Source of the DNA: Candidatus Anstonellaceae archaeon
GTDB lineage: Archaea; Micrarchaeota; Micrarchaeia; Anstonellales; Anstonellaceae
Length of the DNA stretch: 64,000 nucleotides
Assembly: GCA_038891035.1 (NCBI GenBank)
Contig: JAWAEW010000002.1
Coordinates: forward strand, 22,476 to 86,475
Direction: 5' to 3'
The position numbers and the translations under genes are program-made. The notes beneath the pieces were generated by a model. The model saw only the letters and a list, made by a program, of their open reading frames with translations, had not been told where the DNA came from and searched no databases. Positions 1-64,000 of the stretch are shown in pieces (the stretch's first letter is position 1; each line of letters begins with the position of its first letter).

Positions 1-1173
1 TTCTATTATAATGTCCCTTGCTTCGTCATGAATTGAGTTCTTTTCAGCAGCCTTCAGCACAAAATCAACCAGTTTCTTGATTGTAGGCAAGTATTGTTCA
101 TTCCCTTTTTTATTGGCTAGCTTATCATGAAGCTTCTGAAGTTGCGGCAAGTAATGCCAAGAAACACTGTCGTCGTGTTCCAAAGTTTCCTTTACACCCG
201 CTAAAAGCCTTTTCATCTTAGCTTCCACGACTTTTTCCAGTCTTTTGTTAGTGGTTTCTATATAAAATTCCACGACTTCGAAGATAAGGAAAGGCTCGTT
301 AAGGTCAATATACTTCTTCAATGCCAGTTCCTTTAGCTTATCATCGCCTGTCATCAGAATTTTGAATACATTCAGACTTTCTCCTGAATCTGAACTCTTT
401 TTGAATAATGCAGCAATTGCATTTTCCAGCGTTTTTGGAGATATTTCCTTTGCAGTAACAATGAATTCTGCTGCTGCTTCGTAGTTATTGTCTACTTCGC
501 ATGAAAGTTCTATCGTCTCGGGCAGCTTTTCCAAAGCAGCTTTCTTAATAGATTGCTTCACCCAGTTAGCTTTTATAATATCACCAAGCAAGTTGTAATC
601 TCCGCTTCCAGCAAAAACATCCTCAAGCAAATAGTTATTTACTGCATCACTGAATTCTTTTGAGGGCTTTATTCCAATTTCTTTCATCATGCCAACTATT
701 TTCTCAAGTGTGTAGAAGTAAGCGTCGATTTCGCCTTTGTCGAACATCTCTTTTATCAGTGCTCCTTGTACAATAGCAGTCATAAGTGCCGCAATCTCTT
801 CTTTGTGTTTGAGCTGTTTTGTTTCATTTAGCAGAAAATCAATAGCCTTCTCCTCAGGCCAATGATGTCGAAGGACTTCCACCAGCTTATCGTAAGCTTT
901 CTGCTTGAGCAATTCTGGAAGCATCTTCTTTACCAATTTCTCCTGCCTGTTTCTATAAAGCTTTAACTTTTTGTATTCATAAAACCTGTCCAACGCATCC
1001 TCTTTTTCTTTGAATGCCCCTGCCATAAGCTCCAATTGCTCTAAAAGAGGCAATTTCTTAAACTCGCTGAAAGAAAGCCCGTCCAGTCTCCCGAGAATCC
1101 CTGCCCTTCGCATTTCTACGGGAACGGGCCTACCTACAGCTCTTTCATCTCTGTTTTTCCCGACAACTGCCAT
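1..1173 (-). CDS. hypothetical alpha-helical protein, 3' end beyond window edge
   Basis: Minus-strand frame opens at ATG 1173 (GGAGGA 6 nt upstream) and stays open to position 1. No track entry because it has no in-window stop. My own translation MAVVGKNRDERAVGRPVPVEM... shows no recognisable motifs. Confidence 0.45.
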   Translation of the reverse strand, partial: MAVVGKNRDERAVGRPVPVEMRRAGILGRLDGLSFSEFKKLPLLEQLELMAGAFKEKEDALDRFYEYKKLKLYRNRQEKLVKKMLPELLKQKAYDKLVEVLRHHWPEEKAIDFLLNETKQLKHKEEIAALMTAIVQGALIKEMFDKGEIDAYFYTLEKIVGMMKEIGIKPSKEFSDAVNNYLLEDVFAGSGDYNLLGDIIKANWVKQSIKKAALEKLPETIELSCEVDNNYEAAAEFIVTAKEISPKTLENAIAALFKKSSDSGESLNVFKILMTGDDKLKELALKKYIDLNEPFLIFEVVEFYIETTNKRLEKVVEAKMKRLLAGVKETLEHDDSVSWHYLPQLQKLHDKLANKKGNEQYLPTIKKLVDFVLKAAEKNSIHDEARDIIIE

Positions 1174-1371
1174 CAGATCCTCCTCCCAACTACTGGCTTA
1201 ATATTTAAATGTTATTTTTTATGTCAAATTATGTTATGTTGTAAAATTTTATAAAACGTATAGTTAAACCGTCGAGAAAGATTAATTTTATTGGAAGAAG
1301 CAAAGCTTCGGTGTTGCGACTGATTTAAAGCGAAACGGTGCTTCAAGCCGCAAGCCGCGAAAAAAATGAGC

Positions 1372-1474
1372 GCCGACGAGGAGATTTGAACTCCTAAGCC
1401 CAAAAGGGCACTAGATTCCTCGCAGAATCTGAAGATCTCGAGTCTAGCGCATTACCAGATTCTGCCACGTCGGC
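1372..1474 (-). tRNA. tRNA-Ser (anticodon CGA) with ~20-nt intron at canonical 37/38 position
   Basis: Hand-folded from reverse complement: acceptor GCCGACG/CGTCGGC, 3-bp D-stem with 11-nt D-loop, anticodon stem CTAGA/TCTAG, loop CTCGAG[intron]A, long variable arm GCCC-TTTT-GGGC, T-arm AGGAG-TTCAAAT-CTCCT. No encoded CCA. Confidence 0.7.
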
Positions 1475-1520
1475 ACAAAGATAGTTTTAGGGCAATTCTT
1501 TAATAATATTTAGAGCTGAA

Positions 1521-2201
1521 ATGAAGAAGGGAAAAGACATGAAACCTATCATTGCGTTGAACCTTAAAGCTTACAAAGAATCGGTTGGGATGGGGGCAGA
1601 AACATTCTGCCAGATAGCCGCAGAAGTATCTCTTTTGTATGACGTAAGGATAATAGTTGCGCCACAGCATGTCGATTTAAGGAGGGCAGCAGAGATACAT
1701 TCTGATATTTTTGCACAGCATATGGATCCAGTTTTGTCAGGGCCATTTACAGGCAAGATAAGCATAGAAGCTCTCAAAGATGCGAAAGTAAAGGGCTCTC
1801 TTTTGAATCATTCTGAGTACAGACTTTCAGAAGAAGCTATTGCCAAATCTGTAGAATTGCTCAAAAATGCGGGCTTGCAAAGCATTGTTTGTAGCAAAGA
1901 TGCAGCTGAATCAGCCAGTCTTGCAAAATATTTGCCAGACTATATTGCAGTAGAGCCCCCAGAGCTTATTGGAAGCGGAATATCTGTTTCTACCGCAAAG
2001 CCCGAAGTAATAACTCAGACGATTGATGCAGTTAAGGAAGTTGCAGATATACCTGTCTTGTGCGGGGCAGGAATAAGCAACGGCAGAGATGTGAAAAGAG
2101 CCATTGAGCTTGGAGCATCGGGTGTGCTTCTTGCATCTGCTTTTGTCAAAGCAGGCAATCCAAAAGAATTACTTATTGAGATGGTTGAAGCGCTAATGTA
2201 G
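1521..2201 (+). CDS. tpiA: triosephosphate isomerase (archaeal short form)
   Basis: 226 aa, the size of archaeal TIM. Motifs IIALNLKAY, AVEPPELIGSG and CGAGISNG match the TIM barrel signature. Alternative start ATG at 1539. Confidence 0.85.
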   Translation: MKKGKDMKPIIALNLKAYKESVGMGAETFCQIAAEVSLLYDVRIIVAPQHVDLRRAAEIHSDIFAQHMDPVLSGPFTGKISIEALKDAKVKGSLLNHSEYRLSEEAIAKSVELLKNAGLQSIVCSKDAAESASLAKYLPDYIAVEPPELIGSGISVSTAKPEVITQTIDAVKEVADIPVLCGAGISNGRDVKRAIELGASGVLLASAFVKAGNPKELLIEMVEALM

Positions 2202-2204
2202 CAA

Positions 2205-3548
2205 ATGAAACACAGGCCTTTTAAATTGGGCAAAAAGAAAGTGAAACGAAGAGGGATTTGGATGAGTGATGAAGCAGAAGGTGAAAAAATCGAGATTGAT
2301 AGCAAGCCCAACAAAAAGGTTGTTTTGGCATATTCTGGCGGATTGGATACTTCATGCATTTTGAAATGGCTTATCGATAAAGGGTATGAAGTAATCTGTT
2401 ATATGGCTGATATTGGGCAAAGAGAAGACTTTAAAGCGGCCAAGGAAAAGGCTATAAAGATCGGCGCTTCCAAGGTTATAATAAAGGATGTAAAAAAAGA
2501 ATTTGTTACAGACTTTATTTTTCCTGCAATAAGGGCAAACGCGATATATGAAGGCCGCTATCTTTTAGGAACTTCACTTGCGCGACCCTTGATTGCAAAA
2601 TACCAAATAGAGATTGCAAAGAAAGAGAAAGCAGCTTATGTGGCGCACGGTGCAACAGGAAAAGGAAATGACCAGGTTAGATTTGAGCTGAGCTATTATG
2701 CCTTGAAGCCAGACATAAAGATAATTGCACCATGGAAAATGCCTGAATTTCTCGAGCAATTCAGCGGTAGAGATGATTTGATAGCGTATGCAAAAAAGAA
2801 TGGTATCTCTGTAAGCGCAACCACCCAAAAGCCCTACTCAGAGGATGAAAATCTCATGCACATTTCTCACGAAGCAGGGATATTGGAGGACCCTGCTCAT
2901 ATACCAAGTGAGGAAGTCTATTCGCGCACGCGTTCACCCCAAAAAGCACCCGACAAAACAACAACCATAGAAGTGCACTTTAAGGACGGGACCCCTATAA
3001 AGATAGTGAACAGAGATGATGGGACAATAAAAACTGATCCGCTTGAGCTTTTTATGTATGCAAATGAGCTTGGAGCTGCAAATGGGATAGGAAGAGTAGA
3101 TATGGTTGAAAACCGTTTTGTAGGAATTAAATCTCGAGGTCTTTATGAGACGCCCGGGGGCACTATATTGATGGTTGCGCATCGCGATATAGAATCTATA
3201 GCAATGGATAGGGAAGTTATGCGTTTAAGGGACATGCTTTCGCCAATATATGCACAGCTTGTATATTATGGCTTCTGGTTTTCGCCAGAGATGGAATTTC
3301 TTACTGCTGCCATAAATAAGAGCCAAGAATATGTGGATGGGAAAGTAGTACTCAAACTATACAAAGGGAATGTGATGCCTGTAGCCCGATCTTCGCCTAC
3401 CTCGCTTTATGATGAAAATCTTGGTTCTATGCATAAAGCTGGCGGTTTTGACCAGAAAGACTCTGCAGGTTTCATAAAGATAAATGCGATTAGACTAATG
3501 GCGCATCGGACAATCTTGGAAAAGATAAAAAAAATGAAGAGGAACTAA
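2205..3548 (+). CDS. argG: argininosuccinate synthase
   Basis: PP-loop [12 protein letters not shown] and full-length ArgG-like body. The more likely start is ATG 2262, preceded by GAGGGA. Confidence 0.9.
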
Positions 3549-4480
3549 GATTTTTTTCTGCCAAAAATGGCAACTGCACCATACAGCAGCAAAAGAAGTA
3601 TGGCGCAGCAAATTAGATAGAGCCAGACAGACATGGCAGTTTGGAAATCAAAAAAAAGCGAAGAGGACTGAAAAATACTTATTAGGCCCCAGCCCCAAAT
3701 ACTGTTTTGACCAAGCAGCTCGAAAAATCCAAATTTTACATCAAAAATATCGCACAGCAGCACCAGCAAAGTGAGAATAAAAATAGAGACAGAAAGAGAG
3801 AAGGCCAGAAAAGAAGGCGATAAGCTTGTGCGATCAATTGGCCAAAGCAAAGAAAAGAAAAATGAAATAAACGCAAGGGCAAGGAGTGAATACGAAAGCT
3901 TTTTGACTGATTCAAAATTAGAAGTTGATGACGGAAAAGCAAATCCAGAAATGACAAATCCTACTAAATAGATGATTGCAAAATAAGCAAACCCAAGTTC
4001 GCCTCCAAGCATTCTGAAGGAATAGGAAAGGGGAATTGATGGAAACAAAAGCCACAGCAGAAGTAAAGAAATGGACAATATTGCAGCAACGATGTAAATT
4101 CCAAAAAATCCAAAAGACCAAAATATGTTAATTGAAATGAGGCCCAATAAAGCAATTATTGTTACTTCATCTGGAAACACTAAAAAAAGCTTTACGCCAG
4201 CAAAGAAAATCCCAATCAATAAAAGATTGAGATATTTCTTTTCTGCAGTTACTAGGCGCCCATTGCTTTGTTTAAGTTTGTGAAGGTAAAGCCAAAGAGA
4301 AGCTCCGCTAGAAAATAAAAAGACCGGGAAGATTAAATCTCCTGGCTGAAATTTTTGAGGGATAAGATGGAAAAATAAAGAATAAGATGGGTCTGGGGTG
4401 CAGAGTGAATGCCATAGAGAAAAAATTATGGCCAAACAGATGAAGATGCCGCGGAGATGATCGATTGCTGAAATCCTCAT
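3545..4480 (-). CDS. multi-pass membrane protein, acyltransferase-3/DUF1624-like
   Basis: About 10 predicted TM helices. N-terminal [13 protein letters not shown] resembles the R-x-x-D-x-LRG motif of acyltransferase_3/DUF1624. Start placed at the internal M so that it abuts the thrS stop. Confidence 0.4.
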
Positions 4481-4481
4481 T

Positions 4482-6380
4482 CTAAAGCCTTTGGATGATT
4501 TGGGTTTTGACACGATTGATGAAATCGTCAATTAAAACATCGTTTTCTATTTTGCCATCTCTGTGGCGTATTGCAAGCTTGCCTGAATCGAGCTCTTTTT
4601 GCCCTATTACAAGCATATATGGAATTTTTTCAAGCTGAGCCGCTCGGATTTTAGCACCTATAGTCTCTTGCTTGCAATTAGCCTCTGCCCTAATCCCTTG
4701 GGACTTCATTTTTTCTGCTAAAGTAAGTGCAAAATCATTGAATCTGTCTGAAACAGGCAAAAGAGCTACTTGGACTGGAGAAAGCCAAACTGGGAACTTG
4801 CCTGCATAGTGCTCAACCATCACACCTAGAAATCTTTCAATGCTGCCAAGTATTGCTCTGTGTAAAAGGACGCAAGTGTGCATTTTTCCATCTGGGCCTT
4901 CATATTCACACTTGAACCGCGCAGGCATTTGGAAGTCAACCTGAATAGTGGAAAGTTGCCAGCTTCTGCCTATTGCATCTTTGAAGCGAAAGTCTATCTT
5001 GGGTCCGTAAAATGCACCATCCCCAGGATTTATTTCGTATGGGATATTATTCTTTTTTAGGGCAGTTTCGAGGTGTCTCTCTGCTGCGTCCCATTGCTCA
5101 AGAGTTCCCATATATTTTTCTGGCCTGGTTGAAAGATAAGCTTTGTATTCGACTTTAAACGTGTCATTATAAACAAACTTGACGAAATCTAGCATTCCAT
5201 CTATTTCCTGGCCGATTTGTTCAGGTGTACAAAATATATGAGCATCGTCCATGCAAAGCTTTCGTACACGGGTCATCCCTCCTAAAGCCCCTCGCACCTC
5301 ATTTCTGTGAAGCATGCAAAAATCTGCAATTCTTAGGGGAAGGTCGCGGTAAGAATGTGCTTCCATGTTGTAAATTAAACAGTGCGAAGGGCAGTTCATT
5401 GGCTTGAGCGAGAATTCTTGGCCATCCACTTCAAGCAAGAACATATTCTCTTTATAGTAATCCCAATGACCAGATTTGATCCAAAGCTCCTTATTGAAAA
5501 GTTGAGGGGTTATAACCTCTTTGTATCCTCTTTTTATGTATTGTTCTCTCAAAAAGGCAAACAGTTCATTTGCAATAATTGTGCCTTTTGGCAGAAAAAA
5601 TGCGCTTCCAGGACTCCATTCATGAAAAGTGAATAGCTTAAGCTCTTGGCCAAGGCGCCGGTGGTCCCTTTTTTCTGCTTCCTCAAGCATTTTTAGATAC
5701 TCTTCCAATTGGCTCTTTTGAGGGAAGGAAATGCCGTATATTCTTTGAAGTGACTCGCGCGAAGCATCTCCCCTCCAGTATGACGATGAGACCTTTGTAA
5801 GCTTAAAAGCCTTAATTAAGCCTGTTGAAGGGAGATGTGGGCCTCGGCACAAATCATACCACTTGCCAGAGTAATACACACTATGCTGCCCATCCGGAAT
5901 CTCTTCGATAAGCTCTAACTTAAATTTGTTGTCTGCAAAGAGCCTTTTTGCCTCATCTTTTGAAAGCTCTCGGCGCACAAATTTTTGATTTTCATTAACA
6001 ATTCGTTCCATTTCCTTTTCTATCTTCGCCAAATCTTCAATACCAATTGGAGGCAAATCGGCAAAATCATAATAAAAGCCATCCTCTATAGGCGGACCTA
6101 TAGTTGGCTTTGCATTTGGATAAAGGCTAACGACTGCCTGCGCAAGGACGTGTGCTGATGAGTGCCAAAAAACTTCTTTTCCTTCTTTGGAGTCGAATGT
6201 GATTGCCTTAAAGGCGCATTCTTGTGGCAAAAGGGCAGAAAGGTCTACCAGCTTCCCATCAATTTGCGCTGCAACACTTGCCTTAAGCAAGCTCTTGCTT
6301 ATTTCAGCAATAGCATCTGCCGCCGTGGAACCTTCAGGCACTTCAATTGAAGAACCGTCTGGAAGGCGAAGTTTCGGCAT
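4482..6380 (-). CDS. thrS: threonyl-tRNA synthetase, bacterial-type architecture (TGS + SAD + class II core + anticodon-binding)
   Basis: 632 aa. N-terminal TGS-like MPKLRLPDGS, HSSAHVLAQA (the HxxxH of the second additional domain), RDHRRLGQELKLF, and class II motifs. Confidence 0.9.
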   Translation of the reverse strand: MPKLRLPDGSSIEVPEGSTAADAIAEISKSLLKASVAAQIDGKLVDLSALLPQECAFKAITFDSKEGKEVFWHSSAHVLAQAVVSLYPNAKPTIGPPIEDGFYYDFADLPPIGIEDLAKIEKEMERIVNENQKFVRRELSKDEAKRLFADNKFKLELIEEIPDGQHSVYYSGKWYDLCRGPHLPSTGLIKAFKLTKVSSSYWRGDASRESLQRIYGISFPQKSQLEEYLKMLEEAEKRDHRRLGQELKLFTFHEWSPGSAFFLPKGTIIANELFAFLREQYIKRGYKEVITPQLFNKELWIKSGHWDYYKENMFLLEVDGQEFSLKPMNCPSHCLIYNMEAHSYRDLPLRIADFCMLHRNEVRGALGGMTRVRKLCMDDAHIFCTPEQIGQEIDGMLDFVKFVYNDTFKVEYKAYLSTRPEKYMGTLEQWDAAERHLETALKKNNIPYEINPGDGAFYGPKIDFRFKDAIGRSWQLSTIQVDFQMPARFKCEYEGPDGKMHTCVLLHRAILGSIERFLGVMVEHYAGKFPVWLSPVQVALLPVSDRFNDFALTLAEKMKSQGIRAEANCKQETIGAKIRAAQLEKIPYMLVIGQKELDSGKLAIRHRDGKIENDVLIDDFINRVKTQIIQRL

Positions 6381-6447
6381 TCACATCACACTGGAATTTC
6401 ATTAATGAAAAGTTAAAAAACGCTATGTAAATAAAAAGCGTCAAAAT

Positions 6448-7485
6448 TTATGCAAGCGCCCCGACAAAACCACCTATAACTGTTTTACAGATATAGAAGA
6501 TGAAAAGAGCAGCAAGTGCAAGTGGTGGAAAATATTTTAGTCCAAAAAGTAATTTCCCCTCCGCAATTACTCCTACTAAAATAGAAGTCAATATTGCTGT
6601 TCCTACAATGATCACTATGGTAAGATCATCGATAAATTTGATGTCAAGCTTAACCTTTGGCGTGGAAAAGCCACCTATCATGCTTTGGCTGGCACCAGTG
6701 CCGATATTAGACTGTATTTTGGTGAAAACTGCAAGAAATTGAGAAGAAATTGCAAGAAGCAGTGGCAATCCAAAAACCAATATGAAAACTATAAAAATTG
6801 CATAAGTCTTGGTATTGACAATCATTTGCTTTCGCAGTTCTTCTGTTTCTCTAATTTCTTCTGCCGAAGTCTCAAGTAGATAGGCCAGCTTTCCACCTGA
6901 GCGCAAGCCGTTCTCAAAAAACAAAATTGTCCGCCGCAGGATTGAACTGTCGATTGTAGCTGTTAGTTGGCGCAATGCATCTGCAAATGATTCGCTTCCT
7001 AAAGATAAGGATGAAACATAAAGGATTTCTGACTGCAGGGGTCCAAATTCAGGCCTTGCCGCGGCTTGAAATGCAGCAAAAGGGGTCATGCCAGAGCGCA
7101 TGTTTGCTGCCACCATCAAAAGAAAATCCGGAAGGACGGCGTCCACTCTTTGAGTTCTTTCAGTTATAAGATAATAAAGGTGCATATAGATCAAGATTGC
7201 AGCAGCCAAAGCAAAGAGAATGCCCAGCCCAAAGCTTATGACAAGTTTCCCAGCCAAGGTCGGCGGATTAAGGATGGGGTATGCAGATAGGTCAAAAAAA
7301 CGGAAAATGCTGACTGGAAGAAGAGCACCAACAATTCCAAATAAGATAACTATAAGAAGACGGGAGCCAAGCCAAAGTTCTGGATTTGTTTCTATGCCAG
7401 CATAAGCAAGAAGCTGCGAGATTTTGTCTTTTGGGCGTGGCTTGAAAAATGTTGAAAATCGTTTTTCAACTAAATATTTTTTCAT
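6448..7485 (-). CDS. type II secretion/type IV pilus platform protein, TadC/FlaJ-like (T2SSF domain)
   Basis: 345 aa polytopic membrane protein with a cytoplasmic T2SSF-like segment (LPDFLLMVAANMRSGMTPFAAFQAA...). Confidence 0.6.
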   Translation of the reverse strand: MKKYLVEKRFSTFFKPRPKDKISQLLAYAGIETNPELWLGSRLLIVILFGIVGALLPVSIFRFFDLSAYPILNPPTLAGKLVISFGLGILFALAAAILIYMHLYYLITERTQRVDAVLPDFLLMVAANMRSGMTPFAAFQAAARPEFGPLQSEILYVSSLSLGSESFADALRQLTATIDSSILRRTILFFENGLRSGGKLAYLLETSAEEIRETEELRKQMIVNTKTYAIFIVFILVFGLPLLLAISSQFLAVFTKIQSNIGTGASQSMIGGFSTPKVKLDIKFIDDLTIVIIVGTAILTSILVGVIAEGKLLFGLKYFPPLALAALFIFYICKTVIGGFVGALA

Positions 7486-7492
7486 AGAACCA

Positions 7493-8407
7493 CTAATCGC
7501 TAAACAGGCTTGGTCTTTTCATTTTGACGTAAGCAATGATGGCCATCTGACCTAAAAATCCAATTCCAACAACAGCTGAAAGAACTTCTGGTGTAACACC
7601 AAGCATCCCAAATACTGAAAAAATTACGAGGACGGTTGTTCCTATAGTAGGGAGTACGGCTGCAACCATCAGATATATCAGAATTATGAAGTTGAGTTCT
7701 GCATTGAATGATTTGAAAAGCGAAAACTGGTAGTCTACCAGCAATTTGACTATGCTTCGAAGGGTAGAGGACAGATTAGCGCCTGCTCTAATTGCAGTAA
7801 CGAGTTGCCATGAGACCTTTTTGAGATAGACCGACTGAGTCTTAATGGCCATATTTTCCAGTTCTTCTAAAAGAGGACTTCCTCCCCTAACGTTATTTGC
7901 AACTTCTTTAAATGCCGGCCCTACGTACTTGTAGTTTGAGTTTCCGATGTTTTCTATCGCATTGAAAAGCGGTATTCCAGAATTCACCTGTATTAGCATA
8001 TCACGCATGACAAAAATAAGCTCATGGTCTATCTTTGCTGCAATGCTCCTTGCAATAAGGCGAGGGAAAGCCAAATGAAGCAGAAGGAAAAAAAGAAAAC
8101 TGATTGCAAAAGAAAGGAATATTATAAGACCTTTAACAGGTGAAGGAAGAGTAGGGCTCAGCGTTGCAATTACGCCCACGACAATAGATATAAGTGCGGA
8201 CCAAATTGCGGCTGAAACTGCCGCAACTCCACAATAATATTCTGCCGGAAATTCAAGACCTATAGATCTTAGGTCATATCTTATTGATGGGTAAAATGCA
8301 AGGACTTTTAAGCCGATACCTTTCAGTCGCGCTCCTAAAGTGGGGACTGATGAGATTGGTAAAAGCATGACCGGAATGCGAACCGGCTGAGTTGTCATAA
8401 GAATCAC
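7493..8407 (-). CDS. type IV pilus platform protein, TadB/FlaJ-like (T2SSF domain)
   Basis: 304 aa membrane protein with a T2SSF-like segment (IFVMRDMLIQVNSGIPLFNAIENIG...). Separate gene, 8 nt from the downstream paralog. Confidence 0.6.
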   Translation of the reverse strand: MILMTTQPVRIPVMLLPISSVPTLGARLKGIGLKVLAFYPSIRYDLRSIGLEFPAEYYCGVAAVSAAIWSALISIVVGVIATLSPTLPSPVKGLIIFLSFAISFLFFLLLHLAFPRLIARSIAAKIDHELIFVMRDMLIQVNSGIPLFNAIENIGNSNYKYVGPAFKEVANNVRGGSPLLEELENMAIKTQSVYLKKVSWQLVTAIRAGANLSSTLRSIVKLLVDYQFSLFKSFNAELNFIILIYLMVAAVLPTIGTTVLVIFSVFGMLGVTPEVLSAVVGIGFLGQMAIIAYVKMKRPSLFSD

Positions 8408-8409
8408 GG

Positions 8410-10140
8410 CTATTTTTTACTTCCAATAGCTCGCTTGGCTATTTCTAAGATTTCATTTGGCTTGCTGTAATAAAGAGACATTATTCGGCCTACTGACTCC
8501 ATATCAGAAAGCTTGTTCTCAATCATCCATCTTATAATAGTGGCCCTGTTCTTTATATCTTGGTATATTTCCTCTTTGGTCATGCCTGTATGAAGGTTAA
8601 TTTCCTTGAGGTATTTGTTTGGCTCGCCTACCATTTCAAATGTATCAGTGCGTGGGCGCCATCTGTAAATTACATTGGTTGTTATTTCCTCGTCTTTGGC
8701 ACCTGGAACTATTTCGCAAATTTCCAAGGTTCTCCTAACATTCTTCCTCCTATCACGATATTGGACTACAATAAGGTTGACTGCTTCGAGGTCAGATGGA
8801 GGAAGGCTGATTGGGGGGCTAGTAAGCCTTCTTATAGCCTGCATCCCCGTATCAGCGTGCAAAGTTGCTGCAACAGAGTGGCCTGTGTGCATAGCCTCGA
8901 ACAATACTTCAGCTTCTCTTTGCCTTCTCATTTCACCAAGCAAGATTCTATCTGGCCGCATACGAAGCGAGGTAACCATCAAATCAAGCATTGTAACTTC
9001 ACCTAAGCCTTCTGCATTTGGATTTCGAGTTAAAAGAGGTACCCAGTTCCACTGGTAATGTGGCAGCATAAGCTCTCTGGTATCCTCTATTGTGACAATA
9101 CGCTGATTTGGAGGAATAAATGATGCCAGTGCGTTCAAAGCTGTAGTTTTTCCGGATGCTGTGCCGCCTGCAACTAAGATGTTCATTTCATAATGTATTG
9201 CCTGCCACAGCATTCCTGCCATTTCCGGTGTCATGGAGTAGCCTGGTTCACCCACAAGATTTACAATTGTCCATGGATTTCTTGCAAAGCGCCTAATTGT
9301 AATTGTGTTCCCATGTGCAGAAATCGGTGCAAGAGTAGAGCAAACTCTATCTCCGGTTTCAAGCCTAGCATCCAGTATTGGTGTTAAGTTTGCAATTTGT
9401 CTCCCAACTCGGCGTGCAATTTGGGAAGAATAATTGAAGATAGATTCTTCGTCTGGCATGTAAATATTTGACTTAAGCCAGCCAAACTTGCGATGATATA
9501 CTCCAATTGGGGTTTTTGAATTGTTAATAATAATTTCCTCAAGCCAGTCATCGTGGTTGATAATCTCTATCTCTCCTAACCCAAACAACTTATGCAAAAG
9601 CATTCCAACCAGAACTTCATCAACCTCCTTTCCGAGGTGGAACTGCCGAATATAATTGGTTATCGTAAGCTTGAATTCCTCGCGTGCTTTGGCTGCTTTT
9701 TCAATATCTGAAACATCAGACTGTGCACCGGCAGGTATTGCCCGCAAAAGTTCGTCTTTTATGAGGTCCAGAAAAATCTTGGTTGCAGTACCAAACTCAA
9801 CTAAGGTCAGGATATAGTGCTTTTCTCTTTCAGTATCTAATATCATTACACTTGCTGGCACTCCATCTGCTGAAAACATATAGCTGGCCAACACCTTTCC
9901 CTTTGTTGCACCGACTTCGGGCTTTGGTGGCTCAGCCGGCAGGATCCTGAAAGATACTGTTGGCTTTTCAGTTATGCTTAATGGGTAATGCAAATCTAAG
10001 ACCCCGCCCTTTTCAAGCACTGCACAGATAAGCTCAACGGTTTCTACCGGCATGTGTAGATATTTTGAGAGAATTTCAACACTGATATTTTTTTTGCGCT
10101 GTGCAAGTGAAACAAGCTGGTCTATCTTTGTCTCAAACAT
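8410..10140 (-). CDS. type IV pilus/archaellum-family assembly ATPase (FlaI/TadA/VirB11 superfamily)
   Basis: Walker A VAGGTASGKTT, Asp box IVTIEDTRE, His box, and an N-terminal extension, as in archaeal FlaI-like ATPases. Confidence 0.85.
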   Translation of the reverse strand: MFETKIDQLVSLAQRKKNISVEILSKYLHMPVETVELICAVLEKGGVLDLHYPLSITEKPTVSFRILPAEPPKPEVGATKGKVLASYMFSADGVPASVMILDTEREKHYILTLVEFGTATKIFLDLIKDELLRAIPAGAQSDVSDIEKAAKAREEFKLTITNYIRQFHLGKEVDEVLVGMLLHKLFGLGEIEIINHDDWLEEIIINNSKTPIGVYHRKFGWLKSNIYMPDEESIFNYSSQIARRVGRQIANLTPILDARLETGDRVCSTLAPISAHGNTITIRRFARNPWTIVNLVGEPGYSMTPEMAGMLWQAIHYEMNILVAGGTASGKTTALNALASFIPPNQRIVTIEDTRELMLPHYQWNWVPLLTRNPNAEGLGEVTMLDLMVTSLRMRPDRILLGEMRRQREAEVLFEAMHTGHSVAATLHADTGMQAIRRLTSPPISLPPSDLEAVNLIVVQYRDRRKNVRRTLEICEIVPGAKDEEITTNVIYRWRPRTDTFEMVGEPNKYLKEINLHTGMTKEEIYQDIKNRATIIRWMIENKLSDMESVGRIMSLYYSKPNEILEIAKRAIGSKK

Positions 10141-10436
10141 GAAGCAAAATCGCTTTTGAATTTATTAAACTTTCTTTCCTAGCAAAAATGAGGATACTTG
10201 ATGTTGCAGTGTTCTACGGGTGAAGTCGATTTTTGCGCAAAAGCAAAAAGAGCAGTGGTTGATTGAAAACTAGGCGCCGAGCTCGTATTTGCGCTTGTAA
10301 AGCTTAGCTCGCCGATAGTTTATGATTTTCATAACAGGAAATTACCTTTGCTTCATTTCAGAGGCGATTTGCAGCATACACTCAAAAGGCTTGAAAGCGA
10401 TATAGATTTAAGATAATCGGTGCAGATATAAACATC

Positions 10437-11696
10437 ATGAGAATGACTGCAAAAGCTACATTAGCTGGGATTGCAATTGCGGCATTAATTTCATTTCCTT
10501 CATCAAAATTGAACTCGCAAATAAATGAGAATCAGATAAAAAAGAAGTTAGCAGACAAAGTTCTTGTTGAAAATTCTTCAGCTTATACTACAGAAAAATA
10601 CAAAATCTACAAAGAAGGTGTAAATTTCGTACTTTTTCCACCAGATGTAAAAGTTGAAAAAATAGAACTAAAGGAAAGAAAAGATGAAAACAAAATAACT
10701 GCCTCCGACAATACAACTGGTGGAATGAGAATTATTTATGGGGATGCTTTTTGTCAAGCATTCGTACAAAAGATTATAGAAGATTCTTTAACTGGAGGAG
10801 GGGTAGGATGGATTTCGAAAATATACCCCCTTGATTCTTTTCCTTCACACAGAAACGGAATAAACCTATTTCCTCAAGGAAGGATCATAAAAAAGACCTA
10901 TCCAAGAATTCTAATGCCCCCAAATACGGATGGCCACTATATAGCTACTCGGACTTACTATATCGAAAATATCTGGCCTCCATACCATGACAGTGTAAAT
11001 GCATATTATCAGCAAATAGCATTAAACTTGATCTTTCAGCACGGGGATAGGCCAAGTGTTTTCTTCTTTGCAGGAGATAGGGATACTACTAAGAAGGCTA
11101 CTAAAATGATTATAATAAGTATAACGCAATTTGACTCTAATGGTGTTCAGATTGTGCCGCCGGATCCAAGAGTAAGAGGCCCCCCTGTAGCGGCTGCAGA
11201 AGTAGTAAGAGATGATCACATAAATGGAACGGGAGATTTTCGGGAGATAATAATGGCTATGGGGACACTGACAGATATGCAGATTTTGGCCGATGGTAAA
11301 ATTCTCGAAGAACAGGAATTTCAAATGTTTGGAGGGATGAATGAAGATACTCTCAATTCTTTTTTTGTTCGTCCTCCGATCAAAGCAAAAGAATTCGTGA
11401 TGGGAGTAGAGGAGAAATTTGAGCTGGTGAAAGAATATAGGCTTTCACAAAACTATCCAAATCCATTCAATTCACAGACAACAATTGAGTTTTCTTTACT
11501 CAGACCAGGACGCGTAGTGATTAGAGTGTATGATATGATTGGGAGGAGAATAGCAGAGATTGTTAATGAAGAATTAAAAGATGGGACTTATCGCGTCAAC
11601 TGGAAACCACAAGCAAGTATTTCAAGTGGTACGTACATCTATGAATTGAGCAGTGATGGCTATATCGACAGGAGAAAAATGATATATATAAAATAA
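10437..11696 (+). CDS. secreted protein with C-terminal T9SS-type (Por secretion tail) sorting domain
   Basis: N-terminal signal peptide. The C-terminal 80 aa, LSQNYPNPFNSQTTIEFSL...RVYDMIGRRIAEIVNEELKDGTYRVNWK...SGTYIYEL, matches the TIGR04183/Por_Secre_tail consensus closely. Confidence 0.6.
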   Translation: MRMTAKATLAGIAIAALISFPSSKLNSQINENQIKKKLADKVLVENSSAYTTEKYKIYKEGVNFVLFPPDVKVEKIELKERKDENKITASDNTTGGMRIIYGDAFCQAFVQKIIEDSLTGGGVGWISKIYPLDSFPSHRNGINLFPQGRIIKKTYPRILMPPNTDGHYIATRTYYIENIWPPYHDSVNAYYQQIALNLIFQHGDRPSVFFFAGDRDTTKKATKMIIISITQFDSNGVQIVPPDPRVRGPPVAAAEVVRDDHINGTGDFREIIMAMGTLTDMQILADGKILEEQEFQMFGGMNEDTLNSFFVRPPIKAKEFVMGVEEKFELVKEYRLSQNYPNPFNSQTTIEFSLLRPGRVVIRVYDMIGRRIAEIVNEELKDGTYRVNWKPQASISSGTYIYELSSDGYIDRRKMIYIK

Positions 11697-11709
11697 ATTT
11701 TTTCTTTAT

Positions 11710-14700
11710 TTAGGAGTTCAGTGTTGTAATGCTAACAGTAAAACCTTGGTTGTACAATGCACGTATTTCATCTTCTGAGAGTGCTCTTTTGAATATTTGG
11801 ACTTCATCGATTATGCCTTCATAAGGCTTATTGAGTGAAGGAGAATTTCCTATAATTAGTCTTGGGTAAGTCTGGCCCAGATCTCCTGAAACATCACCAG
11901 TTGCATAAAGTACTCCGTTAATGTAAATAAAGCCGACCCCATCTTTTCTGCTTACTGTGATATGGGTCCACTCGTCTGTGGCTAATTCGATGGGCGATGA
12001 TATTACTTTATTTGCTGCAATAAAGTTCAGATAACCATCTGACAACTCAAGGGCGAAGCCAGAATTCTGAATTTGGTTACTTATGATTTGGCTGGAGATT
12101 ACTGATTTGGGCTTAACCCATAAAGAAACTGTGAAATCATCTCTGCCCTGGAGCACAGGCGATGGGACCGAAAGATGGGAGAATAGAGATGTGAAGTTGT
12201 ATGCTCCACCTATTTTACCAAATGGAGTCCAGTTTGCTGAAACATTTGCATGAAGCAGAAGAGGAGAGTAATCAACCGATATTCCTTCTACTTCTCTATA
12301 ATCGAATGGCAATGAAAGTAGCGCATCAGGAAGCTGCCTTTTTAGGCGAAGCTTGGCATTATAATTTGCAGTAATATTGCTAAATGAAGCGGATGGCTTA
12401 TAAAAGACATCAAGGTCAAGGCTGCACTTGTCTTGATATAAGCCTTTGTAGTGATTTTCGATTTCCCGTTCAGATAGAGCTCTCTTATAGAACCTTATTT
12501 CATCAATCAGTCCTCTGAAACCGTTGCTTCCTGAACTATCAGATGCACCTATAAAGAATGGGGACGATGAGTTTATCCTCAAAAGGCTGAACTGACCTGA
12601 TGCAACCGATTTATCATCAAGATAGATGTTGTATTCGCCTAATCTTCTAACAGAAACTGACACCATATGCCAATTCCCATCTGATAAATCGAGTAGATGA
12701 CTTATCTGTGAAGACTGGCCACTTCCATTTGCACTATAAAATGAGATGTTGAGGAAATTAGCAGGATTCAAAAACCAATCAATCCCCTGTGCTGCCCCAA
12801 ATTCCTGTCCTAGCTGATAAAATAGCCTTGCAAAGCTTCCTTGGCCGGTATAAGGCCTTATCCATACAGACATAGTAAAATCATTGATCTCTGTAACTGA
12901 AACATCGTCTAGATAGACTACTTGGTTGTTTAGAGGTGTATAAAACCGAAGTTCAATGACTGCATTTTGAAGTGTAGAAAATGGTTGTGTGATCCTTTCA
13001 AAAGTAGTGCTTAGCTGCTTTGTGATAAATATGTCTGCACCGGGATTCAATGAATTCCACTGCCCGGAAGGCGCCAAGTACATTTGGTTTTGCACATCAA
13101 CAATTGCATATCTAATCGCATCATTTTGAAGCTCGCCTCTCGCCCAAAACTCAAGCAAATAATTCCTGTTTCCTTTCAGTGCTGAATAAAGAGCTGAACT
13201 GTAAATATACGACGAGGGATCGCTAGAGTAGATTTTAACTGAAGTCGAGCCTGACTTTACTATGTTGTGCTCTGGCTCAAATATGCCATTTCCTTGCTTT
13301 ATCCAATTGTTGAAAAGGAAGGATTGGCTGCCTACACCTGGAGGGATAATGCAGTACTTTACAGATCCGCTTGTTCTTGTTACATTGCACACTGCATTTG
13401 GATCACAGCAGGGATGAACATCGTCACAGCGAGAATTGGTTGGGAAGCAGGTTGTGCATCGCCCATAATCTTGTATTCCCTCAAAAAAGAAGGGAAGTTT
13501 TTTTATCTTGAAAAAGTAGTCGCGAGAATAGGTTTGCTGCTCTTGTTGTGCAACTGTATTTACAAGGTCACAGAAAAGCCCCTCGCAGCATTGCGTGTCA
13601 TTAGTGCAGAGGGCACCTTGCTGACCGCATGTAGGAAGAGGAGGCGCACATCTGAAGGTTTGTTCCCCGTCAAAAAGACACCTGTTTGAGCAGCATTCTG
13701 AGTGATTCCTACAGGTATGGTTGAGAGGAAGGCAGTCCACACACTTTGAGAAATTAGCAGAGGTGCTCAGTAGATCGCAAAGCCCGGAGCAACATTGACT
13801 GTTTTCAGTGCAATTGGTGGTGCTGTTCGTTTGAATGCAAACTGAGCATATCTTTTGGGATGAGCCTGCGGGTGCTGCACAAATACTGCATGTCTGCGGG
13901 CAGTCTGAAGAAATGGTGCAGCTCTGGTTGCATCCTATTCCGCATCGTGGTTGGCTTTCTTCATCTATAAAGCATCTACCACTGCAACATTCGTTGCTGG
14001 TTCCATCTTGGCAAGAGGCAAGTAACTGCCCATTTTGAAGGCAACAGATTCCGTTTAAACAGATTGAGGGGGGGCAACAAGGGATTTTGTTGTCTCCTGA
14101 ACACGGCTGGGAAGCATTTGCGCAATTTAGGTTTGTTAATTCAGCTACATTAGTAGGATTAGAACGATCAGACTTGGCAACAAGATTAGGATTGTTTTTG
14201 GCTTCTGCTTGTATGTATAATTGAACGCTTGTACCATTTTCAAACGTCGAAGTGTTCAATGGTTCTTGCTTACGATACAAAAACAAAATTGGTATTATGT
14301 TGCCCGGCCTCTGCGCAACAAAGACATATGAAATATTAATATATGGTGTGCTGTCAGGACAATTTTGTATGCAGTATACGTTGGACCCTCGAATAACAGT
14401 TGGTGTGGGTGAAATAATTGGAGTGGGTGGTTTTTTAGGTTTGCAAACTCCATTCTCGCATCTTAATCCTATCGTTTTATCGCTATCACAGCAATCAGAA
14501 TCCTTAGTACATTGTTGCCCTCCTTGTGAGCATGCAGAACACCTTCCATTAATGCAAACTGAATTCGAACAGCAATCAGAATCTCTGAGACAGCCATAAG
14601 TCCCACGTGGCCAGCAAGGAACACACTTGCCATCTCTCATCATATAGAACTTAACTGAGCTTGAAGACGGGATTGCAGACCATGGTTGGCGCTCCTCTTC

Positions 14701-15468
14701 ACCTAAAAGGCATTTGCCGGAACAGCATTCAGAATGATAAGAACAGTTTTGCCCATTAGGAATGCATGAACATATGCCATTTATGCACATGGAACTTATA
14801 CAGCAATCAGCATCTGAGCTGCAAGGCCCGTATCCTCTTGGCCAGCATGAAACACATGTACCATTGAGGGGAGTTTCGACGAGCTTTGCAAGCCCAGAAA
14901 AAAGATTTTCTGATGATAAAAACGCCCCACCATCATTGTTGGTGCGTATAAGACATTTGGAAGAGCAGCAATCATTATTTGATTGACAGACTGCACCTTG
15001 TCCTTTGCATGTGGATGTGCTATCCCAGTGACAACCCACTGCTACACATACAGTTTCGTTATAAATGGAAGTGCATGGTAGAGATGGCCCACTGCTTACA
15101 TCATCACATGGAAATGCTGTAAAAGCATTAAATCTGCAATACCCTCCTGCAATATTGCATGCACCAGCCGGATTGTGACTTTTAGAGGCACAGTCGGCTT
15201 CATTTAGAGAAGAACAGAGAGTTGGAGCTGTACCGCTTGCACATGTACAATTGTTTGTCACTAGCTCATATCTCAGATTGCAATATCCTCGCAATTCAAA
15301 TTCGTAGCAAACCGAGGGATAATCGATCGGACCGCATCCGTCGGATGTACACCATGGGTGATTTAGGGAAGTACAGCTTACGTTAGGAGAATTTTGGTTT
15401 TGCGGCACGCAGCCAGCAAAAATGGCTGAAGAAAGCAATCCAAACAGCAACAAAGACAACATTCTCAT
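11710..15468 (-). CDS. 1252-aa surface protein: lipobox signal, repeated knottin-like 6-Cys modules, Pro/Thr linker, two C-terminal LamG_3 (ConA-like lectin) domains
   Basis: MRMLSLLLFGLLSSAIFAGC lipobox. At least 6 repeats with the pattern C-x6-C-x5-CC-x4-C-x4-C (e.g. CWPRGTYGCLRDSDCCSNSVCINGRC). Two LamG_3 signature motifs (IDEIRFYKRALSEREI and IDEVQIFKRALSEDEI). Confidence 0.7.
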   Translation of the reverse strand: MRMLSLLLFGLLSSAIFAGCVPQNQNSPNVSCTSLNHPWCTSDGCGPIDYPSVCYEFELRGYCNLRYELVTNNCTCASGTAPTLCSSLNEADCASKSHNPAGACNIAGGYCRFNAFTAFPCDDVSSGPSLPCTSIYNETVCVAVGCHWDSTSTCKGQGAVCQSNNDCCSSKCLIRTNNDGGAFLSSENLFSGLAKLVETPLNGTCVSCWPRGYGPCSSDADCCISSMCINGICSCIPNGQNCSYHSECCSGKCLLGEEERQPWSAIPSSSSVKFYMMRDGKCVPCWPRGTYGCLRDSDCCSNSVCINGRCSACSQGGQQCTKDSDCCDSDKTIGLRCENGVCKPKKPPTPIISPTPTVIRGSNVYCIQNCPDSTPYINISYVFVAQRPGNIIPILFLYRKQEPLNTSTFENGTSVQLYIQAEAKNNPNLVAKSDRSNPTNVAELTNLNCANASQPCSGDNKIPCCPPSICLNGICCLQNGQLLASCQDGTSNECCSGRCFIDEESQPRCGIGCNQSCTISSDCPQTCSICAAPAGSSQKICSVCIQTNSTTNCTENSQCCSGLCDLLSTSANFSKCVDCLPLNHTCRNHSECCSNRCLFDGEQTFRCAPPLPTCGQQGALCTNDTQCCEGLFCDLVNTVAQQEQQTYSRDYFFKIKKLPFFFEGIQDYGRCTTCFPTNSRCDDVHPCCDPNAVCNVTRTSGSVKYCIIPPGVGSQSFLFNNWIKQGNGIFEPEHNIVKSGSTSVKIYSSDPSSYIYSSALYSALKGNRNYLLEFWARGELQNDAIRYAIVDVQNQMYLAPSGQWNSLNPGADIFITKQLSTTFERITQPFSTLQNAVIELRFYTPLNNQVVYLDDVSVTEINDFTMSVWIRPYTGQGSFARLFYQLGQEFGAAQGIDWFLNPANFLNISFYSANGSGQSSQISHLLDLSDGNWHMVSVSVRRLGEYNIYLDDKSVASGQFSLLRINSSSPFFIGASDSSGSNGFRGLIDEIRFYKRALSEREIENHYKGLYQDKCSLDLDVFYKPSASFSNITANYNAKLRLKRQLPDALLSLPFDYREVEGISVDYSPLLLHANVSANWTPFGKIGGAYNFTSLFSHLSVPSPVLQGRDDFTVSLWVKPKSVISSQIISNQIQNSGFALELSDGYLNFIAANKVISSPIELATDEWTHITVSRKDGVGFIYINGVLYATGDVSGDLGQTYPRLIIGNSPSLNKPYEGIIDEVQIFKRALSEDEIRALYNQGFTVSITTLNS

Positions 15469-15497
15469 ATAGATTCCTCTATAAAACTTCCCTTTAT

Positions 15498-16991
15498 CTA
15501 TCCGCTAGAGCCACCCACACTATAATATTGTTCAAACCCGCCGTTTAATCCTGAAGATTGCTTAAGTGAAACGGCATCATAAATCACGTCGCCGCTTTCT
15601 GCTGCAAAAAACTTCAAAGTAACTTCAGATGATCCAAGTGGAAGCAGGAATTCTTTAGTGATTCGGATAAAGTCAGAGTTGACACCTGTCTCGAATAGAT
15701 GTTCTGATGAATCCCAACTTCCGTCTGCTTGAAGGTATTTTCCCTTGCTTCTGTCAAAGATAGAGTATTTGCCGTTTTGGCCTTGCGAAAGAAACTGGAG
15801 TGTATAAAATGAGTTTTCGGATAAGTAAACATTTTGATAGATATAAAAATCAACACTTGCATAGCCTTGTGGATTGGAGATCTCTGCTGCCCAATTGTTT
15901 TGTATCAAAGCAGGGCCGATGTAAACATCTTCTGGGTAGTTGTTTTCAACCACCCATGAAGGCCAAATGTTTGGAGGAATTCCATTTCTATCTTCAAAAT
16001 CTCCGTTTGAAACAAGCTCTGAGCCTTGCGGAAAGATTATTTCTGTTTCGGTGAGTGAGAAGTTATTTCGGTACATGTATTGATTTCCTGTAAATTCCAT
16101 GCAGCCTTGGCTTTTGCAGGAAAGTTTGAAGAGGGGCGTGTTCTGTCCGCCTCCTACTGTAAAATCAAGGCCATAAAGAGAATAATCACGTACTTTCATA
16201 TTTGAAGCAGGCGAATCAAGCGGAAGTACAAGAGCTCCAGATGGGCTTTTCGTATAAGATATGGAAGTATAATTTCTTGAAAGCAATCCTGAGAAATTAG
16301 AAACAAACAGAAGAATTGTGCCATCAGGATATGAAATTTGCAAGGTTGCAATATGGTTTGACACCGGTGTATTGGTGAATCTTGTTTTTGTGCCGATATT
16401 ATCTACATATTTGAGATTATAATAGAGGTTGTCAGAACCTGCCTGACCACCAGAAACAGAAAAGGCACCGATGTTGGTTGCACTTTTTGAGCAGTTTACG
16501 GTGGCGTATATTGAGATGGGCTGCCAACCCAGAGGATGGTAATAAATTATCACATCGTTTGGGCCATCGTTGCTATAAAACAGACCTCCTGACTCTGAAA
16601 TATTCATAATAAATGCATTGCTTCCGTTTATCCAAGAAACCAAAATAGCTTCAACTCCGCTATTTCTCAGATTTTCAGGTAAGGTGGCTGCATACTCATA
16701 GAGATTTGCAATTGGATGGCCTTCTTTTTTGAATGGGAGGGTAGATGAAACTGTTAAATGTATAGAAGATTGGGTTTTTCTAATATCTGCCTTTGTCCCA
16801 AGTACAGCAGCAAGGTCAGAAGATACTTGTTCTTCTATCCTTGCAATTTCAGATGGCAAGAGTTCAGTAAATGCGGTTCTTTGGCTTTTTCGCCACTCCT
16901 GCGAAAATAGAGCCATTCCGATAAGCGTAATTGACAGAATTAGTATTGATATGGTAAAAGTGAAACCTTTCGGAAGCTTTCTTTTGGTCAT
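15498..16991 (-). CDS. pilin-like protein with class III-type signal peptide and CBM4_9-like carbohydrate-binding module
   Basis: N-terminus KRKLPKG|FTFTISILILSITLIGMALF fits the [KR]G-hydrophobic prepilin pattern. NGDFE and NGGFE motifs with an aromatic-rich beta region resemble CBM_4_9. Confidence 0.45.
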   Translation of the reverse strand: MTKRKLPKGFTFTISILILSITLIGMALFSQEWRKSQRTAFTELLPSEIARIEEQVSSDLAAVLGTKADIRKTQSSIHLTVSSTLPFKKEGHPIANLYEYAATLPENLRNSGVEAILVSWINGSNAFIMNISESGGLFYSNDGPNDVIIYYHPLGWQPISIYATVNCSKSATNIGAFSVSGGQAGSDNLYYNLKYVDNIGTKTRFTNTPVSNHIATLQISYPDGTILLFVSNFSGLLSRNYTSISYTKSPSGALVLPLDSPASNMKVRDYSLYGLDFTVGGGQNTPLFKLSCKSQGCMEFTGNQYMYRNNFSLTETEIIFPQGSELVSNGDFEDRNGIPPNIWPSWVVENNYPEDVYIGPALIQNNWAAEISNPQGYASVDFYIYQNVYLSENSFYTLQFLSQGQNGKYSIFDRSKGKYLQADGSWDSSEHLFETGVNSDFIRITKEFLLPLGSSEVTLKFFAAESGDVIYDAVSLKQSSGLNGGFEQYYSVGGSSG

Positions 16992-17049
16992 TGAACCTCA
17001 ACCCTTAAGATCGCAAAAAAAGCTTAATAAATTTCCTATGAATGCCATT

Positions 17050-18090
17050 TTATTTTCCACGATACCAGCCACGAATGATAACAAAACCATAATCATTTTG
17101 AAGCTGATTGGTATTTTTTGCAAATGGGACAGTTAGAGATTGGATCTCTCCACCTCCATACAGGCATCCAGGTCTGTTGACCATGTATAAAATATTTTCA
17201 GGATTGCTGTAAAGAAGCTGCACTTCTTGATGAGAAAGAACACGGTCGTAAAGGCGCACTTCATCCAAAATGCTGTCGCTGTTGAATCCTATTTGGAGAG
17301 GGTTGTTATTACTATTTGGTGCCATGGCAAAATCATCAGTGTCTGCCGCAGTTCCATCTACATAAAGAGTAGCCACTCCTTCTATATCAAAAGTTGCAAC
17401 GATGTGATGCCAGTTGCCATCAGCAATATATGGTCCCTCCAACCATGATTCATCAGATGAAAATATGTGGAAAAAGACGTTTCCTTCTTCAGTAATGCCA
17501 ACAGAATATTTTTCCTCAAATGAAAATAATAATTGTTGATTGCCAATATTTTGACTTTTAACCCATAGAGAGACTGAAAAACTTTCTTGCTCAAAAAGAG
17601 GAGAAAACTGAACTGTTCCGTATGTTGTAGAAGAGAAATGAATGGCCCCGCCCGCTTTCCCATTTTGGACAAATATAGGGGATCCGATTAAAATCCCAAA
17701 AAGTCTGTTTGGAGTGGAGTCATAGATGATCGAACCTGCCACTTCATCAAGCTTCCAATATCCTACAAGACCATCCGCAAGCTGATTGCTAAAACCAACC
17801 ACCTCTATGCAAATTGAAGGAGAAGTCGCACTTAACACCTCTCTTATGGAAGCCGTGGTCTGTGTTAGGTCTTGTGGAGGAGAGAGTAGGCCCTTTTTTG
17901 AAAGCACTGTTGCAACATCTTGTAAGTAAGTTCTCAAAAGCTGGGTTTTAAAGTCTGAATCTTGAGTGTTGCCATAGAAAGTAAAGGCAATAAAGGTGGC
18001 CAGTATAATCATGAATATTGAGATTGCTGCATCAAGACTGAGGAATACTCCCCTTAGCCTCGAGTTAGAGATTTTCATTTTTTCTTCCAT
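17050..18090 (-). CDS. pilin-like protein with C-terminal LamG_3 lectin domain
   Basis: N-terminus SRLRG|VFLSLDAAISIFMIILATF is pilin-like. C-terminal motif ILDEVRLYDRVLSHQEVQLLY is the LamG_3 signature. Confidence 0.55.
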   Translation of the reverse strand: MEEKMKISNSRLRGVFLSLDAAISIFMIILATFIAFTFYGNTQDSDFKTQLLRTYLQDVATVLSKKGLLSPPQDLTQTTASIREVLSATSPSICIEVVGFSNQLADGLVGYWKLDEVAGSIIYDSTPNRLFGILIGSPIFVQNGKAGGAIHFSSTTYGTVQFSPLFEQESFSVSLWVKSQNIGNQQLLFSFEEKYSVGITEEGNVFFHIFSSDESWLEGPYIADGNWHHIVATFDIEGVATLYVDGTAADTDDFAMAPNSNNNPLQIGFNSDSILDEVRLYDRVLSHQEVQLLYSNPENILYMVNRPGCLYGGGEIQSLTVPFAKNTNQLQNDYGFVIIRGWYRGK

Positions 18091-18596
18091 ATCTGAACCC
18101 GAACTCTGACAATCTTATCATCCAAAATTGCAAGCCTTTCAGCACTGGATATCTTGGAATTAGTATAATCAGGTTCTAACCCGAAAGAATAAAGCAAGCT
18201 GCCCGAATCTGCATCGATTACACTCAGATAAATATCGAATGGCCCTGCACCCATCTTTTCCTTTACCAAATCATAATATCCGTTCATGGGCGACAGTGCG
18301 GAAAGTTTAGATGGCGAAAGAACATTTCGTGATGAAGCAAAACCGAAAGCATTGGCTTTGAGAAAATCGTCATTTTCCCAATCAGAAGGAACTCCCGAAG
18401 AAAGCACAAACATATCTGATATCCCTACCAAAATAGTTTGCATATCATGCATCGATTGCTCTTCATAATATGAATTTGAAACTAAATTCCATGAAAAAAG
18501 AAAAATTGCAAGAGCTGCAACAAATATTGCAGACGATATTACAAGCTCTGTAGAAAGCATTTGGCCAAGTGTTGAAGAAAATTTGGATTTACCCAT
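18075..18596 (-). CDS. minor pilin-like protein
   Basis: 173 aa. N-terminus LGQMLSTELVISSAIFVAALAIF has G-Q-x-x-S-x-E followed by a hydrophobic helix. Confidence 0.4.
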   Translation of the reverse strand: MGKSKFSSTLGQMLSTELVISSAIFVAALAIFLFSWNLVSNSYYEEQSMHDMQTILVGISDMFVLSSGVPSDWENDDFLKANAFGFASSRNVLSPSKLSALSPMNGYYDLVKEKMGAGPFDIYLSVIDADSGSLLYSFGLEPDYTNSKISSAERLAILDDKIVRVRVQIWKKK

Positions 18597-18601
18597 ACTG
18601 C

Positions 18602-18994
18602 TTACGCCTCGTATATGTAAATGACATTATCCCTATTTTCTATTATTATTTGGGTGTTGAGTGGAACAGAAGAGGACTGAGTCATGTTTGTAGTCAGTGG
18701 AACGGAATAAAGGCCATTTGCTGAATATCGAACAGTTACAAATTGTCCTTTAACCGAAATATCAACTATATTTTCACTCGCTGTAGTTGAAAGGAAAATC
18801 TTTGTAGAATTTCCTCCGGCCGCAGCGCGGTTTATCGCAAGCGCCAATTTGTTTGCCACTGACCCAGCCTCGAGCAATTGCTTTTGTCTTTCCCATAAGG
18901 CCTGCAGATTCTGGTTTGCAATATAGATAATAAAAAGGATAAACGCCATTACTGCTGCAATCACAACCAATTCAACTGAAAGCTGTCCTTTCAT
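18602..18994 (-). CDS. archaeal type IV pilin (class III signal peptide)
   Basis: MKGQLSVELVVIAAVMAFILFIIY is the canonical KG|Q-x-S-x-E prepilin motif. 130 aa. Confidence 0.6.
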   Translation of the reverse strand: MKGQLSVELVVIAAVMAFILFIIYIANQNLQALWERQKQLLEAGSVANKLALAINRAAAGGNSTKIFLSTTASENIVDISVKGQFVTVRYSANGLYSVPLTTNMTQSSSVPLNTQIIIENRDNVIYIYEA

Positions 18995-18998
18995 ATTT

Positions 18999-19784
18999 TC
19001 AACCTATTTCAAAGCTTACAGGAACAATAAAAAACTCCTCCCTGCATTCTTGCACGCATGATGGATGGCGTAGTGAAGTATTTATTAATAGATTCCAATT
19101 ATAGACGCCTCCCGCATCAACTGAAGGTTGGAAGATGATACTAACGATTGCTCTGCTTCCAGCAGTTTGAAAAGATGAAGGAAAAATTGCAAGAGGAACT
19201 TTTTGATATTCATTGAAAGCTTGGATATTAATCTCCAAGTTATCAGAAGATGAAGGGATTATTTCCAGCGAAGCTGAAGAAGGTTGCCCTTTTTTGCCTT
19301 TATGATAAATTATGGAAGGCTGGATTTCAACCAGGCTTGCCCCAATAGATACATAAGAACCAAAGGAAATAACTTTGATTTGATAAGTTCCAGGCGAAGA
19401 AGGGAATACTCCAGAAAGAGGTGCTAGAGTGCTTGCAGAATAGTCTGAGCCAGCTACATGAAGGTTGATAATATTGTTTGAAAGCACCGAAAAATCTAGC
19501 GGTTTTCCAATATAGCTTTTTTTGAGAGAAAGATTCGCAGAAGGAGGGATTGTAATACTGACAATTTTAGTAGCTCCTTTTCCTTCTGCGTAAACACTAT
19601 CTGCCGCATTGGCAAGTGTTTGCACTGTCTCTTTTGCCAACTTGGCATCTTTCTGGACGCTAACATCAAACAAAAGATTCGAAGATAGGACCGTAAAAGT
19701 CAAAAGAATGAGAAGAAGAATGCCAAGAACCGAGATCAGCTCTGCAGACGCTTGGGCAGAGAGGACTTGGAAAAATCTATGCAT
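18999..19784 (-). CDS. pilin-like beta-rich protein, paralog of 19821-20576
   Basis: N-terminus LSAQASAELISVLGILLLIL is pilin-like. The body aligns with the neighbour (VYAEGKGATKIVSITIPP...KSYIGKP vs VYAQGAGASVIVEIFLPP...KTYIGKP). Confidence 0.45.
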   Translation of the reverse strand: MHRFFQVLSAQASAELISVLGILLLILLTFTVLSSNLLFDVSVQKDAKLAKETVQTLANAADSVYAEGKGATKIVSITIPPSANLSLKKSYIGKPLDFSVLSNNIINLHVAGSDYSASTLAPLSGVFPSSPGTYQIKVISFGSYVSIGASLVEIQPSIIYHKGKKGQPSSASLEIIPSSSDNLEINIQAFNEYQKVPLAIFPSSFQTAGSRAIVSIIFQPSVDAGGVYNWNLLINTSLRHPSCVQECREEFFIVPVSFEIG

Positions 19785-19820
19785 AGAGTAAGAATACAGA
19801 TTTTATTTTAAATTCTTTCA

Positions 19821-20576
19821 TTAGCGCACTTCTACAGTAACTGGAACCGTAAATGATTGGTTTCCTATTTCTGAGCTCACAAAAATTTCCATATTCAAAT
19901 TATAAATTCCCTCTGCGTTATTATTTGCGGCTATTGACACCAAAAACTGAGTGGGTTCGACCTGAAGCTCGCTGGAAGAGGGAGAAACGTTGATGGATAT
20001 ATCTGAGGGCACCCACGGTAAGTAAATAGATGCAAATGCTAAAGAAGAAATCTTCTTTTCCAGAACTATTGATTCGTTCCTGATTTCTCCCTTTGCCATG
20101 CTAACAAATACTGATGGTCTGCTGATAGAGGCGATATATGGCACAATGAACACTTGCCCTCCTTTTGAAAACAAGTACATTTTGTGGGAGCCGCTTTTAG
20201 TCGGAAAAGAACCGGCCAGATTTGCCTGTGTAGATGCAAAGATATCGCTTTGTCCTACTCGCATATTAATGGTCTTTGGGAGTATGAAGGATGAGACATT
20301 TGCAGGCTTGCCTATATATGTTTTGTTAGGATTAAAATCGATTGTCGGAGGTAGAAAAATTTCAACTATTACTGATGCTCCAGCTCCTTGCGCATAAACC
20401 GTATCTGCTGCAATTGCAAGTCTTCTTACTGAATCATAGGCAAGTTTTTCGTTCTTTTCAATTGAAGCTTCGGATAAAAATGAAAGAGAAAGAGACATGA
20501 ATATGAGAACAACTAAAAGTGAAATTCCCATTATAGTGATAAGTTCTGTTGCTACTTGGCCTATTTTGCTATGCAT
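19821..20576 (-). CDS. pilin-like beta-rich protein, paralog of 18999-19784; first gene of the pilus operon
   Basis: N-terminus KIGQVATELITIMGISLLVV is G-Q-x-x-T-E plus a hydrophobic helix. Paralogy as described for the neighbour. Confidence 0.45.
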   Translation of the reverse strand: MHSKIGQVATELITIMGISLLVVLIFMSLSLSFLSEASIEKNEKLAYDSVRRLAIAADTVYAQGAGASVIVEIFLPPTIDFNPNKTYIGKPANVSSFILPKTINMRVGQSDIFASTQANLAGSFPTKSGSHKMYLFSKGGQVFIVPYIASISRPSVFVSMAKGEIRNESIVLEKKISSLAFASIYLPWVPSDISINVSPSSSELQVEPTQFLVSIAANNNAEGIYNLNMEIFVSSEIGNQSFTVPVTVEVR

Positions 20577-20627
20577 GAGGTATTAGCGAAGCTGTCCTTT
20601 AAATAAATTGTAGCATATTTTAACTTC
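20577..20627. promoter_or_regulatory. 51-bp AT-rich divergent promoter region (TATA-like TTTAAATAAATT) between pilus operon and DNA ligase
   Basis: TTTAAATA lies about 25 nt upstream of the lig ATG, which implies a leaderless transcript. Its reverse complement supplies a TATA-like element about 30 nt upstream of the pilin ATG. Confidence 0.35.
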
Positions 20628-22370
20628 ATGTTATTTTCGCAAGTTGCAGAAATTTTTTCAGAAATCGAACGCGAGCCTTCAAGGCTTGAGATGTCTGCAA
20701 AGATAGCAAATCTTCTTGCAAAGTGCGAGCAAGATGAAATAAGACCACTCATATATATTATGGAGGGGAGTATAGCTCCCCCATACGAAGGATTGGATAT
20801 TGGCATAGGTGAAAAATTTGCCATTCGAGCTATATCTCAAGTAAGTGGGCAGGACCAAAAGATTGTGGAAGGATATTTCAAAAAACTTGGGGACGTGGGC
20901 AGTGCAGCAGAAGAAGTGCTAAAGAGAAAAAAACAAACAAGCTTAGGATTCACACCGAATACTATCCAGAAGGTCTACCAATCCTTTCTGAAAATTGCCA
21001 GGCTTTTTGGACCAGGGTCGCAGGAAGCAAAAATCTCAGTTCTTTCTGAGCTGCTAAATGGGGCTACGCCACTTGAGGCCCGCTACCTTGTCAGGTTTTG
21101 CCTTGGAAAATTGCGGCTTGGAATTGGGGATCCGACAATAATTGATGCCCTTTCGATGCTGAAAAAAGGCAGCAAAGAAGACAAGGATATGATTGAACGT
21201 GCATTCAATTTATGCTCGGATATGGGAGAGGTAGCCCAAGCTTATTTGGCAGGAAAAGATTTGTCAAAATTTACTCCTACCCCTGGCAAACCCATCAGAC
21301 CTGCACTTGCTGAAAGACTCTCTTCGGCTGAGGAGATATTAGAAAAAATGGGTGGGAAATGTGCAGTTGAAGCAAAGTATGATGGGTTGAGAATGCAGGT
21401 CCACGTATATGACAAGAAAGTTGAAATTTTTTCCCGCAGACTCGAAAAAATGACTGAGATGTTCCCTGAGATTACAGAGGCTGCAAAGGATCTGAAAATC
21501 CAACAAATAATATTTGAAGGTGAGGCTCTTGCATACAGCAAAAAGGAAAAAAGGTACATGTCATTTCAAGAGACAATTCAGCGGAAGAGAAAATACGGCG
21601 TAGATATGATGGCTAAAGAATTCCCTTTGCAACTTTTTGTTTTTGATGTTTTATATATAGATGGAAAGGACATGACACTTCAACCGTATAAGGAAAGAAG
21701 GATGAAGCTGGAGCGAATCTTTTCAAAATCAACGGTTTTGGTTCCTGCCCAGCAAATAATAGTTGAAAGCAAAAAGCAGCTGGAAGAATATTTCCAAAAA
21801 TGCGTGCTTGAAGGACTAGAGGGGGTCATAGCAAAGGATCTGGAGCAACCGTATATTGCAGGTGCCAGAAAATTTGCTTGGATAAAGCTCAAGAAGTCTT
21901 ATGGTGAGATGGTAGATACTATTGATGCAATAATAGTTGGCTATTACTTAGGCAAAGGGCAGAGGAAGGAATTCGAATTTGGTGGGCTGCTGGCAGCTGT
22001 ATTGAATGCTGAAAGCGGCAATCTTGAAACTATAGCAAAAATTGGAAGCGGATTTTCAGAGGAAGAAATGAAAAACTTGGAGAGCATGCTTAGCAAGATC
22101 AGAATAAAACAAAAGCCACCAGAAGTTATTTCAGAACTGGAGCCAGATTTCTGGGTTGAACCCAAATATGTGGTGACAGTTGCCGCAGATGAGATAACTC
22201 TTTCTCCTGTACACACATGCGGAAAAGAAGAAAATCCAGAGGCAAAAGGATATGCACTCAGATTCCCAAGAATGATAAGCATTAGGCAAGACAAAGGGCC
22301 TGATGAAGCAACTACTACCCAAGAAATTCTAAGAATGTATAAGATGCAGAAAAAAAGGGACCTTAATTAG
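20628..22370 (+). CDS. lig: ATP-dependent DNA ligase
   Basis: 580 aa with the KYDG adenylation motif (EAKYDGLRMQVH) and OB-fold C-terminus. Archaeal Lig size. Confidence 0.9.
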   Translation: MLFSQVAEIFSEIEREPSRLEMSAKIANLLAKCEQDEIRPLIYIMEGSIAPPYEGLDIGIGEKFAIRAISQVSGQDQKIVEGYFKKLGDVGSAAEEVLKRKKQTSLGFTPNTIQKVYQSFLKIARLFGPGSQEAKISVLSELLNGATPLEARYLVRFCLGKLRLGIGDPTIIDALSMLKKGSKEDKDMIERAFNLCSDMGEVAQAYLAGKDLSKFTPTPGKPIRPALAERLSSAEEILEKMGGKCAVEAKYDGLRMQVHVYDKKVEIFSRRLEKMTEMFPEITEAAKDLKIQQIIFEGEALAYSKKEKRYMSFQETIQRKRKYGVDMMAKEFPLQLFVFDVLYIDGKDMTLQPYKERRMKLERIFSKSTVLVPAQQIIVESKKQLEEYFQKCVLEGLEGVIAKDLEQPYIAGARKFAWIKLKKSYGEMVDTIDAIIVGYYLGKGQRKEFEFGGLLAAVLNAESGNLETIAKIGSGFSEEEMKNLESMLSKIRIKQKPPEVISELEPDFWVEPKYVVTVAADEITLSPVHTCGKEENPEAKGYALRFPRMISIRQDKGPDEATTTQEILRMYKMQKKRDLN

Positions 22371-23008
22371 TTAAGATGGGCAAACATATATGGAAATATT
22401 TTGAAGGTCCTGTGAAGGATATAAAATGGAAACTACCATCGATTATTCATAAACTCAATTTTACTGTTAAATTATACCTAACGCCTTATTTCCAATGTCC
22501 CAAAGCACTCAAAGTTATTATTTGGTGCATATTTGGAAATGGCCATCGATAGTCGACTCTACGGTATAATAGACTTTCAATTGATTCTGTCATTCTACTA
22601 AATGACAAATATAAACAATTGCCCGATAAACCGTTCCGAAAAGAATGACATTTTTATTTCCCCACTAAGCCTTCTATCCTCGTAACTCGATATAATATGG
22701 AAGTTTGGCAGACAAAAAGCGAAGCATATGAATTTAAGTTAGGCCAGATTACTCAAATCCTTTCAATACTTCAACAATTATTGAATTTTCACTTCCGAAG
22801 GAATCAGTGGCAACTATATTCTTGCTGATGCATTTGCCAAGAAAGTTGAAACGATTGTTGACTAAGATTTGCAAGAAGGAAGATACAAAACCGAAACCAA
22901 GGGATATATTTCTACAAATTGAAAGCCAGAACCTGTAGGAATAAAGTATTCAGCAAAAATCTCTACGTAGTGCAAATAATTTAAGGATAGTAGAAAAAAG
23001 ATACAAAT

Positions 23009-23851
23009 ATGGTTCAAATATTCGTAAAAAAAGCAGATGGGACAAGAGAGCTTCTTGACTACAACAAAATAAGGAATGCGCTCAGAAAGGCAGGAGCAAA
23101 CAACCAACTTGCTGACGAAATAGTAGATGCAATTATCCCTAGAATAAAAAATAACATGTCAACTGGTGAGATATACAAGATGGCTTATGAGGAACTTGCA
23201 CAGGTTAGACCAGGTGCTGCGGCCAGGTTTGGGTTAAGAAACGCCCTGCTGAAACTTGGTCCGGACGGCTATCCTTTTGAGACTTTTATAGGTGCACTTT
23301 TGAAAGGAAGAGGGTATCAAACTCAATTGAGGCAGGTTCTTGCTGGTAAATGCATCCAGCATGAAATTGACGTAATTGCTACACGCGGAGAATATGAAGG
23401 CCATCCTCCTACAAAATGTATAATTGAATGCAAATTTCATAATTCTATACACTATGAATGCCACATCCAAGCTGCGCTCTATACTTGGGCACGGTATTTG
23501 GATGTGAAGGAGAACAATCCCGACATAAAAAATTGCTGGCTTGTAACCAATACTAAATTTTCTATGGATGTAATAACATATGCAAACTGTGTAGGGTTGA
23601 AGCTTCTGGGATGGAGCTTTCCAAAAGATGAAAGCTTACAGATCAGAATAGAAGAAAATAAGCTTTATCCCATCACGCTTATGCCCAGCTTAAGCCGGCA
23701 CACGTTTACTATTTTGCACAATGCAGGGATAATAACGATAAAAGAATTCTTGGCAAAAGATGATGAATTCCTCCGCGAATTGAGCTTGAGTGGGAAAGAG
23801 ATCATGAAATTGCGGCACGAAGCAAAGATGATTATGTCGTCGAGAGGCTGA
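23009..23851 (+). CDS. ATP-cone domain fused to Mrr-like PD-(D/E)xK restriction-endonuclease domain
   Basis: The N-terminus MVQIFVKKADGTRELLDYNKIRNALRKAG is an ATP-cone of the kind in NrdR and ribonucleotide reductase. The middle has FETFIGALLKGRGY...HEIDVIATRG...KCIIECKF, which is the Mrr_cat pattern (D...E-x-K). Confidence 0.55.
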   Translation: MVQIFVKKADGTRELLDYNKIRNALRKAGANNQLADEIVDAIIPRIKNNMSTGEIYKMAYEELAQVRPGAAARFGLRNALLKLGPDGYPFETFIGALLKGRGYQTQLRQVLAGKCIQHEIDVIATRGEYEGHPPTKCIIECKFHNSIHYECHIQAALYTWARYLDVKENNPDIKNCWLVTNTKFSMDVITYANCVGLKLLGWSFPKDESLQIRIEENKLYPITLMPSLSRHTFTILHNAGIITIKEFLAKDDEFLRELSLSGKEIMKLRHEAKMIMSSRG

Positions 23852-23856
23852 GAAAA

Positions 23857-24372
23857 ATGCCACTAAAAAAGATCATAGATAAAAAAATTCACTTTTTGTC
23901 CACACAAAAAGCAGTGCTTATGTCGAAAATAAAAATACATACTGAAGGGTATGCAAAAAGAGGAGAAAAACTTTTTTTGGAAATCGAATTAAATCTTCCT
24001 CAGCCATTAAAAGCAAGAAAGTTGGAAGTGACCCTCAACTGTATTCAAATAAAGAAAAGCAAAACTATGACTGAGATGCATGTGTTTGATCGTATGGAGG
24101 AAAAAGAGTTGGGGATTCCTCATCAGACGCACATGAGAGAGAGGACTTCCATAATTGAGAAAGTGGCTTATAAGCAAACCAAAAAGCTAGATGGCGAACG
24201 TTTATACGAAAGTGCAAAATATAGCGTAGATTTTGATATCCCGAATAATTCGCTGCCCACCATCAAACATTTTGATGCACATGGGCGCAAGGTTGGTTGG
24301 TTTGTAGTGGCAAAGCTGGACGTGCCTCTTGCTTTGGACATTGTCGCAAAAAAAGAGATAATTGTTGAATGA
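23857..24372 (+). CDS. hypothetical protein (co-operonic with ATP-cone/Mrr gene)
   Basis: ORF 5 nt downstream on the same strand. No recognisable motifs. Confidence 0.3.
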   Translation: MPLKKIIDKKIHFLSTQKAVLMSKIKIHTEGYAKRGEKLFLEIELNLPQPLKARKLEVTLNCIQIKKSKTMTEMHVFDRMEEKELGIPHQTHMRERTSIIEKVAYKQTKKLDGERLYESAKYSVDFDIPNNSLPTIKHFDAHGRKVGWFVVAKLDVPLALDIVAKKEIIVE

Positions 24373-24615
24373 AACGAGATACTCTTTTAGTTATCATTTT
24401 TTGTTTTTGATGCAGAAGTAAGCAAGGTATGGCAGAAGGATAAAGCACCTCCAACGATGCGATATGATTGAATAATACTATGCTGGTTGATGTGATGAAA
24501 CAAGGATATCTTAACAAATGGAGTTTTTCAAAATGGTTCTGACACATAAATCGCTGGTTGGCATCCCTGACTGGAAGGTAAAATAATTTAAAAGATTAGG
24601 CAGCAAAGCCAACAT

Positions 24616-26007
24616 ATGGTTTCATCTGATGCGTCAAATGCAAAAAAAGGGATCGTCTATATTGTTGCTTTGCTTGTTTCATCTTTGATTCTTAATGTAG
24701 GGCTGGGTTTGAACATCAAGCAGACCATAGCAACTGCACTTGTGCTTGGGCTTGTGCTTGGCACTGTGCTCTTTTGGGATATAAGGCTTGCTTTTGCACT
24801 AATTGGATCTTTTGTACTGATAAGCTTTGGTCTGCTTGGAATTGAAAAATTCATAGAGTTTTCTTCTTTGAATATTATTCTTTTTCTTGCAGGCATGATG
24901 CTTTTTATTGGATATTTGGAAAAGAGAGCTTTCTTTGAATATTTGATCTTCAGAGTTATGAAATATATAGGTGGCGGGGGTTTGCGCCTTGTATTTGTAA
25001 TTCTGTTTTTTTCTGCATTTTTTGCTGCAATAGTTGATGAGGTAACCTCAATACTTTTCATGCTGTCAATTGTACTTTCCCTGTGTGCAAGATTGAGAGT
25101 CAATCCGATACCTTTTGTGATGATGACTGTTTTTGCAACGAATATTGGAAGCAGTGCAACCGCAATAGGAAATCCAGTGGGAGTCATGATTGCGTTGAGT
25201 GCAAAGCTTTCATTCATAGATTTTTTGGAGCATGCAACAATAATTGCATTATTTGCTTTTATTGTGATGTTTATCACTGTTTTTTTCATTTTCCGCAAAG
25301 AGATTCTCGAATTTGCAGAACGCTCGCGTGAGATTGCGATAGGTGACATCTTCGAAGGCCATGCATTTGGAAACAAGATTATAACCGGCTTATTCTTCTT
25401 GGTGGTGTTTGGGGCCTTGGTGCTCCATACCCAGCTGGAAAATGCATTAGGGCTTGAAAAGAATGCTATGCTTCTTGGTGTTGCACTTGGTGCAGGAGGC
25501 GTAGCGTTGCTTGCTGAAAGGAGGGAAGCGCGCCACTTTGTTGAAACAAAGATAGATTGGTGGACACTATTTTTCTTTATGCTTCTTTTTGCTTCGGTTG
25601 GTGCATTGGAGCAGTCCGGAGTAATGGAGATTGCCGCAAAAGCATTCTCATCTATATTTGGAGGAGAGAAAGGCCTTGCCTCTGCGGCAATAATGATAAT
25701 TTCTGGTTTGCTTTCTGCTGCGCTTGACAATGTGCTTGCGGTTGCTGTTTTTATACCACTGGTACATGATTTGCAGACTACTCATATCGGAGGAACATAT
25801 TTGTGGTGGTCACTTCTCTTCGGCGCAACTTTGTTTGGCAATCTTACTATGATCGGAAGTACTGCAAATATAATTGCGCTTGGGATTTTAGAAAAGAGAG
25901 GATTGCCTAGAGTCTCATTTTTTGAATGGCTTAATGCAGGAATAAAAGTAACAGTTCCAACAGTAATAGTTGCTTTTGTTATGATATATCTGCAATATTT
26001 GATATGA
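24616..26007 (+). CDS. ArsB/NhaD-superfamily (CitMHS-like) anion/cation permease
   Basis: About 12 TM helices. Duplicated motifs TNIGSSATAIGNPVGVMIAL and GSTANIIALGIL are typical of ArsB_NhaD permeases. Confidence 0.55.
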   Translation: MVSSDASNAKKGIVYIVALLVSSLILNVGLGLNIKQTIATALVLGLVLGTVLFWDIRLAFALIGSFVLISFGLLGIEKFIEFSSLNIILFLAGMMLFIGYLEKRAFFEYLIFRVMKYIGGGGLRLVFVILFFSAFFAAIVDEVTSILFMLSIVLSLCARLRVNPIPFVMMTVFATNIGSSATAIGNPVGVMIALSAKLSFIDFLEHATIIALFAFIVMFITVFFIFRKEILEFAERSREIAIGDIFEGHAFGNKIITGLFFLVVFGALVLHTQLENALGLEKNAMLLGVALGAGGVALLAERREARHFVETKIDWWTLFFFMLLFASVGALEQSGVMEIAAKAFSSIFGGEKGLASAAIMIISGLLSAALDNVLAVAVFIPLVHDLQTTHIGGTYLWWSLLFGATLFGNLTMIGSTANIIALGILEKRGLPRVSFFEWLNAGIKVTVPTVIVAFVMIYLQYLI

Positions 26008-26017
26008 GGTAGAGGGT

Positions 26018-26473
26018 ATGAAAGTAATCAAAAGGGATGGGAGATTACAGGATTTTGATATGAAAAAAATAGAAAGTGCTTTATCAAGAAGTGGTGAAAA
26101 AAAGCATGCAAAAAGAATTGCGCAGATAGTTGCCAAAAAGCTAAAAGGAAAAGAGCAAGTTCCTAGTGCATTGATTAGAGAGCTTGTAATTGCTGAGCTC
26201 CAAGCATGCAAGGAATGCAAAGCTGAGAACTTCATTAATTTCAGAAAAGCAGTCAGAAAACTGTCAAGTCAAGATGAATATTTGGAAAATAGGGTACGCG
26301 ATTTGGTAGGAAAGAATGGGAATGTAGAAGGAGTGTATGGCGGATTCAGGATAACTGTGACCGACCCTGATGAATTTGATTTCTGTGGGGTTTTTCTTGA
26401 ACTTCTCAAAACCTCAAAGTTTAGCATAAGTGTAGAGATGCAGGATGAAAAAATAGTAATTATTGCCAGATGA
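26018..26473 (+). CDS. stand-alone ATP-cone domain protein with uncharacterised C-terminal domain
   Basis: MKVIKRDGRLQDFDMKKIESALSRSGEKKHAKRIAQIV is an ATP-cone. No Zn ribbon, unlike NrdR. Confidence 0.5.
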   Translation: MKVIKRDGRLQDFDMKKIESALSRSGEKKHAKRIAQIVAKKLKGKEQVPSALIRELVIAELQACKECKAENFINFRKAVRKLSSQDEYLENRVRDLVGKNGNVEGVYGGFRITVTDPDEFDFCGVFLELLKTSKFSISVEMQDEKIVIIAR

Positions 26474-26501
26474 AGTACGCTCTTCAAAACAAAATCTCCA
26501 A

Positions 26502-27464
26502 TTACAGGACTTCACGAAGCTGCAAAGTAAATATTGTGAAAAGGTAAAGAAAGTAAAGCATTACCATTATCAAACCACGATTTCTTGAAAATACTCTATT
26601 TGAAAGAGAAAAGTAAAGAAAGATGAAATTGGCAACTATTGCAAAAATCAAAGCAACAATAAAAATGCTCAATTGAACTGTAACAGGGAATACAACTGCT
26701 GCAGCACCAAGCGCAAGGGTCATAGTAGACATGTTAGCTCCGATTGCATCACCTATCGCAAGCCCATATTGCTTGCGTTTTATTGCCTGCAAGCCGATAG
26801 AAATTTCCGGAAGAGAAGTACCTACGGCAATAATTGTTGCACCTACAAAGCTTTTTGCCAATCCTGCCACATCTGCCAAACGTACCGCAGAATCTACTAC
26901 CAGATTGGAACTTATCAAAACTGCAAGGATGCCTATGCTAAAAAAGATGAATGCCTTCAGTCCTTCCTGGCGGCTCATCCTCGGGTTTACATGATGAGAG
27001 AGGAATTTCTTTTGCTTAAGCATTCTATTTGCATACCACAAAAAGACCAAAATCAGCAAGACTCCTTCCAGAAAACCTAAAGCAGTGCCGCTTATTTCAG
27101 AATGCAAAAGGATGTATGCTGAAATAATTGTGGTAGTCAGCAGGACAAGAGCAATATCCTGCATGTTTTCTTTTGGAACCTGAAAGCCGTAAAGAAATGC
27201 CGCAATGCCAAGAAGAAGTAGTATGTTCGTAATGTTCGAACCGAACACGTTGCCTGCAGCAATTGAACTTTCCTTTGCACTGGAGGATGCAACTGAAACT
27301 GCAAGCTCAGGAAGCGAGGTTGAAACCGCAACCAGAAGCATTCCAATTGTAAGGGTGCTTATGCCAAAAAATACCGAGAGCTTTTCTGCATTTTCAACGA
27401 CAATGCTTGCGGATTTGGAAAGCAGTGCTAAAAAGAGTATGAGTAGCAAAAGCTCTGAAAACAT
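26502..27464 (-). CDS. Ca2+/Na+ antiporter (CaCA/YrbG family)
   Basis: Two alpha-repeat motifs, GNVFGSNITNILLLLG and GDAIGANMSTMTLALG. 320 aa, 10 TM. Confidence 0.75.
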   Translation of the reverse strand: MFSELLLLILFLALLSKSASIVVENAEKLSVFFGISTLTIGMLLVAVSTSLPELAVSVASSSAKESSIAAGNVFGSNITNILLLLGIAAFLYGFQVPKENMQDIALVLLTTTIISAYILLHSEISGTALGFLEGVLLILVFLWYANRMLKQKKFLSHHVNPRMSRQEGLKAFIFFSIGILAVLISSNLVVDSAVRLADVAGLAKSFVGATIIAVGTSLPEISIGLQAIKRKQYGLAIGDAIGANMSTMTLALGAAAVVFPVTVQLSIFIVALIFAIVANFIFLYFSLSNRVFSRNRGLIMVMLYFLYLFTIFTLQLREVL

Positions 27465-27578
27465 GAGGGCATTAAACTCTCAAAGAATATTTAATACTTG
27501 CAGAAATTTGAATGCTGCCTTTGTGCTTTCTGGAAACATTTAAATACTTGTAAGCTGAATTTTGTTGCGGCGATCAGT

Positions 27579-28640
27579 ATGGACAGCCTTGTGAAGTCCG
27601 TGCTAGGAGAGCAAGAGCCAGCTCCGACAGAAAATTTTGGCTCAGACCAGATTAAGATTGTGACAGTTGGAGTAGGCGGCGGCGGAAACAACACTATAAA
27701 CCGCCTTATTCGCTCGGGAGTCAAGGGGTGCGAGCTAATTGCGGTGAATACCGACAGGCAGCACCTCAATATGATTCACGAGAAAGCCAAGAAAATCCTT
27801 ATCGGTAAGACTATTACCAAAGGACTTGGCGCAGGCGGATACCCAGAAACCGGTGCAAAGGCCGCAGAAATTGACAGACCACTGATAGAAAAGGAGCTTG
27901 AAGGGGCCCACTTGTGCTTTATTTGCGCAGGTATGGGCGGAGGCACAGGCACTGGAGCAGCACCTGTCATTGCAGAGATTGCAAAGGAGCAAGGTGCTAT
28001 CGTAGTTGCCATGGTGACCTATCCGTTCAACCTCGAGCGCGCAAGGCGGGCAAAGGCAGACGAAGGTATTGCAAAGCTTCGCAAGCACGTCGATTCTGTA
28101 ATAGTGCTTGACAATAACAGGCTGGTGAAACTTGTTCCAAATCTGCCGATGAATGAGGCTTTTGCAGTAGCAGACGAGATTCTTGCAAAGGCAGTCGGTG
28201 GATTAGTCTGGACAATTACACAGCCATCATTGATTAACATTGATTTTGCAGATGTCCGCTCTATTGTGCAGGGTGGAGGAGTCGGCTTCATTGCAGTAGG
28301 AGAAGGGAAAGGCACTGACAAAGTCCGCGGAGCAGCAGAAGGTGTGCTTAAGAACAAGCTGCTGGACGTGGACTATGAAGGAGCAAACGGCGCGCTGATT
28401 CACATCTCAGGCGGAGCAGATCTCACACTTGGGGATGCCATTAAAGCAGGTGAAATAATCACCGAAAAGATGGATCCGCAAGCAAATGTCAAGTGGGGTG
28501 CAAGACTCATACCTGGCTATGACGGCAAGCTTGAAATAGTCGCCATAGTGACTGGGGTGAAAGGCGCAAATGTTTTTGGTGCATCTTCAGATGAACCAAG
28601 AAAAGAAGTCTCCTACTCTGACATAGAGATAATTGGATAG
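27579..28640 (+). CDS. ftsZ: cell division GTPase FtsZ (paralog 1)
   Basis: GGGGNN tubulin signature, GGGTGTG T4 loop, NLE. Start set at MDSLVKS (ATG 27579) rather than the upstream alternative start used by the track. Confidence 0.9.
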   Translation: MDSLVKSVLGEQEPAPTENFGSDQIKIVTVGVGGGGNNTINRLIRSGVKGCELIAVNTDRQHLNMIHEKAKKILIGKTITKGLGAGGYPETGAKAAEIDRPLIEKELEGAHLCFICAGMGGGTGTGAAPVIAEIAKEQGAIVVAMVTYPFNLERARRAKADEGIAKLRKHVDSVIVLDNNRLVKLVPNLPMNEAFAVADEILAKAVGGLVWTITQPSLINIDFADVRSIVQGGGVGFIAVGEGKGTDKVRGAAEGVLKNKLLDVDYEGANGALIHISGGADLTLGDAIKAGEIITEKMDPQANVKWGARLIPGYDGKLEIVAIVTGVKGANVFGASSDEPRKEVSYSDIEIIG

Positions 28641-28659
28641 ACGGCTTTTTTAACTCGGA

Positions 28660-28710
28660 GGCGCAAGGCATGTTTCCAACCCCGCTGCTTTGCGCCTTTT
28701 GTATTTTTTA
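28660..28710 (+). terminator. hairpin (7-bp GC stem GGCGCAA/TTGCGCC) followed by T-tract downstream of ftsZ1
   Basis: Seen directly at 28660-28696. TTTTGTATTTTTT follows at 28697-28709. Confidence 0.35.
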
Positions 28711-28856
28711 GAACGCGAGCGTTTTGAAATTCGTAATCTATTTAAATCTAATCAGCGTATGATGAGTAGGCGACCAGGATGTGCAGCGAATTATCGAGGA
28801 AGAATATGATAAAAACTTCTAGCGTAAGCTGCACAGAATGGAAGTAAAGAAAGTTT

Positions 28857-29909
28857 ATGGGGGTTGGAAATATGTTTGAAAATGCGGCAGGTTCTCGGAA
28901 CGATGAATTAATTTCAAACGAGAATATTCGTATTGCAGTCGTAGGTGTTGGGGGAGGCGGTTGCAATACTGTTGACCGCATGACAAGAAACGGCATACGC
29001 TCTGCACAAACGATTGCAATAAACACAGATCAGCTCCACCTGAAAATAGTGCAAGCCCACAAGAGAGTCTTAATTGGATCTACAATTACTAAGGGACTTG
29101 GAGCTGGAGGTTTCCCTGAAGTCGCAGAAAAATGTGCAGAAGTTTCGAAAGAAAAGCTGAGAGAAGTGCTTTCGGAGAAAGAGCTCGTCTTCGTGTGTGC
29201 AGGTATGGGCGGAGGCACAGGCACTGGCGCATCACCTGTAATTGCGCAAATTGCAAAAGAGCAAGGAGCGATCGTTGTATCTGTTGTAACGATGCCATTC
29301 AGACTTGAAAGAGCAAGGATGCAGAAGGCTTTGTGGGGACTGCAGCGCCTTGCAGCTCACTCTGATACCGTGATTGCAATTGAGAATGACCGCCTTGCAA
29401 AATATGTTCCTAATTTGCCAATCAATGAGGCATTCAACCTGGCGGATGCAATAACAAGCAAGGCAATAACAGGAATTGCGGACACCATCATGCTTCCTTC
29501 TCTTATGAACATTGATTTTGCAGACGTAAAATCTGTAATGGAAAACGGAGGCTTTGCACTCCTTTCGATGGGGGAAGGAAGAGGCCCCGACAGGATCGAC
29601 CAAGTAGTAAGAAACACTCTCGAGCAGCCTTTGCTTGACATCTCAACAGAAGGCGCAAAGGGAGCACTTTTGCACATAAGCGGAGGGCCACAGCTTACAC
29701 TTGGAGAAGGCATCCAAATTGGAGAAAAAATTTCCGAGAGCTTTGACTTGAACGCAGACGTCAAAATAGGAGCCAGGCTAGATCCATCATTAGGCGACAC
29801 GATAACCTGCGCTGCAATTATTACCGGCCTGAAGAATCCGTACGTTCAGCCGAGGCCGCCAGAAGAAGAAAAGAAAGTGATAGAGCTGGATGCAATTTCA
29901 TATCTTTAG
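28857..29909 (+). CDS. ftsZ: cell division GTPase FtsZ (paralog 2)
   Basis: GVGGGGCNTV and GGGTGTGASPVIAQIAKEQGAIVV. Distinct C-terminal region from paralog 1. Confidence 0.9.
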   Translation: MGVGNMFENAAGSRNDELISNENIRIAVVGVGGGGCNTVDRMTRNGIRSAQTIAINTDQLHLKIVQAHKRVLIGSTITKGLGAGGFPEVAEKCAEVSKEKLREVLSEKELVFVCAGMGGGTGTGASPVIAQIAKEQGAIVVSVVTMPFRLERARMQKALWGLQRLAAHSDTVIAIENDRLAKYVPNLPINEAFNLADAITSKAITGIADTIMLPSLMNIDFADVKSVMENGGFALLSMGEGRGPDRIDQVVRNTLEQPLLDISTEGAKGALLHISGGPQLTLGEGIQIGEKISESFDLNADVKIGARLDPSLGDTITCAAIITGLKNPYVQPRPPEEEKKVIELDAISYL

Positions 29910-29981
29910 TGGACGAGAGGGGATTCGAACCCCTGGCCTCGTCGTTGCGAACGACGCGCTCTACCGCTGAGCTACACGCCC
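29910..29981 (-). tRNA. tRNA-Ala (anticodon CGC)
   Basis: D-arm GCTC-AGCGGTAG-AGC, anticodon arm CGTCG-TTCGCAA-CGACG, T-arm AGGGG-TTCGAAT-CCCCT. G3:U70 wobble pair, the Ala identity element, is present. One U-U mismatch in the acceptor stem. Confidence 0.8.
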
Positions 29982-30036
29982 ACAAAATGCAGAATTTACT
30001 TTAAGTGTTTAAAAAGTAACTTGCTCTTAAAGAAAT

Positions 30037-30681
30037 ATGAAGGTTGCAGTCCTTTTTTCTGGGGGCAAAGATTCTGTTTTTGCAGCATTCTTATGCCAGC
30101 AGCTGGGGTTTGAAGTTGAGCTTTTATCTGTTATTCCTGCAGAGTACTCGACTATGTTCCATTTTCCAAATATTAAATGGTGTAAGCTTCAGGCCAAAAG
30201 GATGGGCATGAAAATCACTTTTGTCCAGCCAGAAGAAAAGACAGAAGAAAGTGAGCTTGGTTGTATGAAGAAGGCCCTTGCAAAGCTGAAAGCCGATGCC
30301 GTTGCCTGTGGAGCAATTGAGTCAGAGTACCAAAAAGAGAGGATAGACAGGATCGCACATGAACTTAGGATACCATGTTTTGCTCCTTTGTGGAGAAAAG
30401 GGGCGAAGCTCTTGGATGAACAGTGTAGGTATTTTGAGACATACATTGTGGCTGTAGCTGCAGAAGGGTTGGATGAAAAATGGTTGGGAAAAAAGTTTGA
30501 TGCGAAATTTTTAGAATATGCAAAGGAGTTGCGACTGAAAATAAATCCTCATTTAGAAGGAGGAGAAGGGGAGACTTTTGTTACAGACGCACCATTTTTC
30601 AGCAGACCAATTAAAATAAAAAGAATGCAAAAAAAGTTTGACGGAAGTTTTGGAGTTGCAAAGATTGTAGTTGCAAAATAG
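30037..30681 (+). CDS. PP-loop ATPase, MJ0570/Dph6-like (diphthine--ammonia ligase family, COG2102)
   Basis: MKVAVLFSGGKDS PP-loop at the N-terminus. 214 aa with family-typical length and layout. Confidence 0.6.
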   Translation: MKVAVLFSGGKDSVFAAFLCQQLGFEVELLSVIPAEYSTMFHFPNIKWCKLQAKRMGMKITFVQPEEKTEESELGCMKKALAKLKADAVACGAIESEYQKERIDRIAHELRIPCFAPLWRKGAKLLDEQCRYFETYIVAVAAEGLDEKWLGKKFDAKFLEYAKELRLKINPHLEGGEGETFVTDAPFFSRPIKIKRMQKKFDGSFGVAKIVVAK

Positions 30682-30682
30682 G

Positions 30683-31345
30683 CTATTTCTTTGCGAGCGC
30701 TTCTAGTCTATCTATTATGTTGTTGAGGTCTTGGCCATAGGCGGCTCTCACCCTTATTTCAGAAGACCACACTGCTTCCATGGGCAGTTCCTTGTTCAAG
30801 GTTATATTGTGTCCGGCAAAAGCCTTGGAGCCGTTGATTTGGACCTTTGTTTTGATAGGGACGGATTCTTCCACCCTAAATACGATCGGATGACCGGCAG
30901 GGCTTACACCTACAAGTTGTGTATTGATTGGAATAGTGAATTCAAGCGGCACTTCAAAGGTTTCTGGAAACATATCTCGAATAGGATAGGTTTTGTTGAT
31001 TCTCACAGAAGTTTGCATTGGTGCAGTCATTCTAATCTCGCGGTTTTGAAGTGAACGCAAATCGTCTGCAATTCCAAGCAATTGCTGCTTTTGGTATTCT
31101 GAAAGGGGCCTTTCTACAAAGAAAGAAAGATAAAGGCTGGCCAAGGAAAGGAGAAGGGCAACCCCTGCTACCATTAATGCGAATCCAGAATTATCTTGCT
31201 TTTGCGAAGGAGAAGCTTCATTTTCACCTGAAGCAGTGTAAATCTTTTGCGAAGGCGGAGTGTATGAGCCACTTCCACCGCGCAAAAAGCTGCTTGGCAA
31301 ATTAGATGCCATGAAGATCACCACTATGAAAACGGAAAAAACCAT
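30683..31345 (-). CDS. hypothetical membrane-anchored protein
   Basis: Single TM (ALMVAGVALLLSLASLYLSFF) followed by a beta-rich domain. No recognisable motifs. Confidence 0.3.
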   Translation of the reverse strand: MVFSVFIVVIFMASNLPSSFLRGGSGSYTPPSQKIYTASGENEASPSQKQDNSGFALMVAGVALLLSLASLYLSFFVERPLSEYQKQQLLGIADDLRSLQNREIRMTAPMQTSVRINKTYPIRDMFPETFEVPLEFTIPINTQLVGVSPAGHPIVFRVEESVPIKTKVQINGSKAFAGHNITLNKELPMEAVWSSEIRVRAAYGQDLNNIIDRLEALAKK

Positions 31346-31426
31346 TTATAATATTTGGTGGTTGCCAAAAATCAGCGAGTAATTTAAACTTTATCAGACG
31401 AATAAGAACAAGGCGGGTGATTTTAT

Positions 31427-31705
31427 ATGGCAAAAGTAACTTTTAAGTCAGACAACATACAAGTTGAAGTTCCACCAGGAACACCATTAGTCCAGATTGC
31501 AGAGGACAATGGAGCAAGCATTGCATTTTCATGCAAAGCAGGAGTCTGTGTCTCCTGCCTTATAAATGTGAATAAGGGGATGGAAAATCTTTCAGAAAAA
31601 ACCGATAACGAAAAGGCGACTCTGGAAGGCTTTGGGGCGAAGCCAAATCAGAGGCTTGCATGTCAAGTAATTGTAAATGGCGATGTGGAAATTGAAAATC
31701 CTTAA
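31427..31705 (+). CDS. 2Fe-2S ferredoxin-like protein
   Basis: 92 aa with Cys pattern C-x4-C-x2-C...C (SCKAGVCVSCL...RLACQV), typical of the fer2 fold. Confidence 0.5.
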   Translation: MAKVTFKSDNIQVEVPPGTPLVQIAEDNGASIAFSCKAGVCVSCLINVNKGMENLSEKTDNEKATLEGFGAKPNQRLACQVIVNGDVEIENP

Positions 31706-31793
31706 CTGCTTTCTTCTTTATTCTAAAAGACGCCTTCTAACTAATTTTTTCTCTTTAACTTCTTACTTTCAGCTTTTTGCCATATAAGATAAG

Positions 31794-31894
31794 CGCCGAC
31801 GAGGAGATTTGAACTCCTAAGCCCGAAAAGGGCACCAGATTTCCTGCTTTCGCAGTCTCAAGTCTGGCGCATTACCAGGTTCTGCCACGTCGGC
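31794..31894 (-). tRNA. tRNA-Ser (anticodon UGA) with ~16-nt intron at 37/38
   Basis: Same architecture as the tRNA at 1372-1474. Anticodon stem CCAGA/TCTGG, loop CTTGAG[intron]A, long variable arm GCCC-TTTTC-GGGC, T-arm AGGAG-TTCAAAT-CTCCT. Confidence 0.7.
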
Positions 31895-31957
31895 ACTGCC
31901 TTAAATAAAAGAAAGAAGAATTAAAAAAAGAATTCTTGAGTCAAGCCAAAAAAAGAA

Positions 31958-32674
31958 TCAGCTAGCCAAAATATCTATCGGATCGAATTTCTTTGTTTTT
32001 TCAGCAAATTTGTTAAGATCAATATTTCTTGCGTGTAATTCTTTTTTGTATTCTATGAAACTTGAGACAAAGATGCCTGCACTTTCAAGCACGTATGAAG
32101 GAGACAGGCTTGGCTCCAATTTGACAAGATGAGCTGCAAGCGGCTCTAGTTCCTGCACTGGAACATAAACTTTGTCTGTAATGAAATAGAATGGACTTAG
32201 TGGAACCATCTTAGGAAGTAATGGAGTAACTCTTTGGCGAAACGCTAAGATAACCCCACCTTCATCATTTGATTGGTCTTTGAATGGATTTTTGCTTGCA
32301 ATATGAACTGCCAAATATGCTTTTATGTCGGATTTTATTACTTCTGCTTCCCAGCTGGTGATAAGGAGAGGAAGAAAATATTGCGATTTTGACATATCAA
32401 CGAATCCCGTTGTAGCTGAAATTTTGAAATTGTAGGCTTCAAGGAACATTTTGTCTTCCTTTGAAAACTCCGGCAGTATAAATAGTAACGGAAAATACGG
32501 TACATCCGCGTCTTTCAGAATTTTGATGGATAGGGAAATTGAATCTGCAATTGCTCTTGCTTTTTCTGCATTTATTGGGTCCTCCTTAAGAACTTCTTTC
32601 CTTTTGAATATCTGTAGAACATTGGGTATCTTTTTGGAGAATGTCTTGTTTTGTTTGTTTTGCATTTCAACCAT
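31958..32674 (-). CDS. hypothetical protein
   Basis: 238-aa ORF with no recognisable motifs. Confidence 0.3.
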   Translation of the reverse strand: MVEMQNKQNKTFSKKIPNVLQIFKRKEVLKEDPINAEKARAIADSISLSIKILKDADVPYFPLLFILPEFSKEDKMFLEAYNFKISATTGFVDMSKSQYFLPLLITSWEAEVIKSDIKAYLAVHIASKNPFKDQSNDEGGVILAFRQRVTPLLPKMVPLSPFYFITDKVYVPVQELEPLAAHLVKLEPSLSPSYVLESAGIFVSSFIEYKKELHARNIDLNKFAEKTKKFDPIDILAS

Positions 32675-32742
32675 AGTACCACCTGGTAAAATAAAGATGC
32701 GAAATATTTAAAAAGTGGTATATAATAAAAAAACGTGTGCTT

Positions 32743-33048
32743 CTATTCTAATGAAATTTTGACTTGCACATTTTCTGGGACTCGCACCCTCATTATTTGC
32801 CTTAATGTGCGCTCGTCCCCAGCAACGTCAATAATTCTCTTATGAATCCGCATTTCCCAATGTTCGTAAGTATCAGACCCGTCACCGCAAGGGCTTCTTC
32901 GTGTCACAACCACCAGTCTGCGGGTTGGGAGAGGCACAGGGCCACGTATCTCTACTCCTGTTTGCTTGGCAATTTCGATTATTTGCTTGCAGACCTCATC
33001 CAGGTCTTTTGGGGTTTTGCCTATCAGCTTGATCCTTGCCTTTCCCAT
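32743..33048 (-). CDS. rps10: 30S ribosomal protein S10 (uS10)
   Basis: [11 protein letters not shown] and [14 protein letters not shown]. Canonical position after tuf. Confidence 0.9.
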
Positions 33049-33111
33049 CTATTCACCTTTCGGCTCCGGTTCGTTTGAACCGGATGCCGACCTCAAAAAA
33101 AACAAAACAAT

Positions 33112-34380
33112 TCAGGACTTTGGAACCACATCAAGCACCACTCCTGCCGCAACAGTTTGCCCCATGTCACGGATAGCAAACCTACCAAGCGGCGGAAAAT
33201 CTTGGAACTTCTCAATCACAACGGGTTTAAGCGGCTTGACTTTAACAACCGCTACATCACCCGATTTTATAAAGTCTGGGTTCTTTTGGATTATCTGTCC
33301 GGTCTTCGGGTCTTTCTTTTCGAGAATGTCTGTAATAGTGCATGCAACCTGTGCTGTGTGAACATGGAAAACAGGAGTGTATCCCTTGCCAATTGCAGTT
33401 GGATGATCCAACACCACAATTTGAGCTGTGAATTCTGCGGCGACTTTTGGTGGGTTGTTGACGGGTCCGACCACTTCGCCACGCCTAATGTCCTTCTTAT
33501 CTACGTTTTTGACATTGAAACCGATATTGTCACCGGGTATTGCCTGCTGGAGAGGCTGGTGATGCATTTCAATGCTTTTTACCTCGCCTTTTGCGCCAGA
33601 AGGCATGAAAATCACTGTGTCATTCACTTTAAGAACACCTGTCTCTACTCTTCCCACTGGAACGGTTCCATGGCCTGTAATCGAGAAGACATCCTGAATC
33701 GGCAGTCTGAGTGGCTTGTCAATCGGCTTTGGTGGAGGAACTAGTTTGTCAAAGCACTCAAGCAAAGTTGGTCCAGAATACCAAGGCATTTCTTTGCTTC
33801 TCTCCTTTATGTTTGCACCCGCATAGCCAGAAATTGGGACAAACGGAATTGACTCGATTTTGTAGCCGATATTCTTCAAGAGGTTTGAGAGAGCCATTTT
33901 CGTTTCATCAAACTTGACATGGTCATAATTTACTGCATCCATCTTGTTTATTGCGACTATAAGCTGATTGACTCCGAGCACCTTTGCCAAGAAGGCGTGC
34001 TCCTTGGTTTGCGCCTGAACTCCTTCCTTTGCAGAACAGACTAGGACTGCAGCGTCTGCCTGCGAAGCACCAGTAATCATGTTTTTGACGAAGTCGCGGT
34101 GGCCAGGAGCATCAATAATGGTGAAATAGTACTTTTGAGTTTGGAACTCCTTGTGCGAAAGATCTATGGTAACTCCCCTTTCCCTTTCTTCTTTAAGAGT
34201 GTCCATCGTAAAGGCAAATTCAAATGTAGCCTTTCCCAGCTTCTCTGCTTCTTCCTTAAGCTTGCGCAACTGCTGTTCGGAGAGGGCACCAGTCTCATAA
34301 AGGATGCGCCCCACGGTAGTGGATTTGCCGTGGTCGACGTGCCCTATGAAAATCAAATTCAAATGTTCCTTTTCCGCCAT
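33112..34380 (-). CDS. tuf: translation elongation factor 1-alpha (aEF-1A)
   Basis: [21 protein letters not shown]. 422 aa. Confidence 0.95.
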
Positions 34381-34489
34381 TGCAATTCACCTCTGTTTGC
34401 CGACTGACACGACGTCAGCCAAACTCAAGCCGAAGCGGAGTTATTATATTAGATTATTTTATAAAGGTTTCTCAGAGCCAACGCCAAGA

Positions 34490-34942
34490 TTAAGACTTTT
34501 TTCCAAAATTACCTTTTGGTTTTGGAATTTTAAGCTCCGGATAGACTTCTTGCAGGGTCTCTGGATCGAGGTTGGTTTTGAATCCTAGCATGTCCAGCAC
34601 TGTCTTGACAAGATAGTTTTCGGCAATCTGCAAGTGTTTTTCTGTTGGGCAAGAAGAAAGCAGCTGCTCCTTGAATTCAGATGGTCTAAGAGAAGAAAAA
34701 ACTTCTGCAAGGGAGGCAAAGCTTTTGCGTTTGCCTTTGACAAGCTTGGCTGCAAGAGCTTCAATCTGCTCTTGCTTTATGCCTGAAAATTGATAGCTTT
34801 TTCTTGAGAGCGTAGCTTCGATTGAGGCAAGTATTGCAGCAACTTCTTCAGGCTTGGTTTTGGAATCTATAGACATTTTTTTGATTACAATCCAGTCTTT
34901 GTATTTTGCAGTAAATACTATCTCGCCTTTTTCATCTTCCAT
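34490..34942 (-). CDS. hypothetical protein
   Basis: 150-aa ORF with no recognisable motifs. Confidence 0.3.
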   Translation of the reverse strand: MEDEKGEIVFTAKYKDWIVIKKMSIDSKTKPEEVAAILASIEATLSRKSYQFSGIKQEQIEALAAKLVKGKRKSFASLAEVFSSLRPSEFKEQLLSSCPTEKHLQIAENYLVKTVLDMLGFKTNLDPETLQEVYPELKIPKPKGNFGKKS

Positions 34943-34949
34943 AGCATCA

Positions 34950-35102
34950 CTACTTCTTAACTCGGATTTCTTTCCTCTTAGGTCTCAAATAGACAGAACC
35001 GCATTTTCTACATTTTTCAACATTTCTCTTGTTCCTTGCTTTGCACTTGCGGCAAATGAAAATATTTGAAATGACCACATCTGCTTCTGGAAATTTACCC
35101 AT
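34950..35102 (-). CDS. rpl40e: 50S ribosomal protein L40e
   Basis: 50 aa from the internal ATG. KFPEADVVISNIFICRKCKARNKRNVEKCRKCGSVYLRPKRK matches the L40e zinc-ribbon pattern. The upstream part of the track ORF overlaps tRNA-Thr and is not coding. Confidence 0.7.
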   Translation of the reverse strand: MGKFPEADVVISNIFICRKCKARNKRNVEKCRKCGSVYLRPKRKEIRVKK

Positions 35103-35183
35103 TGGATTCACCTTGCTAAGCGTTCCTTGCCAAGCATTCTTTCGATTAAGGTTTAAAACAATATGCCCGACAAGAAAATATAA

Positions 35184-35269
35184 GCCCCTGTAGCTCATCG
35201 GTAGAGCGGTTGTCTTGTATCCATTCGCAAGAAAACAACAGGTAGCGAGTTCAATTCTCGCCGGGGGCT
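35184..35269 (+). tRNA. tRNA-Thr (anticodon UGU) with ~14-nt intron at 37/38
   Basis: Acceptor GCCCCTG/CGGGGGC, D-arm GCTC-ATCGGTAG-AGC, anticodon stem GTTGT/ACAAC, loop CTTGTA[intron]A, T-arm GCGAG-TTCAATT-CTCGC. Confidence 0.7.
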
Positions 35270-35297
35270 TTCTTTTTGTTGGCTTGATGGCAAAGAA

Positions 35298-37022
35298 TCA
35301 GAAGATGGCTTTTTGCTTTCCTAAAGCAATTGCATTTTGAAGAAGATCCCAGACAAGAATCAGAGCAAAAAGGATTGCTATGTCGTCAGCAACCCCAAAT
35401 ATTGACGGAAGACCGATGCCTGCGACTACTTGACTTATCAAGGCTGCCAAAGCAAGGAGAAAAATAATAGCTGCTAAATCACGCAAAATTTTACTTTCGA
35501 GGGTAGCGTTCTTTTTGTGCCGTGCAATCGTTGATGAGAGCAAATCAAGTAATGGTTTCAAGTCACGGAATATCCCATAAGCAAGATATGAAAGAAAGAT
35601 CAACCCCAAAACGAGGAATATCGACCTCAACAAGATCGCTTCTTGCGCATATCCTTCCTGAAGAAGAGAAGTTGTTGCAGACCTCAAAACTACCATCAAA
35701 AATATCATCAACGCTATCCACCCTACTCTGTTTCTGATGCAGCTCCAGCAAGTCTGTGCAGAACGCCAAAAGATCCCGTGAGGTGAAAAATCTCGAATAA
35801 GGCCTGAAAGATATCTTGATATGGAAACTGAAGATTTCTGGAGGAAAAACGGCATATTTTTTAGACCAAATTGCAAGATTTCTTTTTGCCGATCAAGAAG
35901 TATTGAAGAAATGATTGCCGTTGAGATTACTCCAAATGAACCAACTGCAATCAGCACAGGACGGGAATATTCGGGGGCGATTGATGCAATTATAAGTGAA
36001 AATTCACCAAGCACTAGCATTGCGCTTGCGCCAAAAAGCGAACTTTTTGAGCTGGACCCTGTTGCAAAAAGAAGCCAAAGAACTGAAAAGAAGCAAACGA
36101 TTACAAAAGCTGCGACAAATACCATAGCTAAAGTAAGATTTTCAAGTATAAGAATAGGATTAACTTGCATGCCTAATGAAAGGAAGAAAAGGGTGGCAAA
36201 AGTTAGAAGCAACGGCTTTATTGACTTTTCTATTCTGTGCGAATGTGGTACAGATGAAACTATGCTGCCTGCCAAAAATGCACCTACCGATGCTGAAAGC
36301 CCAAAAAGTTGGGCAAGAAGGGCCATACCCATACAAAGTGAAAATGAAAGAAAGATCATAAGCTCCATATTGAACGATTGAGTAAGCCTTGTGATTGCAT
36401 TAGCTGCAGGCTTTCTAAATACTATGTAAAATGCACCAAGCAAGCCAAAAGAAACTAGAACGGAAAAAATTTTGTCTTCTATAGTAGGAACTTCTCCTCC
36501 AAATGAAAGAGAAGAAAAGAATGTAAGGGCTGCAACTGCCACAAAATCTTCAACAATCAGCATTGAGAAAAGAAGTGGCATAAGCTTATTTTTTGACAAT
36601 CCTTTTTCGCTGGTTATTTTGTAAAACAAAGCAGTGCTTGTGATTGAAATCATTGCGCCTAAAAAGAGCGCAGAAGTGAAATCCAATCCGAAATATAATG
36701 CAATTTCATATCCGGCCGCAAAAAGAAAGGCCATTTTGAATAAAGTTACGAATGACGCTCTAAGGCCTGACTTAAAAATGCGTGAAACCGAAAACTCTAT
36801 CCCAACTGTAAAAAGAAGAAGGATTGCACCGAGTTCTGAAAAAAGAGAAATAATGGTCTCATCTTTTACCAAACCAAGCACGTGTGGACCGGCAATAGAG
36901 CCAAGAATCAAAAGCCCAACTACATAAGGTTGCCTGAATCTTTCTGAAAAAATTGTTCCAAGTAGAGCCAGCACAATGAAAAAGGAAAGCTGTATTATCA
37001 AATTGTCTGAGCCAGTCAACAT
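35298..37022 (-). CDS. monovalent cation:proton antiporter (CPA2/Kef-type), no TrkA domain
   Basis: Na_H_exchanger core (ILGSIAGPHVLGL...LLLFTVGIEFS) with extra C-terminal TM helices. Confidence 0.7.
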   Translation of the reverse strand: MLTGSDNLIIQLSFFIVLALLGTIFSERFRQPYVVGLLILGSIAGPHVLGLVKDETIISLFSELGAILLLFTVGIEFSVSRIFKSGLRASFVTLFKMAFLFAAGYEIALYFGLDFTSALFLGAMISITSTALFYKITSEKGLSKNKLMPLLFSMLIVEDFVAVAALTFFSSLSFGGEVPTIEDKIFSVLVSFGLLGAFYIVFRKPAANAITRLTQSFNMELMIFLSFSLCMGMALLAQLFGLSASVGAFLAGSIVSSVPHSHRIEKSIKPLLLTFATLFFLSLGMQVNPILILENLTLAMVFVAAFVIVCFFSVLWLLFATGSSSKSSLFGASAMLVLGEFSLIIASIAPEYSRPVLIAVGSFGVISTAIISSILLDRQKEILQFGLKNMPFFLQKSSVSISRYLSGLIRDFSPHGIFWRSAQTCWSCIRNRVGWIALMIFLMVVLRSATTSLLQEGYAQEAILLRSIFLVLGLIFLSYLAYGIFRDLKPLLDLLSSTIARHKKNATLESKILRDLAAIIFLLALAALISQVVAGIGLPSIFGVADDIAILFALILVWDLLQNAIALGKQKAIF

Positions 37023-37026
37023 AAAA

Positions 37027-38016
37027 TTACCTGAAAAGTTTTGCTAAAGATACCAGCTTTATCAGCTTGCCAAAGGGCAGGCTGGAAAGCCTGGATGAGG
37101 CTGATGAACAGAAAGCCAGCCATTTTTGGAGCTGGCGCTTGAGCGCGGCTTTCCGCAGCTTCTTTTGGCCATGGATTAGCTCAAGGGAAAGCAGAGGGGG
37201 CAGGTGCTTTTGCAGGATTTGCTTCAATCGCTCTTGATCCTCTTCTTTTGTTTTTTCAATCATCTTGATGGTTTGCTGTATTTGGTTTTCAGTAACTTTA
37301 AGCTGCTGTAAAATTTCTTCCTTGTGCTTGAGCACTATTTGCTCTGGATCACTTTCTTTTTGCCCTTTAATTTCAAGCTGCTGAGCCTGCGTGAAAAGCA
37401 GCCTGGCAAGCTCTTCCCTCTTATTGGCTTCAGCAGTTGCCTCCTGAGCTGCGCAATACAAAATAAGTGGGGTAAGCGAGTTTTGCATGATCCCATTTGC
37501 AATTGCTTGGTGGCTGTCTTGAGGCATGGTAATTTGCTGCTTCATTTTTTCTTTTTCAGTAAATGATTGGGAACGGGAGGTTTCTACTTGGGTTTCTTTC
37601 ATATCCTCATTGTAAAAGCTCCAAATTATCGGGGAGATATCCACTTCCTTTTCTTGCGAAGCCTGTTTTTGTATATTTTCAAGCACTGCTTTGCTTTTTT
37701 CTTCTATGCTTTGTGCGTTTTGGACTTCGCTCAATTTCATTGCACCTCTTACGTAGCGAGCGGCATTTTCATATCCCCATGCAAATGATGCTGCATAAAT
37801 TGCATTTTGAGCACCTGGAGTTAAAGTGGTGATAAAATCAGCTATGCCGTGCTTGCGGAAAGATTTCTCGATAACAGAAAGTGAGCCTTCAAAGTCTTTT
37901 GAATCCGAAAAAATTGGCGCCTGCTCAAGAAAAGAAGATTGGAGAAATTGCCTCTGCATTGCAGTCTGCTCTTCGTTTTCTTTCTTTTTATGCGCTTGGA
38001 GCTGGAAAACGAACAT
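37027..38016 (-). CDS. hypothetical coiled-coil protein
   Basis: 329 aa, Q/E/K-rich predicted coiled coils. No recognisable motifs. Confidence 0.3.
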   Translation of the reverse strand: MFVFQLQAHKKKENEEQTAMQRQFLQSSFLEQAPIFSDSKDFEGSLSVIEKSFRKHGIADFITTLTPGAQNAIYAASFAWGYENAARYVRGAMKLSEVQNAQSIEEKSKAVLENIQKQASQEKEVDISPIIWSFYNEDMKETQVETSRSQSFTEKEKMKQQITMPQDSHQAIANGIMQNSLTPLILYCAAQEATAEANKREELARLLFTQAQQLEIKGQKESDPEQIVLKHKEEILQQLKVTENQIQQTIKMIEKTKEEDQERLKQILQKHLPPLLSLELIHGQKKLRKAALKRQLQKWLAFCSSASSRLSSLPFGKLIKLVSLAKLFR

Positions 38017-38156
38017 AGTAATCAGGTGAATTTCACCAAATGAAATAATAAAAGTTCCGCTTGGAAAATGTTGGTTATGAAAAGAGATATTTTTGAGTTT
38101 TTACTTATGAGGATGTCTGATGCTGTAACAATACTGCCGAATATTTTTTAAAAAAG

Positions 38157-38256
38157 TGCGGAGAGGAGGATTTGTTCTGCTATAATTGAACCCCCGCAGC
38201 CACTAGGGCACAGGGTCCTAAGCCCTGCGCATTTGACCAGGCTCTGCCATCTCCGC
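38157..38256 (-). tRNA. tRNA-Leu (anticodon UAG) with ~14-nt non-canonical intron in the T-loop
   Basis: Acceptor GCGGAGA/TCTCCGC, anticodon arm CAGGG-CTTAGGA-CCCTG, long variable arm. T-stem GGGGG...CCTCC encloses 21 nt (TTCAATT plus a 14-nt insert) instead of a 7-nt loop. The upstream half is closely similar to the intron-less tRNA-Leu at 42253. Confidence 0.55.
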
Positions 38257-38305
38257 AAAAATAATCTGAAGGGAATACATTAAAAACAATGCATTCTAAT
38301 CCTCT

Positions 38306-39475
38306 TTGGTGAGAAAGATGAAGGATATCATTCTGCTGGTAGTCCTTTTCCTTGCTTTTGGCTGCGTGCAACAACAGACCCAGCTGCAAGTAAGCGAACA
38401 GCCACAGATAATGCCTGCTAACGAGACAAAAATCCAAAATCAGACAAAGGTAGAAGAGATATGCACAGGCAATATTGTGCAGAAGGACGGCTGTTACCTT
38501 GAACTTGCCGCAAAAGAGAAAAATCCAGAGTGGTGCAAGCAAATATATTCTGTAGACAAGACCGATGTTTGCTATAGTATGTTTGCAAACGAGAGTATGC
38601 AGTACTGTGAAAAAGTACTTCAAAAAGAGCTCAGAGAAATTTGCCTGACAGAGAACGCCAAAAAACTAAAAGATGAAAAGATCTGCTTGAGGATAGAAGA
38701 CGCCAAAAAGAGGGCCTCATGCCTTGAGCAGATTTTGCCTCATTGTATGCTGCTTAATGTGGAGGAAAGACCTCTCTGCTTTGCGCTTGAAAAGAAAGAT
38801 TATATGGAATGTCAAGGAGATTTTGCCTGCCTTCTGGCATATGCAAGGAACACCTCTGACCAGGCCGCCTGCTATGCGATGAAGGAGGAGAGAGAAAGGT
38901 ACTTCTGCCTTGCAGTCATCAAGCAAGACCCCTCTGTTTGCACACAGGCAAGCTTGGCGGCAATAAAGGATTGGTGCGTACAAAAATCAGCAGAGGAGCT
39001 TGACAGAATTGAAGCTTGCGACCTCATAACTGCGGGAACCATTTACATGGATGGCTGCTACTTTTATTTTGCTGCAAAAAAGAAGGACAGCACAATATGC
39101 ATGAAGGCTTCCCGTGAGGAAAAGAGGGATGAATGCCTGATAAATTATGCCATAAGCACAAGCGATAGCTCAGTGTGCAAAAATGTAATTGAATCTACTG
39201 CAAGGATATCATGCTATTACAAATCCGCAAAGGAAAATAGGATGCCATCGCTTTGCAACCCGCTTTCTACTGGCCAGCTGAAAAGGGAATGCTATTCACT
39301 CAGCATATTTTCAGAGTATGGTCCACTGGCTTCTGATTGCTATTTTGTAGAAAACCAAGAATGGAAAGATAAGTGCTTTAGGGAAGCTGCAATAAAGAGT
39401 TCAAATGCGAGTCTGTGTGATATGATAAGCCCTGGCTCGGATAAAGATTATTGCGAGGACATATTAGGAGGCTAG
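38306..39475 (+). CDS. cysteine-rich repeat lipoprotein (novel ~35-aa repeat)
   Basis: Signal peptide with lipobox LAFGC. About 9 degenerate repeats of the form DGCY-x-E/F-AAK-x6-C-x-Q/I...D-x-C. Confidence 0.5.
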   Translation: MVRKMKDIILLVVLFLAFGCVQQQTQLQVSEQPQIMPANETKIQNQTKVEEICTGNIVQKDGCYLELAAKEKNPEWCKQIYSVDKTDVCYSMFANESMQYCEKVLQKELREICLTENAKKLKDEKICLRIEDAKKRASCLEQILPHCMLLNVEERPLCFALEKKDYMECQGDFACLLAYARNTSDQAACYAMKEERERYFCLAVIKQDPSVCTQASLAAIKDWCVQKSAEELDRIEACDLITAGTIYMDGCYFYFAAKKKDSTICMKASREEKRDECLINYAISTSDSSVCKNVIESTARISCYYKSAKENRMPSLCNPLSTGQLKRECYSLSIFSEYGPLASDCYFVENQEWKDKCFREAAIKSSNASLCDMISPGSDKDYCEDILGG

Positions 39476-40200
39476 CTTTTCTTTTTTGCTTTTTTTGGCT
39501 TTTTTTGTTCTTCTTCAGCTTGAGCCATGGTTTGCTGCTGCACTTCAGTTTGCGCTTCCGGCTGGTTGGGAGCTTCTTGCGGCTCTTGTAGGGAAGATTC
39601 TTTTTGCTTTTCTGACTCAAATGCAGAAAGCGGAGTGGTAAATTCATCATAAGAGCCGATCTTGTTTTTTGCCATCAAGTACTCCCGAGCCAAAAGATAG
39701 AAGATAAGGGCTAGCGAACGCCGCCCCTTATTGTTGCATGGAACGACCCAGTCGATAAACATAGTCACATTGTCAGTATCGCAAAGACCGATTATGGGGA
39801 TGCCGACTTTGCCTGCCTCGATTACTGCTTGTTTTTCACCTTTCGGGTCGCACACTAAAAGCAATTTCGGCTCAACAAAGTCCTCTCTTGCAACATTGGT
39901 GAACAGACCAGGTATAAACCTACCTTGAAACACCTTTATTCCCGTAAGGGCAGAGAATACAGAGGCGGCATTACCAGAGTAAGTTCTTGAGGCAACGACT
40001 AGTATCTCTTCGGGCTCATATCTACCAAGCATTTTGGCTGCAAGTCGCAACCTTTCGTCAATTTTGCGCAAATCAAGCACATAAAGGCCGTCGTTTCTCA
40101 TTTTGTATATGAATTGCCTCATATCTACAGTCTTAAGTTTGGTTCCGATATGTATTCCAGCCTCAAGATAGGCTTCTTGCTTTATCAGCAAACTATCCAT
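39472..40200 (-). CDS. rps2: 30S ribosomal protein S2 (uS2) with ~45-aa acidic/Q-rich C-terminal tail
   Basis: LLIKQEAYLEAGIHIGTK and VLDLRKIDERLRLAAK in the conserved core. C-terminal tail ...QEPQEAPNQPEAQTEVQQQTMAQAEEEQKKPKKAKKKS. Confidence 0.9.
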   Translation of the reverse strand: MDSLLIKQEAYLEAGIHIGTKLKTVDMRQFIYKMRNDGLYVLDLRKIDERLRLAAKMLGRYEPEEILVVASRTYSGNAASVFSALTGIKVFQGRFIPGLFTNVAREDFVEPKLLLVCDPKGEKQAVIEAGKVGIPIIGLCDTDNVTMFIDWVVPCNNKGRRSLALIFYLLAREYLMAKNKIGSYDEFTTPLSAFESEKQKESSLQEPQEAPNQPEAQTEVQQQTMAQAEEEQKKPKKAKKKS

Positions 40201-40269
40201 ATTTTCACCTTTTTGCGGATGGCTGCAGGCACTTTCACACCACTCTCAGCACAACCGCTTGCGCATAAA

Positions 40270-40374
40270 TGGGGCCATCGAGATTTGAATTTTCGGAATC
40301 CGGCAAAATGCCAAGACCCACTCGAATCACCAGCACCCCAAGCTGGCAGGATAGCCAGGTTACCCCATGGCCCC
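40270..40374 (-). tRNA. tRNA-Pro (anticodon GGG) with ~31-nt intron inside the T-arm
   Basis: Acceptor GGGGCCA/TGGCCCC (7 bp), anticodon arm CCAGC-TTGGGGT-GCTGG. T-stem TCGAG...CTCGA is interrupted by a 31-nt insertion before the loop TTCAAAT. The D-arm is imperfect (3 bp plus a U-U mismatch). Confidence 0.45.
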
Positions 40375-40525
40375 TTATTTGTCGAAAGGCAATTAAAAAT
40401 CTTCCACCTTCCAAAGTGCGCCGGCAAAAGCTTCCAAAGCCTTGCCGGGCTTCAAGCAACCAACGTATGCAAAAAGATATATAAAAGATGAAGATGGGGA
40501 TAATGCAGAAAAAACTGGAATTAGC

Positions 40526-40741
40526 TTATCTTTTGCTTTTAACTGATTTGATTGTCATGAGGCGTTTTCTGCCACAGTTTTTGCATTCGATTTGGATGAT
40601 CTTTGTGATTTTTAGTTCTGGAGAAAGGCATTTATGGCAATAGGCATGTTCCAGTTCTTCTTCGAGGTTTGTTTTCGTCAGCTTTTCGGCGCCGTATGGC
40701 TTGTCATCGCAATCAATCAGGTGGGCCTGGGTTGCTTTCAT
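40526..40741 (-). CDS. small zinc-ribbon protein (CxxC...CxxC), possibly RpoP/Zn-ribbon r-protein-like
   Basis: 71 aa with YCHKC and ECKNCG separated by 15 aa. Sits between RpoN and S2, where RpoK and enolase sit in most archaea. Confidence 0.3.
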   Translation of the reverse strand: MKATQAHLIDCDDKPYGAEKLTKTNLEEELEHAYCHKCLSPELKITKIIQIECKNCGRKRLMTIKSVKSKR

Positions 40742-40783
40742 GCTAGAAACAGGCCAGCAAAATTTTTACAACTTTTGCAGGTC

Positions 40784-40981
40784 TCAGTAGCGCTTGTAGC
40801 GTGCAATCTTTTCCATTGCGTCAACGTGCGAAAGGAACATCCTGCGACAACAGTAGCGCTCAATGCCAAGCCAATCCAAAGTTTTTGCAGGATCCTCCCC
40901 GTTTTTTACCTTTTCAGAGTATTTCTCATAAAGATGACCGATCACTGCGCCACAGCTGAAGCATCTGACTGGGAAATACAT
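40784..40981 (-). CDS. rpoN: DNA-directed RNA polymerase subunit N (Rpo10)
   Basis: PVRCFSCGAVIG and RYCCRRM, the conserved Rpb10/RpoN zinc bundle. Confidence 0.8.
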   Translation of the reverse strand: MYFPVRCFSCGAVIGHLYEKYSEKVKNGEDPAKTLDWLGIERYCCRRMFLSHVDAMEKIARYKRY

Positions 40982-40991
40982 CTAATACACC

Positions 40992-41429
40992 TCACCTGTA
41001 TGACTTTTGGAATCGTGCGCGAGCCTTTGGGCCTTTGTACTTTTTAGGCTCAATTCTCCTTGAATCCTCTGCAAGCAAAAACCGATCGTATTCAAGCATT
41101 TTTGCCTTAAGCTCGGCGTCTCCTGAAAAACCACAAAGCGCACGTGCAATTGCAACGCGGCAAGCCTGCGCTTGCCCCATCTGGCCCCCTCCAAACACAT
41201 TCACTGAAATATCTACTTTTGAAGCAAGTTGTGGGGCAAACCTGAGAGGCTCTGAAATGATTGCCTGCACATATTTGTTGTCAATTGCATTCAGGTTTAT
41301 GCTATTGATCCTAACAACCCCTCTCCCTGGCTTGATAGATGCCCTTGCAATGCTTTCTTTTCTTTTACCTCTGTAAACTTGAGGCTTTTCTTCTTTTTTT
41401 GCTTTCTTTTTCTTTTTTGCAACTGCCAT
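40992..41429 (-). CDS. rps9: 30S ribosomal protein S9 (uS9)
   Basis: C-terminal GPKARARFQKSYR and GGGQMGQAQACRVAIARAL. Confidence 0.9.
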   Translation of the reverse strand: MAVAKKKKKAKKEEKPQVYRGKRKESIARASIKPGRGVVRINSINLNAIDNKYVQAIISEPLRFAPQLASKVDISVNVFGGGQMGQAQACRVAIARALCGFSGDAELKAKMLEYDRFLLAEDSRRIEPKKYKGPKARARFQKSYR

Positions 41430-41441
41430 AAAGAACCACCA

Positions 41442-41873
41442 TTAAAGATTTCTTCTTCCTTGATAACCAAGATGCCTGCACAAAGTCTCAAGAGTGAAAG
41501 TCCCTTGTTTGTCTGGCGAAATTGTCTGAGGAATCTTTTGGGCAGAGCCCTTCAGATTTTCTGGTGTTGAAGAGACTACTTTGAGTCTTTTGTAGGCTTC
41601 TCTTCCTCTTTTTGAATCCCAAGGAAGCATACCTCGGATTATGCGTCGCAGAAGAAGGTGTGGAACCCGTGGCCAGACAGGTGAATGTTCTGGTTTTCGC
41701 TTGTCCTTTTGGCTTCTGCGCGAGAGATATTTTTCCTTTGCTACAAGAAGGGAGCCTTTCATCAACGCTTTCTCTGCATTCACAATAGTAACCTCTTTGC
41801 CTGCAAGCAACATTTTGCTTACTGCTGCGCCAAGCCGCCCCACGATTGCATCCTGCGCATCAACAACAACCAT
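41442..41873 (-). CDS. rpl13: 50S ribosomal protein L13 (uL13)
   Basis: VVVDAQDAIVGRLGAAVSKMLLAGKEVTIVNAEKAL. Confidence 0.9.
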   Translation of the reverse strand: MVVVDAQDAIVGRLGAAVSKMLLAGKEVTIVNAEKALMKGSLLVAKEKYLSRRSQKDKRKPEHSPVWPRVPHLLLRRIIRGMLPWDSKRGREAYKRLKVVSSTPENLKGSAQKIPQTISPDKQGTFTLETLCRHLGYQGRRNL

Positions 41874-41882
41874 CTTTTCACC

Positions 41883-42236
41883 CTATTTGATTATTACGTG
41901 GTCCTTTCCAGAAGGACTCTGTTTTGCAGCTTGAGCAATTGAAAGAATTTTCCCTCCTGCCTCCTCGATTGCCTTTTTTGCAGAGGCTGAAAATGAAGCT
42001 GCTGCAATCGCAATTTTTTTGGTTAGCCTTCCTGTTCCCAAAACCTTGTCAGGTACAACTACCACTGAACCTTCTTTTGCATATTCAGAAATTTTGCTTA
42101 AATTGACTCCTTTTTTTGAGCGTGAAGGAGAAGAAAGCAGATTGAGCACCCTCTTCCAGAACTTGGCTTTGCGCGCCTCGGCAGGCATCTCAGCAACAAT
42201 CTTCAAGTTTTTCTCTGAAAATTTTGGTCTTCTCAT
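41883..42236 (-). CDS. rpl18e: 50S ribosomal protein L18e
   Basis: From the internal ATG: KISEYAKEGSVVVVPDKVLGTGRLTKKIAIAAASFSASAKKAIEEAGG. The track ORF's first 34 codons read through tRNA-Leu. Confidence 0.8.
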   Translation of the reverse strand: MRRPKFSEKNLKIVAEMPAEARKAKFWKRVLNLLSSPSRSKKGVNLSKISEYAKEGSVVVVPDKVLGTGRLTKKIAIAAASFSASAKKAIEEAGGKILSIAQAAKQSPSGKDHVIIK

Positions 42237-42252
42237 AGCCAACACCACAGAA

Positions 42253-42338
42253 TGTGGGGGAAGGGATTTGAACCCTCGCAGCCCTAAAGGCACCAGCCCC
42301 TCAAGCTGGCGCATTTGACCAGGCTCTGCCACCCCCAC
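42253..42338 (-). tRNA. tRNA-Leu (anticodon GAG), intron-less, type II
   Basis: Acceptor GTGGGGG/CCCCCAC, anticodon arm CCAGC-TTGAGGG-GCTGG, 15-nt variable arm, T-arm GAGGG-TTCAAAT-CCCTT. Confidence 0.8.
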
Positions 42339-42341
42339 ATA

Positions 42342-42929
42342 TTACTTTTCTTTTACAGACTTCACCTCTTCAAGCTTCTTTTCCAACTCATCACATTTTT
42401 GGATGATTAAATCTGCAGTCCTTGCAAGTAATTCTCTTGGTTCCAGCTGAAAGAATGATTCCACTTTAAAGCGAAATTTATCTGGAGCAAGAATCTCGTA
42501 TGAAAGCAGGCCAGGCTGGAATTTTGCATGCTTCTTGCCGCAGCCCATCCTGGCTTTTGCTTCTAACCTTATGCTTTGGCCGTCAAGCAGCTTCACAAGC
42601 GGGATGTCGCCAATTGCAACCTTCACTTTTGAATCTGTGCTTTTCAGTTCCTTAGAATACACTGTTGTAGGTCCAGATGCTTCAAGCGTAAAACCTATTT
42701 CATCATTTTCTTTGCCTGAATCAGAAAGAATCGGAATCTGCCCTATGCGGTGTGCAATATACTCGTCAAACAGCGCAGAGCTATTTTCGTAGAAAGTAAC
42801 TGTGTCTATTGCAAAGACTTTCACTTGGCTTATTCCAAAGCGCCTGATTAGGTTGGCAAAATGCACCGAACTTCCTGAAAGAATAAAGTTGATTCTGTTA
42901 TCTTTTTCTAATTCTATTTCGATCATCAT
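42342..42929 (-). CDS. rpoD: DNA-directed RNA polymerase subunit D (Rpo3), short form
   Basis: RINFILSGSSVHFANLIRR and DEYIAHRIGQIPIL. Only 195 aa and without the Cys cluster of the 4Fe-4S insertion domain. Confidence 0.8.
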   Translation of the reverse strand: MMIEIELEKDNRINFILSGSSVHFANLIRRFGISQVKVFAIDTVTFYENSSALFDEYIAHRIGQIPILSDSGKENDEIGFTLEASGPTTVYSKELKSTDSKVKVAIGDIPLVKLLDGQSIRLEAKARMGCGKKHAKFQPGLLSYEILAPDKFRFKVESFFQLEPRELLARTADLIIQKCDELEKKLEEVKSVKEK

Positions 42930-42940
42930 ACGACCACCGA

Positions 42941-43474
42941 TTATACGCGCCTTCCTCTTCTGCCACCGGGCCTTTTTGTGGTGTCTGTTGGTATAGGTGT
43001 AACATCTTCGATTTTTCCAATTTTAAGGCCCATCCTTGCAAGCGAACGCACCACTGCCTGGGCTCCTGCACCAGGGGTCTTGGATTTGTGCCCGCCTGGC
43101 GCTCGGATTCTGATGTGCAAGCCTGTAATGCCGCGATTTTTGATCTCATTTGCAACTTTTGCTGCTGCCTGCATTGCTGCATATGGTTTGCCTTCTTCCC
43201 TATCGGCCTTAACCATCATCCCGCCTGAAGCCTTGGCGATGGTCTCGGCACCGGACAAGTCAGTAACTGTAATGATGGTGTCATTCTTGGAGGAATAAAC
43301 ATGGCAGATTGCCCACCTTTGCTGGCGATGTGATTGTTGCTGTTGCGGTGGTTGTTGTTGCTGTGCTGCCGCTTCTTTTTGCTGCCCGGATGCAGATGAT
43401 TGACTTTCTTCAGCCGGCGATCTATTTTCTGTCTTTTTCCTTTCCTGCTCTTCATTTGCCACATGAATCACCAT
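42941..43474 (-). CDS. rps11: 30S ribosomal protein S11 (uS11) with ~50-aa Q/A/E-rich N-terminal extension
   Basis: Conserved core [10 protein letters not shown]...[22 protein letters not shown]. The ATG overlaps the S4 stop by 1 nt (TAATG) with GAGG upstream, so the extension is translated. Confidence 0.9.
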
Positions 43475-43992
43475 TATGCAGCCTCAGCTTTTGGCTGCTT
43501 GTTTTCTGGGACAGAAAGGTCAATAGGCTTGTAGTAGCCTATTTGCTTTTCTTCAGCAGAAGAAACCATATAGGACGGCACAGTTACTTTCTTTCCATTA
43601 ATTGCAATAAAGCCATGTGTAATCAGTTGGCGAGCCTGTTTTATAGTGCGAGCCAAGCCCTTCTTGAAAACAATTGTTTGGAGCCGTCGGTCAAGGAAGT
43701 TTTCAACTGAAAGCGAAAGGATATCATCCAGCTTCGCATTTTCTGAAACTATTCCAAGCTTTGCCAACTTCTTTATCAGCGAGGATGCTTTTTTCTCGCC
43801 TTCCTCACCTAAAGACAGATACTTCATAGCATTCCTTCTTGCCCTTTTGAGAAGGTGAAGGGTTACCCAAACTTCGCGGCTATTTTTCAATCCGTAGATA
43901 CGCTTTAGCCTGCTTTCAGTGCGTATCCTTTGGGCGTCCCAAATTTTCTTTGGGCTTTCGTACTTATTTTTGAACTTGCGAGGGTCTCCCAT
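43474..43992 (-). CDS. rps4: 30S ribosomal protein S4 (uS4)
   Basis: From internal [20 protein letters not shown]4 domain [37 protein letters not shown]. Confidence 0.9.
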
Positions 43993-43996
43993 ACTA

Positions 43997-44668
43997 TCAC
44001 TTCTTTGCTGCTTCTTGTTTCTTTGCAGGCGAAGGCTTGGCTGCGCTCTTCTCTTGGGCAGCCGCACCTGTTTGAGCTGCCGCTGCGCTGCCTGCTTTTG
44101 CAAGAGTTGATTTGCGAATCACTCCAACAGTCATGCCAGTCCTTCCCGTGCTGCGGGTGTGCTGGCCTCTGACTTTTTGACCATATGTATGCCTGAAACC
44201 TCTCCAAGTATATGCTTCCTTTTCATGGTCTATATCCTGCTTGACTGCATAAACCAGGTCAGCTCCAACTACGTGCATATCTTTCCCAGTCATAATGTCT
44301 TTTCTTCTATTAAGCATCCAAGAGGGGATTCCGTATTCGAGTGGATTGTGAATGATATGCTCAAGCTTAGATACTTGCTCTTCTGAAAGCTCACCTACTA
44401 ATGTATTTTCGTTTATGCCCAAAACTCCATAAGCCTTGGAAGATATAACTTGACTTAGGTTTATTCCGATGCCTTTGATGGATGTAAGAGCACGCCATAG
44501 TGGAAGATTCCCTTTTACATCTTTTCCTGCGATCCGGACCACGCCTTTTATTTCTTTTCCGGAAGGAGAAACCATCGGCTTTTGCTGCGGCTTTCCTGGC
44601 TGAGGCTGGCCTCTTCGAGTATCAGCTTGGCCCTCTGGCCGCTCTCTTTTTCCTTGCTTATCTTTCAT
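43997..44668 (-). CDS. rps13: 30S ribosomal protein S13 (uS13) with N- and C-terminal low-complexity extensions
   Basis: Core VRIAGKDVKGNLPLWRALTSIKGIG...RGFRHTYGQKVRGQHTRSTGRTG. C-terminal tail A/K/Q-rich. Confidence 0.9.
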   Translation of the reverse strand: MKDKQGKRERPEGQADTRRGQPQPGKPQQKPMVSPSGKEIKGVVRIAGKDVKGNLPLWRALTSIKGIGINLSQVISSKAYGVLGINENTLVGELSEEQVSKLEHIIHNPLEYGIPSWMLNRRKDIMTGKDMHVVGADLVYAVKQDIDHEKEAYTWRGFRHTYGQKVRGQHTRSTGRTGMTVGVIRKSTLAKAGSAAAAQTGAAAQEKSAAKPSPAKKQEAAKK

Positions 44669-44686
44669 ATTTCTTCACCTTTAAAG

Positions 44687-44813
44687 CGCCGGGAATGGGA
44701 TTTTTTGGCGGCGCTGCTTGGATTCAAAAAACTCCAAGCACAGCCTGAACCCATACGGCCTTTCGACCACACGCTCTCCAGGCGTGCGCACTACCAGGTT
44801 ATGCGATCCCGGC
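44687..44813 (-). tRNA. tRNA-Ser (anticodon GGA) with ~42-nt intron in the T-loop
   Basis: Acceptor GCCGGGA/TCCCGGC (7 bp), 3-bp D-stem with D-loop TAACCTGGTAG (as in the other Ser tRNAs here), anticodon arm CACGC-CTGGAGA-GCGTG, variable arm GGTC-GAAA-GGCC. T-stem ATGGG...CCCAT encloses TTCA[42 nt, itself two hairpins]AAT. Confidence 0.5.
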
Positions 44814-44822
44814 AATTTCAAA

Positions 44823-45740
44823 TCACCAACCTTTTGGGTAAACCCCCCTTTGCATGAAAATCCTTTTAGGGACAGCCGCAACGCCAGTTTTGGTGACTGT
44901 AAGCTCTGAGGAAGACATCTGGGCACAGGCCACGCCGACAAGTTCCCCTTTTTTGCTTATCAGTGCGACCAGCGAGCCGCGCGTGAAACTCACGTCGTGC
45001 CCCTCGACCCCAGGCGCATACAACGGCGCCCCGGCGCAGACTGCCTCAATGGCAGAGTCCCTAAGGACTATTCTCGGAAGCGCAAGCGCTTCGTCCGCAG
45101 GGATGAGCATGCTGCGGATCCTGCTCTCATCATGCTTTTCTTTTGCCAGCCAAGCTGCATCAGAAAGATCATGAAGGGTGTGGGCAGAGGCTTCTGTTAT
45201 AGAGCCTACGCAGGTCCTTCGAAGCTCAAGCATCTTTGCCCCGCCGAAATACGGGGCAAAATCCTCTACCAGCACACGAATATATGTGCCTGCTTGGCAG
45301 CGCACTTCGAAAAGCACGTCGCTGGAGCGTATTTGGAGAGGCTTAATATAATAAACCTTGCGTTTGCGCGGCTTTTTTGCAACTGCAGATTCTTTCGGAG
45401 GAGTTTGCACTATCTCTCCTACAAACCTTTCAAATACACTGCGAACTTCCTTTTCAGTTGGCTTTGTGCCTGTGCGCATTAGGCAAACATAGGTTTTATC
45501 TTTGCCTGTCATATAGGAAAGGAGTTTGGTTGCTTTTCCAAGGGCGACTGGCAAAACCCCTGAAACTTGAGGGTCCAGCGTTCCGCTGTGACCGCTTTTG
45601 TTTATTCCCAAGATCTTTCTGACCCACGCCGAAACCTCATGGCTGGAAGGGCCCCTCGGCTTGTCTATAATTACAAATGAACAGTCCAAAAGTTGTCTGA
45701 GGCTGCATGACTCTCTGGTAGGAGAAGATATGAATGCCAT
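44823..45740 (-). CDS. cbf5: tRNA/rRNA pseudouridine synthase Cbf5 (H/ACA RNP catalytic subunit) with PUA domain
   Basis: TruB motifs IIDKPRGPSSHEV and HSGTLDPQVSGVLPV. C-terminal PUA. Confidence 0.85.
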   Translation of the reverse strand: MAFISSPTRESCSLRQLLDCSFVIIDKPRGPSSHEVSAWVRKILGINKSGHSGTLDPQVSGVLPVALGKATKLLSYMTGKDKTYVCLMRTGTKPTEKEVRSVFERFVGEIVQTPPKESAVAKKPRKRKVYYIKPLQIRSSDVLFEVRCQAGTYIRVLVEDFAPYFGGAKMLELRRTCVGSITEASAHTLHDLSDAAWLAKEKHDESRIRSMLIPADEALALPRIVLRDSAIEAVCAGAPLYAPGVEGHDVSFTRGSLVALISKKGELVGVACAQMSSSELTVTKTGVAAVPKRIFMQRGVYPKGW

Positions 45741-45747
45741 AAAAATA

Positions 45748-45948
45748 TTAGTTTATGCTGACGATTGTTTCGGTAGGCTCAAGGTGGAGGACCGAACATT
45801 TTCTCTCTGGCTTTTTCTTGCGTGCCTGCGAACGTATCATCACAAAATTTTTATCTATTATTTTTGTGACCACTACCTTTTGACCAGCGTCCCTTCCTTT
45901 TGTCTTAATGCAAACTCTTCCAACTTGAATTGCTGCCATAAAAATCAC
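45748..45948 (-). CDS. rpl14e: 50S ribosomal protein L14e
   Basis: KOW-like VGRVCIKTKGRDAGQKVVV. 66 aa. Confidence 0.7.
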   Translation of the reverse strand: MIFMAAIQVGRVCIKTKGRDAGQKVVVTKIIDKNFVMIRSQARKKKPERKCSVLHLEPTETIVSIN

Positions 45949-46490
45949 CGCTTCTTTTGCTTAGATGCGCCTTTTTTAAATCCCTTTGCCTTTGCAGCAC
46001 AGCAGATTATCTCTGCTGATTGCTTCGGGTGGAATTTTTCTGTGTTAATCACCAAATCGAAACCAGAATGATCGTAAATATCTATTCCGTATATTCTCAG
46101 GTATCTTTGCCTGTTGCTTTCATCTCTTTGACTTATATGCTGCTGTGCCTCTTCAGAAGTCATGCCGTCCCTTTGTGCTATTCTTTGCGCTCTTGCAGCT
46201 GCTGATGCATTTAGCCAGATTTTCAAGTCTGCATCTTTTATCATCCATGGACCAAGCCAGGTGGTAACTACGCAGTTTCCTTTTGCCTGCTTTATTAAAG
46301 CTTTGTCAAAATTTTTGTCTATACTACTGTTTTGCTCTGCTTTTTTGTGAAATTCCATAAGGCTGATTTTTGATTTTTTTGCAAGGGTTTTGAAAGTAGG
46401 ATTGATAAGTTTCATGCCGAGCTTTTTGGCCACCAGCAATCCTATGGAGTTCTTTCCGCTTCCTGAAAGGCCAGAGATGCAGATCTTCAT
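45945..46490 (-). CDS. cmk: cytidylate kinase, archaeal type
   Basis: P-loop ISGLSGSGKNS. 181 aa. Canonical position between L14e and the DUF106/adk genes. Confidence 0.8.
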   Translation of the reverse strand: MKICISGLSGSGKNSIGLLVAKKLGMKLINPTFKTLAKKSKISLMEFHKKAEQNSSIDKNFDKALIKQAKGNCVVTTWLGPWMIKDADLKIWLNASAAARAQRIAQRDGMTSEEAQQHISQRDESNRQRYLRIYGIDIYDHSGFDLVINTEKFHPKQSAEIICCAAKAKGFKKGASKQKKR

Positions 46491-46519
46491 TTATACCACT
46501 GTGATGCACTGCATATACT

Positions 46520-46846
46520 TTACTGCCTCACATAAGGCAAAAGCCTTACCTCGATTTCTTCTAGCTTGATCGCACCTTCTTTCAGGCGGTTGCGCAGCAC
46601 AAGCACTCTACTTGAACACGCACTGCAAAGCTGCCCCCCGAATTTCCTGTTTGGGGCTCTACTAGATGGAGTAAGGGAAGGGTCAGAAGATACTGCCTGA
46701 AGAGCACTGTTACAGATTGCACAATGGTGGTTCTTGAATTTTTTGCGTCTCTTGTAGTGTATTACTACTCCTCTTTTTGGAGTGCGCCTGAAAATTTTTC
46801 TTACCGACCTAGAGCGATTTTTTGGGACTGGCATAACACACCTCAT
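46520..46846 (-). CDS. rpl34e: 50S ribosomal protein L34e
   Basis: RSRSVRKIFRRTPKRGVVIHYKRRK and CAICNSAL...CSAC zinc ribbon. Confidence 0.75.
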   Translation of the reverse strand: MRCVMPVPKNRSRSVRKIFRRTPKRGVVIHYKRRKKFKNHHCAICNSALQAVSSDPSLTPSSRAPNRKFGGQLCSACSSRVLVLRNRLKEGAIKLEEIEVRLLPYVRQ

Positions 46847-47715
46847 TTATGAATTTTTTTGCTTGCCCACGTGTAAAAGGCCTTCCCTAAACTTAAAGAG
46901 AGGCCAAGCACAAAGGCAAAGAATATGAAAACTCCTGTTGAGCCGATTATGCGGCGGATGTTTAATAAAGGTAATGGAGCAGGCAAATCGATATAAAAGA
47001 AAGTCCCACTGTTGAACACTGCTTCAAGACGAGCATCCTTAGGTGGATTCGGCACAACGGTTGCATAAACTTTAACTTGCTGGCCGGAGGAATACTCCTT
47101 GCTATTCGTAGTTATGTTTATAGCGTATGCAGTTTTACCGAGAAGAGCGTCAAGCACTCCAGACTGAGAAGTGTTGTGCAACCAAATATCCTTCATGCTG
47201 CCGCCCTCATAAAATATGGGATGCTGGAACCTTGCAAGAGATTCGTTTTGAGCTGATTTCAATATTACATCTATCACCCATGCGCCTCTTTTTGCATTTT
47301 CAGAGAGGACAATGCAACCAGAGTAAATTCCGTCGTTTGCTGCTTGGTCGCAACTCTCGGCAGAGCCATCATCAGAAAGTTGAATGTAAATGTCATCATC
47401 TCCAGTTGGCTCAATGGCAGGAAAAACAAAGGATATAAGAAAGAAAAAAGGGATGAGAATTACGATGGCAAGTTTCAGCTGTATTTTGAAAAGCTCCATG
47501 GTCTGCTCGAGGTACTTTGATGAAAGCTCCTGGTATTCTTTTTCTCTTCTGGCTTTGCTTGCCTCAATCATTTTCTTTTGTGTCTCTTGCATCTCCTTTT
47601 GGAGAGAAAAAAGCCTTCCTTTACCGCCAACATTTTGCTGGGCAAAATTGTTGAATACTACATACCCAAAGGCCAGCAGAAGAAGAAAAAGCCAGTAATT
47701 TGAAAAATCAAACAT
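46843..47715 (-). CDS. DUF106-family (YidC/Oxa1/EMC3-like) membrane insertase candidate with ~150-aa C-terminal extracellular extension
   Basis: TM1, then coiled-coil LQKEMQETQKKMIEASKARREKEYQ, then TM2. Sits in the conserved archaeal slot between cmk and adk. Confidence 0.4.
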   Translation of the reverse strand: MFDFSNYWLFLLLLAFGYVVFNNFAQQNVGGKGRLFSLQKEMQETQKKMIEASKARREKEYQELSSKYLEQTMELFKIQLKLAIVILIPFFFLISFVFPAIEPTGDDDIYIQLSDDGSAESCDQAANDGIYSGCIVLSENAKRGAWVIDVILKSAQNESLARFQHPIFYEGGSMKDIWLHNTSQSGVLDALLGKTAYAINITTNSKEYSSGQQVKVYATVVPNPPKDARLEAVFNSGTFFYIDLPAPLPLLNIRRIIGSTGVFIFFAFVLGLSLSLGKAFYTWASKKIHK

Positions 47716-47727
47716 TGTACGCGCACC

Positions 47728-48267
47728 TTATTCAAGCAGCAAGAGAAACTTTTGCTGCGCTTCTTCAAGCTTGCCTTGCCTGTTTGAAATGATGGCACAG
47801 GGGGCTCCTGTTAGGCATGAATATGCTGCTAGCAAGGCTCGGTTGACAGAATCGTGCTCTGCAAGAGAATCAACTGTCTGTGAATCGCGAGTGCGACTTG
47901 CGTCTGCTTGCCTCCTTATAATTATCTCTTCAAATGGGGCTGTAATCAGGATCAAAAGCTCAACTTTCAGCTTTGAAAGGAGCCTGAAAGGCAAGCCTGG
48001 AAGGTAGCCTTTAGGGGTTGCTATTGAACAGTGAGTATCAAGAATGATTTTACCTTTCATTTTGGCAAGCTTTTTGCCAACTAATGATTGTATGACTGCT
48101 TGTTTTTTTGGATCAAGCTTGCGGATTTGGTCACGGTCTGAAACCATGTATCTTTTTTGCGCTATTTCAAACATTAAATCGCCGTAATTGATGATTTTGT
48201 AATCCTTTGGCGTGGCTGAAAGAACTGTGGATTTTCCTGCTCCAGGCAAGCCCATTACAACTATCAT
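47728..48267 (-). CDS. adkA: adenylate kinase, archaeal type
   Basis: MIVVMGLPGAGKSTV P-loop. 179 aa. Confidence 0.8.
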   Translation of the reverse strand: MIVVMGLPGAGKSTVLSATPKDYKIINYGDLMFEIAQKRYMVSDRDQIRKLDPKKQAVIQSLVGKKLAKMKGKIILDTHCSIATPKGYLPGLPFRLLSKLKVELLILITAPFEEIIIRRQADASRTRDSQTVDSLAEHDSVNRALLAAYSCLTGAPCAIISNRQGKLEEAQQKFLLLLE

Positions 48268-48271
48268 GTTC

Positions 48272-49798
48272 TCACCCCTTTCCTAGCAGATTGCTCAGAG
48301 TAGCATATGATTCAAAAAGGCGCTGGCGTTCAAGGTCTTGGTAAAGCCTGTAAAGTATTCCCACAGTAAGTAGTATTCCTGTGCCGGTTCCAAGTGCGCC
48401 CGTCAGGTCTGCAAGAGCAGCAAGCAGGCCGACAAAAGCCGAGCCAAGCACCACCACATAAGGAATATAGTTGTCTAATACTTTTTCTATTATGCGAGGG
48501 TCTCTTCTGAAGCCAGGAATTTGCAAGCCATACTTATCAAGTTGTTCTGCGACCTCTCTTGAACTCATGCCCGGAGTTGCTTCTACCCAAAATTGGCCAA
48601 AGATGATGCACAAAAACATCATAAACAAAATGTAAACAATTACATGCACCCATTCTGGAATTCCAAAAACTGGTGTAGTGCTATTGAGGATATGGCCAAA
48701 ATATGCTGCATAATTGCCCTGATAAGGCCGATAAATTGGAGAGATGAAATAAAGCAGGCCATCATGCAATTGGTTGTCAGTGCCCACAAAACCAATAATC
48801 TGCACCAGATCAATTCCTTCTTTGCATTTGTTGAAGGACGGACTTTCTGGGTCAAACTCCCCACCTATACACCAGTGCTTGCCTGCCAATCCGACTGCAA
48901 AAAACTGAAGGTTCAGAAGCAGCGCTGATGCAAGAATTACTGGGATATTGGAGACATACAAGAATTTTATTGCGTGCCTGCTTCCAACTTTTGCCTTGTC
49001 AAAAGCAAGCGGAATTTCAATTTTGATTCCCTCTGCATAGGAAACTATAAGTATCACTAAAATAGTGAAAAACAGAGGCAAGAGAGTAGTGATTGCTGCT
49101 GGCAGCGCCTCTGCGCTTCCAGAAGCAAGATGGGCGATGACACCTGCTGAAGGATCGGTCAGCAAAGCTAAAGACCCGCCAACAATTGCCTGCGAAACAC
49201 CTGCTGCAATGAAAAGAGAAATACCACTACCAATACCATGCTTTGAAACTACTTCGTCAAGATAAAGAAGCACAAGCGAGCCCAGCGCAATTTGCAATAT
49301 AACAAGCACTGTAGTGTATGGAGCATACACTATTTCTTTTCCTTCCTGAACCACTACACCTTCTCCAAAAGCTGGAAATAGTGGAACTAGCACCATTCTT
49401 GCAAAAATTACAAAGATTGCCGCCTCGACAAAACACAAGATGATTGCCAAAAGCTTTTGTGCGCCTTGAAAGGTCTTTTTTTGATCTGGGTCAGACAGAT
49501 CCACCTGAATTATTTTAGCTCCTGCAAAAAGCTGCAAAAATATGCTTGCAAGCACAATAGGGCCTATCCCAACCGTAATAAGTGAGCCTATCTTTGAAGC
49601 TGTAATCACCTGGAGGAAATCTGAATGGGAAGCAGAATGCCTAACTCCCAAAGCAACCACATGATACATCACAAAAAACAAGATTAGAGCAATCCCGCTC
49701 CACATCAGCCTTTCTGAAAGCGTGGGCGGCTTCGTTGGAGCCTCCACTTCCGGCAAGATGCGCAAAATTGGCTTGAGGAAATCAAGTGAACTGCCCAT
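48272..49798 (-). CDS. secY: preprotein translocase subunit SecY
   Basis: 508 aa, 10 TM, conserved SecY plug and TM2/7 regions. Confidence 0.9.
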   Translation of the reverse strand: MGSSLDFLKPILRILPEVEAPTKPPTLSERLMWSGIALILFFVMYHVVALGVRHSASHSDFLQVITASKIGSLITVGIGPIVLASIFLQLFAGAKIIQVDLSDPDQKKTFQGAQKLLAIILCFVEAAIFVIFARMVLVPLFPAFGEGVVVQEGKEIVYAPYTTVLVILQIALGSLVLLYLDEVVSKHGIGSGISLFIAAGVSQAIVGGSLALLTDPSAGVIAHLASGSAEALPAAITTLLPLFFTILVILIVSYAEGIKIEIPLAFDKAKVGSRHAIKFLYVSNIPVILASALLLNLQFFAVGLAGKHWCIGGEFDPESPSFNKCKEGIDLVQIIGFVGTDNQLHDGLLYFISPIYRPYQGNYAAYFGHILNSTTPVFGIPEWVHVIVYILFMMFLCIIFGQFWVEATPGMSSREVAEQLDKYGLQIPGFRRDPRIIEKVLDNYIPYVVVLGSAFVGLLAALADLTGALGTGTGILLTVGILYRLYQDLERQRLFESYATLSNLLGKG

Positions 49799-50026
49799 GA
49801 AACCAACTTATGCAAGTGGCTATCTTCTGTGCAGTATATTTAAATATGTAATGCCACTTTGCCTTTGGTGAAGCGAAATGCAGATTTTCAGGAAAATCTT
49901 ATGCGCAATTGGATTTCATCAGTGGGGCAAGGCAACGTATCTGGATAACCCAAGCTCGAACATAAAGGAGTTTAGGCAGAGGTGCAATTGCTGCGGAAAG
50001 ATAAAAACTTGGGTAGAGGCAAAAAG

Positions 50027-50461
50027 CTACTGAGCTGATGGCTGCCGAGGCTCGACAACTCCACCTGCTTTTTTTATCTTTTCGCTTGCAAGGCGTGAAA
50101 ACGCAACCGCCTTCACATGCACAGGAACCGAGATTGCGCCTGTTCCAAGTATTTTGCCCTCGAACTCAAAGTAGAGCTTATCGTCCTTTTTTTGAAGCTG
50201 GCCTTTTTGGGCAAGCTGGTCGATTTCGTAAAGATTTATAGTAGGAAGCTTTGGAGAGGGGTTGTGATTTACAAATCCGAACCGGCTGCCGTGCTCCATC
50301 CAGTCCCTTTCATATACAGTAACATAGGAAAACCTGTGCTTGTGCATGCCTGCTCTTCCCCATCCGCCTTTATTGCCCTTTCCTCGCTTGTTTTTAGCAT
50401 TGCCTTTGCCATGGCTTCTTGAACCCAAAAACTTTCTGCTTCTCTTCCTTTGGCGCACCAT
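50027..50461 (-). CDS. rpl15: 50S ribosomal protein L15 (uL15)
   Basis: Gly/Lys-rich N-terminus GKGNKGGWGRAGMHKH. Confidence 0.9.
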   Translation of the reverse strand: MVRQRKRSRKFLGSRSHGKGNAKNKRGKGNKGGWGRAGMHKHRFSYVTVYERDWMEHGSRFGFVNHNPSPKLPTINLYEIDQLAQKGQLQKKDDKLYFEFEGKILGTGAISVPVHVKAVAFSRLASEKIKKAGGVVEPRQPSAQ

Positions 50462-50890
50462 TTAAACCATCCTTCTGATAATCTCAGAAATATTTTCATT
50501 CTTTCCAACAGGCCCGAACGGGGAGGGCTTTTTGCGCGAATCAAACCCGCCCTTTGGTGGTGACAATCTAACAAAAGGCCGAATTCCAAGTGCAGAGAGG
50601 CTTTTTCCACCCTCAAGCTGAAGTGCAACTTCCTGAGCCTCTTTTTGCGAGATTTGAGATCCGTCCTGCTTTAGGCCTCTTTTTGACAGAACTTCGGCAA
50701 CGGTCTCTTTTTCTACTTTGCCAAATGAAACAAAATCCTTGCAGACTGCAAGCATTCCTCTGTAGCTTTGAGTGTCTGGGATGAAAGTGCAACAATAAAG
50801 CCTCGGCAGATTTAGGCTTTTGAGAGTTTCTTTTACCTTAGGGGAAAGCGAAAATTTGCCTTTCAGCCGCAACACTGCTAAGATCCCCAT
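50462..50890 (-). CDS. rpl30: 50S ribosomal protein L30 (uL30)
   Basis: AVLRLKGKFSLSPKVKETLKSLNLPR...YRGMLAVCKDFVSFG. Confidence 0.85.
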   Translation of the reverse strand: MGILAVLRLKGKFSLSPKVKETLKSLNLPRLYCCTFIPDTQSYRGMLAVCKDFVSFGKVEKETVAEVLSKRGLKQDGSQISQKEAQEVALQLEGGKSLSALGIRPFVRLSPPKGGFDSRKKPSPFGPVGKNENISEIIRRMV

Positions 50891-50900
50891 TTAAAGCACC

Positions 50901-51575
50901 CTAGTTATTCTTTTTTTCAAATCCTTCCTTTAAGCGCATGCTATTTAGCTGGTCGAGAGCAGATGCTGTTGCCATAGCCATATTATAAACATTTCTCGTT
51001 CTCCCTCTAGAAAAGCTCCATATATCCTTTACGCCTGCTGCTGCAAGCACTTTTTTGACCACTTCATTTGCAGCCAAACCAAGCCCGCGCGGAGCTGGTT
51101 TGAGCACTACCTCAACGCTTCCGGTTTTCCCGATCACTTTTATCGGAATGGAATGCTTTTGGCCGCAGCCGCATTCCCATGATCCGCAACCAAGGTTGAC
51201 AAATGTGAAATTCCTCTTTGCATTTTTGAGGGCAGCTTCAATTGCAGGTTTGACCTCTTCAGATTTTCCTGCACCTATCCCAAAATGACCGTTTCTATCT
51301 CCAATAAGCACCACTGCCCTAAATTGGGATTTCCTGCCATTGTCAGTCATTCTTTGGGTGCTTGAAACCTCGAGCGTCTCCTCGATCAAGTTAGGATAAA
51401 GATAGTCGATAATTTGGTGCTCCAGAATCCTTTTGCCCATCGCAAAGATTTGCTCTACTGAGGTAATTTGCCCTGCTTTAACCATTTTTCCAACTTCAGT
51501 TTTTGGAATCCATTCCTGAGCAGGTTCTTCAGAGCCGCTTGGCTTTTCAATCAAACCATCTTTTTTGAGTGCCAT
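50901..51575 (-). CDS. rps5: 30S ribosomal protein S5 (uS5)
   Basis: RAVVLIGDRNGHFGIGAGKSEE. Confidence 0.9.
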   Translation of the reverse strand: MALKKDGLIEKPSGSEEPAQEWIPKTEVGKMVKAGQITSVEQIFAMGKRILEHQIIDYLYPNLIEETLEVSSTQRMTDNGRKSQFRAVVLIGDRNGHFGIGAGKSEEVKPAIEAALKNAKRNFTFVNLGCGSWECGCGQKHSIPIKVIGKTGSVEVVLKPAPRGLGLAANEVVKKVLAAAGVKDIWSFSRGRTRNVYNMAMATASALDQLNSMRLKEGFEKKNN

Positions 51576-51579
51576 TTTT

Positions 51580-52179
51580 TCACCACTGTAAGTTTTCTAT
51601 CTTGCCTTTTACTATCTCAAAGATTGAAACAATATTTTCGGGTTGGAAGTTGCTTTTCAGATATGAAGAAAAAATGCTTGTGTATTTTTGCGGATTTTCG
51701 GTTTTGAGCTTTTTTGCATATTCAGCAATTTGTTCTCCTTTTATTCGTGCATCATCAATCATCTTTTCAGGGTAATTTGTAGAAAGACCTGCGTCCAGTG
51801 CGCCCTGCAATGCCGCAAAAACAACTGCTCCTTTTGACGGAGTTTGCATGCCTATGTCCAAATTGAAATTCTCCACTCCTGCCTTTTTGGCGCGCTTGCC
51901 GGCAAGCAATCCGACTAGATAGGCTGTCGGAGAGTTGCAGTGCGGCACCCATCCGAATTCCAAAAGTTCCCTGCCTTCTGCGCTGCAAATTACTTTGTCA
52001 CCTTGTGGGGAAAAATCAATGAACTGTACAGTCACGTTGCGGCTGCTTTTTCTCACTACCATCCGTGGGCGGCCTCCTTTGATTAAAGCAAGCCTTTTTG
52101 CATAATTTGTCAAATTAAGCCTTCTGCGCCTAAACGCAACTTTGTATTTTGGTCCTGTTGCTTTGCCCACATTCATCAC
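51580..52179 (-). CDS. rpl18: 50S ribosomal protein L18 (uL18)
   Basis: Archaeal L18p/L5e fold. YKVAFRRRRLNLTNYAKRLALI. Confidence 0.85.
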   Translation of the reverse strand: MMNVGKATGPKYKVAFRRRRLNLTNYAKRLALIKGGRPRMVVRKSSRNVTVQFIDFSPQGDKVICSAEGRELLEFGWVPHCNSPTAYLVGLLAGKRAKKAGVENFNLDIGMQTPSKGAVVFAALQGALDAGLSTNYPEKMIDDARIKGEQIAEYAKKLKTENPQKYTSIFSSYLKSNFQPENIVSIFEIVKGKIENLQW

Positions 52180-52634
52180 GTCTCTTTCAACAGTTTGTTA
52201 TCTTTAAGATATGCTTCCATGGCCTTTACTCCACGGAATGCATTCCCTTTTATCATAAGATAAATCTTGCGCATTACCGATTTTTCAATTCGCCCTGAAT
52301 CAGCAAGCTGGTGCAAATACTTTCTTTGTGCCCGAACCTTGGCAATCCAGGCCTTTTTGGTGCCTTGGCGAGCACCCATACTTCCTTTTCTGCTTCCGGG
52401 TCCGCGGCGCCTGCCTTTCTTTTGCGCCTGATGGTGCAACCTGCCCCTTACCCTTGAAACCCCACGCTTTTTGAGTGCGTAAATTGCTCCTTCCGAAATT
52501 AAGCTTCGTACATCTTCGCGAGTGAGGGCTTCCTTTATCTTTTGGTACGCCTCTGGCTTGAAACGCACTTTATTTTCTCCTACACGCAAAATCTCTGCAG
52601 CTATCCTTCGCACAGTGCTGGACATAAATATCAC
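52176..52634 (-). CDS. rpl19e: 50S ribosomal protein L19e
   Basis: VRRIAAEILRVGENKVRF. Confidence 0.85.
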   Translation of the reverse strand: MIFMSSTVRRIAAEILRVGENKVRFKPEAYQKIKEALTREDVRSLISEGAIYALKKRGVSRVRGRLHHQAQKKGRRRGPGSRKGSMGARQGTKKAWIAKVRAQRKYLHQLADSGRIEKSVMRKIYLMIKGNAFRGVKAMEAYLKDNKLLKET

Positions 52635-53005
52635 TTAGTTTTTTCTTTTATTACCTTTGGGTTGAGAACTTTTAGCCCAAGCTGCTGAGCCATCTTTTGG
52701 ATTGCTGCTCTCTTGAGAGCACCCACGCCTGATGCAATCCGCACTGCAACACCTGAAAGGCCGGCAAGTTCTGCCGGGGATTGCACTCGAATTTCTGGAA
52801 GGCCACAGGGGTGTCTATGTTTGAGCTGCTTGGGTTGTCCATATCCAATCGAAGGCGATGCGCCCATATAGGCAAGCTTTTGCCTCTTTTTATTGTCAAT
52901 TCCTCTTGGCCTTCTCCAAGAGAGAGGCACACGGCTCCTTTTGGTGCGGCCGTAGTTTGGCCTCAAAAACTTTGGATGCTTCCTTTTTGACACCATAAAA
53001 ATCAC
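52631..53005 (-). CDS. rpl32e: 50S ribosomal protein L32e
   Basis: KFLRPNYGRTKRSRVPLSWRRPRGIDNKKR. Confidence 0.85.
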   Translation of the reverse strand: MIFMVSKRKHPKFLRPNYGRTKRSRVPLSWRRPRGIDNKKRQKLAYMGASPSIGYGQPKQLKHRHPCGLPEIRVQSPAELAGLSGVAVRIASGVGALKRAAIQKMAQQLGLKVLNPKVIKEKTK

Positions 53006-53511
53006 TCAACTACATAAAATCCATCTTGGAAGATTCTTGAATCTCTATCCCTTATTTTTGTTGCCGCTCGCAGATTCGCGATTGTTTGCCCCACCTCTTC
53101 TTTAGAGGGACCTGAAACGGTCAATTCTTGACCCTTTGCCTCCACCTTTGTGGAGCCAACGATTCGCGCTTTGCGGGGTTGTTTTTCTCCCATGAAATTT
53201 TTTATCAGTATCTCTTTGCCTTTCACTTCAACCGAAATTGGAAAATGGGCATATATTGCCTTGAGCTTTTTGGTATACCCTTCAGTAACTCCCTTTGCCA
53301 TATTTAAAAGATGGGTTTCCACTGTCTTTTGCATAGTCTTGTCTGCGCTTACCAATATCTTGCCATCTTTAAGCTCTATCTTCACAGATGGGTGGAGGAA
53401 AACTTTCTCCACAGTCCCTTTTGGGCCGCTGAATGTCACCTTTTGCCCTTCTATGCTGACTTTTACGCCTTGCGGAATCTCCATCTTATCTACCCTAGTA
53501 AATATATGCAA
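53002..53511 (-). CDS. rpl6: 50S ribosomal protein L6 (uL6)
   Basis: GVKVSIEGQKVTFSGPKGTVEKVF. Confidence 0.9.
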   Translation of the reverse strand: MHIFTRVDKMEIPQGVKVSIEGQKVTFSGPKGTVEKVFLHPSVKIELKDGKILVSADKTMQKTVETHLLNMAKGVTEGYTKKLKAIYAHFPISVEVKGKEILIKNFMGEKQPRKARIVGSTKVEAKGQELTVSGPSKEEVGQTIANLRAATKIRDRDSRIFQDGFYVVE

Positions 53512-53881
53512 TCAGCCTTCCTCCTATCCCTCTCTTTTTTGCTTCCGCATTTGTCATCAGACCTTGTGGGGTGGAAACAATGAAAAGCCCAAAATTTGCG
53601 CCAGGCAAGTATTTTTGCTCCCATTCTGGCCATTCGGTCTTTTTTACTGCAAATCTTGGCTTTACTGCACCGCATTGGTTGATTCTCCCCAACAGCTTTA
53701 TCTTGAAATAACCGCTTCTTCCGTCATCTACAAACTCAAAATCTCCAATAAAGCCTTCTTTTTGGAGTATCTTGAGCGTCTCGCGCACCAGCTTGCTTGG
53801 CTTGACCTCGCAGAATTGTTTTCCTGCCATTTCATGCGTCTTTATGCTGTTGAGGGCGTCAGCCAAAGGATCGTTTGCCAT
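53495..53881 (-). CDS. rps8: 30S ribosomal protein S8 (uS8)
   Basis: MANDPLADALNSIKTHEMAGK. Confidence 0.9.
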   Translation of the reverse strand: MANDPLADALNSIKTHEMAGKQFCEVKPSKLVRETLKILQKEGFIGDFEFVDDGRSGYFKIKLLGRINQCGAVKPRFAVKKTEWPEWEQKYLPGANFGLFIVSTPQGLMTNAEAKKRGIGGRLIAYIY

Positions 53882-53893
53882 AAAATTACCTCT

Positions 53894-54085
53894 TTAATAT
53901 TTCCTAAATCCTATTTCCTCACCTACTTCACGGAAACAGCGCCTGCATATGCGAAGCCCGTATGAGCGTATCAAGGCTCTTGCAGAACCGCAAAACCTGC
54001 ATTTGCGCAATCCCTTACCTTGAAATCTGAACTCTATTGGGATTTCCTTCTTCTTTTTACCCATATCCTTCCTCCTATTGAACAT
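53894..54085 (-). CDS. rps14: 30S ribosomal protein S14 type Z (uS14/S29e)
   Basis: [22 protein letters not shown] zinc ribbon. 63 aa. Confidence 0.85.
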
Positions 54086-54608
54086 TTATCCCAAAGGCTT
54101 TTTTGGCAAATTCTATCCCTTCCTCTTTGCTTATTCGGTGCTTTTTGCCTATTTTAGCAGAGCCTCTTCTTCTTTTGTTTACTCTAAATCCTCTTCTTTT
54201 GAGTGTGACGCAAACATCAAAACCCATTATCCCTATTTGCGGGTCATACTTTGCTCCAGGAAAATCGATGTATTCTGCAATTCCAAATGAGAAATTGCCT
54301 TCCTTGTCAAAGCATCTTTTTGGAAGCGTCATTGCCTTTGCTTTGAGTGCCTTTTTGAGAAAATCAATTGCTTTTTGACCGCGCAAGGTTGTTTTTGTCC
54401 CTATCAGATCGCCTTTTTTTATCCTGAAGACCGGATTTCTGACTTTGGCCTTCGTTGGCACTGCCTTTGAGCCTGTTAGGCGTTCAAGCAACACTTTTGC
54501 ATTTTCCAGTTCCTGCCCTCCTCTGCCTACCCCTATGTTGAGAGTAACTTTGTCAACCATGATTTCTTTCATTGGGTTCATTTTTTCACCATCAGAATTT
54601 ATCATCAA
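54075..54608 (-). CDS. rpl5: 50S ribosomal protein L5 (uL5)
   Basis: [22 protein letters not shown]. Confidence 0.9.
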
Positions 54609-55290
54609 TGACGAACAAATATTTCATCAGCGTAACAAATGGGCCGCTTTCTGATGAAAGCATTGCCTCTGTTTCATGCGAGCCTGGCCTTTGGATCTCT
54701 TTTTCCAGAGTAGCAATTTGGCCTTTGTGCCTGCCATGAGTGATAAGGCAACGGGCACCTGACTGCAATTTAATGTGCGAAATCAGCTTAAAGTCTGGAA
54801 CCGAAAGGACGCACGTGTCACCTCTCTTTATGTTGTTGTCTCCTAAGAAAGTCCTGCCGTCATGAAGAGCAATTTGTACCTTGCCTTTCTTTATTATAGT
54901 TTTTCCTACTACTTTGAAATACTTTCTTGAAGCCTCTTGTGCAGTTATTTCCTTTGGGAATAGGTACTTTCCTGAAAGTGACATTCTGTAATATTTGTTT
55001 TCTGATGGGACAAAAAGAATGTCCATCAACCCGACTGAAAACTTTATGTCTTTGACTTTTTTGCCATCTACCAGCAAACCGCCCGAATTCAAAATCTTTT
55101 TGGCTTCTTTGGTGTTTGAGGCCAGCCCAAGCACTTCCTTCAAAAGTGTTCCTGCTGCGATGCTTTCGCTTTTTTTATGCTTTCCAGGATTTGGGGTAAT
55201 TACCCACTTGAATTTTTTCCTACTTTTGACACCTACCTCTTTTGGAGCGCAGATGCGCACAAGGTGGTGAGAACCTCCTTTTTTGCTCAT
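54592..55290 (-). CDS. rps4e: 30S ribosomal protein S4e
   Basis: KKGGSHHLVRICAPK and a KOW region. Confidence 0.9.
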   Translation of the reverse strand: MSKKGGSHHLVRICAPKEVGVKSRKKFKWVITPNPGKHKKSESIAAGTLLKEVLGLASNTKEAKKILNSGGLLVDGKKVKDIKFSVGLMDILFVPSENKYYRMSLSGKYLFPKEITAQEASRKYFKVVGKTIIKKGKVQIALHDGRTFLGDNNIKRGDTCVLSVPDFKLISHIKLQSGARCLITHGRHKGQIATLEKEIQRPGSHETEAMLSSESGPFVTLMKYLFVIDDKF

Positions 55291-55294
55291 ACTA

Positions 55295-55669
55295 TCACTT
55301 CTTTGCAGACCTCTGTATCATTTCCAGCCTATCTTTTGTGAACTCCCCGTCTAAGATAAGCAAATTTGATGGATCGACTGGGAAGGGCTTTTCTACTCCT
55401 TTTGAATTTTTTCGAGTTGCTCCTTCTACATATACCTTGAGTCTGGACAACTCCACACGTAGCACTTTTCCAATATGACCCTTTTTCTCTCCCCTCATAA
55501 TCTTAACTTTGTCACCTTTATGCACAGGGGCACTTCTTCTTGCAGTGCCAAGCTTTTGCCTCAGCTCTTTGCTTAAGTGTGCAGCAACCATTTTCTTTCT
55601 GAGGTGAAGTGGCGCACGCATGCGGAATTTGCGCTGCTTTCTTGGCTGCTTGGATACCATCAAAACCAC
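55295..55669 (-). CDS. rpl24: 50S ribosomal protein L24 (uL24)
   Basis: KOW motif KGDKVKIMRGEKKGHIGKV. Confidence 0.9.
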   Translation of the reverse strand: MVLMVSKQPRKQRKFRMRAPLHLRKKMVAAHLSKELRQKLGTARRSAPVHKGDKVKIMRGEKKGHIGKVLRVELSRLKVYVEGATRKNSKGVEKPFPVDPSNLLILDGEFTKDRLEMIQRSAKK

Positions 55670-55672
55670 TCC

Positions 55673-56071
55673 TTAAACTAAAGCCGCAGCTATTGCGGCA
55701 ACTTTTGGGAACCTGGAGGCAACTTCTCTTGCAATCACTCCTTTTATTTCTGTCCCGACAGGAAGCCCTTGGTCATCTATTATAACACAGGCGTTGTCCT
55801 CAAATGAAATCCGAAGCCCGTTTGGCCGTCTGAAAGGTTGCTTTTGTCTGACTATTACTGCCTTGAGAACTTTCTTTTTCATGGATGATGTGCCTTTTTT
55901 AACAGCAACTACTACAACGTCACCGACGCCCACTTTAGGATATCTTGCACGCTTTGCCTTTGCACCTTTCACACCTATTATTTCAACTATCTTTGCTCCA
56001 GAATTATCGGTGCAGACTAGCTGTGAGCCGGTCTGCAATGCTTTTGTAATTTTGCTTCCCAGACCCTTCAT
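55673..56071 (-). CDS. rpl14: 50S ribosomal protein L14 (uL14)
   Basis: LVCTDNSGAKIVEIIGVKG. Confidence 0.9.
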   Translation of the reverse strand: MKGLGSKITKALQTGSQLVCTDNSGAKIVEIIGVKGAKAKRARYPKVGVGDVVVVAVKKGTSSMKKKVLKAVIVRQKQPFRRPNGLRISFEDNACVIIDDQGLPVGTEIKGVIAREVASRFPKVAAIAAALV

Positions 56072-56463
56072 TGTACCACTTCTTTATTAGGAAGCTCTTC
56101 GCGCTTTACCTCTGCTTTTCTTAGCCTTTCTGCTTCCTCTTCTAGTGCTTTCCCGCCTTTCTTCTCGATTACGACCTCGCCCTCTGCCTTTTTGATGATC
56201 TTTGTAACAATCCATGCCTTTGTTTTGGAAATCTTGCGGCATTCCGCAATTTCAACTATGTCTCCTAGTTTAGCTCCGATTGAATCTGGATTGTGCGCGG
56301 GTATCCTTGATTTGGAGCGAGCATATCTTTTGTATTTTGGAAAGTACTCTAAAGTGTCCATCTCCACGATTACCGTCTTTTTTGCCCTATCTGAAACTAC
56401 TTTGCCTACTTTTATGTGACCTCTTGCAACGATAGGACCTTTCCTATTTGAATCGATTGCCAT
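56068..56463 (-). CDS. rps17: 30S ribosomal protein S17 (uS17) with K/E-rich C-terminal extension
   Basis: GKVVSDRAKKTVIVEM OB-fold. About 40-aa KKAEGEVVIEKKGGKALEEEAERLRK tail. Confidence 0.85.
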   Translation of the reverse strand: MAIDSNRKGPIVARGHIKVGKVVSDRAKKTVIVEMDTLEYFPKYKRYARSKSRIPAHNPDSIGAKLGDIVEIAECRKISKTKAWIVTKIIKKAEGEVVIEKKGGKALEEEAERLRKAEVKREELPNKEVVQ

Positions 56464-56472
56464 ATATACACC

Positions 56473-56760
56473 TTATCTTGCTTTCTTTGGCCTGTCATAA
56501 GGCCGAAATGCAATCCTTTCTCCCTCCAAAATGGCAGATCCGCCATCAGGCAAGCTGAACATGAATTTGCAGCCTTTTTTTGGAACCATCTTTTCTTTTC
56601 CCTCTTTGCTTTTCAGCACCAGCATGTTCTTTGTTTCATCTACCACCAGCCCTTCCAGACCGCAGAATGGCTCAGAAATGCTGGATACTACTTTTGCTTT
56701 GAGACCTATCAACTCATGTAACGCAATATTTTGCGCTGTAATCGGCAAATAACCACCCAT
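56473..56760 (-). CDS. rnp1: RNase P protein component Rpp29/Pop4 (Rnp1)
   Basis: Sm-like fold LIGLKAKVVSSISEPFCGLEGLVVDETKNMLVL. Conserved archaeal position between SUI1/L29 and S17. Confidence 0.65.
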   Translation of the reverse strand: MGGYLPITAQNIALHELIGLKAKVVSSISEPFCGLEGLVVDETKNMLVLKSKEGKEKMVPKKGCKFMFSLPDGGSAILEGERIAFRPYDRPKKAR

Positions 56761-57077
56761 TACTGCAATCCTTCAAGGACTGTAATGCTCTCTTCGGGGT
56801 AACCACTTTCCACCAGCAATTTTTTGATTTGCTTGGTGTGATCCCCTTGCAATATTATCATGCCATCCTTGACGGTCCCACCGCATGCGCGCTTTTGCTT
56901 GAGTTCTCGGCCGGTCTGTTCAAGTTTTGAAGGGTCAATCCCTTCAATTATGGTAACCAGCTTTTTGAATTTCTTTTTCGTAGCATACACGCGTATGCGC
57001 TGTGTGCCTTCTTTTTCCAAGATGTCACACGAGCATATTTCCTTTATCAGACCGCATTTTTGGCATATATCAGGCAA
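56760..57077 (-). CDS. sui1: translation initiation factor SUI1 (aSUI1/eIF1-like)
   Basis: QRIRVYATKKKFKKLVTIIEGI and RACGGTVKDGMIILQGDH. Confidence 0.85.
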   Translation of the reverse strand: MPDICQKCGLIKEICSCDILEKEGTQRIRVYATKKKFKKLVTIIEGIDPSKLEQTGRELKQKRACGGTVKDGMIILQGDHTKQIKKLLVESGYPEESITVLEGLQ

Positions 57078-57327
57078 CCGTTTTCACCTCTTTTTGCTCC
57101 GCAGTAGCTTCTGCGGGCTTTTTTAATCCAAGCTTTCTTTCGTGCAATATTGTCAAAATCCTTGCTATGGCAAGCTTCAACTGGCGCACTTTGCCGGGAT
57201 TTGATGATCTGCCTCCAGCAGCAATCACCCCGCGCTCTGCATTCAGCTCTTTTCGAAACTGGAAAAGCTTCTGGGAAAGCTCTGCATCAGACAATGTACG
57301 CAAGTTCGATTTGCGGATGATTGCCAT
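57070..57327 (-). CDS. rpl29: 50S ribosomal protein L29 (uL29)
   Basis: LSDAELSQKLFQFRKELNAERGV. Confidence 0.8.
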   Translation of the reverse strand: MAIIRKSNLRTLSDAELSQKLFQFRKELNAERGVIAAGGRSSNPGKVRQLKLAIARILTILHERKLGLKKPAEATAEQKEVKTVA

Positions 57328-57329
57328 AG

Positions 57330-58079
57330 TTATTTCCTCCTTATTCTTTTTCTGTCAGGCTCATCTTGGTCATCAACCGGCTCGTTTGGTGTGGAAGCAG
57401 TGATGTCCTCTGCTGATTCTATCACTTTTGCTATTTGAATCTTTGCTGATGGATCTTTGTCTGGGAAGACTGTGCCCGGAGGCACTATCCTTACTAAAAC
57501 TCCAATTGCTCCGGATTTAGGATAGGCAGTGACATGGGCTTCTCTGACTTGCCTTGAAGGCTCGCCTGCTTTTGGAATATAGCCTGCCATTACACGGAAA
57601 GATTTGCTTCTGCCCCCTTTTGCTGCAATCTTGCCTGAGGCTACAATTTCTGCACCAAGTGCGCCTGCTCTCATTATATCACGCAATCCAGCGTGCAAAA
57701 TTGCTCGGATTTTCTTGCCCATTTCAATATATCTGCAGATTTTCTTTGCCACCAGCCTTGGCTCTAAGTTTTGGTTTGCGGATTCCAGCACAGAAATTTG
57801 CGGGTTGTCAATATCGAATTCTTTTTGGATAGTTTCGGTCAGATCCTGAATAGACCTTCCTTTCTTCCCTATTACTCTGCCCGGATTAGTGACCTCCACT
57901 GCAATTCGGGTCACCATTGGAGTGCGCTGAATTGCTACCCGTGAAAACCCTGCTCGGTCTAGTTCTGCCTCTAGGAACTTAGAGACTCGGTAGCGTGTAA
58001 TTGCATCCTCAATAAATTTTTCTTCTGCTTTGATTTTCTCTGCCATAAATTCACGCCTTTGCCTGCTTGGCTTGCTCAT
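57330..58079 (-). CDS. rps3: 30S ribosomal protein S3 (uS3)
   Basis: KH domain VTNPGRVIGKKGRSIQDL. Acidic C-terminal tail. Confidence 0.9.
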   Translation of the reverse strand: MSKPSRQRREFMAEKIKAEEKFIEDAITRYRVSKFLEAELDRAGFSRVAIQRTPMVTRIAVEVTNPGRVIGKKGRSIQDLTETIQKEFDIDNPQISVLESANQNLEPRLVAKKICRYIEMGKKIRAILHAGLRDIMRAGALGAEIVASGKIAAKGGRSKSFRVMAGYIPKAGEPSRQVREAHVTAYPKSGAIGVLVRIVPPGTVFPDKDPSAKIQIAKVIESAEDITASTPNEPVDDQDEPDRKRIRRK

Positions 58080-58572
58080 TCTGGTGCGCCTTCTGCTCAG
58101 CGGCTGGCTGGTTTGCCAAGGACTGTGGTGGCTGCTGGATTTCTTCCAGCACTACCTCGACAAATGCAGTCTCGTAGTCTTGGCGTATTCGCCTGCCCTT
58201 TGGAGAAAGGCGCGGATAAATATGCTGTTTGTTTGCCATGATATGAGCAATCTTGGTTGCCCCAAGTCCAAGCTTAGAAGCATTGGCAGCTGCATTTTGG
58301 ACCACCTGAAGCACTAGCCTTGCAGACTTTATTGGCCAGCCTCCTTTCCTGCCTCCAAGCTCCTTTCGGTGACCTTTTCCATGATTGAATTTTGGATATG
58401 GAACTGCAACTTGCCCTGCGGCCGCAAGCTCTAGAAACTCAAGTGCATCTTCTGTTGGGAGGCCGCGCACGCTGCTGCATACGTTACACAAATCCTTATA
58501 TGAGGCATTAAGATTTCTGGCAACAGCACGGGCAAATCGGACATTTTCTTTTGGACAGTATGCATAAGCCAT
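58051..58572 (-). CDS. rpl22: 50S ribosomal protein L22 (uL22) with Q/A-rich C-terminal tail
   Basis: ARAVARNLNASYKDLCNV...IKSARLVLQVVQNA. Overlaps the S3 start by 29 nt. Confidence 0.9.
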   Translation of the reverse strand: MAYAYCPKENVRFARAVARNLNASYKDLCNVCSSVRGLPTEDALEFLELAAAGQVAVPYPKFNHGKGHRKELGGRKGGWPIKSARLVLQVVQNAAANASKLGLGATKIAHIMANKQHIYPRLSPKGRRIRQDYETAFVEVVLEEIQQPPQSLANQPAAEQKAHQNEQAKQAKA

Positions 58573-58576
58573 ATTC

Positions 58577-58984
58577 TCACTTTAGGGGGATGAACTTGGA
58601 ACCTCTGGTTGCGCCTACTCCTGGACCGGAGTGGATAACTCTGCCTGTTGTGTGAGAAAAATCACCCAGCCTATAGCCAATCTTGTCAATAGTGATATGT
58701 ACATTTTTCCATTCCTTTCCATTGTGCACTGCAAATGTGAGACCAAGCCACTGAGGAATAATGACTGCTTCGCGGATATGTGTCCTTATGATTTTGGAAG
58801 GATTCTTTGCTTTTATTTCTTCGACCTTCTTCATGAACTTGCGTAAGATGAAATTTCTGTTTTCCATTGCACGCTTAACTGCCCTTCTTGCTCTGGAAGT
58901 AAGCAGGGGCAAAAATTCCTCTAAGCTCATGGAAGAAAGCTCGTCCTTTTCCTTTCCCCGGTATTTATTTACTCTCGGCATCAT
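58577..58984 (-). CDS. rps19: 30S ribosomal protein S19 (uS19)
   Basis: GKEWKNVHITIDKIGYRLGDFSHTTGR. Confidence 0.9.
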   Translation of the reverse strand: MMPRVNKYRGKEKDELSSMSLEEFLPLLTSRARRAVKRAMENRNFILRKFMKKVEEIKAKNPSKIIRTHIREAVIIPQWLGLTFAVHNGKEWKNVHITIDKIGYRLGDFSHTTGRVIHSGPGVGATRGSKFIPLK

Positions 58985-59748
58985 GATCCCTCTTTGGTAT
59001 CATCCATCTTTTGCTCTTCAATATGGGCCTTCTTGCGCCCAACGCTTCTTGCGGCGATATGTCCAACTTTCCTACCAGGAGGTGCATTTCTTGAAGTCAT
59101 ACTGCTTCTTCCTTTATGGTGCTGCTTGCCACCGAACGGATGATTGTAAGCAGCCATATGCACTCCGCGGTTGACTGGCCATCTTCTATTTTGAGCATGC
59201 TTTTTGTAGAAGTTTGCGCCCGCTTTCATAAGAGGCTTTTCAAGTTTCCCGCCGCCGCAAATTACTCCTATCTGTGCCCTGCATGCGCCGTTTAGTGCAA
59301 TGGTGTGTCTGCTTGGAAGCTTGACATATACGGTATCTTTTTCTTTTGAGACCACTGTTGCATATGAGCCTGGGGTTCGCACTAGTTTTCCTCCATCCCC
59401 TGGAACCATCTCAAGGTTGAAAATCGGGGCTCCTTCAGGAATGCGCAAGAGTGGCAAGCAATTTCCAAGCCCTATCTTTGCCTCTGCGCCGCTTAAAATT
59501 TCCTGCCCAACAAATGCCCCCTCTGGCGCAAGCATGTGCAAAACAATTCCATCTTCAAATTCTACTTCCATCAAAAGAGCTCCTCGTGCAGGGTCATCCA
59601 CAAACTGCCTCACCTGCCCACGCACAAATGCTGTTTTCTCTTTTTCATCATACTTTCTGAACTGAAGGTCTGTCTTGTAGCGATGAGAAGGCGCTCGATA
59701 TGCCACCGAGCCTTTGCCCCTCCTTTGCTGCTTTAGCAATTTGCCCAT
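58981..59748 (-). CDS. rpl2: 50S ribosomal protein L2 (uL2)
   Basis: NPFGGKQHHKGRSS and GGGKLEKPLMKAGANF. Confidence 0.95.
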   Translation of the reverse strand: MGKLLKQQRRGKGSVAYRAPSHRYKTDLQFRKYDEKEKTAFVRGQVRQFVDDPARGALLMEVEFEDGIVLHMLAPEGAFVGQEILSGAEAKIGLGNCLPLLRIPEGAPIFNLEMVPGDGGKLVRTPGSYATVVSKEKDTVYVKLPSRHTIALNGACRAQIGVICGGGKLEKPLMKAGANFYKKHAQNRRWPVNRGVHMAAYNHPFGGKQHHKGRSSMTSRNAPPGRKVGHIAARSVGRKKAHIEEQKMDDTKEGS

Positions 59749-59757
59749 TTTTGCACC

Positions 59758-60018
59758 TCAAACAATCTTCAGCTTTGCGGCAATATCATCTGCCTTGTAT
59801 TCCTTTGCAAGCTTTACATAAGCTCTCTTTTTGCCAACCGGCGTGATTAGAGTGCGCACTGATGCCACTTTCACCTCGAACATTTCTTCAACATCCTTTT
59901 TTATCTGCTGTTTGGTTGCATTCTTTTCTACCACAAAGGTAAGTGTATTTTGGAATTCTATTAAGCCAACGGCCTTTTCATTTGTTATCGGATAAAGTAT
60001 GCAACTCATAACCATCAC
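59758..60018 (-). CDS. rpl23: 50S ribosomal protein L23 (uL23)
   Basis: [28 protein letters not shown]. Confidence 0.85.
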
Positions 60019-60815
60019 AATCCCGAGATTTCTTTAAGTGCGCTTTGAGTATAGATTGCAAGCCTTCCTGGCTTTGCACCAGGAGCAAGCAATTCAACTT
60101 TAAGCCCGGAAGCTGCAACCACATCAATTCCAGGTATATTCCTTGCCGCCAACACTACCGGAGAGTCTGCTTTCGAAACTGCAATTATTGCAGATTTTGG
60201 ATAGGTCTTTCCCCCTTTTCTTGCTCGCACTCCAACACGCTGGCGTGGTGCTTTTGCCCTTTCAAGGTCTTGTGGAATAATCGAAGACAAAAACTTTTGC
60301 ACTTCAGAAGTCTTGGAAATAGCCTCAAACGAATCCTCCACTATGATTGGAAGATGGACAAGAGAATCTGGAAGACGATGCCCGCGAGCCACAACAAGCT
60401 GGCGCTTTGCTGTAGCAGCAATCGCACTTCGAAGGGCAGCTTTATACTCCTTTTTGTTGATTTTTTCTACGATTTTTTCTTCTACTCGTGGTGGATGCGC
60501 TCTGCGCCCTTTGACTGCAGAAGGAATTCGTTTTACTCTTCCAAGTCGTCCTTTTGGAAGTACCTCACGCGGCCTGATTGCAATTCCCCGGTTTTTGCCA
60601 GAGCCAAAGTCGCCTTTCCTTCCGCGGTATCTTGCAGATGTCTCCATCCCTGCCCATTTGTAGTTCCCTTTTGGCTGATAGCGCTTGGTCTGATCAGAAA
60701 TTGCAGCTCTGGAGATTAGCTCGAAATTTACCTCTGTAGAAAAGACTTCTGGAAGCTCCACTTCTCCAGCAATCTTCCCGTCAATCGAATAAAGATTTGA
60801 CCTCATAAACATCAC
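60015..60815 (-). CDS. rpl4: 50S ribosomal protein L4 (uL4)
   Basis: 266 aa in the conserved L3-L4-L23-L2 order. Lys/Arg-rich loop. Confidence 0.9.
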
Positions 60816-61756
60816 TGCTTAGATGCAAGCGAAATGAATGTGATCTGGGGCTGTTTTAGATGAACCGGTGCCCTCACTGCCTTTCTAAATCTTATAAGCC
60901 TTTTTTGAGGGCCGGCTAAGCTTCCCTTAATCAGCATATATTCAGTCTTAATTACGCCGTAGTGTGGAAAACCACCTGCAACGGCCATCTCTGAGCCTGG
61001 TCCGATCTTCATTATGCGTTTGTTAAGCTCTGTCCTTTTATGATAACCCATTTGGCCAGGCATTGGAACAGTATATTGAACATAGGCAGGATGCCAGGGG
61101 CCTAAAGTTCCGATGTGCCTGCGCTTGCCTGTTGCCTTGCGCCTCTGTTGTGCTGTCCCAAACCTCTTGATAGTTCCTTGCCAGCCTTTGCCTTTGGTGA
61201 TTGCAATAGCATCCAAAAATTCTCCGGGTTTGAACACTTCTGAAACCTTTACTTCTTTGCCAAGTAAAGAAAGCGCATATTCTAGCTTTTCTGCGCAGTC
61301 TTTTCCTCCAACTGCAATTTCCATTCTTTCAGGGGTTTTTTTCCCTATTCCTGTAAGGAATGGGCGAGTATATGCCAAAACAAACACATGATCAACATCA
61401 GAAGCAGAAAATTGGTTGTCTTTTTTCTTCTTAATTCCAAGAGGTTTGAGCACCTTTTCATCAGAACAGAGTATATCTCCAATTGGTTGCCCATTTTTAT
61501 ATCCTCGAACTCCATAAATTGTCATAGGTGGGCATTCCACCACAGTGGCAGATGCAAAGACTTCATTCCCCTTGTTTGGAGATTCTGAGTCATCTATAAA
61601 TAGAACATGAGTCATTCCTGCCTTGTAGCCTGCAAATCCAAGCAGCCTCTTTTCTTGCGAGGCAGGCCAGAAATTAACTGATGGAACCTGACTGTCAGCA
61701 CGCTTGCGCGGCCTGAATGCAATCGAACCTTTTTTGTGACCTGAGCGCTTTCCCAT
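60812..61756 (-). CDS. rpl3: 50S ribosomal protein L3 (uL3)
   Basis: From the internal ATG MGKRSGHKKGSIAFRPRKRA, with AGGGG 6 nt upstream. The track start at 61840 adds 28 non-conserved codons. Confidence 0.9.
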   Translation of the reverse strand: MGKRSGHKKGSIAFRPRKRADSQVPSVNFWPASQEKRLLGFAGYKAGMTHVLFIDDSESPNKGNEVFASATVVECPPMTIYGVRGYKNGQPIGDILCSDEKVLKPLGIKKKKDNQFSASDVDHVFVLAYTRPFLTGIGKKTPERMEIAVGGKDCAEKLEYALSLLGKEVKVSEVFKPGEFLDAIAITKGKGWQGTIKRFGTAQQRRKATGKRRHIGTLGPWHPAYVQYTVPMPGQMGYHKRTELNKRIMKIGPGSEMAVAGGFPHYGVIKTEYMLIKGSLAGPQKRLIRFRKAVRAPVHLKQPQITFISLASKQ

Positions 61757-61770
61757 TAAAACCCCTAAAC

Positions 61771-61787
61771 TTGCGCATACTGCGCAA
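61771..61787 (-). promoter_or_regulatory. 7-bp inverted repeat (TTGCGCA-TAC-TGCGCAA) in leader of ribosomal operon
   Basis: Seen directly. Lies 15-30 nt upstream of the proposed L3 start. Confidence 0.3.
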
Positions 61788-61840
61788 ATGATTCGCAACG
61801 CTTCTTTCCCTCTCAATGGAGGGGTGGTTGCGAGTGTCAT

Positions 61841-61893
61841 CTTACATTATATGTAAGAAGTGCGGTTGATATATGAGACAAGTATTTATAAAC
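61841..61893 (-). promoter_or_regulatory. candidate promoter of the ribosomal-protein operon: 17-bp perfect palindrome CTTACATTATATGTAAG plus TATA-like TTTATAAA
   Basis: Palindrome at 61841-61857. TTTATAAA at 61885-61892, about 130 nt upstream of the L3 ATG, in the divergent intergenic region. Confidence 0.3.
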
Positions 61894-61948
61894 ATTCCGC
61901 TTTTGACTCAAGCCCAACCTTTTTATTTTATCAACAAGAAAGGACTTT

Positions 61949-62407
61949 ATGCGCCCATATATATTTGCATTTGGTTTACTACTTTGTGCATGCTTGACAT
62001 TTGGCCAACACGAATCACTAGAATGGAACGCAGAGGAAATGCTTACATACTATCAGGTAAACATCGACTACAAAGTGCCAAAAAGTGCTAAGATGCTTAT
62101 TGGAAGTGAGCGCATAAACGTATATGTAAAAGGATATATTATTGGCATACAGACTAAAAGAGGCGAGATCCAACATTTTGGCTTTGGGGCGCTTGAAAAT
62201 CCCACCATTGTGGTTTTTATAAGCGATAGAGCTTACGAAGATATCAAAAACCGAAAAATAGGGGTGCTGAAAGCCATAGATTTAGGGGAAATAAGAATAG
62301 AGGGCAAGACCTTGCTTTCTTCACTGAAGATAGAGGCAGCAAAAAGAATATACGCTGCTGCTGGCGGTGATGCACTTTTTTTGGGCAAAAAAGCAACGCC
62401 AAGCTGA
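61949..62407 (+). CDS. secreted SCP2 (sterol-carrier-protein-2)-like domain protein
   Basis: Signal peptide MRPYIFAFGLLLCACLTFG. C-terminal segment TIVVFISDRAYEDIKNRKIGVLKAIDLGEIRIEGKTLLSSLKIEAAKRI resembles the SCP2 motif (tl.msd.df..l..GKL.p..A...GklKi.Gn..la.kl). Confidence 0.35.
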   Translation: MRPYIFAFGLLLCACLTFGQHESLEWNAEEMLTYYQVNIDYKVPKSAKMLIGSERINVYVKGYIIGIQTKRGEIQHFGFGALENPTIVVFISDRAYEDIKNRKIGVLKAIDLGEIRIEGKTLLSSLKIEAAKRIYAAAGGDALFLGKKATPS

Positions 62408-62458
62408 CAAGCTGAGGAATCGTTCCGGCAGGCCTGATGGAGGCCAAAAAGTGAGTGG

Positions 62459-64000
62459 CTAAAGATCAAGGAAGTCGTTTGGAGATGGCGGTTCTGGCTT
62501 TTCGCCCTTTCTTGTGCGTATTTGCTTAACTACTTTTGCTACAAGCTCTTTCGGCAGAGGCTCGTAGCCTGCGTATTCTTGATATGGAATTCCTCGCCCT
62601 TGGGTTGCAGAGCGCAAATCATTGCCGAAGCCGAACATTTCAGCAACTGGCAGCTTTACTATAATTATCGAGGTTTCTCCTTCTTGCTGCATGTCAAGCA
62701 GCTGCCCGCGTCTTCCTTGGATGAGGTTGATAACGTTGCCTACATATTCGTGTGGGCAAAGTATTGTTACCTTTTGCTTTGGTTCTTGAAGCGTCACCCC
62801 TGCATAAAGCATTGCGGCGTAGATGGGTCTTTTTGTTGCAGGAATTATTTGAGCAGGACCTCGGTGGACAGGATCTTCGTGAATCAGAGCGTCTTGAAGT
62901 CTCACTTTTACACCGACTACCTTCTCTTTTGCAAGAGGACCGCAATCCATAGCTTCTTCGAAGCCTTGAATTAGAAGTTCCATTATTTCATTGAGATACT
63001 GAATTCCTCGTGTGTCATTTATCAGCACATTTTTGTTGTGGATGTCTATAACTGATTTTGCATCTTCACGTGGCATACCGCACTCAACTAGAGTTTCAAC
63101 GATCGCTTTGCCTTTAGGCCTTCCGTCTGGTATTTTGCCTTCGATCATTGCTTCGTAGACACTTTTTTCAAGAGGCTCCACCATAAATTTCAGCTTAGTG
63201 TGTTTGTTGGGCGACTTCCCCTCCACCAGATCCGATTTGCCAGTAATCATCTCTCTGTAAACAACGATCGGCGGCGAGGTTACAATTGGAATGCCCTTTT
63301 CTTTTGCTATTTTGTATTCAATTATCTCAAGGTGCAGCTCCCCCATTCCAGAAATCAGATGCTCACCGGTCTCGTGATTTATCTCTACTTTCAGAGTCGG
63401 ATCTTCTTTGCTTATTTGGCGCAAGGCCAAAATAAGCTTTGATAAGTCTTTGCTATCTTTTGCTTCGATACTTTTTGTAACCACAGGCTCGGAATAATGC
63501 TTTATTTGCTCAAATGGAGTTATAGGGCCTGCTGAAACAGTTTCACCTACATATATGTCTCTGAGTCCTACCAAACCGACAATTGAGCCTGCAATTGCAC
63601 CATCTACCATAACTCGGTCAGGTCCCATATAAATTGCACACTGCTGCACTTTTTCATTAGTCATTCTGGATGCAAGATAAAGCATGTCTCCTTTTTTGAC
63701 TGCACCGGAGAATAGGCGCACCACTGCAACTTCTCCTGCATGCTCGTCGTTTACCACGCCAAAACAGACGCCGATTGTCTTTGCTTTTGGATCGCATGAA
63801 AGCATTGCTTTTCCATCTTCTGAGTCCAAATCGCCTTTCCAAATGACCGGAATTCTGTACTTTTGTGCTTCTTTTGGATTTGGCAGATGATCCACCACCA
63901 TTTGCAAAAGGACTTCATCTAAGGGCGATTTTTCAACCAAAATTTTGTGTTCGCCTGCGCGGCAGTGGTTATAAATATCCGGGAATTTTATTGAAAATTT
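62459..64000 (-). CDS. fusA: translation elongation factor 2 (aEF-2), N-terminal G-domain beyond window
   Basis: EF-2 domains III-V (VEKSPLDEVLLQMVVDHLPNP...). The frame stays open to position 64000; the track start is an internal TTG. Confidence 0.85.
   Translation of the reverse strand, partial: KFSIKFPDIYNHCRAGEHKILVEKSPLDEVLLQMVVDHLPNPKEAQKYRIPVIWKGDLDSEDGKAMLSCDPKAKTIGVCFGVVNDEHAGEVAVVRLFSGAVKKGDMLYLASRMTNEKVQQCAIYMGPDRVMVDGAIAGSIVGLVGLRDIYVGETVSAGPITPFEQIKHYSEPVVTKSIEAKDSKDLSKLILALRQISKEDPTLKVEINHETGEHLISGMGELHLEIIEYKIAKEKGIPIVTSPPIVVYREMITGKSDLVEGKSPNKHTKLKFMVEPLEKSVYEAMIEGKIPDGRPKGKAIVETLVECGMPREDAKSVIDIHNKNVLINDTRGIQYLNEIMELLIQGFEEAMDCGPLAKEKVVGVKVRLQDALIHEDPVHRGPAQIIPATKRPIYAAMLYAGVTLQEPKQKVTILCPHEYVGNVINLIQGRRGQLLDMQQEGETSIIIVKLPVAEMFGFGNDLRSATQGRGIPYQEYAGYEPLPKELVAKVVKQIRTRKGEKPEPPSPNDFLDL

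Follow-up and report, generated by a model that had tools for sequence, protein, structure and literature searches.

A putative lectin-bearing adhesive pilus of the Epd/Tad kind encoded by a DPANN archaeon of the Micrarchaeota

We analyzed a 64-kb stretch of DNA (hereafter the window) from the genome of a very small, symbiotic archaeon of the Micrarchaeota (Ca. Anstonellaceae, DPANN), an organism with intron-containing tRNAs. A real gene cluster lies on the minus strand and runs from position 20576 to 6448 (Table 1). Its products are six proteins (P1 to P6) whose N-termini are conserved and of the class III (prepilin) type, a Cys-rich LamG protein of 1252 aa (P7), a VirB11/TadA-family ATPase, and two platform proteins with a single T2SSF domain each (PLa and PLb). 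The first-pass annotation of this DNA had announced ten co-directional genes, which is borne out and matched by identical calls on an independent Logan contig. Its own list, however, adds up to 11 genes when counted item by item, and its three short pilins are only two (P3 and P4). No further pilin-like ORF was found among the other ORFs of at least 25 aa. The gene order P1/2, P3, P4, P5, P6, ATPase, PLa, PLb is kept across DPANN. Compared with the related locus L002, identity is 46-66% for the pilin and adhesin genes and 81-92% for the ATPase and platform genes, a divergence that we take as a possible sign of surface exposure and rapid evolution.

Table 1. Features of the pilus cluster in the window. 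A slash marks the predicted cleavage site.
Feature	Position	Strand	Description
P1	19821-20576	-	251 aa; class III signal MHSKIG/QVATEL, long N-terminal helix, beta-rich body; paralogue of P2
P2	18999-19784	-	261 aa; class III signal LSA/QASAEL; AF2 model
P3	18602-18994	-	130 aa; short pilin; canonical Epd-type signal MKG/QLSVEL
P4	18075-18596	-	173 aa; short pilin-like protein, TLG/QMLSTEL
P5	17050-18090	-	346 aa (342 aa probable, from Met at 18078); minor pilin, LRG/VFLSLD; LamG within globular domain
P5 LamG insertion module	17194-17778	-	residues ~105-299; Laminin_G_3
P6	15498-16991	-	497 aa; minor pilin, PKG/FTFTIS, +5 not acidic; C-terminal carbohydrate-binding-type jelly roll
P6 CBM4_9-like module	15552-16019	-	residues ~325-480; from Pfam matches of homologues and predicted fold
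P7	11710-15468	-	1252 aa; Sec-type signal peptide, Cys-rich repeats, CBM-like module, two LamG domains
Interrupting ORF	10437-11696	+	419 aa; signal peptide and C-terminal T9SS type A sorting domain (Pfam Por_Secre_tail, 28.9 bits)
Intergenic region	10141-10436		296 nt; 5' of ATPase gene; sequence read directly
Assembly ATPase	8410-10140	-	576 aa; VirB11/TadA/FlaI superfamily; T2SSE
PLa	7493-8407	-	304 aa; platform; one T2SSF domain; 5 predicted TM segments
PLb	6448-7485	-	345 aa; platform; one T2SSF domain; like C-terminal half of FlaJ

The spacing of the genes departs from the 0-30 nt originally given: from P1 to PLb we measured 36, 4 and 5 nt, an overlap, then 58, 29, 1569, 2, and 7 nt. The longest of these separates P7 from the ATPase gene and contains the plus-strand ORF of 419 aa, which divides the cluster into two transcription units. 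This ORF has homologues, is not found at the corresponding position in four other loci (L002, L005, L010, and L028), and probably lies outside the pilus machinery. Direct reading of the sequence revealed an A/T-rich TTTAATAAA element ~30 nt ahead of the ATPase ATG, a putative separate promoter for the ATPase unit.

Archaeal class III-type N-termini had been proposed for the pilins, and they are indeed present: the MKGQLSVEL of P3 is accompanied by five more, all conserved among orthologues (as [KR][GA]/Q[AST]S.E[LF] in those of P1). The cleavage motifs KGQL, IGQV, and SAQA have a Gln at +1 and a Glu at +5. In the AF2 models of P2 and P6 an N-terminal helix of 55-65 residues is followed by beta domains; in P2 the helix covers residues 2-67, a small beta domain spans 72-148, and residues 152-260 form a PapD/ASH/MSP-like Ig sandwich. 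No pilin of the window reaches the threshold of Pfam Class_IIIsignal, a model matched by some DPANN relatives. P1 and P2 are paralogous, as suggested (32% identity, E 2e-27), and members of the P1 family reach 360-1054 aa in other DPANN loci. Genes like P3 (~130 aa) are found 5' of the ATPase in 35 related loci, and no accessory pilin of the DPANN loci is more widely conserved than P4, which is of the G/Q.FS.D type (40 of the 52 loci with at least 4 kb upstream).

The claim that pilin-like proteins of this cluster carry LamG and CBM-type modules is supported by our analysis. P5 has the predicted Laminin_G_3 domain (Pfam, residues 155-291, E 2e-24). Its residues 11-104 match a short family of 140 aa (A5; hhalign 97.9%), and when residues 105-299 are left out the protein aligns end to end with this family (99.3%, E 4.7e-20), with both conserved Cys aligned. 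On these alignments, we regard P5 as one of the conserved DPANN minor pilins of ~140 aa, its globular fold interrupted by a LamG insert. Residues 6-229 of P6 are homologous to a DPANN pilin family of ~285 aa (A4; hhalign 98%, E 2.3e-13), its N-terminus GFTFT is almost invariant in 20 homologues, and its AF2 model has a helix (10-64) plus beta domains. The P6 of the window has no Pfam match of its own at E<=0.1, CBM_4_9 included, and the CBM_4_9 assignment made earlier holds only through homologues and predicted fold: nine of the 20 family members match CBM_4_9 (best 1e-17), and the C-terminal sandwich of the AF2 model matches CBM4, CBM16, and CBM22 in Foldseek (TM 0.6-0.73 on target). The module is also homologous to residues 754-860 of P7 (E 4e-6). 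Homology and model together describe P6 as a conserved ~285-aa minor pilin with a predicted C-terminal CBM.

The large protein P7 has 90 Cys within residues 20-706, followed by a CBM-like region (~700-860) and by LamG domains at ~870-1010 and 1097-1235, in agreement with the LamG initially noted (Laminin_G_3 twice, E 1.8e-50). Its description as a knottin-repeat lipoprotein was not confirmed, as the sole support for the knottins is a Dickkopf_N match below threshold (17.7 bits for a cut-off of 25) and the lipobox-like FAGC is not kept in orthologues (FARC, ASSC, ALNC). In two loci, L005 and L006, P6 and P7 form a single fused ORF (1081 and 1510 aa, respectively), and sizes of up to 3302 aa occur among relatives (L007, L064). 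P7 is a putative adhesin. VWA, LamG, FG-GAP, RTX, and CBM adhesion modules occur on class III proteins of other DPANN loci.

The ATPase belongs to the FlaI/TadA family, as proposed (T2SSE domain, E 7e-34). FlaI is its best NCBIfam model and TadA scores 174 bits, while its best matches in the PDB are afGspE (2OAP, 5e-67), FlaI (3e-56), and CpaF (4e-47). It is 42-93% identical to the ATPases of 80 DPANN loci, and 100% and 93% identical to those of Anstonellaceae/Micrarchaeota MAGs. An archaellum was rejected: the FlaI score is 292 bits for a cut-off of 550, and the neighbourhood has no flaB/F/G/H genes. PLb matches positions 270-552 of the 555 in the NCBIfam ArlJ/FlaJ profile. The two separate platform genes reported before are present, with one T2SSF domain each, but they are not an anomaly: two such genes define both Epd (EpdJ/EpdK) and bacterial Tad (TadB/TadC) systems (PMC4371748; PMC6668835), and the ATPase-PLa-PLb triad is found in 62 of the 66 related DPANN loci with enough sequence.

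In line with the first-pass annotation, the locus lacks a prepilin peptidase. We found no A24 peptidase anywhere in the window, where every ORF of at least 100 aa that has 3 or more TM segments either has another assignment or does not resemble a peptidase, nor any prepilin peptidase among the families listed (25 of 36) of multi-TM ORFs beside related loci. A major pilin was not found in the locus or in the window. A 'GQGTTEYLIILAV' pilin of ~150 aa lies 3' of the platform genes in 29 DPANN loci that are more distantly related; neither the window nor the closest relatives have it. The gene for the major pilin is probably located in another part of the genome. No secondary TadZ/FlaH-type ATPase adjoins the locus.

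The cluster had been left without assignment to a characterized pilus type. It can be assigned, as Epd/Tad-like, because its cleavage motifs and their Glu at +5 match those of the pilins that EppA processes (Epd pilins, KGQV/KGQL/KGQI; PMC4371748). This class would be set by the motifs and the two platform genes, not by the clade of the ATPase, whose best solved relative is afGspE. The Epd pili of Methanococcus maripaludis (clade 1 of Makarova 2016) comprise the ATPase EpdL, the platforms EpdJ and EpdK, and the pilins EpdA-E. They share with our locus a single VirB11-type ATPase, two separate platform genes, [KR][GA]/Q cleavage sites with Glu at +5, and a locus that holds several minor pilins while the major pilin is encoded elsewhere (in our case, probably). 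For Epd-type loci, large ConA-like/DUF2341 proteins were predicted as putative tip adhesins. Unlike in Epd, the ATPase comes first in the gene order, no EppA, FleN/MinD, or FlaH-like gene adjoins the locus, the pilin families are unrelated in sequence past the N-terminus, and the lectin domains are built into minor pilins. The bacterial Tad/Flp (type IVc) set (TadA/CpaF, TadB, TadC, Flp, TadE/F, TadV) likewise has an ATPase followed by two single-T2SSF platform genes, a fission product common to Epd-like systems (PMC6668835), and CpaF is a clear homologue of our ATPase. However, our locus has no secretin, TadZ, TadD/G, or TadV, its pilins are far larger than Flp, and the system is archaeal, with a single membrane. 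Such DPANN clusters have been named 'Tad pili' (PMC9563170).

Grafted binding modules have parallels in modular bacterial type IV pilins such as Streptococcus sanguinis PilC (ConA-like lectin module) and PilB (vWA module) and in PF13385-pilin architectures. They also combine an N-terminal pilin module with a binding module (LamG/PF13385, CBM, VWA) predicted to mediate tip adhesion to glycans or proteins, but they have the IPR012902 motif instead of an archaeal class III signal, and their modules are appended past a linker and not inside the pilin fold like the LamG of P5. GspK, the capping minor pseudopilin of the T2SS, is the largest of the minor pilins, has no Glu at +5, and carries an additional domain within its pilin beta-sheet (PMC8179133); P6 resembles it in lacking an acidic +5 and P5 in its inserted domain, although there is no sequence relationship and the GspK insert is alpha-helical, not a lectin. 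Within the same phylum, the accessible part of the report on Mia14 ('Ca. Mancarchaeum acidiphilum', Golyshina 2017; PMC5498576) gives two T4P systems, with one of them placed in the Methanococci/Thermococci group, a single FlaK-like peptidase encoded away from the pilus loci, and LamG-like genes linked to these loci (MIA14_0170-0177, compared by description only); that part describes the LamG proteins neither as pilins nor with an insertion or fusion architecture.

The novelty of the cluster was overstated at first, because Tad-like clusters of DPANN (PMC9563170; PMC6393860) and, in the accessible part of its source, the link between LamG genes and type IV pilus loci in Mia14 (PMC5498576) were already published. 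Bacterial lectin-modular pilins, in which the tip of the pilus bears PF13385 or lectin modules, were known as well (PMC8179133). New in detail are the LamG inserted inside the P5 fold, the predicted C-terminal CBM of P6, and the fusion of P6 and P7 in relatives.

That the cluster is a type IV pilus-like operon, and its carrier a host-associated archaeon, is supported. We think it probable that it encodes a lectin-bearing, adhesive Epd/Tad-like pilus; judging from sequence, an adhesive pilus with lectin-bearing tip subunits is the most likely function, and the locus is a good candidate for a host-attachment device. In such a system, P1-P6 would enter the membrane as prepilin-like proteins, and an A24 prepilin peptidase, with its gene at another site in the genome, would cut them behind the conserved Gly/Ala. 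The ATPase, as a hexamer, would drive a heterodimeric platform of two half-size T2SSF proteins, presumably split by an ancient gene fission, and pilins would be pulled from the membrane to build a helical fibre, with their N-terminal helices holding it together. P3-P6, which are conserved DPANN minor pilins, perhaps together with P1 and P2, would most likely prime assembly and finish at the pilus tip. Two minor pilins may have become adhesins in this lineage, P5 by its LamG insert and P6 by its C-terminal CBM4_9-type module, and P7 would be a separately secreted partner of P6 that in relatives is its C-terminal extension. With LamG or CBM modules on P5, P6, and P7, the pilus would thus present several putative glycan-binding modules, and their targets would most plausibly be host cell-surface glycans or biofilm matrix.

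That P5, P6, and P7 are glycan-binding proteins secreted in the ordinary way and encoded beside a pilus operon, with only an apparent pilin fusion, or that the locus is an archaellum remnant, is hard to credit. The missing Class_IIIsignal matches, the normal Sec-type signal of P7, and the rank of FlaI among the ATPase's NCBIfam models point this way, but the N-terminal parts of P5 and P6 are homologous (profile-profile) to short pilin-like proteins that dozens of loci conserve in this position, the [KR]G/hydrophobic N-termini are invariant, P6-P7 fusions exist, and the low FlaI score and missing fla genes speak against an archaellum. In Sulfolobus, class III signal peptides direct sugar-binding proteins to the bindosome (BasEF/BasABC), whose subunits are mentioned in PMC4371748 and which also uses a T4P-like ATPase and platform. 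This is a precedent for a short pseudopilus or bindosome-like display (or T2SS-like secretion) in which a P1-P4 stalk would anchor P5 and P6 (and P7) near the surface with no long fibre. The lack of a major pilin gene in the locus and window, the 'minor pilin' type and size of all six class III proteins, and a weak NCBIfam similarity of P2 to BasB (E 0.0046) and of the ATPase to BasE (154 bits) favour this arrangement. We nevertheless consider it unlikely: the BasB and BasE scores are far under their cut-offs (230 and 1000 bits), the bindosome has a single platform gene and its substrates are ABC-transporter binding proteins, unlike P5 and P6, more distant DPANN loci that share this machinery and these minor pilins carry a conserved ~150-aa pilin resembling a major subunit, and pili-like connections are reported for ARMAN/Micrarchaeota in the accessible part of PMC5498576.

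The adhesive pilus that we favour could be confused with one serving primarily DNA uptake (competence), with lectin modules in a secondary role. Epd-type signal motifs and two platform genes would suit such a pilus, Epd pili are needed for natural transformation in Methanococcus maripaludis (the epd genes were tied to it by transposon mutagenesis; PMC10133366), and DNA import via pili was speculated for DPANN (PMC9563170; PMC5498576), as far as the accessible text of these sources goes. Yet, the locus has no DNA-binding or ComEC/ComEA-like gene, and the lineage-specific additions are all of carbohydrate-binding or adhesion type, which makes a primary role in DNA uptake decidedly improbable. 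DNA uptake and adhesion are compatible with each other.

All ten pilus genes called in the window are on the minus strand, with transcription running from 20576 to 6448, and an independent Logan assembly contig yields the same ten gene calls. They encode six pilin-like proteins (P1-P6), a large Cys-rich protein with LamG domains (P7), an assembly ATPase, and two platform proteins (PLa and PLb). The cluster is flanked by genes for a DNA ligase and a threonyl-tRNA synthetase; ArgG and similar genes are among the other neighbours, and the window also has intron-bearing tRNAs, which mark it as archaeal. The first-pass annotation had described ten co-directional genes separated by gaps of 0-30 nt. 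The common orientation stands, but a plus-strand ORF interrupts the run, and the gaps measure 36, 4, 5, an overlap, 58, 29, 1569, 2, and 7 nt. The interrupting ORF lies between P7 and the ATPase, in the gap of 1569 nt. Since P7 abuts the ATPase in the closest of the related DPANN loci (L002, L005, L010, and L028), where the ORF is not found at that position, it is an insertion specific to this lineage, dividing the cluster into two units. Reading the sequence directly, we found an A/T-rich element before the start codon of the ATPase, which may act as a promoter.

Features of the pilus cluster and its surroundings in the window (in the N-terminal motifs conserved among orthologues, the bar precedes position +1)
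Feature	Position	Strand	Length	Motif or description
P1	19821-20576	-	251 aa	[KR][GA]|Q[AST]S.E[LF]
P2	18999-19784	-	261 aa	[KR][GA]|Q[AST]S.E[LF]
P3	18602-18994	-	130 aa	[KR][GA]|Q[LIV]S[VI]E
P4	18075-18596	-	173 aa	[KR]G|Q.[FW]S.[DE]
P5	17050-18090	-	346 aa	[KR]G|[VF]F[LV]S[LF]D
P6	15498-16991	-	497 aa	[KR]G|FTFT[IL]S
P7	11710-15468	-	1252 aa	
Interrupting ORF	10437-11696	+	419 aa	Signal peptide and C-terminal T9SS type A sorting domain (Por_Secre_tail, 28.9 bits)
ATPase	8410-10140	-	576 aa	
PLa	7493-8407	-	304 aa	
PLb	6448-7485	-	345 aa	
DNA ligase	20628-22370	+		
Threonyl-tRNA synthetase	4482-6380	-		
8-TM protein	3545-4531	-		
ORF antisense to ligase start	20561-20824		87 aa	
Restriction endonuclease-like protein	23009-23851	+		ATP-cone, Mrr_cat-type restriction endonuclease domain and AF1548-like C-terminal domain
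tRNA gene	1371-1474	-		
tRNA gene	31794-31894	-		
tRNA gene	38157-38256	-		

The ATPase carries a T2SSE domain (Pfam, E 7e-34). On the NCBIfam models, it scores 174 bits for TadA and 292 bits for FlaI, whose cut-off is 550, and its best solved relatives in a PDB search are the Archaeoglobus GspE (2OAP, 5e-67), FlaI (3e-56), and the Tad ATPase CpaF (4e-47). A "Candidatus Anstonellaceae" MAG has an identical ATPase (100%), a Micrarchaeota MAG has one at 93% identity, and relatives at 42-80% identity occur across DPANN (Micrarchaeota, Iainarchaeota, Woese-, Aenigm-, and Altiarchaeota). PLa and PLb have a single T2SSF domain each (Pfam, residues 135-256 and 121-246, respectively), and the similarity of PLb to FlaJ is confined to the C-terminal half of the latter (NCBIfam). 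We detected no similarity between the two by BLASTP, and PDB sequence searches with either gave no match even at E<=1. Two half-size platform genes define Epd pili (EpdJ/EpdK; PMC4371748). Bacterial Tad systems (TadB/TadC) are built likewise, the split platform being explained by gene fission of the two-domain FlaJ/PilC type (PMC6668835), and two tadC-like genes occur in many archaeal systems of clades 1 and 2 (PMC4858521). The ATPase-PLa-PLb triad is present in 62 of the 66 related DPANN loci with enough downstream sequence to score it. Hence, the split platform, initially regarded as unusual, is the norm for such systems. Judging from gene content and the PDB and NCBIfam scores, the locus, with its VirB11/TadA-family assembly ATPase and two adjacent single-T2SSF platform genes, probably belongs to the Epd-like/Tad-like two-platform archaeal pili. 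One Micrarchaeota contig (L050, 56-2950 and 9377-13700) carries two paralogous sets of the triad. Some loci with this DPANN-type system (L023, L066, and L077) are titled Thaumarchaeota, Falkowbacteria, or Methanosarcinales; such odd titles probably reflect binning errors.

Class III-type N-termini are found in all six upstream proteins and are kept in their orthologues. A Gln at +1 and a Glu at +5 are the signature of EppA-processed Epd pilins, with sites KGQV, KGQL, KGQI, and RAQI (PMC4371748). Prepilins with this EppA-type class III signal (DUF361) are present in the window, where the sites read IG|QVATE in P1, SA|QASAE in P2, and KG|QLSVE in P3; in P4 (G|QMLSTE) the Glu is at +6. At the level of the Pfam model (Class_IIIsignal, PF04021, DUF361), three DPANN relatives are recognized, but the window proteins themselves are not. 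In the AlphaFold2 model of P2 (pLDDT 85.8), residues 2-67 form a helix that precedes a small beta domain and an Ig sandwich of the PapD/ASH/MSP-like kind. In that of P6 (pLDDT 75.4), the helix spans residues 10-64 and is accompanied by beta domains and a C-terminal sandwich predicted with confidence; both models agree with a pilin architecture. P1 and P2 are paralogues. Three short pilins had been announced, of which we found two, with no third at a 25-aa ORF threshold. An 87-aa ORF considered for this role is antisense to the start of the ligase gene and is not pilin-like. No further Epd-type pilins were found elsewhere in the 64 kb. N-glycosylation sequons are modestly enriched in P1 and P7 only, which is uninformative.

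All ORFs of 80 related DPANN loci, found by ATPase similarity, were scanned for class III motifs with a hydrophobic stretch after them. The synteny comparison, suggested as a check in the first-pass annotation, revealed a recurring order of pilins followed by machinery: a large P1/2-type protein, then P3 (~130 aa), P4 (~170 aa), P5 (~140 aa), and P6 (~285 aa) types, the ATPase, PLa, and PLb. Relative to L002, identity is 46-66% for the pilin and adhesin genes, 81-92% for the ATPase and platform genes, and 73-83% for the flanking genes. The low values of the pilins and adhesins are as expected for exposed, fast-evolving recognition proteins.

The window has no candidate for a short major pilin. 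In 29 more distant DPANN loci, a ~150-aa pilin follows the platform genes, ~3.7-4 kb downstream of the ATPase start (L023, L026, L027, L029, L031, L034, L042, L045, and others; for example, L027:13765-14238), in two to three tandem copies at L063, L029, and L032. Its N-terminus is nearly invariant ('G|QGTTEYLIILAV...' or [KR]G|QGTTEYLIILAVIIVIALVVVGV). It probably serves as the major pilin of the Tad/Epd-like pilus in DPANN. Neither the window nor the closest Micrarchaeota loci contain it. This leaves room for the main rival explanation, in which the locus encodes a short pseudopilus or a bindosome-like display system. The bindosome (Bas) itself was rejected, with 154 bits for BasE against 1000, 16.9 bits for BasB against 230, and no SBP domains. 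The missing gene is also compatible with membership among Epd-like systems, since the Epd major pilin is likewise encoded away from its locus (PMC4858521). An archaellum, which the presence of adjacent fla accessory genes would have indicated, is excluded because none lie nearby; the FlaI score does not reach the cut-off, the platform is divided between two genes, and the combination of a FlaI equivalog, a single two-domain FlaJ, archaellins, and neighbouring FlaF/G/H is not found. DNA uptake by the pilus is a further possibility, one that is compatible with adhesion.

The presence of LamG on a pilin-like protein is borne out by the Laminin_G_3 domain of P5 (Pfam, E 2e-24). The first 104 residues of P5 match the short P5-type family of DPANN (hhalign, 97.9%). 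When residues 105-299 are excised, P5 aligns end to end with this family (99.3%, E 4.7e-20), with both conserved cysteines in register, which implies that the LamG domain is an insertion inside the globular pilin fold and not a terminal fusion. For P6, the match to the short P6-type family covers residues 6-229 (98%, E 2.3e-13). The CBM_4_9 module attributed to P6 was recovered in 9 of 20 homologues (best 1e-17), and the fold is CBM4/16/22-like, but P6 itself has no Pfam match at E<=0.1 and does not pass the gathering threshold of PF02018. Since homologues match PF02018 and the fold agrees, we regard the P6 module as a divergent member of the CBM4_9 type, and the sequence and model suggest that its C-terminus works like, or descends from, such a module. 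LamG domains replace it in two P6 homologues. Both P5 and P6 thus combine an N-terminal prepilin signal, an alpha1 helix, and a pilin-type globular part with a domain that is not pilus-specific (LamG in P5; CBM_4_9, at family level and by fold, in P6).

P7 has two LamG domains (Pfam), a CBM-like module related to that of P6 (E 4e-6), and 90 cysteines in residues 20-706. Its description as a knottin-repeat lipoprotein did not survive: the sole support for knottins is a sub-threshold Dickkopf_N match, and the lipobox-like FAGC is not kept in orthologues. P6 and P7 form a single ORF, encoding a class III protein, in L005:6719-9964 (1081 aa) and L006:31-4563 (>1510 aa), and P7-like proteins reach 3217-3302 aa in L007:31-9939 and L064:152-9805. 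This Rosetta-stone fusion argues that P7 functions with, or on, the P6 pilin. Matches of P5 and P7 to TafC (NCBIfam), a Tat-dependent haloarchaeal fimbria subunit, reflect LamG similarity only, are far below the cut-off, and indicate no relationship between the systems. Large class III proteins beside DPANN ATPases carry VWA, LamG, FG-GAP, RTX (HemolysinCabind), MG2, Big_7, and CBM_4_9 domains, a variety that parallels the diversity of bacterial modular pilins.

DPANN archaea need physical attachment to host cells and, to our knowledge, their host-recognising molecules are mostly unknown. The locus and its 80 relatives supply, as a set, five or six conserved pilin genes. Two of these are scaffolds for lectin or other adhesion modules and diverge much faster than the machinery. 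It is possible, and we propose it tentatively, that across DPANN the P5-type (KG|F.xSLD, ~140 aa) and P6-type (KG|F.xS.S, ~285 aa) minor pilins are plug-in carriers of host-recognition modules, in which lineages insert or append LamG, CBM, VWA, and other domains, or gain giant adhesins by P6-P7 fusion and fission. If so, the pilus tip would be a fast-evolving determinant of the hosts to which an ectosymbiont can attach, LamG within the P5 fold would be an architecture undescribed for any pilin, and the modules could serve to read, and to test, which hosts uncultivated DPANN are specific for. The LamG domain of P5, the CBM of P6, and P7 are defined domains for expression and host-glycan tests. 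Modular pilins that bear lectins are already established for bacteria (PMC8179133), and the principle would here extend to archaea.

Several of these elements have precedents. Tad-like clusters (TadA/B/C) have been described in DPANN, where the pilins could not be annotated (PMC9563170), and a DPANN "dark matter" island was figured with FlaI, TadC, TadB, and predicted pilins (PMC6393860). Clade 1 loci were predicted to encode large ConA-like proteins as putative tip adhesins (PMC4858521). The Micrarchaeon Mia14 is reported to have two type IV pilus systems, one of the Methanococci/Thermococci type, together with an expansion of LamG-like genes, "some of them linked to type IV pili loci" (PMC5498576). 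Hence, the machinery and its linkage to LamG in Micrarchaeota are already published, and the advance is one of detail, not of kind. In a limited literature search, we found neither LamG/CBM proteins presented as derivatives of two conserved DPANN minor pilins, nor the P5 insertion architecture, nor P6-P7 fusion or fission.

In line with the first reading, no prepilin peptidase was found in the 64-kb window (TM counts, a scan for the GxGD motif, and Pfam on every multi-TM ORF). Near the related loci, no A24 peptidase was found either, by a G.[GA]D.[KR] scan and by Pfam on 48 multi-TM ORFs (among the 25 of 36 families listed). The Mia14 report gives a single FlaK-like peptidase, unlinked to the pilus loci (PMC5498576). 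An 8-TM protein of the window was rejected as a candidate: it has no Pfam match, the motif is wrong, and its N-terminal 'IDHLRGIF' is acyltransferase-like. The steps that follow are drawn from type IV filament biology and kept apart from what was observed, namely the gene set, motifs, homologies, grafts, and fusions. An A24 peptidase encoded away from the locus would cleave the prepilins, which the ATPase and a PLa/PLb heterodimer would assemble. The conserved minor pilins would prime the fibre and remain at its tip, which P6 may cap; GspK, like P6, is without an acidic +5 residue. Glycans, most plausibly those of the host envelope, would be the ligands of the LamG and CBM modules and of P7.

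Other genes of the region deserve mention. The 8-TM protein is kept after the threonyl-tRNA synthetase in L001, L002, L009, and L028, and its 'IDHLRGIF' resembles acyltransferase-3/DUF1624-type membrane acyltransferases. The interrupting ORF is convergent with P7, their stop codons lying 13 nt apart. Its full-length homologues are confined to two Micrarchaeota MAGs, one at 97% identity and one at 33% identity, the latter elsewhere on the L002 contig; otherwise only its last ~90 aa find matches, to thousands of T9SS cargo proteins of Ignavibacteria, Bacteroidota, and Chlorobi (45-52% identity). By sequence, it looks like a bacterial domain acquired by an archaeon, and we know of no T9SS in the organism that carries it. 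Two genes beyond the pilus cluster, an ATP-cone, a restriction endonuclease domain, and an AF1548-like domain are joined in one protein. Finally, Rfam alone detects three tRNA genes (100-104 nt) that ARAGORN misses, presumably because they have introns at non-canonical positions, which are common in DPANN and other archaea.

Follow-up and report, generated by a model that had tools for sequence, protein, structure and literature searches.

The gene at positions 10437 to 11696 of the window (by which we mean the whole stretch of DNA analysed, 64,000 nucleotides in length) encodes a protein whose T9SS C-terminal sorting domain (CTD) is a true Por_Secre_tail member by sequence and by fold. The gene is real and archaeal, it is under purifying selection, and it is an insertion linked to one operon of type IV pilus and LamG genes. 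A T9SS CTD is usually held to be meaningful only where a T9SS exists, i.e. in bacteria of the FCB group. In the present case, strong purifying selection acts on a canonical CTD in archaea, from which T9SS genes are reported as absent. The reading we prefer, with a probability of roughly 0.6, is that of a variable surface protein with an FCB-derived CTD, which is kept independently of any T9SS as an Ig-like anchoring or docking module in a pilus-associated setting.

Table 1. Features in and around the pilus/LamG operon (positions are those of the window)
Feature	Position	Strand	Basis or remark
T2SSF/TadC-like membrane platform genes, two	7493..8407, 6448..7485	-	PF00482
FlaI/TadA-type type IV pilus assembly ATPase	8410..10140	-	PF00437, 117 bits
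Divergent intergenic region	10141..10436	.	sequence
TATA-like element, ATPase-proximal	10160..10170		sequence; conserved
A/T-rich TATA-like element, CTD gene	10400..10416		~21-37 nt upstream of ATG
CTD-protein gene	10437..11696	+	ORF; identical to P0122
Predicted Sec-type signal peptide	10437..10517	+	hydropathy
N-terminal domain, ~aa 28-335	10518..11441	+	lineage-specific; no Pfam, NCBIfam or PDB relative
Type-A T9SS CTD (Por_Secre_tail), aa 336-419	11442..11693	+	PF18962, TIGR04183, AlphaFold2, Foldseek
1252-aa Cys-rich protein, two LamG (concanavalin-like) domains, lipobox-like N-terminus	11710..15468	-	PF13385, 171 bits
Six pilin-like genes (497, 346 [LamG], 173, 130, 261, 251 aa)	15498..20576	-	translations, N-terminal motifs
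Frameshifted relic of a second CTD (DYSNPFNTSTIIEFSLPKESVATIF ... GIYFYKLKA...)	22747..22975	+	gap between ligase and ATP-cone genes

A genuine archaeal gene

The window comes from a tiny, symbiotic archaeon of the Micrarchaeota (Ca. Anstonellaceae), and NCBI assigns the identical protein to a 'Candidatus Anstonellaceae archaeon'. It carries genes for ribosomal protein S4e, an ATP-dependent DNA ligase and a FlaI-type ATPase, and its tRNA genes measure 86-104 nt against the usual ~72, which we read as a sign of introns.

A bacterial-type domain on an archaeal contig, in a gene of slightly low GC content, could point to a bin or assembly chimera joining bacterial and archaeal DNA, as the preliminary description had considered. 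However, archaeal genes flank the CTD gene within 300 bp on one side and 13 bp on the other, on one contig. Both junctions are the same in an independent MAG from another assembly (L002; 94.5% nucleotide identity), and divergent homologs sit within the corresponding operon on six more contigs, which represent four additional lineages. In composition the gene lies near the bottom of the GC range of the window (0.370), with a tetranucleotide distance at the 95th percentile; GC, GC3 and the codon-usage score are all within the range of native genes and speak against a chimera. Across three lineages the GC of the gene climbs with that of the host; four loci were compared, and in three of them it stays 0.05-0.07 below the host value. 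Together with the purifying selection described next, these results make the probability of a chimera practically negligible.

Compared with its 97% ortholog in L002, the gene has a dN/dS of 0.12, which compares with 0.08-0.22 for neighbouring genes and 0.12-0.30 for other pairs within the family. Selection on the gene is thus purifying. Split by part, dN/dS is 0.16 in the N-terminal domain and 0.03 in the CTD, a difference that rests on this one recent, unsaturated pair. The alignment of the family shows the same contrast, with 20 of 84 columns invariant in the CTD and 17 of ~335 in the N-terminal domain.

The ORF has exactly the coordinates given above. The protein of 419 residues is composed of a putative Sec-type signal peptide, an orphan domain of ~300 residues and a C-terminal type-A T9SS domain. 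The predicted signal peptide begins with MRMTAK, followed by a hydrophobic core of 14-15 residues (ATLAGIAIAALISF) and a polar stretch, and an equivalent N-terminus is present in all family members. Hydropathy gives one short hydrophobic segment at the N-terminus and no second membrane-spanning segment, and a class III (prepilin peptidase) signal with a FlaFind-type motif is absent from the protein. Judged from these features, it is probably exported by Sec.

The preliminary description had recognised a T9SS sorting domain at the end of the protein, and both curated HMM cut-offs are indeed exceeded. The score is 36.0 bits for TIGR04183 (cut-off 23) and 28.9 bits for PF18962 (Por_Secre_tail; cut-off 27), the latter a modest value that is normal for this CTD subtype, as scores are 35-44 bits for the closest CTDs from bacteria and 29-40 for the archaeal family. 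The PF18962 cut-off is passed by six family members, and P0001 likewise passes. The Por_Secre_tail match spans residues 340-416 and the CTD ends at residue 419 of 419; in the other family members, too, it occupies the extreme C-terminus. It is retained in all six members for which the full sequence is known.

The CTD contains the motif QNYPNPFN, with YDMIGRR in the beta3-beta4 loop and RKMIYIK at the end; these were mapped onto the motifs of RgpB by aligning sequences rather than superposing structures. The glycine of the beta3-beta4 loop and the C-terminal strand are needed for T9SS function and recognition (PMC11285876). All seven intact members retain Gly and Arg of this loop as well as K-x-x-x-x-K in the terminal strand, and G369, R370, K414 and K419 are invariant across the family. 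AlphaFold2 predicts the CTD as an Ig-like sandwich of seven beta-strands (pLDDT 89.8). A Foldseek search with the domain returned the T9SS CTDs 8gl8_D, 8gl6_D and 8qb1_A, mixed with many unrelated Ig-like folds. The window CTD shares 57% identity with a consensus derived from 118 bacterial CTDs, and per-column conservation is correlated between archaeal and bacterial CTDs (Spearman 0.77).

The N-terminal part is of a different nature. No credible relative of it was found in Pfam, NCBIfam or the sequences of the PDB, nor in a Pfam search repeated at E<=5 with all members. When its 335 residues were searched exhaustively against 1.84 billion representative proteins, followed by a profile search, only matches from a Micrarchaeota context were obtained, and the homologs are P0001, P0002, P0121, P0123, P0124 and L088 g4 only. 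A scan of metagenome contigs with the N-domain alignment yielded nothing beyond one contig that was already known. Identity of the N-domain between family members is 24-35%, and a full-length AlphaFold2 model from a four-sequence alignment had a pLDDT of 38, too low for use of the fold. The low identity to P0002 and P0121 had suggested a steady, fast evolution of this domain. We rejected this, as its short-range dN of 0.014 is not above that of the neighbours; hence old paralogy and recombination explain the divergence at least as well.

The operon and the turnover of the family

As described before, the CTD gene is the sole plus-strand gene between the T2SSF and ATPase genes (6448..10140, minus strand) and the LamG and pilin-like genes (11710..20576, minus strand). 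It is divergent from the ATPase gene across the intergenic region and convergent with the gene of the 1252-aa LamG protein, with a gap of 13 bp. The ATPase scores 292 bits against NF058587, which is under the equivalog cut-off. Inspection of the six pilin-like proteins shows N-termini of a class-III-like kind, with GQ..S/T.EL or KG/RG ahead of a hydrophobic stretch; the FlaFind-type pattern is found among them only in the 130-aa protein and, 20 residues into the sequence, in the 346-aa protein. The latter also matches PF13385 (LamG). The order of the pilin block is conserved in five related genomes (L007, L010, L015, L033 and L001), the remaining related loci being too short or showing only part of the block. 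An identity of the LamG proteins with TafC of Tat-fimbriae was considered and discarded: the scores of 67 and 33 bits are far below the cut-off of 410, and the similarity is that of the LamG domains only.

Two TATA-like elements in the intergenic region could serve as promoters, as far as sequence alone can tell. The ATPase-proximal element is kept in five genomes, with the CTD gene present or absent. Over the 80 nt upstream of the CTD gene, one base differs in L002 (G to T), and the distal part of the region is rich in indels.

Nine related genomes have the LamG gene immediately upstream of that for the ATPase, at a distance of ~65-245 bp and with no gene in between. Because these sister genomes carry the operon without it, the CTD gene is an insertion, into an operon that is otherwise conserved and runs in one direction. 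Neither an integrase or transposase nor flanking direct or inverted repeats were found at the window insertion, only short matches at chance level.

The family is very rare. Seven intact members, a CTD-bearing fragment whose N-domain is unknown and a frameshifted relic were found, and every member is from one subclade of the Micrarchaeota. The gene is intact in at least five diverged lineages (24-35% identity). The seven members came from protein-only searches; each of them is in the operon or within ~3.2 kb of it, and none was found elsewhere. The intact members are located at three different sites of this operon or its vicinity, to which the relic and the fragment add two more, and all of them are antisense. 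In L003 and L089 the site adjoins the ATPase and LamG genes as in the window, and L003 has a second CTD protein in addition. L088 has a tandem pair between the homologs of the 497-aa and 346-aa pilin-like proteins, both copies of which share a near-identical N-terminus of 38 residues. In L001 the gene is located ~3.2 kb past the last gene of the pilin block, outside the operon proper. P0123 is a mosaic, with an N-domain closest to that of P0121 and a CTD closest to that of P0124.

The relic in the window was detected with a local CTD HMM (25.3 bits, E 5e-6) and by tblastn from the window protein, P0002 and P0121 (E 4e-5 to 4e-4). A run of the CTD HMM over all six-frame ORFs, from the window as well as from 86 loci, detected nothing except the family, one relic and one fragment. 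Apart from the known carriers, no further CTDs were present within 10 kb in 80 ATPase-anchored DPANN loci.

Origin and possible role of the CTD

The CTD is 45-60% identical to relatives in Ignavibacteria, Chlorobi and Bacteroidota, and bacterial relatives were found for these 84 residues only, not for the rest of the protein. Among the nearest CTDs listed, those with a source name, which are a minority of the listed matches, are mostly from the same three groups. The earlier label of a Bacteroidota-type domain is therefore right in that Bacteroidota are among the sources, and slightly narrow in that Ignavibacteria and Chlorobi, i.e. the wider FCB group, are included. This pattern suggests that the CTD module was acquired from FCB-group bacteria, with the direction of transfer from bacterium to archaeon. 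It would then be a clean case of such a transfer that involves one domain only. A separate archaeal clade of CTDs is not supported, as the archaeal CTDs are no nearer to one another than to bacterial CTDs. Since the bacterial comparison set consists of the best matches to the window protein and ~85 residues hold little signal, clustering cannot decide the number of acquisitions; a single one is the parsimonious assumption.

Micrarchaeota are not known to have an outer membrane. T9SS genes have been reported as absent from archaea (PMC11285876), and no T9SS component was matched among the ~26 window proteins scanned against Pfam and NCBIfam. With a single membrane and no T9SS, export by Sec would suffice and the CTD is most likely used without a T9SS. 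That it is part of a small archaeal family in or beside one pilus operon likewise makes a T9SS-free job probable. In our preferred reading, the family would have been gained once, near the base of one Micrarchaeota subclade, with the CTD module alone coming from FCB-group bacteria. Duplication, recombination, relocation and decay would have followed, always antisense and in or beside one type-IV-pilus/LamG-adhesin operon. Sec export alone would put the protein outside the cell, where the CTD, as a compact Ig-like beta-sandwich, may hold the variable N-domain, by anchoring or docking, on the surface of the cell or on the pilus/adhesin apparatus, which would itself serve contact with a host or substrate.

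The evidence also has to be weighed against other origins and roles. The architecture of signal peptide, cargo domain and CTD is that of a T9SS cargo, and a CTD 45-53% identical to bacterial CTDs, the low-end GC and the tetranucleotide distance would fit a recent transfer of an entire cargo gene that is inert in the archaeon. Yet a bacterial homolog of the N-domain was not found, the gene is intact in at least five diverged lineages, and the dN/dS of 0.12, the native codon usage and the rise of its GC with that of the host are not what such a transfer predicts; we consider it very improbable. The related proposal of the preliminary description, that a whole bacterial surface-protein cassette had been acquired, is not supported, as the N-domain matches are confined to proteins from a Micrarchaeota context. 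Less easily dismissed, though unlikely in our view, is that the gene is a passenger: a variable, possibly semi-mobile cassette gathered by an insertion-tolerant, recombining region and without function in the pilus. The scattered antisense positions, the tandem duplication with its near-identical N-termini, the P0123 mosaic, the decayed copy and the working-looking sister operons without the gene would all agree with this, as would the location of the LamG/pilus loci of Ca. Mancarchaeum on genomic islands. The linkage to the operon could thus stem from a recombination hot spot and not from a shared function. However, the window insertion lacks flanking repeats, integrase and transposase, the gene is under purifying selection, and with seven of seven members within ~3.2 kb of one operon some functional or regulatory tie is hard to avoid.

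The conservation of the CTD raises the question of whether it could be a working signal, read by some archaeal surface-attachment or processing machinery, possibly coupled to the pilus, or by T9SS components (such as PorV or PorU) of an FCB-group bacterial partner. No other part of the protein is as constrained, by dN/dS in the one recent comparison and by invariant columns in the family alignment; the CTD is at the extreme C-terminus with the motifs required for T9SS kept in the intact members, and its nearest named relatives are mostly from Ignavibacteria, Chlorobi and Bacteroidota. Against this, T9SS genes are reported as absent from archaea and no outer membrane is known that would have to be traversed, all CTD genes with a known N-domain in the window and the 80 DPANN loci are of one family and form no diverse set of cargoes, and no candidate machinery gene accompanies the family. 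T9SS substrates moreover come from the periplasm of the same cell, with no known route across species, and the conserved residues may be mere determinants of the fold. We regard a working signal as quite unlikely, and we hold it for decidedly improbable that the CTD was co-opted outside the T9SS as a recognition or anchoring signal, be it for archaeal machinery tied to the pilus and LamG proteins or for T9SS-bearing FCB partners or hosts. If the CTD did engage T9SS-bearing FCB bacteria, this would imply a DPANN-bacterium association.

Anchoring or docking by an Ig-like module thus remains our preferred reading, and it is close to what the preliminary description had offered, a CTD repurposed as a plain beta-sandwich. 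Of that proposal the repurposing stands as the best reading, and only the word plain is perhaps too weak. It may undersell a domain that is under tighter constraint than the rest of the protein and has kept both T9SS-recognition motifs; a mere scaffold might drift more.

Relation to known systems

The domain is like the type-A CTDs of FCB bacteria (the 'LSQNYPNPFN...KKMxLxK' subtype of Ignavibacteria, Chlorobi and Bacteroidota) in its HMM scores above the cut-offs, its C-terminal place, its seven-strand sandwich and its motifs. It also shares their pattern of constraint per position and their sequence identity, and like them it is placed behind a predicted signal peptide and a cargo domain. 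Unlike these CTDs, it is found in an archaeal host, in which a T9SS is absent according to the literature and an outer membrane is not known, and it belongs to one protein family instead of dozens of diverse cargoes, with all copies inside or next to an operon for type IV pili. The CTD fold hence seems to have a function that is independent of the T9SS, and caution is advisable when a T9SS or its cargo is deduced from counts of CTDs in metagenomes.

A T9SS-type CTD in an archaeal genome is not without precedent. In Thermoprofundales/MBG-D, a transcribed C25 (gingipain-like) peptidase was annotated with a Por/T9SS CTD (PMC6461988). In the papers searched, that case appears in a table only and without analysis, and its cargo is a known peptidase with bacterial relatives, whereas the family described here has an orphan cargo domain, is tied to a pilus operon and shows turnover. 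No study devoted to T9SS CTDs in DPANN turned up in our literature search; the automatic naming at NCBI already marks the window protein as a T9SS CTD protein.

Type IV pili linked to LamG proteins have been described in the Micrarchaeota, in Ca. Mancarchaeum acidiphilum Mia14, and were proposed to be devices for host interaction (PMC5498576). The window operon is like this locus in its FlaI/TadA-like ATPase, TadC-like platform, pilin-like genes and LamG proteins. It differs from the pilus loci described for Micrarchaeota and DPANN in the antisense gene with a CTD. Operons of this kind are proposed to let DPANN archaea attach to their hosts, and the CTD protein would then be a new accessory component, with fast turnover, of the host-contact apparatus of the Micrarchaeota. 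In its proposed role, the CTD would be comparable to generic Ig-like modules that act as spacers or binders in surface proteins, such as the Ig-like domain of FlgD (PF13860), to which three family members show weak, sub-threshold matches. Unlike generic Ig/E-set modules, however, it is placed firmly in Por_Secre_tail by its sequence.

Identity and relatives of the C-terminal domain

The C-terminal domain of the protein encoded beside the pilus ATPase gene is a Por_Secre_tail/TIGR04183 domain on sequence, position, fold and motifs. Residues 340-416 form a type-A C-terminal sorting domain (CTD) of the T9SS, which exceeds both curated thresholds (PF18962, 28.9 bits with a cut-off of 27; TIGR04183, 36.0 bits with a cut-off of 23) and thus bears out the tail claimed for this archaeal ORF in the preliminary description. 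The modest Pfam score is usual for this CTD subtype: PF18962 gives 35-44 bits for ten of the closest bacterial CTDs and 29-40 bits for the archaeal relatives. The domain runs to the very end of the protein, and a consensus drawn from 118 bacterial CTDs shares 57% identity with it. The model of the isolated CTD, based on a 79-sequence alignment, has seven beta-strands (pLDDT 89.8). Foldseek matched it to T9SS CTDs, among them those of SprA-translocon-bound substrates (8gl8_D, 8gl6_D) and that of mirolase (8qb1_A), but also to many generic Ig-like sandwiches, so that the fold is consistent with a T9SS CTD without being discriminating alone. Experiments on T9SS function single out two CTD motifs, the beta3-beta4 loop, in which a Gly is essential (...DMNGRR... 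in RgpB), and the C-terminal strand (PMC11285876). The archaeal protein has both, VYDMIGRRI in the loop and RKMIYIK at the C-terminal end.

The full-length query gave 4,352 matches, all but two of them confined to the last 21-55% of the protein. Most matches were listed without a name; those with a named source came mostly from Ignavibacteria, Chlorobi and Bacteroidota, and one was labelled Clostridiales. An exhaustive phmmer search of 1.84 billion representatives with the N-terminal 335 aa returned three proteins only, namely a 97%-identical ortholog, P0002 (33%) and P0121 (28%). A profile search with this N-domain added P0123 and P0124, and one more member, g4, came from locus L088. All members of this family combine a signal-peptide-like N-terminus with an above-threshold PF18962 CTD. 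The N-domain matched nothing in Pfam, NCBIfam or PDB sequences, and the AlphaFold2 model that included it was unusable (pLDDT 38). Since the bacterial relatives are confined to the CTD, the horizontal bacterial surface-protein cassette considered earlier is not supported. The evidence fits a CTD gained as a domain and fused with an N-domain that is either specific to the lineage or too diverged to be recognised.

Insertion into the pilus operon

A genome scan anchored on the conserved ATPase gave 80 DPANN loci. The LamG, ATPase and T2SSF genes are co-directional in nine related genomes of Micrarchaeota, whose ATPase is 76-93% identical, and there the ~65-245 bp between the LamG stop and the ATPase start are gene-free. 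Where the loci are long enough (L007, L010, L015, L033), a single co-directional block is seen, p251-p261-p130-p173-p346-p497-LamG-ATPase-T2SSF-T2SSF. The TATA-like element of the ATPase gene is kept in all these related genomes. In the window, the same LamG/ATPase site holds an insert of ~1.5 kb on the opposite strand, at which flanking repeats and mobility genes were looked for and not found. It is a new fact that the CTD gene interrupts a conserved pilus operon as a lineage-specific insertion. Five loci of the scan (L028, L063, L071, L079, L082) carry close homologs of the DPANN-type pilus ATPase (44-52% identity) on contigs that bear other labels, namely Thaumarchaeota, Altiarchaeota, Candidatus Falkowbacteria (a bacterium) or Methanosarcinales; these may be mis-binned DPANN contigs in public MAGs.

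The archaeal origin of the window is marked by ribosomal protein S4e, an ATP-dependent DNA ligase, SecY and the FlaI-type ATPase; several tRNA genes of 86-104 nt, against the usual ~72, suggest archaeal introns. Rfam found six tRNA genes, three of which ARAGORN missed; the five long ones are tabulated. The CTD protein is identical to MEM4348086.1, encoded on an 88,970-bp contig of 'Candidatus Anstonellaceae archaeon' (Micrarchaeia). A second MAG (GCA_038887295.1, locus L002) carries the 97%-identical ortholog; both junctions recur there, and 11.3 kb align at 94.5% nucleotide identity. The compositional comparison raised in the preliminary description came out native in GC (0.370), GC3 (0.305) and synonymous-codon likelihood score (0.078), all within the range of 33 other scored genes, and mildly atypical, though no outlier, in tetranucleotide distance (95th percentile). 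Across lineages the GC of the gene climbs with that of the host (0.37 in a background of 0.43, 0.456 in 0.450, 0.462 in 0.534), lying 0.05-0.07 below it in three of four loci. Between the two MAGs the gene has 29 synonymous and 14 non-synonymous differences (dN/dS 0.12; 0.08-0.22 in eight neighbour genes), with a dN/dS of 0.16 in the N-domain and 0.03 in the CTD (8 synonymous : 1 non-synonymous). The shared junctions, native composition and purifying dN/dS exclude a dead recent import for practical purposes; the inert import of a whole gene is very unlikely. They also refute the bin or assembly chimera that had been considered, which is less probable still.

Upstream of the CTD gene (10189..10354, compared with 626..750 of L002) the distal half is rearranged and indel-rich though the genomes are otherwise 94-96% identical: just a 60-nt core can be aligned there (80%), and the 80 nt adjoining each start codon are conserved. 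The N-terminus of the neighbouring 1252-aa LamG protein resembles a lipobox (LLSSAIFAGC); the protein also has two LamG domains and a long repeat region that is rich in Cys and gives weak Dickkopf-like matches. Its counterpart in L002 is called as a 501-aa C-terminal piece only, followed by ~1.8 kb without a called gene, which points to a frameshift, to faulty assembly or to a region that varies.

Coordinates of CTD-related and other features
Feature	Position	Strand	Remark
CTD-bearing ORF	window 10437..11696	+	419 aa
Insert at LamG/ATPase site	window 10190..11709
LamG gene	window 11710..15468	-	1252 aa
Frameshifted relic of second T9SS-type CTD	window 22747..22975	+	in 640-bp gap, DNA ligase (20628..22370) to ATP-cone/Mrr-like gene
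ATP-cone/Mrr-like gene	window 23009..23851	+
ATP-cone gene	window 26018..26473	+
Second CTD-bearing protein, C-terminus	L003 2..313	+	of an intact protein whose N-terminal part is off the contig; convergent with T2SSF gene
Tandem pair g4 (397 aa) and P0123 (470 aa)	L088 2562..5189	+	antisense, between p497 and p346 homologs
Long tRNA gene	window 1371..1474
Long tRNA gene	window 31794..31894
Long tRNA gene	window 35184..35269
Long tRNA gene	window 38157..38256
Long tRNA gene	window 42253..42338		overlaps start of ORF 41883..42338

Placement and turnover of the family

The other family members were located via protein similarity alone. P0121 occupies the window-type site on four independent metagenome contigs (L003-L006), where the ATPase is 85.6% identical to that of the window and the CTD protein just 31%. 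P0124 is convergent with the LamG gene, as is the window gene. The tandem members of L088 have a near-identical 38-aa N-terminal stretch in common, and P0123 is a mosaic with an N-domain closest to P0121 and a CTD closest to P0124; this suggests recombination (or gene conversion) among paralogs. P0002 lies ~3.2 kb past the last pilin-block gene, between a 171-aa gene and a CitMHS transporter gene, in a genome (L001) whose ATPase-adjacent site is empty.

With the second CTD C-terminus in L003, at least two CTD genes flank the pilus ATPase/platform genes of this organism. The relic in the window reads 'DYSNPFNTSTIIEFSLPKESVATIF', then 'LQEGRYKTE' and 'GIYFYKLKA...VV' in other frames; in L001, ligase and ATP-cone gene adjoin with no gap. 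Weak hints (E ~0.3) of possible N-domain remnants lie upstream of the relic at ~22477..22563. The protein next to it unites an ATP-cone, an Mrr-like restriction endonuclease fold and an AF1548-like C-terminal domain, an unusual combination; it and the nearby second ATP-cone protein are strongly conserved in L001 (83-84% identity).

Carriers of the family are all closer to the window (LamG C-terminal part at least 44%, p497 at least 46% identical) than lineages without it (at most 39%). One gain at the base of the subclade would thus be the parsimonious reading of these identities. The family is rare, turns over quickly and has been seen only within or next to the pilus operon, which is likewise a new fact.

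Possible role of the CTD protein

The architecture is that of T9SS cargo, with signal peptide, cargo domain and CTD. The CTD is under the strongest constraint (the family alignment has 20 invariant columns out of 84 there and 17 out of ~335 in the N-domain), and its per-column conservation follows that of bacterial CTDs (Spearman 0.77). T9SS is reported absent from archaea (PMC11285876), and the translocon and outer membrane that define the context of T9SS cargo are placed outside archaea in the literature. T9SS organisms also have many diverse cargoes; here, a search of every six-frame ORF in the window and 86 loci with a CTD HMM turned up nothing beyond the family members, the window relic and the L003 fragment. 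The protein should not be filed as functional T9SS cargo.

The best available reading, with a probability of about 0.6, is a repurposed module. It takes up the preliminary suggestion of a CTD reused as a beta-sandwich; architecture and purifying selection are shown, whereas we infer the docking or anchoring role. Sec export over the single archaeal membrane would suffice to put the protein outside the cell; the CTD, a compact Ig-like module, could then dock or anchor the variable N-domain at the cell surface or at the pilus/LamG apparatus, which in Micrarchaeota is thought to mediate host contact (PMC5498576). The antisense position may point to separate regulation.

Alternatively, the pilus operon could be a mere recombination hot spot for a variable cassette, which we regard as unlikely. 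Somewhat less likely is that the CTD still acts as a signal, which either an archaeal machinery of another kind or a bacterial partner with T9SS would recognise: its recognition motifs are conserved, but it is restricted to a single protein family, no candidate machinery gene accompanies the family and no route into a foreign periplasm is known. That the CTD works as a signal outside T9SS, or marks a tie of a DPANN archaeon to an FCB bacterium, is quite improbable. Two other identities were rejected: the CTD protein has no class III signal and is not a pilin, and the LamG proteins score far under the cut-off for TafC fimbrial proteins.

In the open literature we found no study of T9SS-type CTDs in DPANN, nor of this family or its link to the pilus operon. 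Prior annotation of archaeal CTDs exists in that NCBI gives the window protein itself such a name, and a C25 peptidase of Thermoprofundales that bears a Por CTD is recorded as transcribed (PMC6461988).

What the first reader, a model, noticed from the sequence alone, without database searches (positions are those of the whole stretch)
11710..15468. 1252-aa lipobox protein made of tandem knottin-like 6-Cys modules plus two LamG lectin domains
The N-terminus ends in the lipobox-like FAGC. At least six repeats then follow with spacing C-x6-C-x5-CC-x4-C-x4-C, which is the inhibitor-cystine-knot spacing; this is rare in prokaryotes. After a Pro/Thr linker come about 450 aa with two LamG_3 signature motifs (IDEIRFYKRALSEREI and IDEVQIFKRALSEDEI). 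It sits in the pilus operon between the pilins and the assembly ATPase, and I take it for a disulfide-stabilised adhesin or tip protein. The Cys repeats could also act as protease-inhibitor-like or toxin-like modules.
Basis: partly seen in the sequence, partly recalled or inferred. Interest (0 to 1): 0.75.

Follow-up and report, generated by a model that had tools for sequence, protein, structure and literature searches.

The report
Archaeal pilus-locus adhesin with knottin-like stalk
A tiny symbiotic archaeon (Micrarchaeota) encodes, inside its pilus gene cluster, a large secreted protein with a stalk of about a dozen disulfide "mini-knot" modules carrying three sugar-binding-type domains; it is most likely a host-attachment adhesin, and such knot modules have hardly been reported in archaea.

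Summary
The 1252-aa ORF (11710-15468, minus strand) is real and under purifying selection (dN/dS 0.18 against a 94%-identical ortholog, with none of 91 Cys changed).

A relaxed form, C-x6-9-C-x5/7-CC-x3-9-C-x4-37-C, occurs 11 times against 0.4 expected by shuffling. A profile of 79 such modules from the family hits only inhibitor-cystine-knot peptides in the PDB (best E=2.8e-6). An AF2 two-module model (pLDDT 82) matches knottins and colipase, but only weakly. The knot topology itself could not be checked.

The C-terminus is a CBM-like beta-sandwich plus two Laminin_G_3 jelly rolls (Pfam E=1.8e-50; Foldseek E=4.6e-12).

The lipobox is not a family trait: a 60%-type ortholog has R at position -1, and most relatives have plain Sec signals.

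The gene is a conserved member of a Micrarchaeota type IV pilus locus. In one relative it is fused to the upstream pilin-like gene.

Best reading: a secreted, pilus-associated lectin adhesin on a rigid knottin-like stalk. A toxin or protease-inhibitor role is unsupported.

LamG proteins at DPANN pilus loci are already known. The knottin-like array is the new part.

The parts
15409..15468 (-). Signal peptide (aa 1-20), ending IFAGC. It is lipobox-compatible by pattern, but cleavage by signal peptidase I after (A/I)FA is more likely.
   Evidence: Sequence. N-termini of relatives: P0002 LAFAGAQ, L005 AIANAEN, L033 LAFARC, and others lack a lipobox.
15010..15408 (-). N-terminal Cys-rich region (aa 21-153) with 15 Cys in a different spacing. 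Unassigned. It is the most divergent part of the protein.
   Evidence: Cys positions. No Pfam or PDB match. 12.4% amino-acid differences from the L003 ortholog.
14443..15009 (-). Knottin-like array A: 5 modules (aa 154-342), with 1-2 residues between modules.
   Evidence: Pfam on this block alone: Dickkopf_N 33.6 bits, UPF0506 25.8 bits, Conotoxin_I2, Omega-toxin. PDB 1axh E=0.0021.
14392..14442 (-). Pro/Thr-rich linker (aa 343-359, KPKKPPTPIISPTPTVI).
   Evidence: Sequence.
14125..14391 (-). Cys-poor middle domain (aa 360-448, 2 Cys). Presumed small beta domain; unassigned.
   Evidence: Conserved in P0001 and L033. No Pfam hit.
13351..14124 (-). Knottin-like array B: 6 modules plus one variant 6-Cys module at aa 513-541 (aa 449-706 overall). 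All Cys from 464 to 694 are invariant in three homologs.
12865..13350 (-). CBM-like beta-sandwich (aa ~707-868), homologous to the C-terminal domain of the upstream 497-aa ORF.
   Evidence: BLASTP E=3e-7. Weak CBM_4_9 hits in relatives. All-beta AF2 model with pLDDT ~85-90.
12415..12864 (-). Laminin_G_3 domain 1 (aa ~869-1018).
   Evidence: Pfam. AF2 plus Foldseek to laminin LG, neurexin LNS and TeNT Hc.
11740..12318 (-). Laminin_G_3 domain 2 (aa ~1051-1243).
   Evidence: Pfam best stretch aa 1097-1235..
15498..16991 (-). Upstream 497-aa partner gene with a pilin-like N-terminus (PKGFTFTISILIL...) and a C-terminal CBM-like domain. It is fused to the Cys/LamG protein in P0001.
17050..18090 (-). 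346-aa modular pilin-like protein carrying a Laminin_G_3 domain.
   Evidence: Pfam E=2.3e-24. N-terminus.
18075..20576 (-). Four small ORFs (173, 130, 261 and 251 aa) with pilin-like N-termini: G/A-Q-x-x-x-E, with Glu at +5 or +6, then a hydrophobic helix.
   Evidence: Sequences. Pfam Class_IIIsignal is only weak (E=0.24), so this rests on inspection and context.
6448..10140 (-). Pilus assembly genes: T2SSE-type ATPase (8410-10140) and two T2SSF/FlaJ-like membrane proteins (7493-8407, 6448-7485).
10437..11696 (+). Convergent 419-aa ORF with a signal peptide and a Por_Secre_tail (T9SS C-terminal) domain, lying between the adhesin and the ATPase.
   Evidence: Pfam and TIGR04183 above cut-off. 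Also present in L003 and L034.

Best explanation
The gene encodes a Sec-secreted, extracellular adhesin belonging to a conserved Micrarchaeota type IV pilus locus.

The business end is a C-terminal head of three beta-sandwich domains: one CBM-like and two Laminin_G_3 / ConA-like. This head most likely binds glycans or a surface protein on the host cell.

The head is held away from the cell or pilus by a stalk of about 12 tightly concatenated knottin-like modules, each with 6 Cys and joined by only 0-2 residues. Their disulfides would make a thin, rigid spacer resistant to heat and proteases.

The protein has no pilin N-terminus of its own. I infer that it docks onto the upstream 497-aa pilin-like protein. 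In one relative the two are a single polypeptide, so there the adhesin is presented directly by the pilus, probably at the tip, because such a bulky module cannot fit in the shaft.

Shown here: the domain composition, the conservation, the locus membership and the fusion. Inferred: disulfide formation and knot topology, ligand binding, docking to the pilin, and tip location.
For: - Real gene under constraint: dN/dS is 0.18 overall and 0.11-0.26 in every region. There are 80 amino-acid changes against the L003 ortholog and none at Cys.
- Head: Laminin_G_3 twice, E=1.8e-50. Foldseek to laminin LG, neurexin LNS and TeNT/BoNT Hc reaches E=4.6e-12, with 375 hits at E<=0.001. The CBM-like domain is supported.
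- Architecture is conserved. A search with the Cys region alone found 8 proteins among 1.84e9 representatives. The 7 that were scanned all carry two LamG_3 domains downstream; P0007 was left out of that scan but aligns over the whole C-terminal half.
- Locus: the same gene order (4 small pilin-like genes, LamG-pilin, CBM-pilin-like gene, Cys/LamG ORF, ATPase, 2 x T2SSF, ThrRS, ArgG) occurs in L003, L005, L033, L034 and L035.
- Fusion: P0001/L002 joins the homolog of the 497-aa ORF (E=1e-40) to the Cys/LamG protein (E=3e-143) in one ORF that is followed by the ATPase.
- N-glycosylation sequons: 24 against 14.9 +/- 3.5 expected.
- Precedents: LamG proteins are linked to T4P loci in the micrarchaeon Mia14 (PMC5498576). 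S. sanguinis PilC is a tip-located modular pilin with a ConA-like lectin module (PMC9934059).
Against: - There is no experimental datum.
- The protein lacks a class III signal peptide, and the fusion is seen in only one of about 10 relatives, so attachment to the pilus is inferred rather than shown.
- A convergent gene separates it from the ATPase.
- No ligand-binding residues were identified in the LamG or CBM-like domains.
- Whether a Micrarchaeote in a (probably anoxic, hot-spring) habitat can oxidise about 45 disulfides outside the cell is unknown.
Confidence: 0.6

Rival explanations
1. It is a membrane-anchored surface lipoprotein or cell-envelope adhesin. The FAGC lipobox is used, Cys20 is lipidated, and the protein projects from the cell surface independently of the pilus. 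The locus association would then reflect co-regulation only.
For: - IFAGC fits the permissive lipobox pattern, is followed by a polar 11-residue stretch, and is kept in the 94% ortholog.
- L034 has IWGGC.
- Myxococcota proteins built of the same modules are clear lipoproteins.
- The protein lacks a pilin N-terminus.
Against: - The L033 ortholog has LAFARC, and Arg at -1 is incompatible with a lipobox.
- P0002, L005/P0008, P0006, P0009, P0011, P0012 and P0013 have ordinary Sec signals without a lipobox.
- In P0001 the protein is fused behind a pilin-like protein with no internal signal peptide.
- With Cys20 removed, the Cys count of the N-terminal region becomes odd.
Confidence: 0.2
2. The knottin-like modules are the active part. 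They would act as toxin-like or protease-inhibitor-like units, either on the intact protein or after release, targeting host membrane proteins or proteases. The lectin domains would only deliver them.
For: - Sequence resemblance to venom ICK toxins and weakly to squash trypsin inhibitors.
- Tandem ICK toxins exist, such as DkTx and Xt3a.
Against: - Modules are separated by 0-2 residues (C-x-x-C junctions) with no dibasic or other processing sites.
- Only the Cys scaffold and a short CCSG-type motif are conserved. Loop 5 varies from 3 to 37 residues, and no reactive-site loop is conserved.
- Module number varies widely between relatives (4-17, plus one truncated representative with a single module), while the lectin head is constant. 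That pattern fits a spacer better than an effector.
Confidence: 0.07
3. The Cys residues are not disulfide-bonded in vivo but instead bind metals or minerals, giving a thiol-rich extracellular protein for metal or sulfide surfaces in a reducing hot-spring habitat.
For: - Cys makes up 7.3% of the protein.
- The closest MAG name (SRBZ) matches a Tengchong hot-spring site code. That habitat may be reducing.
Against: - The spacing and profile match disulfide-knotted peptides exclusively.
- Cys come in strict multiples of six per module.
- AF2 folds the modules confidently as compact knottin-like units.
- No His or Asp co-ligand pattern is present.
Confidence: 0.05

Closest known systems
Inhibitor cystine knot (knottin) mini-proteins, especially tandem forms (double-knot toxin DkTx, remipede Xt3a; 'SCREPs', PMC6262176)
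   Same: - Six-Cys framework C-C-CC-C-C with similar loop lengths.
- Profile-level sequence similarity (E=2.8e-6 to Xt3a, E=0.002 to omega-atracotoxin Hv1).
- Predicted compact fold that superposes on knottins.
- Modules occur in tandem behind a signal peptide.
   Different: - Here 11-12 modules (4-17 in relatives) are fused end to end, with 0-2 residue linkers, inside a 1252-aa multidomain surface protein of an archaeon.
- Long insertions of up to 37 residues occur in the last loop.
- There is no evidence that the modules act as free peptides.
- Knot connectivity is untested.
- The KNOTTIN database paper (2017, PMC5753296) stated that knottins were absent from archaea.
LamG-domain proteins linked to type IV pilus loci in DPANN archaea (Mia14, Micrarchaeota; Golyshina et al. 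2017, PMC5498576)
   Same: Same phylum, same association of LamG jelly-roll proteins with T4P gene clusters, and the same proposed role in host-cell interaction.
   Different: In the passages I read, that paper describes the LamG expansion and its T4P linkage, with no mention of a Cys-knot array, a CBM-like domain or a fusion to a pilin-like gene.
Streptococcus sanguinis PilC: a modular type IV minor pilin with an Ig-like module and a ConA-like lectin module, located at the pilus tip (PMC9934059)
   Same: - A ConA-like lectin module presented by a type IV pilus for adhesion.
- Neighbouring genes in this window (346-aa LamG-pilin, 497-aa CBM-pilin-like) have exactly that modular-pilin layout.
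- The P0001 relative makes the whole Cys/LamG protein a C-terminal module of a pilin-like protein.
   Different: - The 1252-aa protein in this window has a Sec-type signal peptide, not a class III one.
- It is an archaeal rather than bacterial system.
- The spacer is a knottin-like array rather than a single Ig-like domain.
- Glycan binding has not been shown.
Colipase / Dickkopf cysteine-rich domains
   Different: Matches cover only the C-terminal half of the Dickkopf_N profile (positions 21-51 of 51). The units here are 6-Cys repeats, not 10-Cys domains. No functional link is implied.
Tandem Cys-module lipoproteins of Myxococcota (unnamed; loci L014, L016, L020, L021, L023, L024, L027, L032)
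   Same: Same module type. The archaeal module HMM finds 9-13 copies per protein, with E down to 1.5e-28. The spacing is the same C-x6-C-x5-CC-x3-C-x4-5-C.
   Different: They are bacterial, carry clear lipoboxes, have no LamG or CBM head and no pilus context, and show much more regular short loops.

Membership tests
Knottin / inhibitor cystine knot | Six Cys in the framework C-C-CC-C-C with short loops | tested here: met
   11 modules, against 0.39 expected by shuffling. 79-80 modules in the family, with modal spacing 6/5/0/3-4/4-11.
Knottin / inhibitor cystine knot | Sequence or profile similarity to structurally proven ICK peptides | tested here: met
   The profile A4 against PDB sequences gave 47 hits at E<=1, all ICK, the best at 2.8e-6. 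Single-sequence hit 1axh at E=0.0021.
Knottin / inhibitor cystine knot | Compact fold with a small antiparallel beta-sheet that superposes on knottins | tested here: inconclusive
Knottin / inhibitor cystine knot | Disulfide pairing I-IV, II-V, III-VI, with III-VI threading the ring | not testable with these tools
   Model coordinates are not exposed, and there are no experimental data.
Laminin_G_3 / ConA-like lectin-glucanase superfamily | Pfam PF13385 match above the gathering score | tested here: met
   171.4 bits against a cut-off of 27.6, in two stretches.
Laminin_G_3 / ConA-like lectin-glucanase superfamily | Jelly-roll beta-sandwich fold | tested here: met
   AF2 (pLDDT 78.8) is all-beta. 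Foldseek to laminin LG, neurexin LNS and TeNT Hc reaches E=4.6e-12.
Laminin_G_3 / ConA-like lectin-glucanase superfamily | Carbohydrate or Ca2+ binding | not tested
   No binding-site analysis or experiment was done.
Prokaryotic lipoprotein (lipobox) | [LVI][ASTVI][GAS]C at the end of a signal peptide, conserved among orthologs | tested here: not met
   The window and L003 have IFAGC, with F at -3, which fits the permissive pattern only. L033 has LAFARC, and most relatives have no Cys there.
Type IV pilin (class III signal peptide) | Short leader, G/A cleavage site, Glu+5 and a ~20-residue hydrophobic N-terminal helix | tested here: not met
   The N-terminus MRMLSLLLFGLLSSAIFAGC is a Sec-type signal. 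The six upstream ORFs do have pilin-like N-termini, and P0001 is fused to one.
TafC (haloarchaeal Tat-fimbria subunit, NF052521) | Whole-protein score above the NCBIfam cut-off | tested here: not met
   67.3 bits against a cut-off of 410. The match covers the LamG part only.
Dickkopf_N | Full-length match to the 10-Cys domain | tested here: not met
   Only profile positions 21-51 of 51 matched, repeatedly. On the whole protein the score is below cut-off (17.7 against 25).

The most novel reading that the evidence does not exclude
These are genuine cystine-knot (knottin) domains in Archaea, a domain of life from which knottins were reported absent. They have been repurposed as a modular, length-variable, hyper-stable stalk. 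A type IV pilus uses this stalk to present a lectin head to the host cell of an obligate archaeal symbiont. The same module is shared with Myxococcota lipoproteins, implying inter-domain transfer of a knottin building block.
Probability: 0.35. Interest if true: 0.7.

Novelty: new variant of a known kind. Interest (0 to 1): 0.55.

Why it matters
Micrarchaeota and other DPANN archaea live attached to host cells, and the molecules that make this contact are largely unknown. This locus gives a concrete, conserved candidate: a pilus gene cluster whose largest product combines lectin-type heads with a disulfide-knotted stalk.

If the modules are true knottins, three things follow:
- The fold's known range extends to Archaea.
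- It would show a structural (spacer) use of a fold best known from toxins and inhibitors.
- It would offer a natural, heat-adapted tandem-knottin scaffold.

It also flags an annotation problem. Public gene calls truncate the Cys-rich halves of the orthologs, calling 618 and 679 aa where the ORFs are 1464 and 1268 aa. That may explain why the family has gone unnoticed.

Tried and rejected
- The search for homologous proteins with the 32-column module profile found nothing. This reflects a limit of the word index on short Cys modules and is not evidence of absence. The module's presence in Myxococcota was instead shown with an HMM search on fetched loci.
- Pfam Class_IIIsignal on the six upstream N-termini gave only one weak hit (E=0.24). 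Their pilin status therefore rests on motif inspection and context.
- PDB sequence searches for the N-terminal region (aa 21-153) and for the variant module (aa 509-545) found nothing meaningful. Pfam found nothing for aa 346-448 or 708-875.
- TafC membership was rejected, because the match is to the LamG part only.
- Dickkopf_N membership was rejected, because only part of the profile matches.
- A 2026 preprint on 'CysRReps' mentions Myxococcota and Micrarchaeota. It does not give the repeat pattern in its text, so I could not decide whether it is the same module.
- Model coordinates are not exposed, so disulfide connectivity could not be read from the AF2 model.
Full report
**Observation**

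A GAGGA Shine-Dalgarno-like motif lies 6 nt upstream of the ATG, and there is a 29-nt gap to the preceding gene. The protein has 91 Cys (7.3%), 90 of them between residues 20 and 706.

A relaxed six-Cys pattern, C-x6-9-C-x5/7-CC-x3-9-C-x4-37-C, occurs 11 times, starting at aa 154, 208, 235, 285, 313, 449, 476, 544, 579, 614 and 674. Shuffles of aa 21-707 gave a mean of 0.39 and a maximum of 3 in 2000 trials. Consecutive modules are separated by only 0-2 residues, except where another domain intervenes.

The window is archaeal: several tRNAs carry introns and there is an ATP-dependent DNA ligase. The flanking 497-aa ORF is identical to NCBI protein QXN37_00785 of a Candidatus Anstonellaceae (Micrarchaeota) MAG.

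**Anatomy**

In order along the protein:
- Signal peptide, aa 1-20.
- An unassigned region with 15 Cys, aa 21-153.
- Knottin-like array A, five modules, aa 154-342.
- Pro/Thr linker, aa 343-359.
- A Cys-poor domain of about 89 aa, aa 360-448.
- Knottin-like array B, aa 449-706: six modules plus a different but invariant 6-Cys module at aa 513-541.
- A CBM-like beta-sandwich, aa ~707-868.
- Laminin_G_3 domain 1, aa ~869-1018.
- Laminin_G_3 domain 2, aa ~1051-1243.

More than half of the Cys modules and a further domain lie in between.

**Are the modules knottin-like?**

Evidence at three levels points the same way.

1. Sequence.
   - Array A alone hits only knottin-type Pfam families: Dickkopf_N 33.6 bits, UPF0506 25.8 bits, Conotoxin_I2 and Omega-toxin.
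   - It also hits omega-atracotoxin-Hv1 in the PDB at E=0.0021, aligning CIPNGQNCSYHSECCSGKC with CIPSGQPCPYNENCCSQSC.
2. Profile.
   - An HMM of 79 modules from ten family proteins (alignment A4) gave 47 PDB sequences at E<=1, every one an ICK peptide. The best is the double-ICK remipede toxin Xt3a at E=2.8e-6.
   - Scanning the modules one by one against Pfam gave only knottin-toxin families, Dickkopf_N and one Dumpy hit.
3. Fold.
   - AF2 on the two-module unit aa 541-610 gave mean pLDDT 82.1.
   - About 24 of 32 Foldseek matches in the PDB are ICK peptides (atracotoxin, maurocalcin, SOTI-III, Aps III, hanatoxin, DkTx). Most of the others are colipase, Dkk or MIT1, and a few are unrelated P2X7 receptor entries. 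TM-scores are 0.5-0.8 normalised to the target, but all E>=0.37.

These fold scores are weak in absolute terms, as expected for 30-residue domains. The defining I-IV/II-V/III-VI threaded connectivity could not be read, because coordinates are not exposed. I therefore call the modules knottin-like with good sequence support and unverified topology.

**C-terminal half**

Laminin_G_3 matches twice at E=1.8e-50. An AF2 model of aa 708-1252, built from a 10-sequence family alignment, is all-beta with three domains (pLDDT 78.8). Its Foldseek hits are laminin LG pairs, neurexin LNS domains and the lectin-like Hc-N domain of tetanus and botulinum toxins, with E down to 4.6e-12 and 375 hits at E<=0.001. 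The ConA-like jelly-roll prediction is therefore met.

The first of the three domains (aa ~717-860) is homologous to the C-terminal domain of the upstream 497-aa ORF (E=3e-7). In relatives that upstream-type domain weakly matches CBM_4_9.

**Lipobox**

IFAGC fits only the permissive lipobox pattern, and it is retained in the 94% ortholog. Elsewhere the evidence is against it:
- The next closest ortholog (L033) has LAFARC followed by the same VPxxQNSPNxSC. Arg at -1 is incompatible with a lipobox.
- P0002 has LAFAGAQ, with no Cys at the site.
- L005/P0008, P0006, P0009, P0011, P0012 and P0013 have plain Sec signal peptides.
- L034 has IWGGC, which is ambiguous.

The recurring (A/I)-F-A suggests cleavage by signal peptidase I. 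I regard lipidation as possible in this lineage but not supported as a family feature.

**Context and relatives**

Upstream on the same strand are six ORFs with short polar leaders, a G/A-Q/F/V junction, Glu at +5 or +6 in four of them, and a hydrophobic helix. One carries Laminin_G_3 (346 aa) and one carries the CBM-like domain (497 aa). Downstream are a T2SSE ATPase and two T2SSF/FlaJ-like proteins.

The same order occurs in five other Micrarchaeota contigs (L003, L005, L033, L034, L035). That order is: DNA ligase (divergent), four small pilin-like genes, LamG-pilin, CBM-pilin-like gene, the big Cys/LamG ORF, ATPase, two T2SSF genes, ThrRS, ArgG.

In P0001/L002 the homolog of the 497-aa ORF (E=1e-40) and the Cys/LamG protein (E=3e-143) form one continuous ORF with no internal signal peptide, followed directly by the ATPase. 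This fusion is the main argument that the two products work as one physical unit.

In the window, and in L003 and L034, a convergent Por_Secre_tail gene lies between the adhesin and the ATPase.

**Family size**

A phmmer search with only the Cys region (aa 154-707) against 1.84 billion representatives returned 8 proteins at E<=1e-3. The seven that were scanned all carry two Laminin_G_3 domains after the Cys array. The eighth, P0007, was not scanned because of the residue limit, but it aligns over the whole CBM-like and LamG half of the window protein. N-terminal parts vary, with beta-helix/NosD domains in two. The module number ranges from 4 to 17, apart from the truncated representative P0010, which has one.

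So a small, apparently Micrarchaeota-specific family has a constant head and a variable stalk.

The module type itself is not unique to archaea. The archaeal module HMM finds 9-13 tandem copies in Myxococcota / 'Deltaproteobacteria' lipoproteins, with E down to 1.5e-28.

**Selection**

Against the L003 ortholog, dN/dS is 0.18 overall and 0.11-0.26 in each region. There are 80 amino-acid differences and none at a Cys, where about 6 would be expected by composition. N-x-S/T sequons number 24, against 14.9 +/- 3.5 in shuffles. This is a functional, probably glycosylated extracellular protein.

**Mechanism (inferred)**

The CBM-like and LamG head binds a host-surface ligand. The concatenated knottin-like modules form a thin, rigid, disulfide-locked stalk whose length evolves by gaining and losing modules. 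The protein is exported by Sec and associates with the bulky 497-aa pilin-like protein; in P0001 it is covalently part of it. That partner, like other modular pilins, can only sit at the pilus tip, following the logic of S. sanguinis PilC (PMC9934059).

The MAG of the closest relative carries the site code SRBZ, which several papers use for a Tengchong hot spring. Heat stability may therefore be the selective reason for the cystine-rich stalk. This last point is inference from a sample name only.

**Comparison with what is known, and novelty**

LamG proteins expanded in DPANN and linked to type IV pilus loci were already noted for the micrarchaeon Mia14 (PMC5498576). Lectin-bearing modular pilins are established in bacteria. 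Tandem knottins exist in animal venoms and as 'SCREPs' (PMC6262176).

What appears new is a long knottin-like array as a structural element of an archaeal pilus-locus adhesin. The KNOTTIN database paper stated in 2017 that knottins were still absent from archaea (PMC5753296). I found no paper describing this family. I therefore rate it a new variant of a known kind, of moderate interest. The main caveats are unverified knot topology and unverified attachment to the pilus.

Noticed in passing
window 10437-11696 (+): A 419-aa secreted protein with a Por_Secre_tail / T9SS type A sorting domain (TIGR04183, 36 bits against a cut-off of 23) in an archaeal genome. It is convergent with the adhesin gene and sits between it and the pilus ATPase. 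The same gene is in L003 and, at the same position, in L034. L033 has one on the other side of the locus. T9SS is a Bacteroidota system, so the role of this domain here is unexplained.
   Followed up: partly
L033 10539-14345 and L034 10567-14961: Public gene calls for the orthologs are truncated to 679 aa and 618 aa (the latter is P0010), while the uninterrupted ORFs are 1268 aa and 1464 aa. The Cys-rich N-terminal halves are therefore missing from protein databases, which makes the family look smaller than it is.
   Followed up: yes
L014, L016, L020, L021, L023, L024, L027, L032 (Myxococcota / Deltaproteobacteria MAGs): Lipoproteins that consist almost entirely of 9-13 tandem copies of the same C-x6-C-x5-CC-x3-C-x4-5-C module (13-17% Cys). 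No dedicated Pfam family exists; they score on Conotoxin_I2 (up to 76.8 bits). This may be an inter-domain shared module.
   Followed up: partly
window 13846-13932 (aa 513-541 of the protein): A different 6-Cys mini-module (C-x3-C-x5-C-x3-C-x2-C-x10-C; GCNQSCTISSDCPQTCSICAAP...C). Its Cys are invariant in the three aligned homologs, and the motif recurs in the other family proteins by inspection. It has no match in the PDB or Pfam.
   Followed up: partly
window 15010-15408 (aa 21-153): An N-terminal region with 15 Cys and a recurring C-[ST]-S-[LI]-x(4)-C motif. It is present only in the closest orthologs (L003, L033), is the fastest-evolving part (12.4% amino-acid differences, dN/dS 0.26), and has no detectable homologs. 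It is a candidate docking region for the pilin partner.
   Followed up: no
window 1371-1474, 31794-31894, 38157-38256 (all minus strand): Three tRNA hits of about 100 nt found by Rfam but not by ARAGORN. They are presumably intron-containing archaeal tRNAs. Three further tRNAs, two of them 86-88 nt long, are called by both tools.
   Followed up: no
L034 17755-18536: A Polbeta/HepT-like toxin-antitoxin pair is inserted between the adhesin region and the ATPase gene in this relative. This suggests the interval is a hotspot for insertions.
   Followed up: no
P0002 aa ~840-1701; P0006 aa ~60-830 and P0011 aa ~830-1785: Family members carry extra modules. P0002 has a second, different Cys-rich repeat region after the LamG pair. 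P0006 and P0011 carry right-handed beta-helix / NosD-like regions. The conserved stalk-plus-head cassette is thus combined with other surface modules.
   Followed up: no
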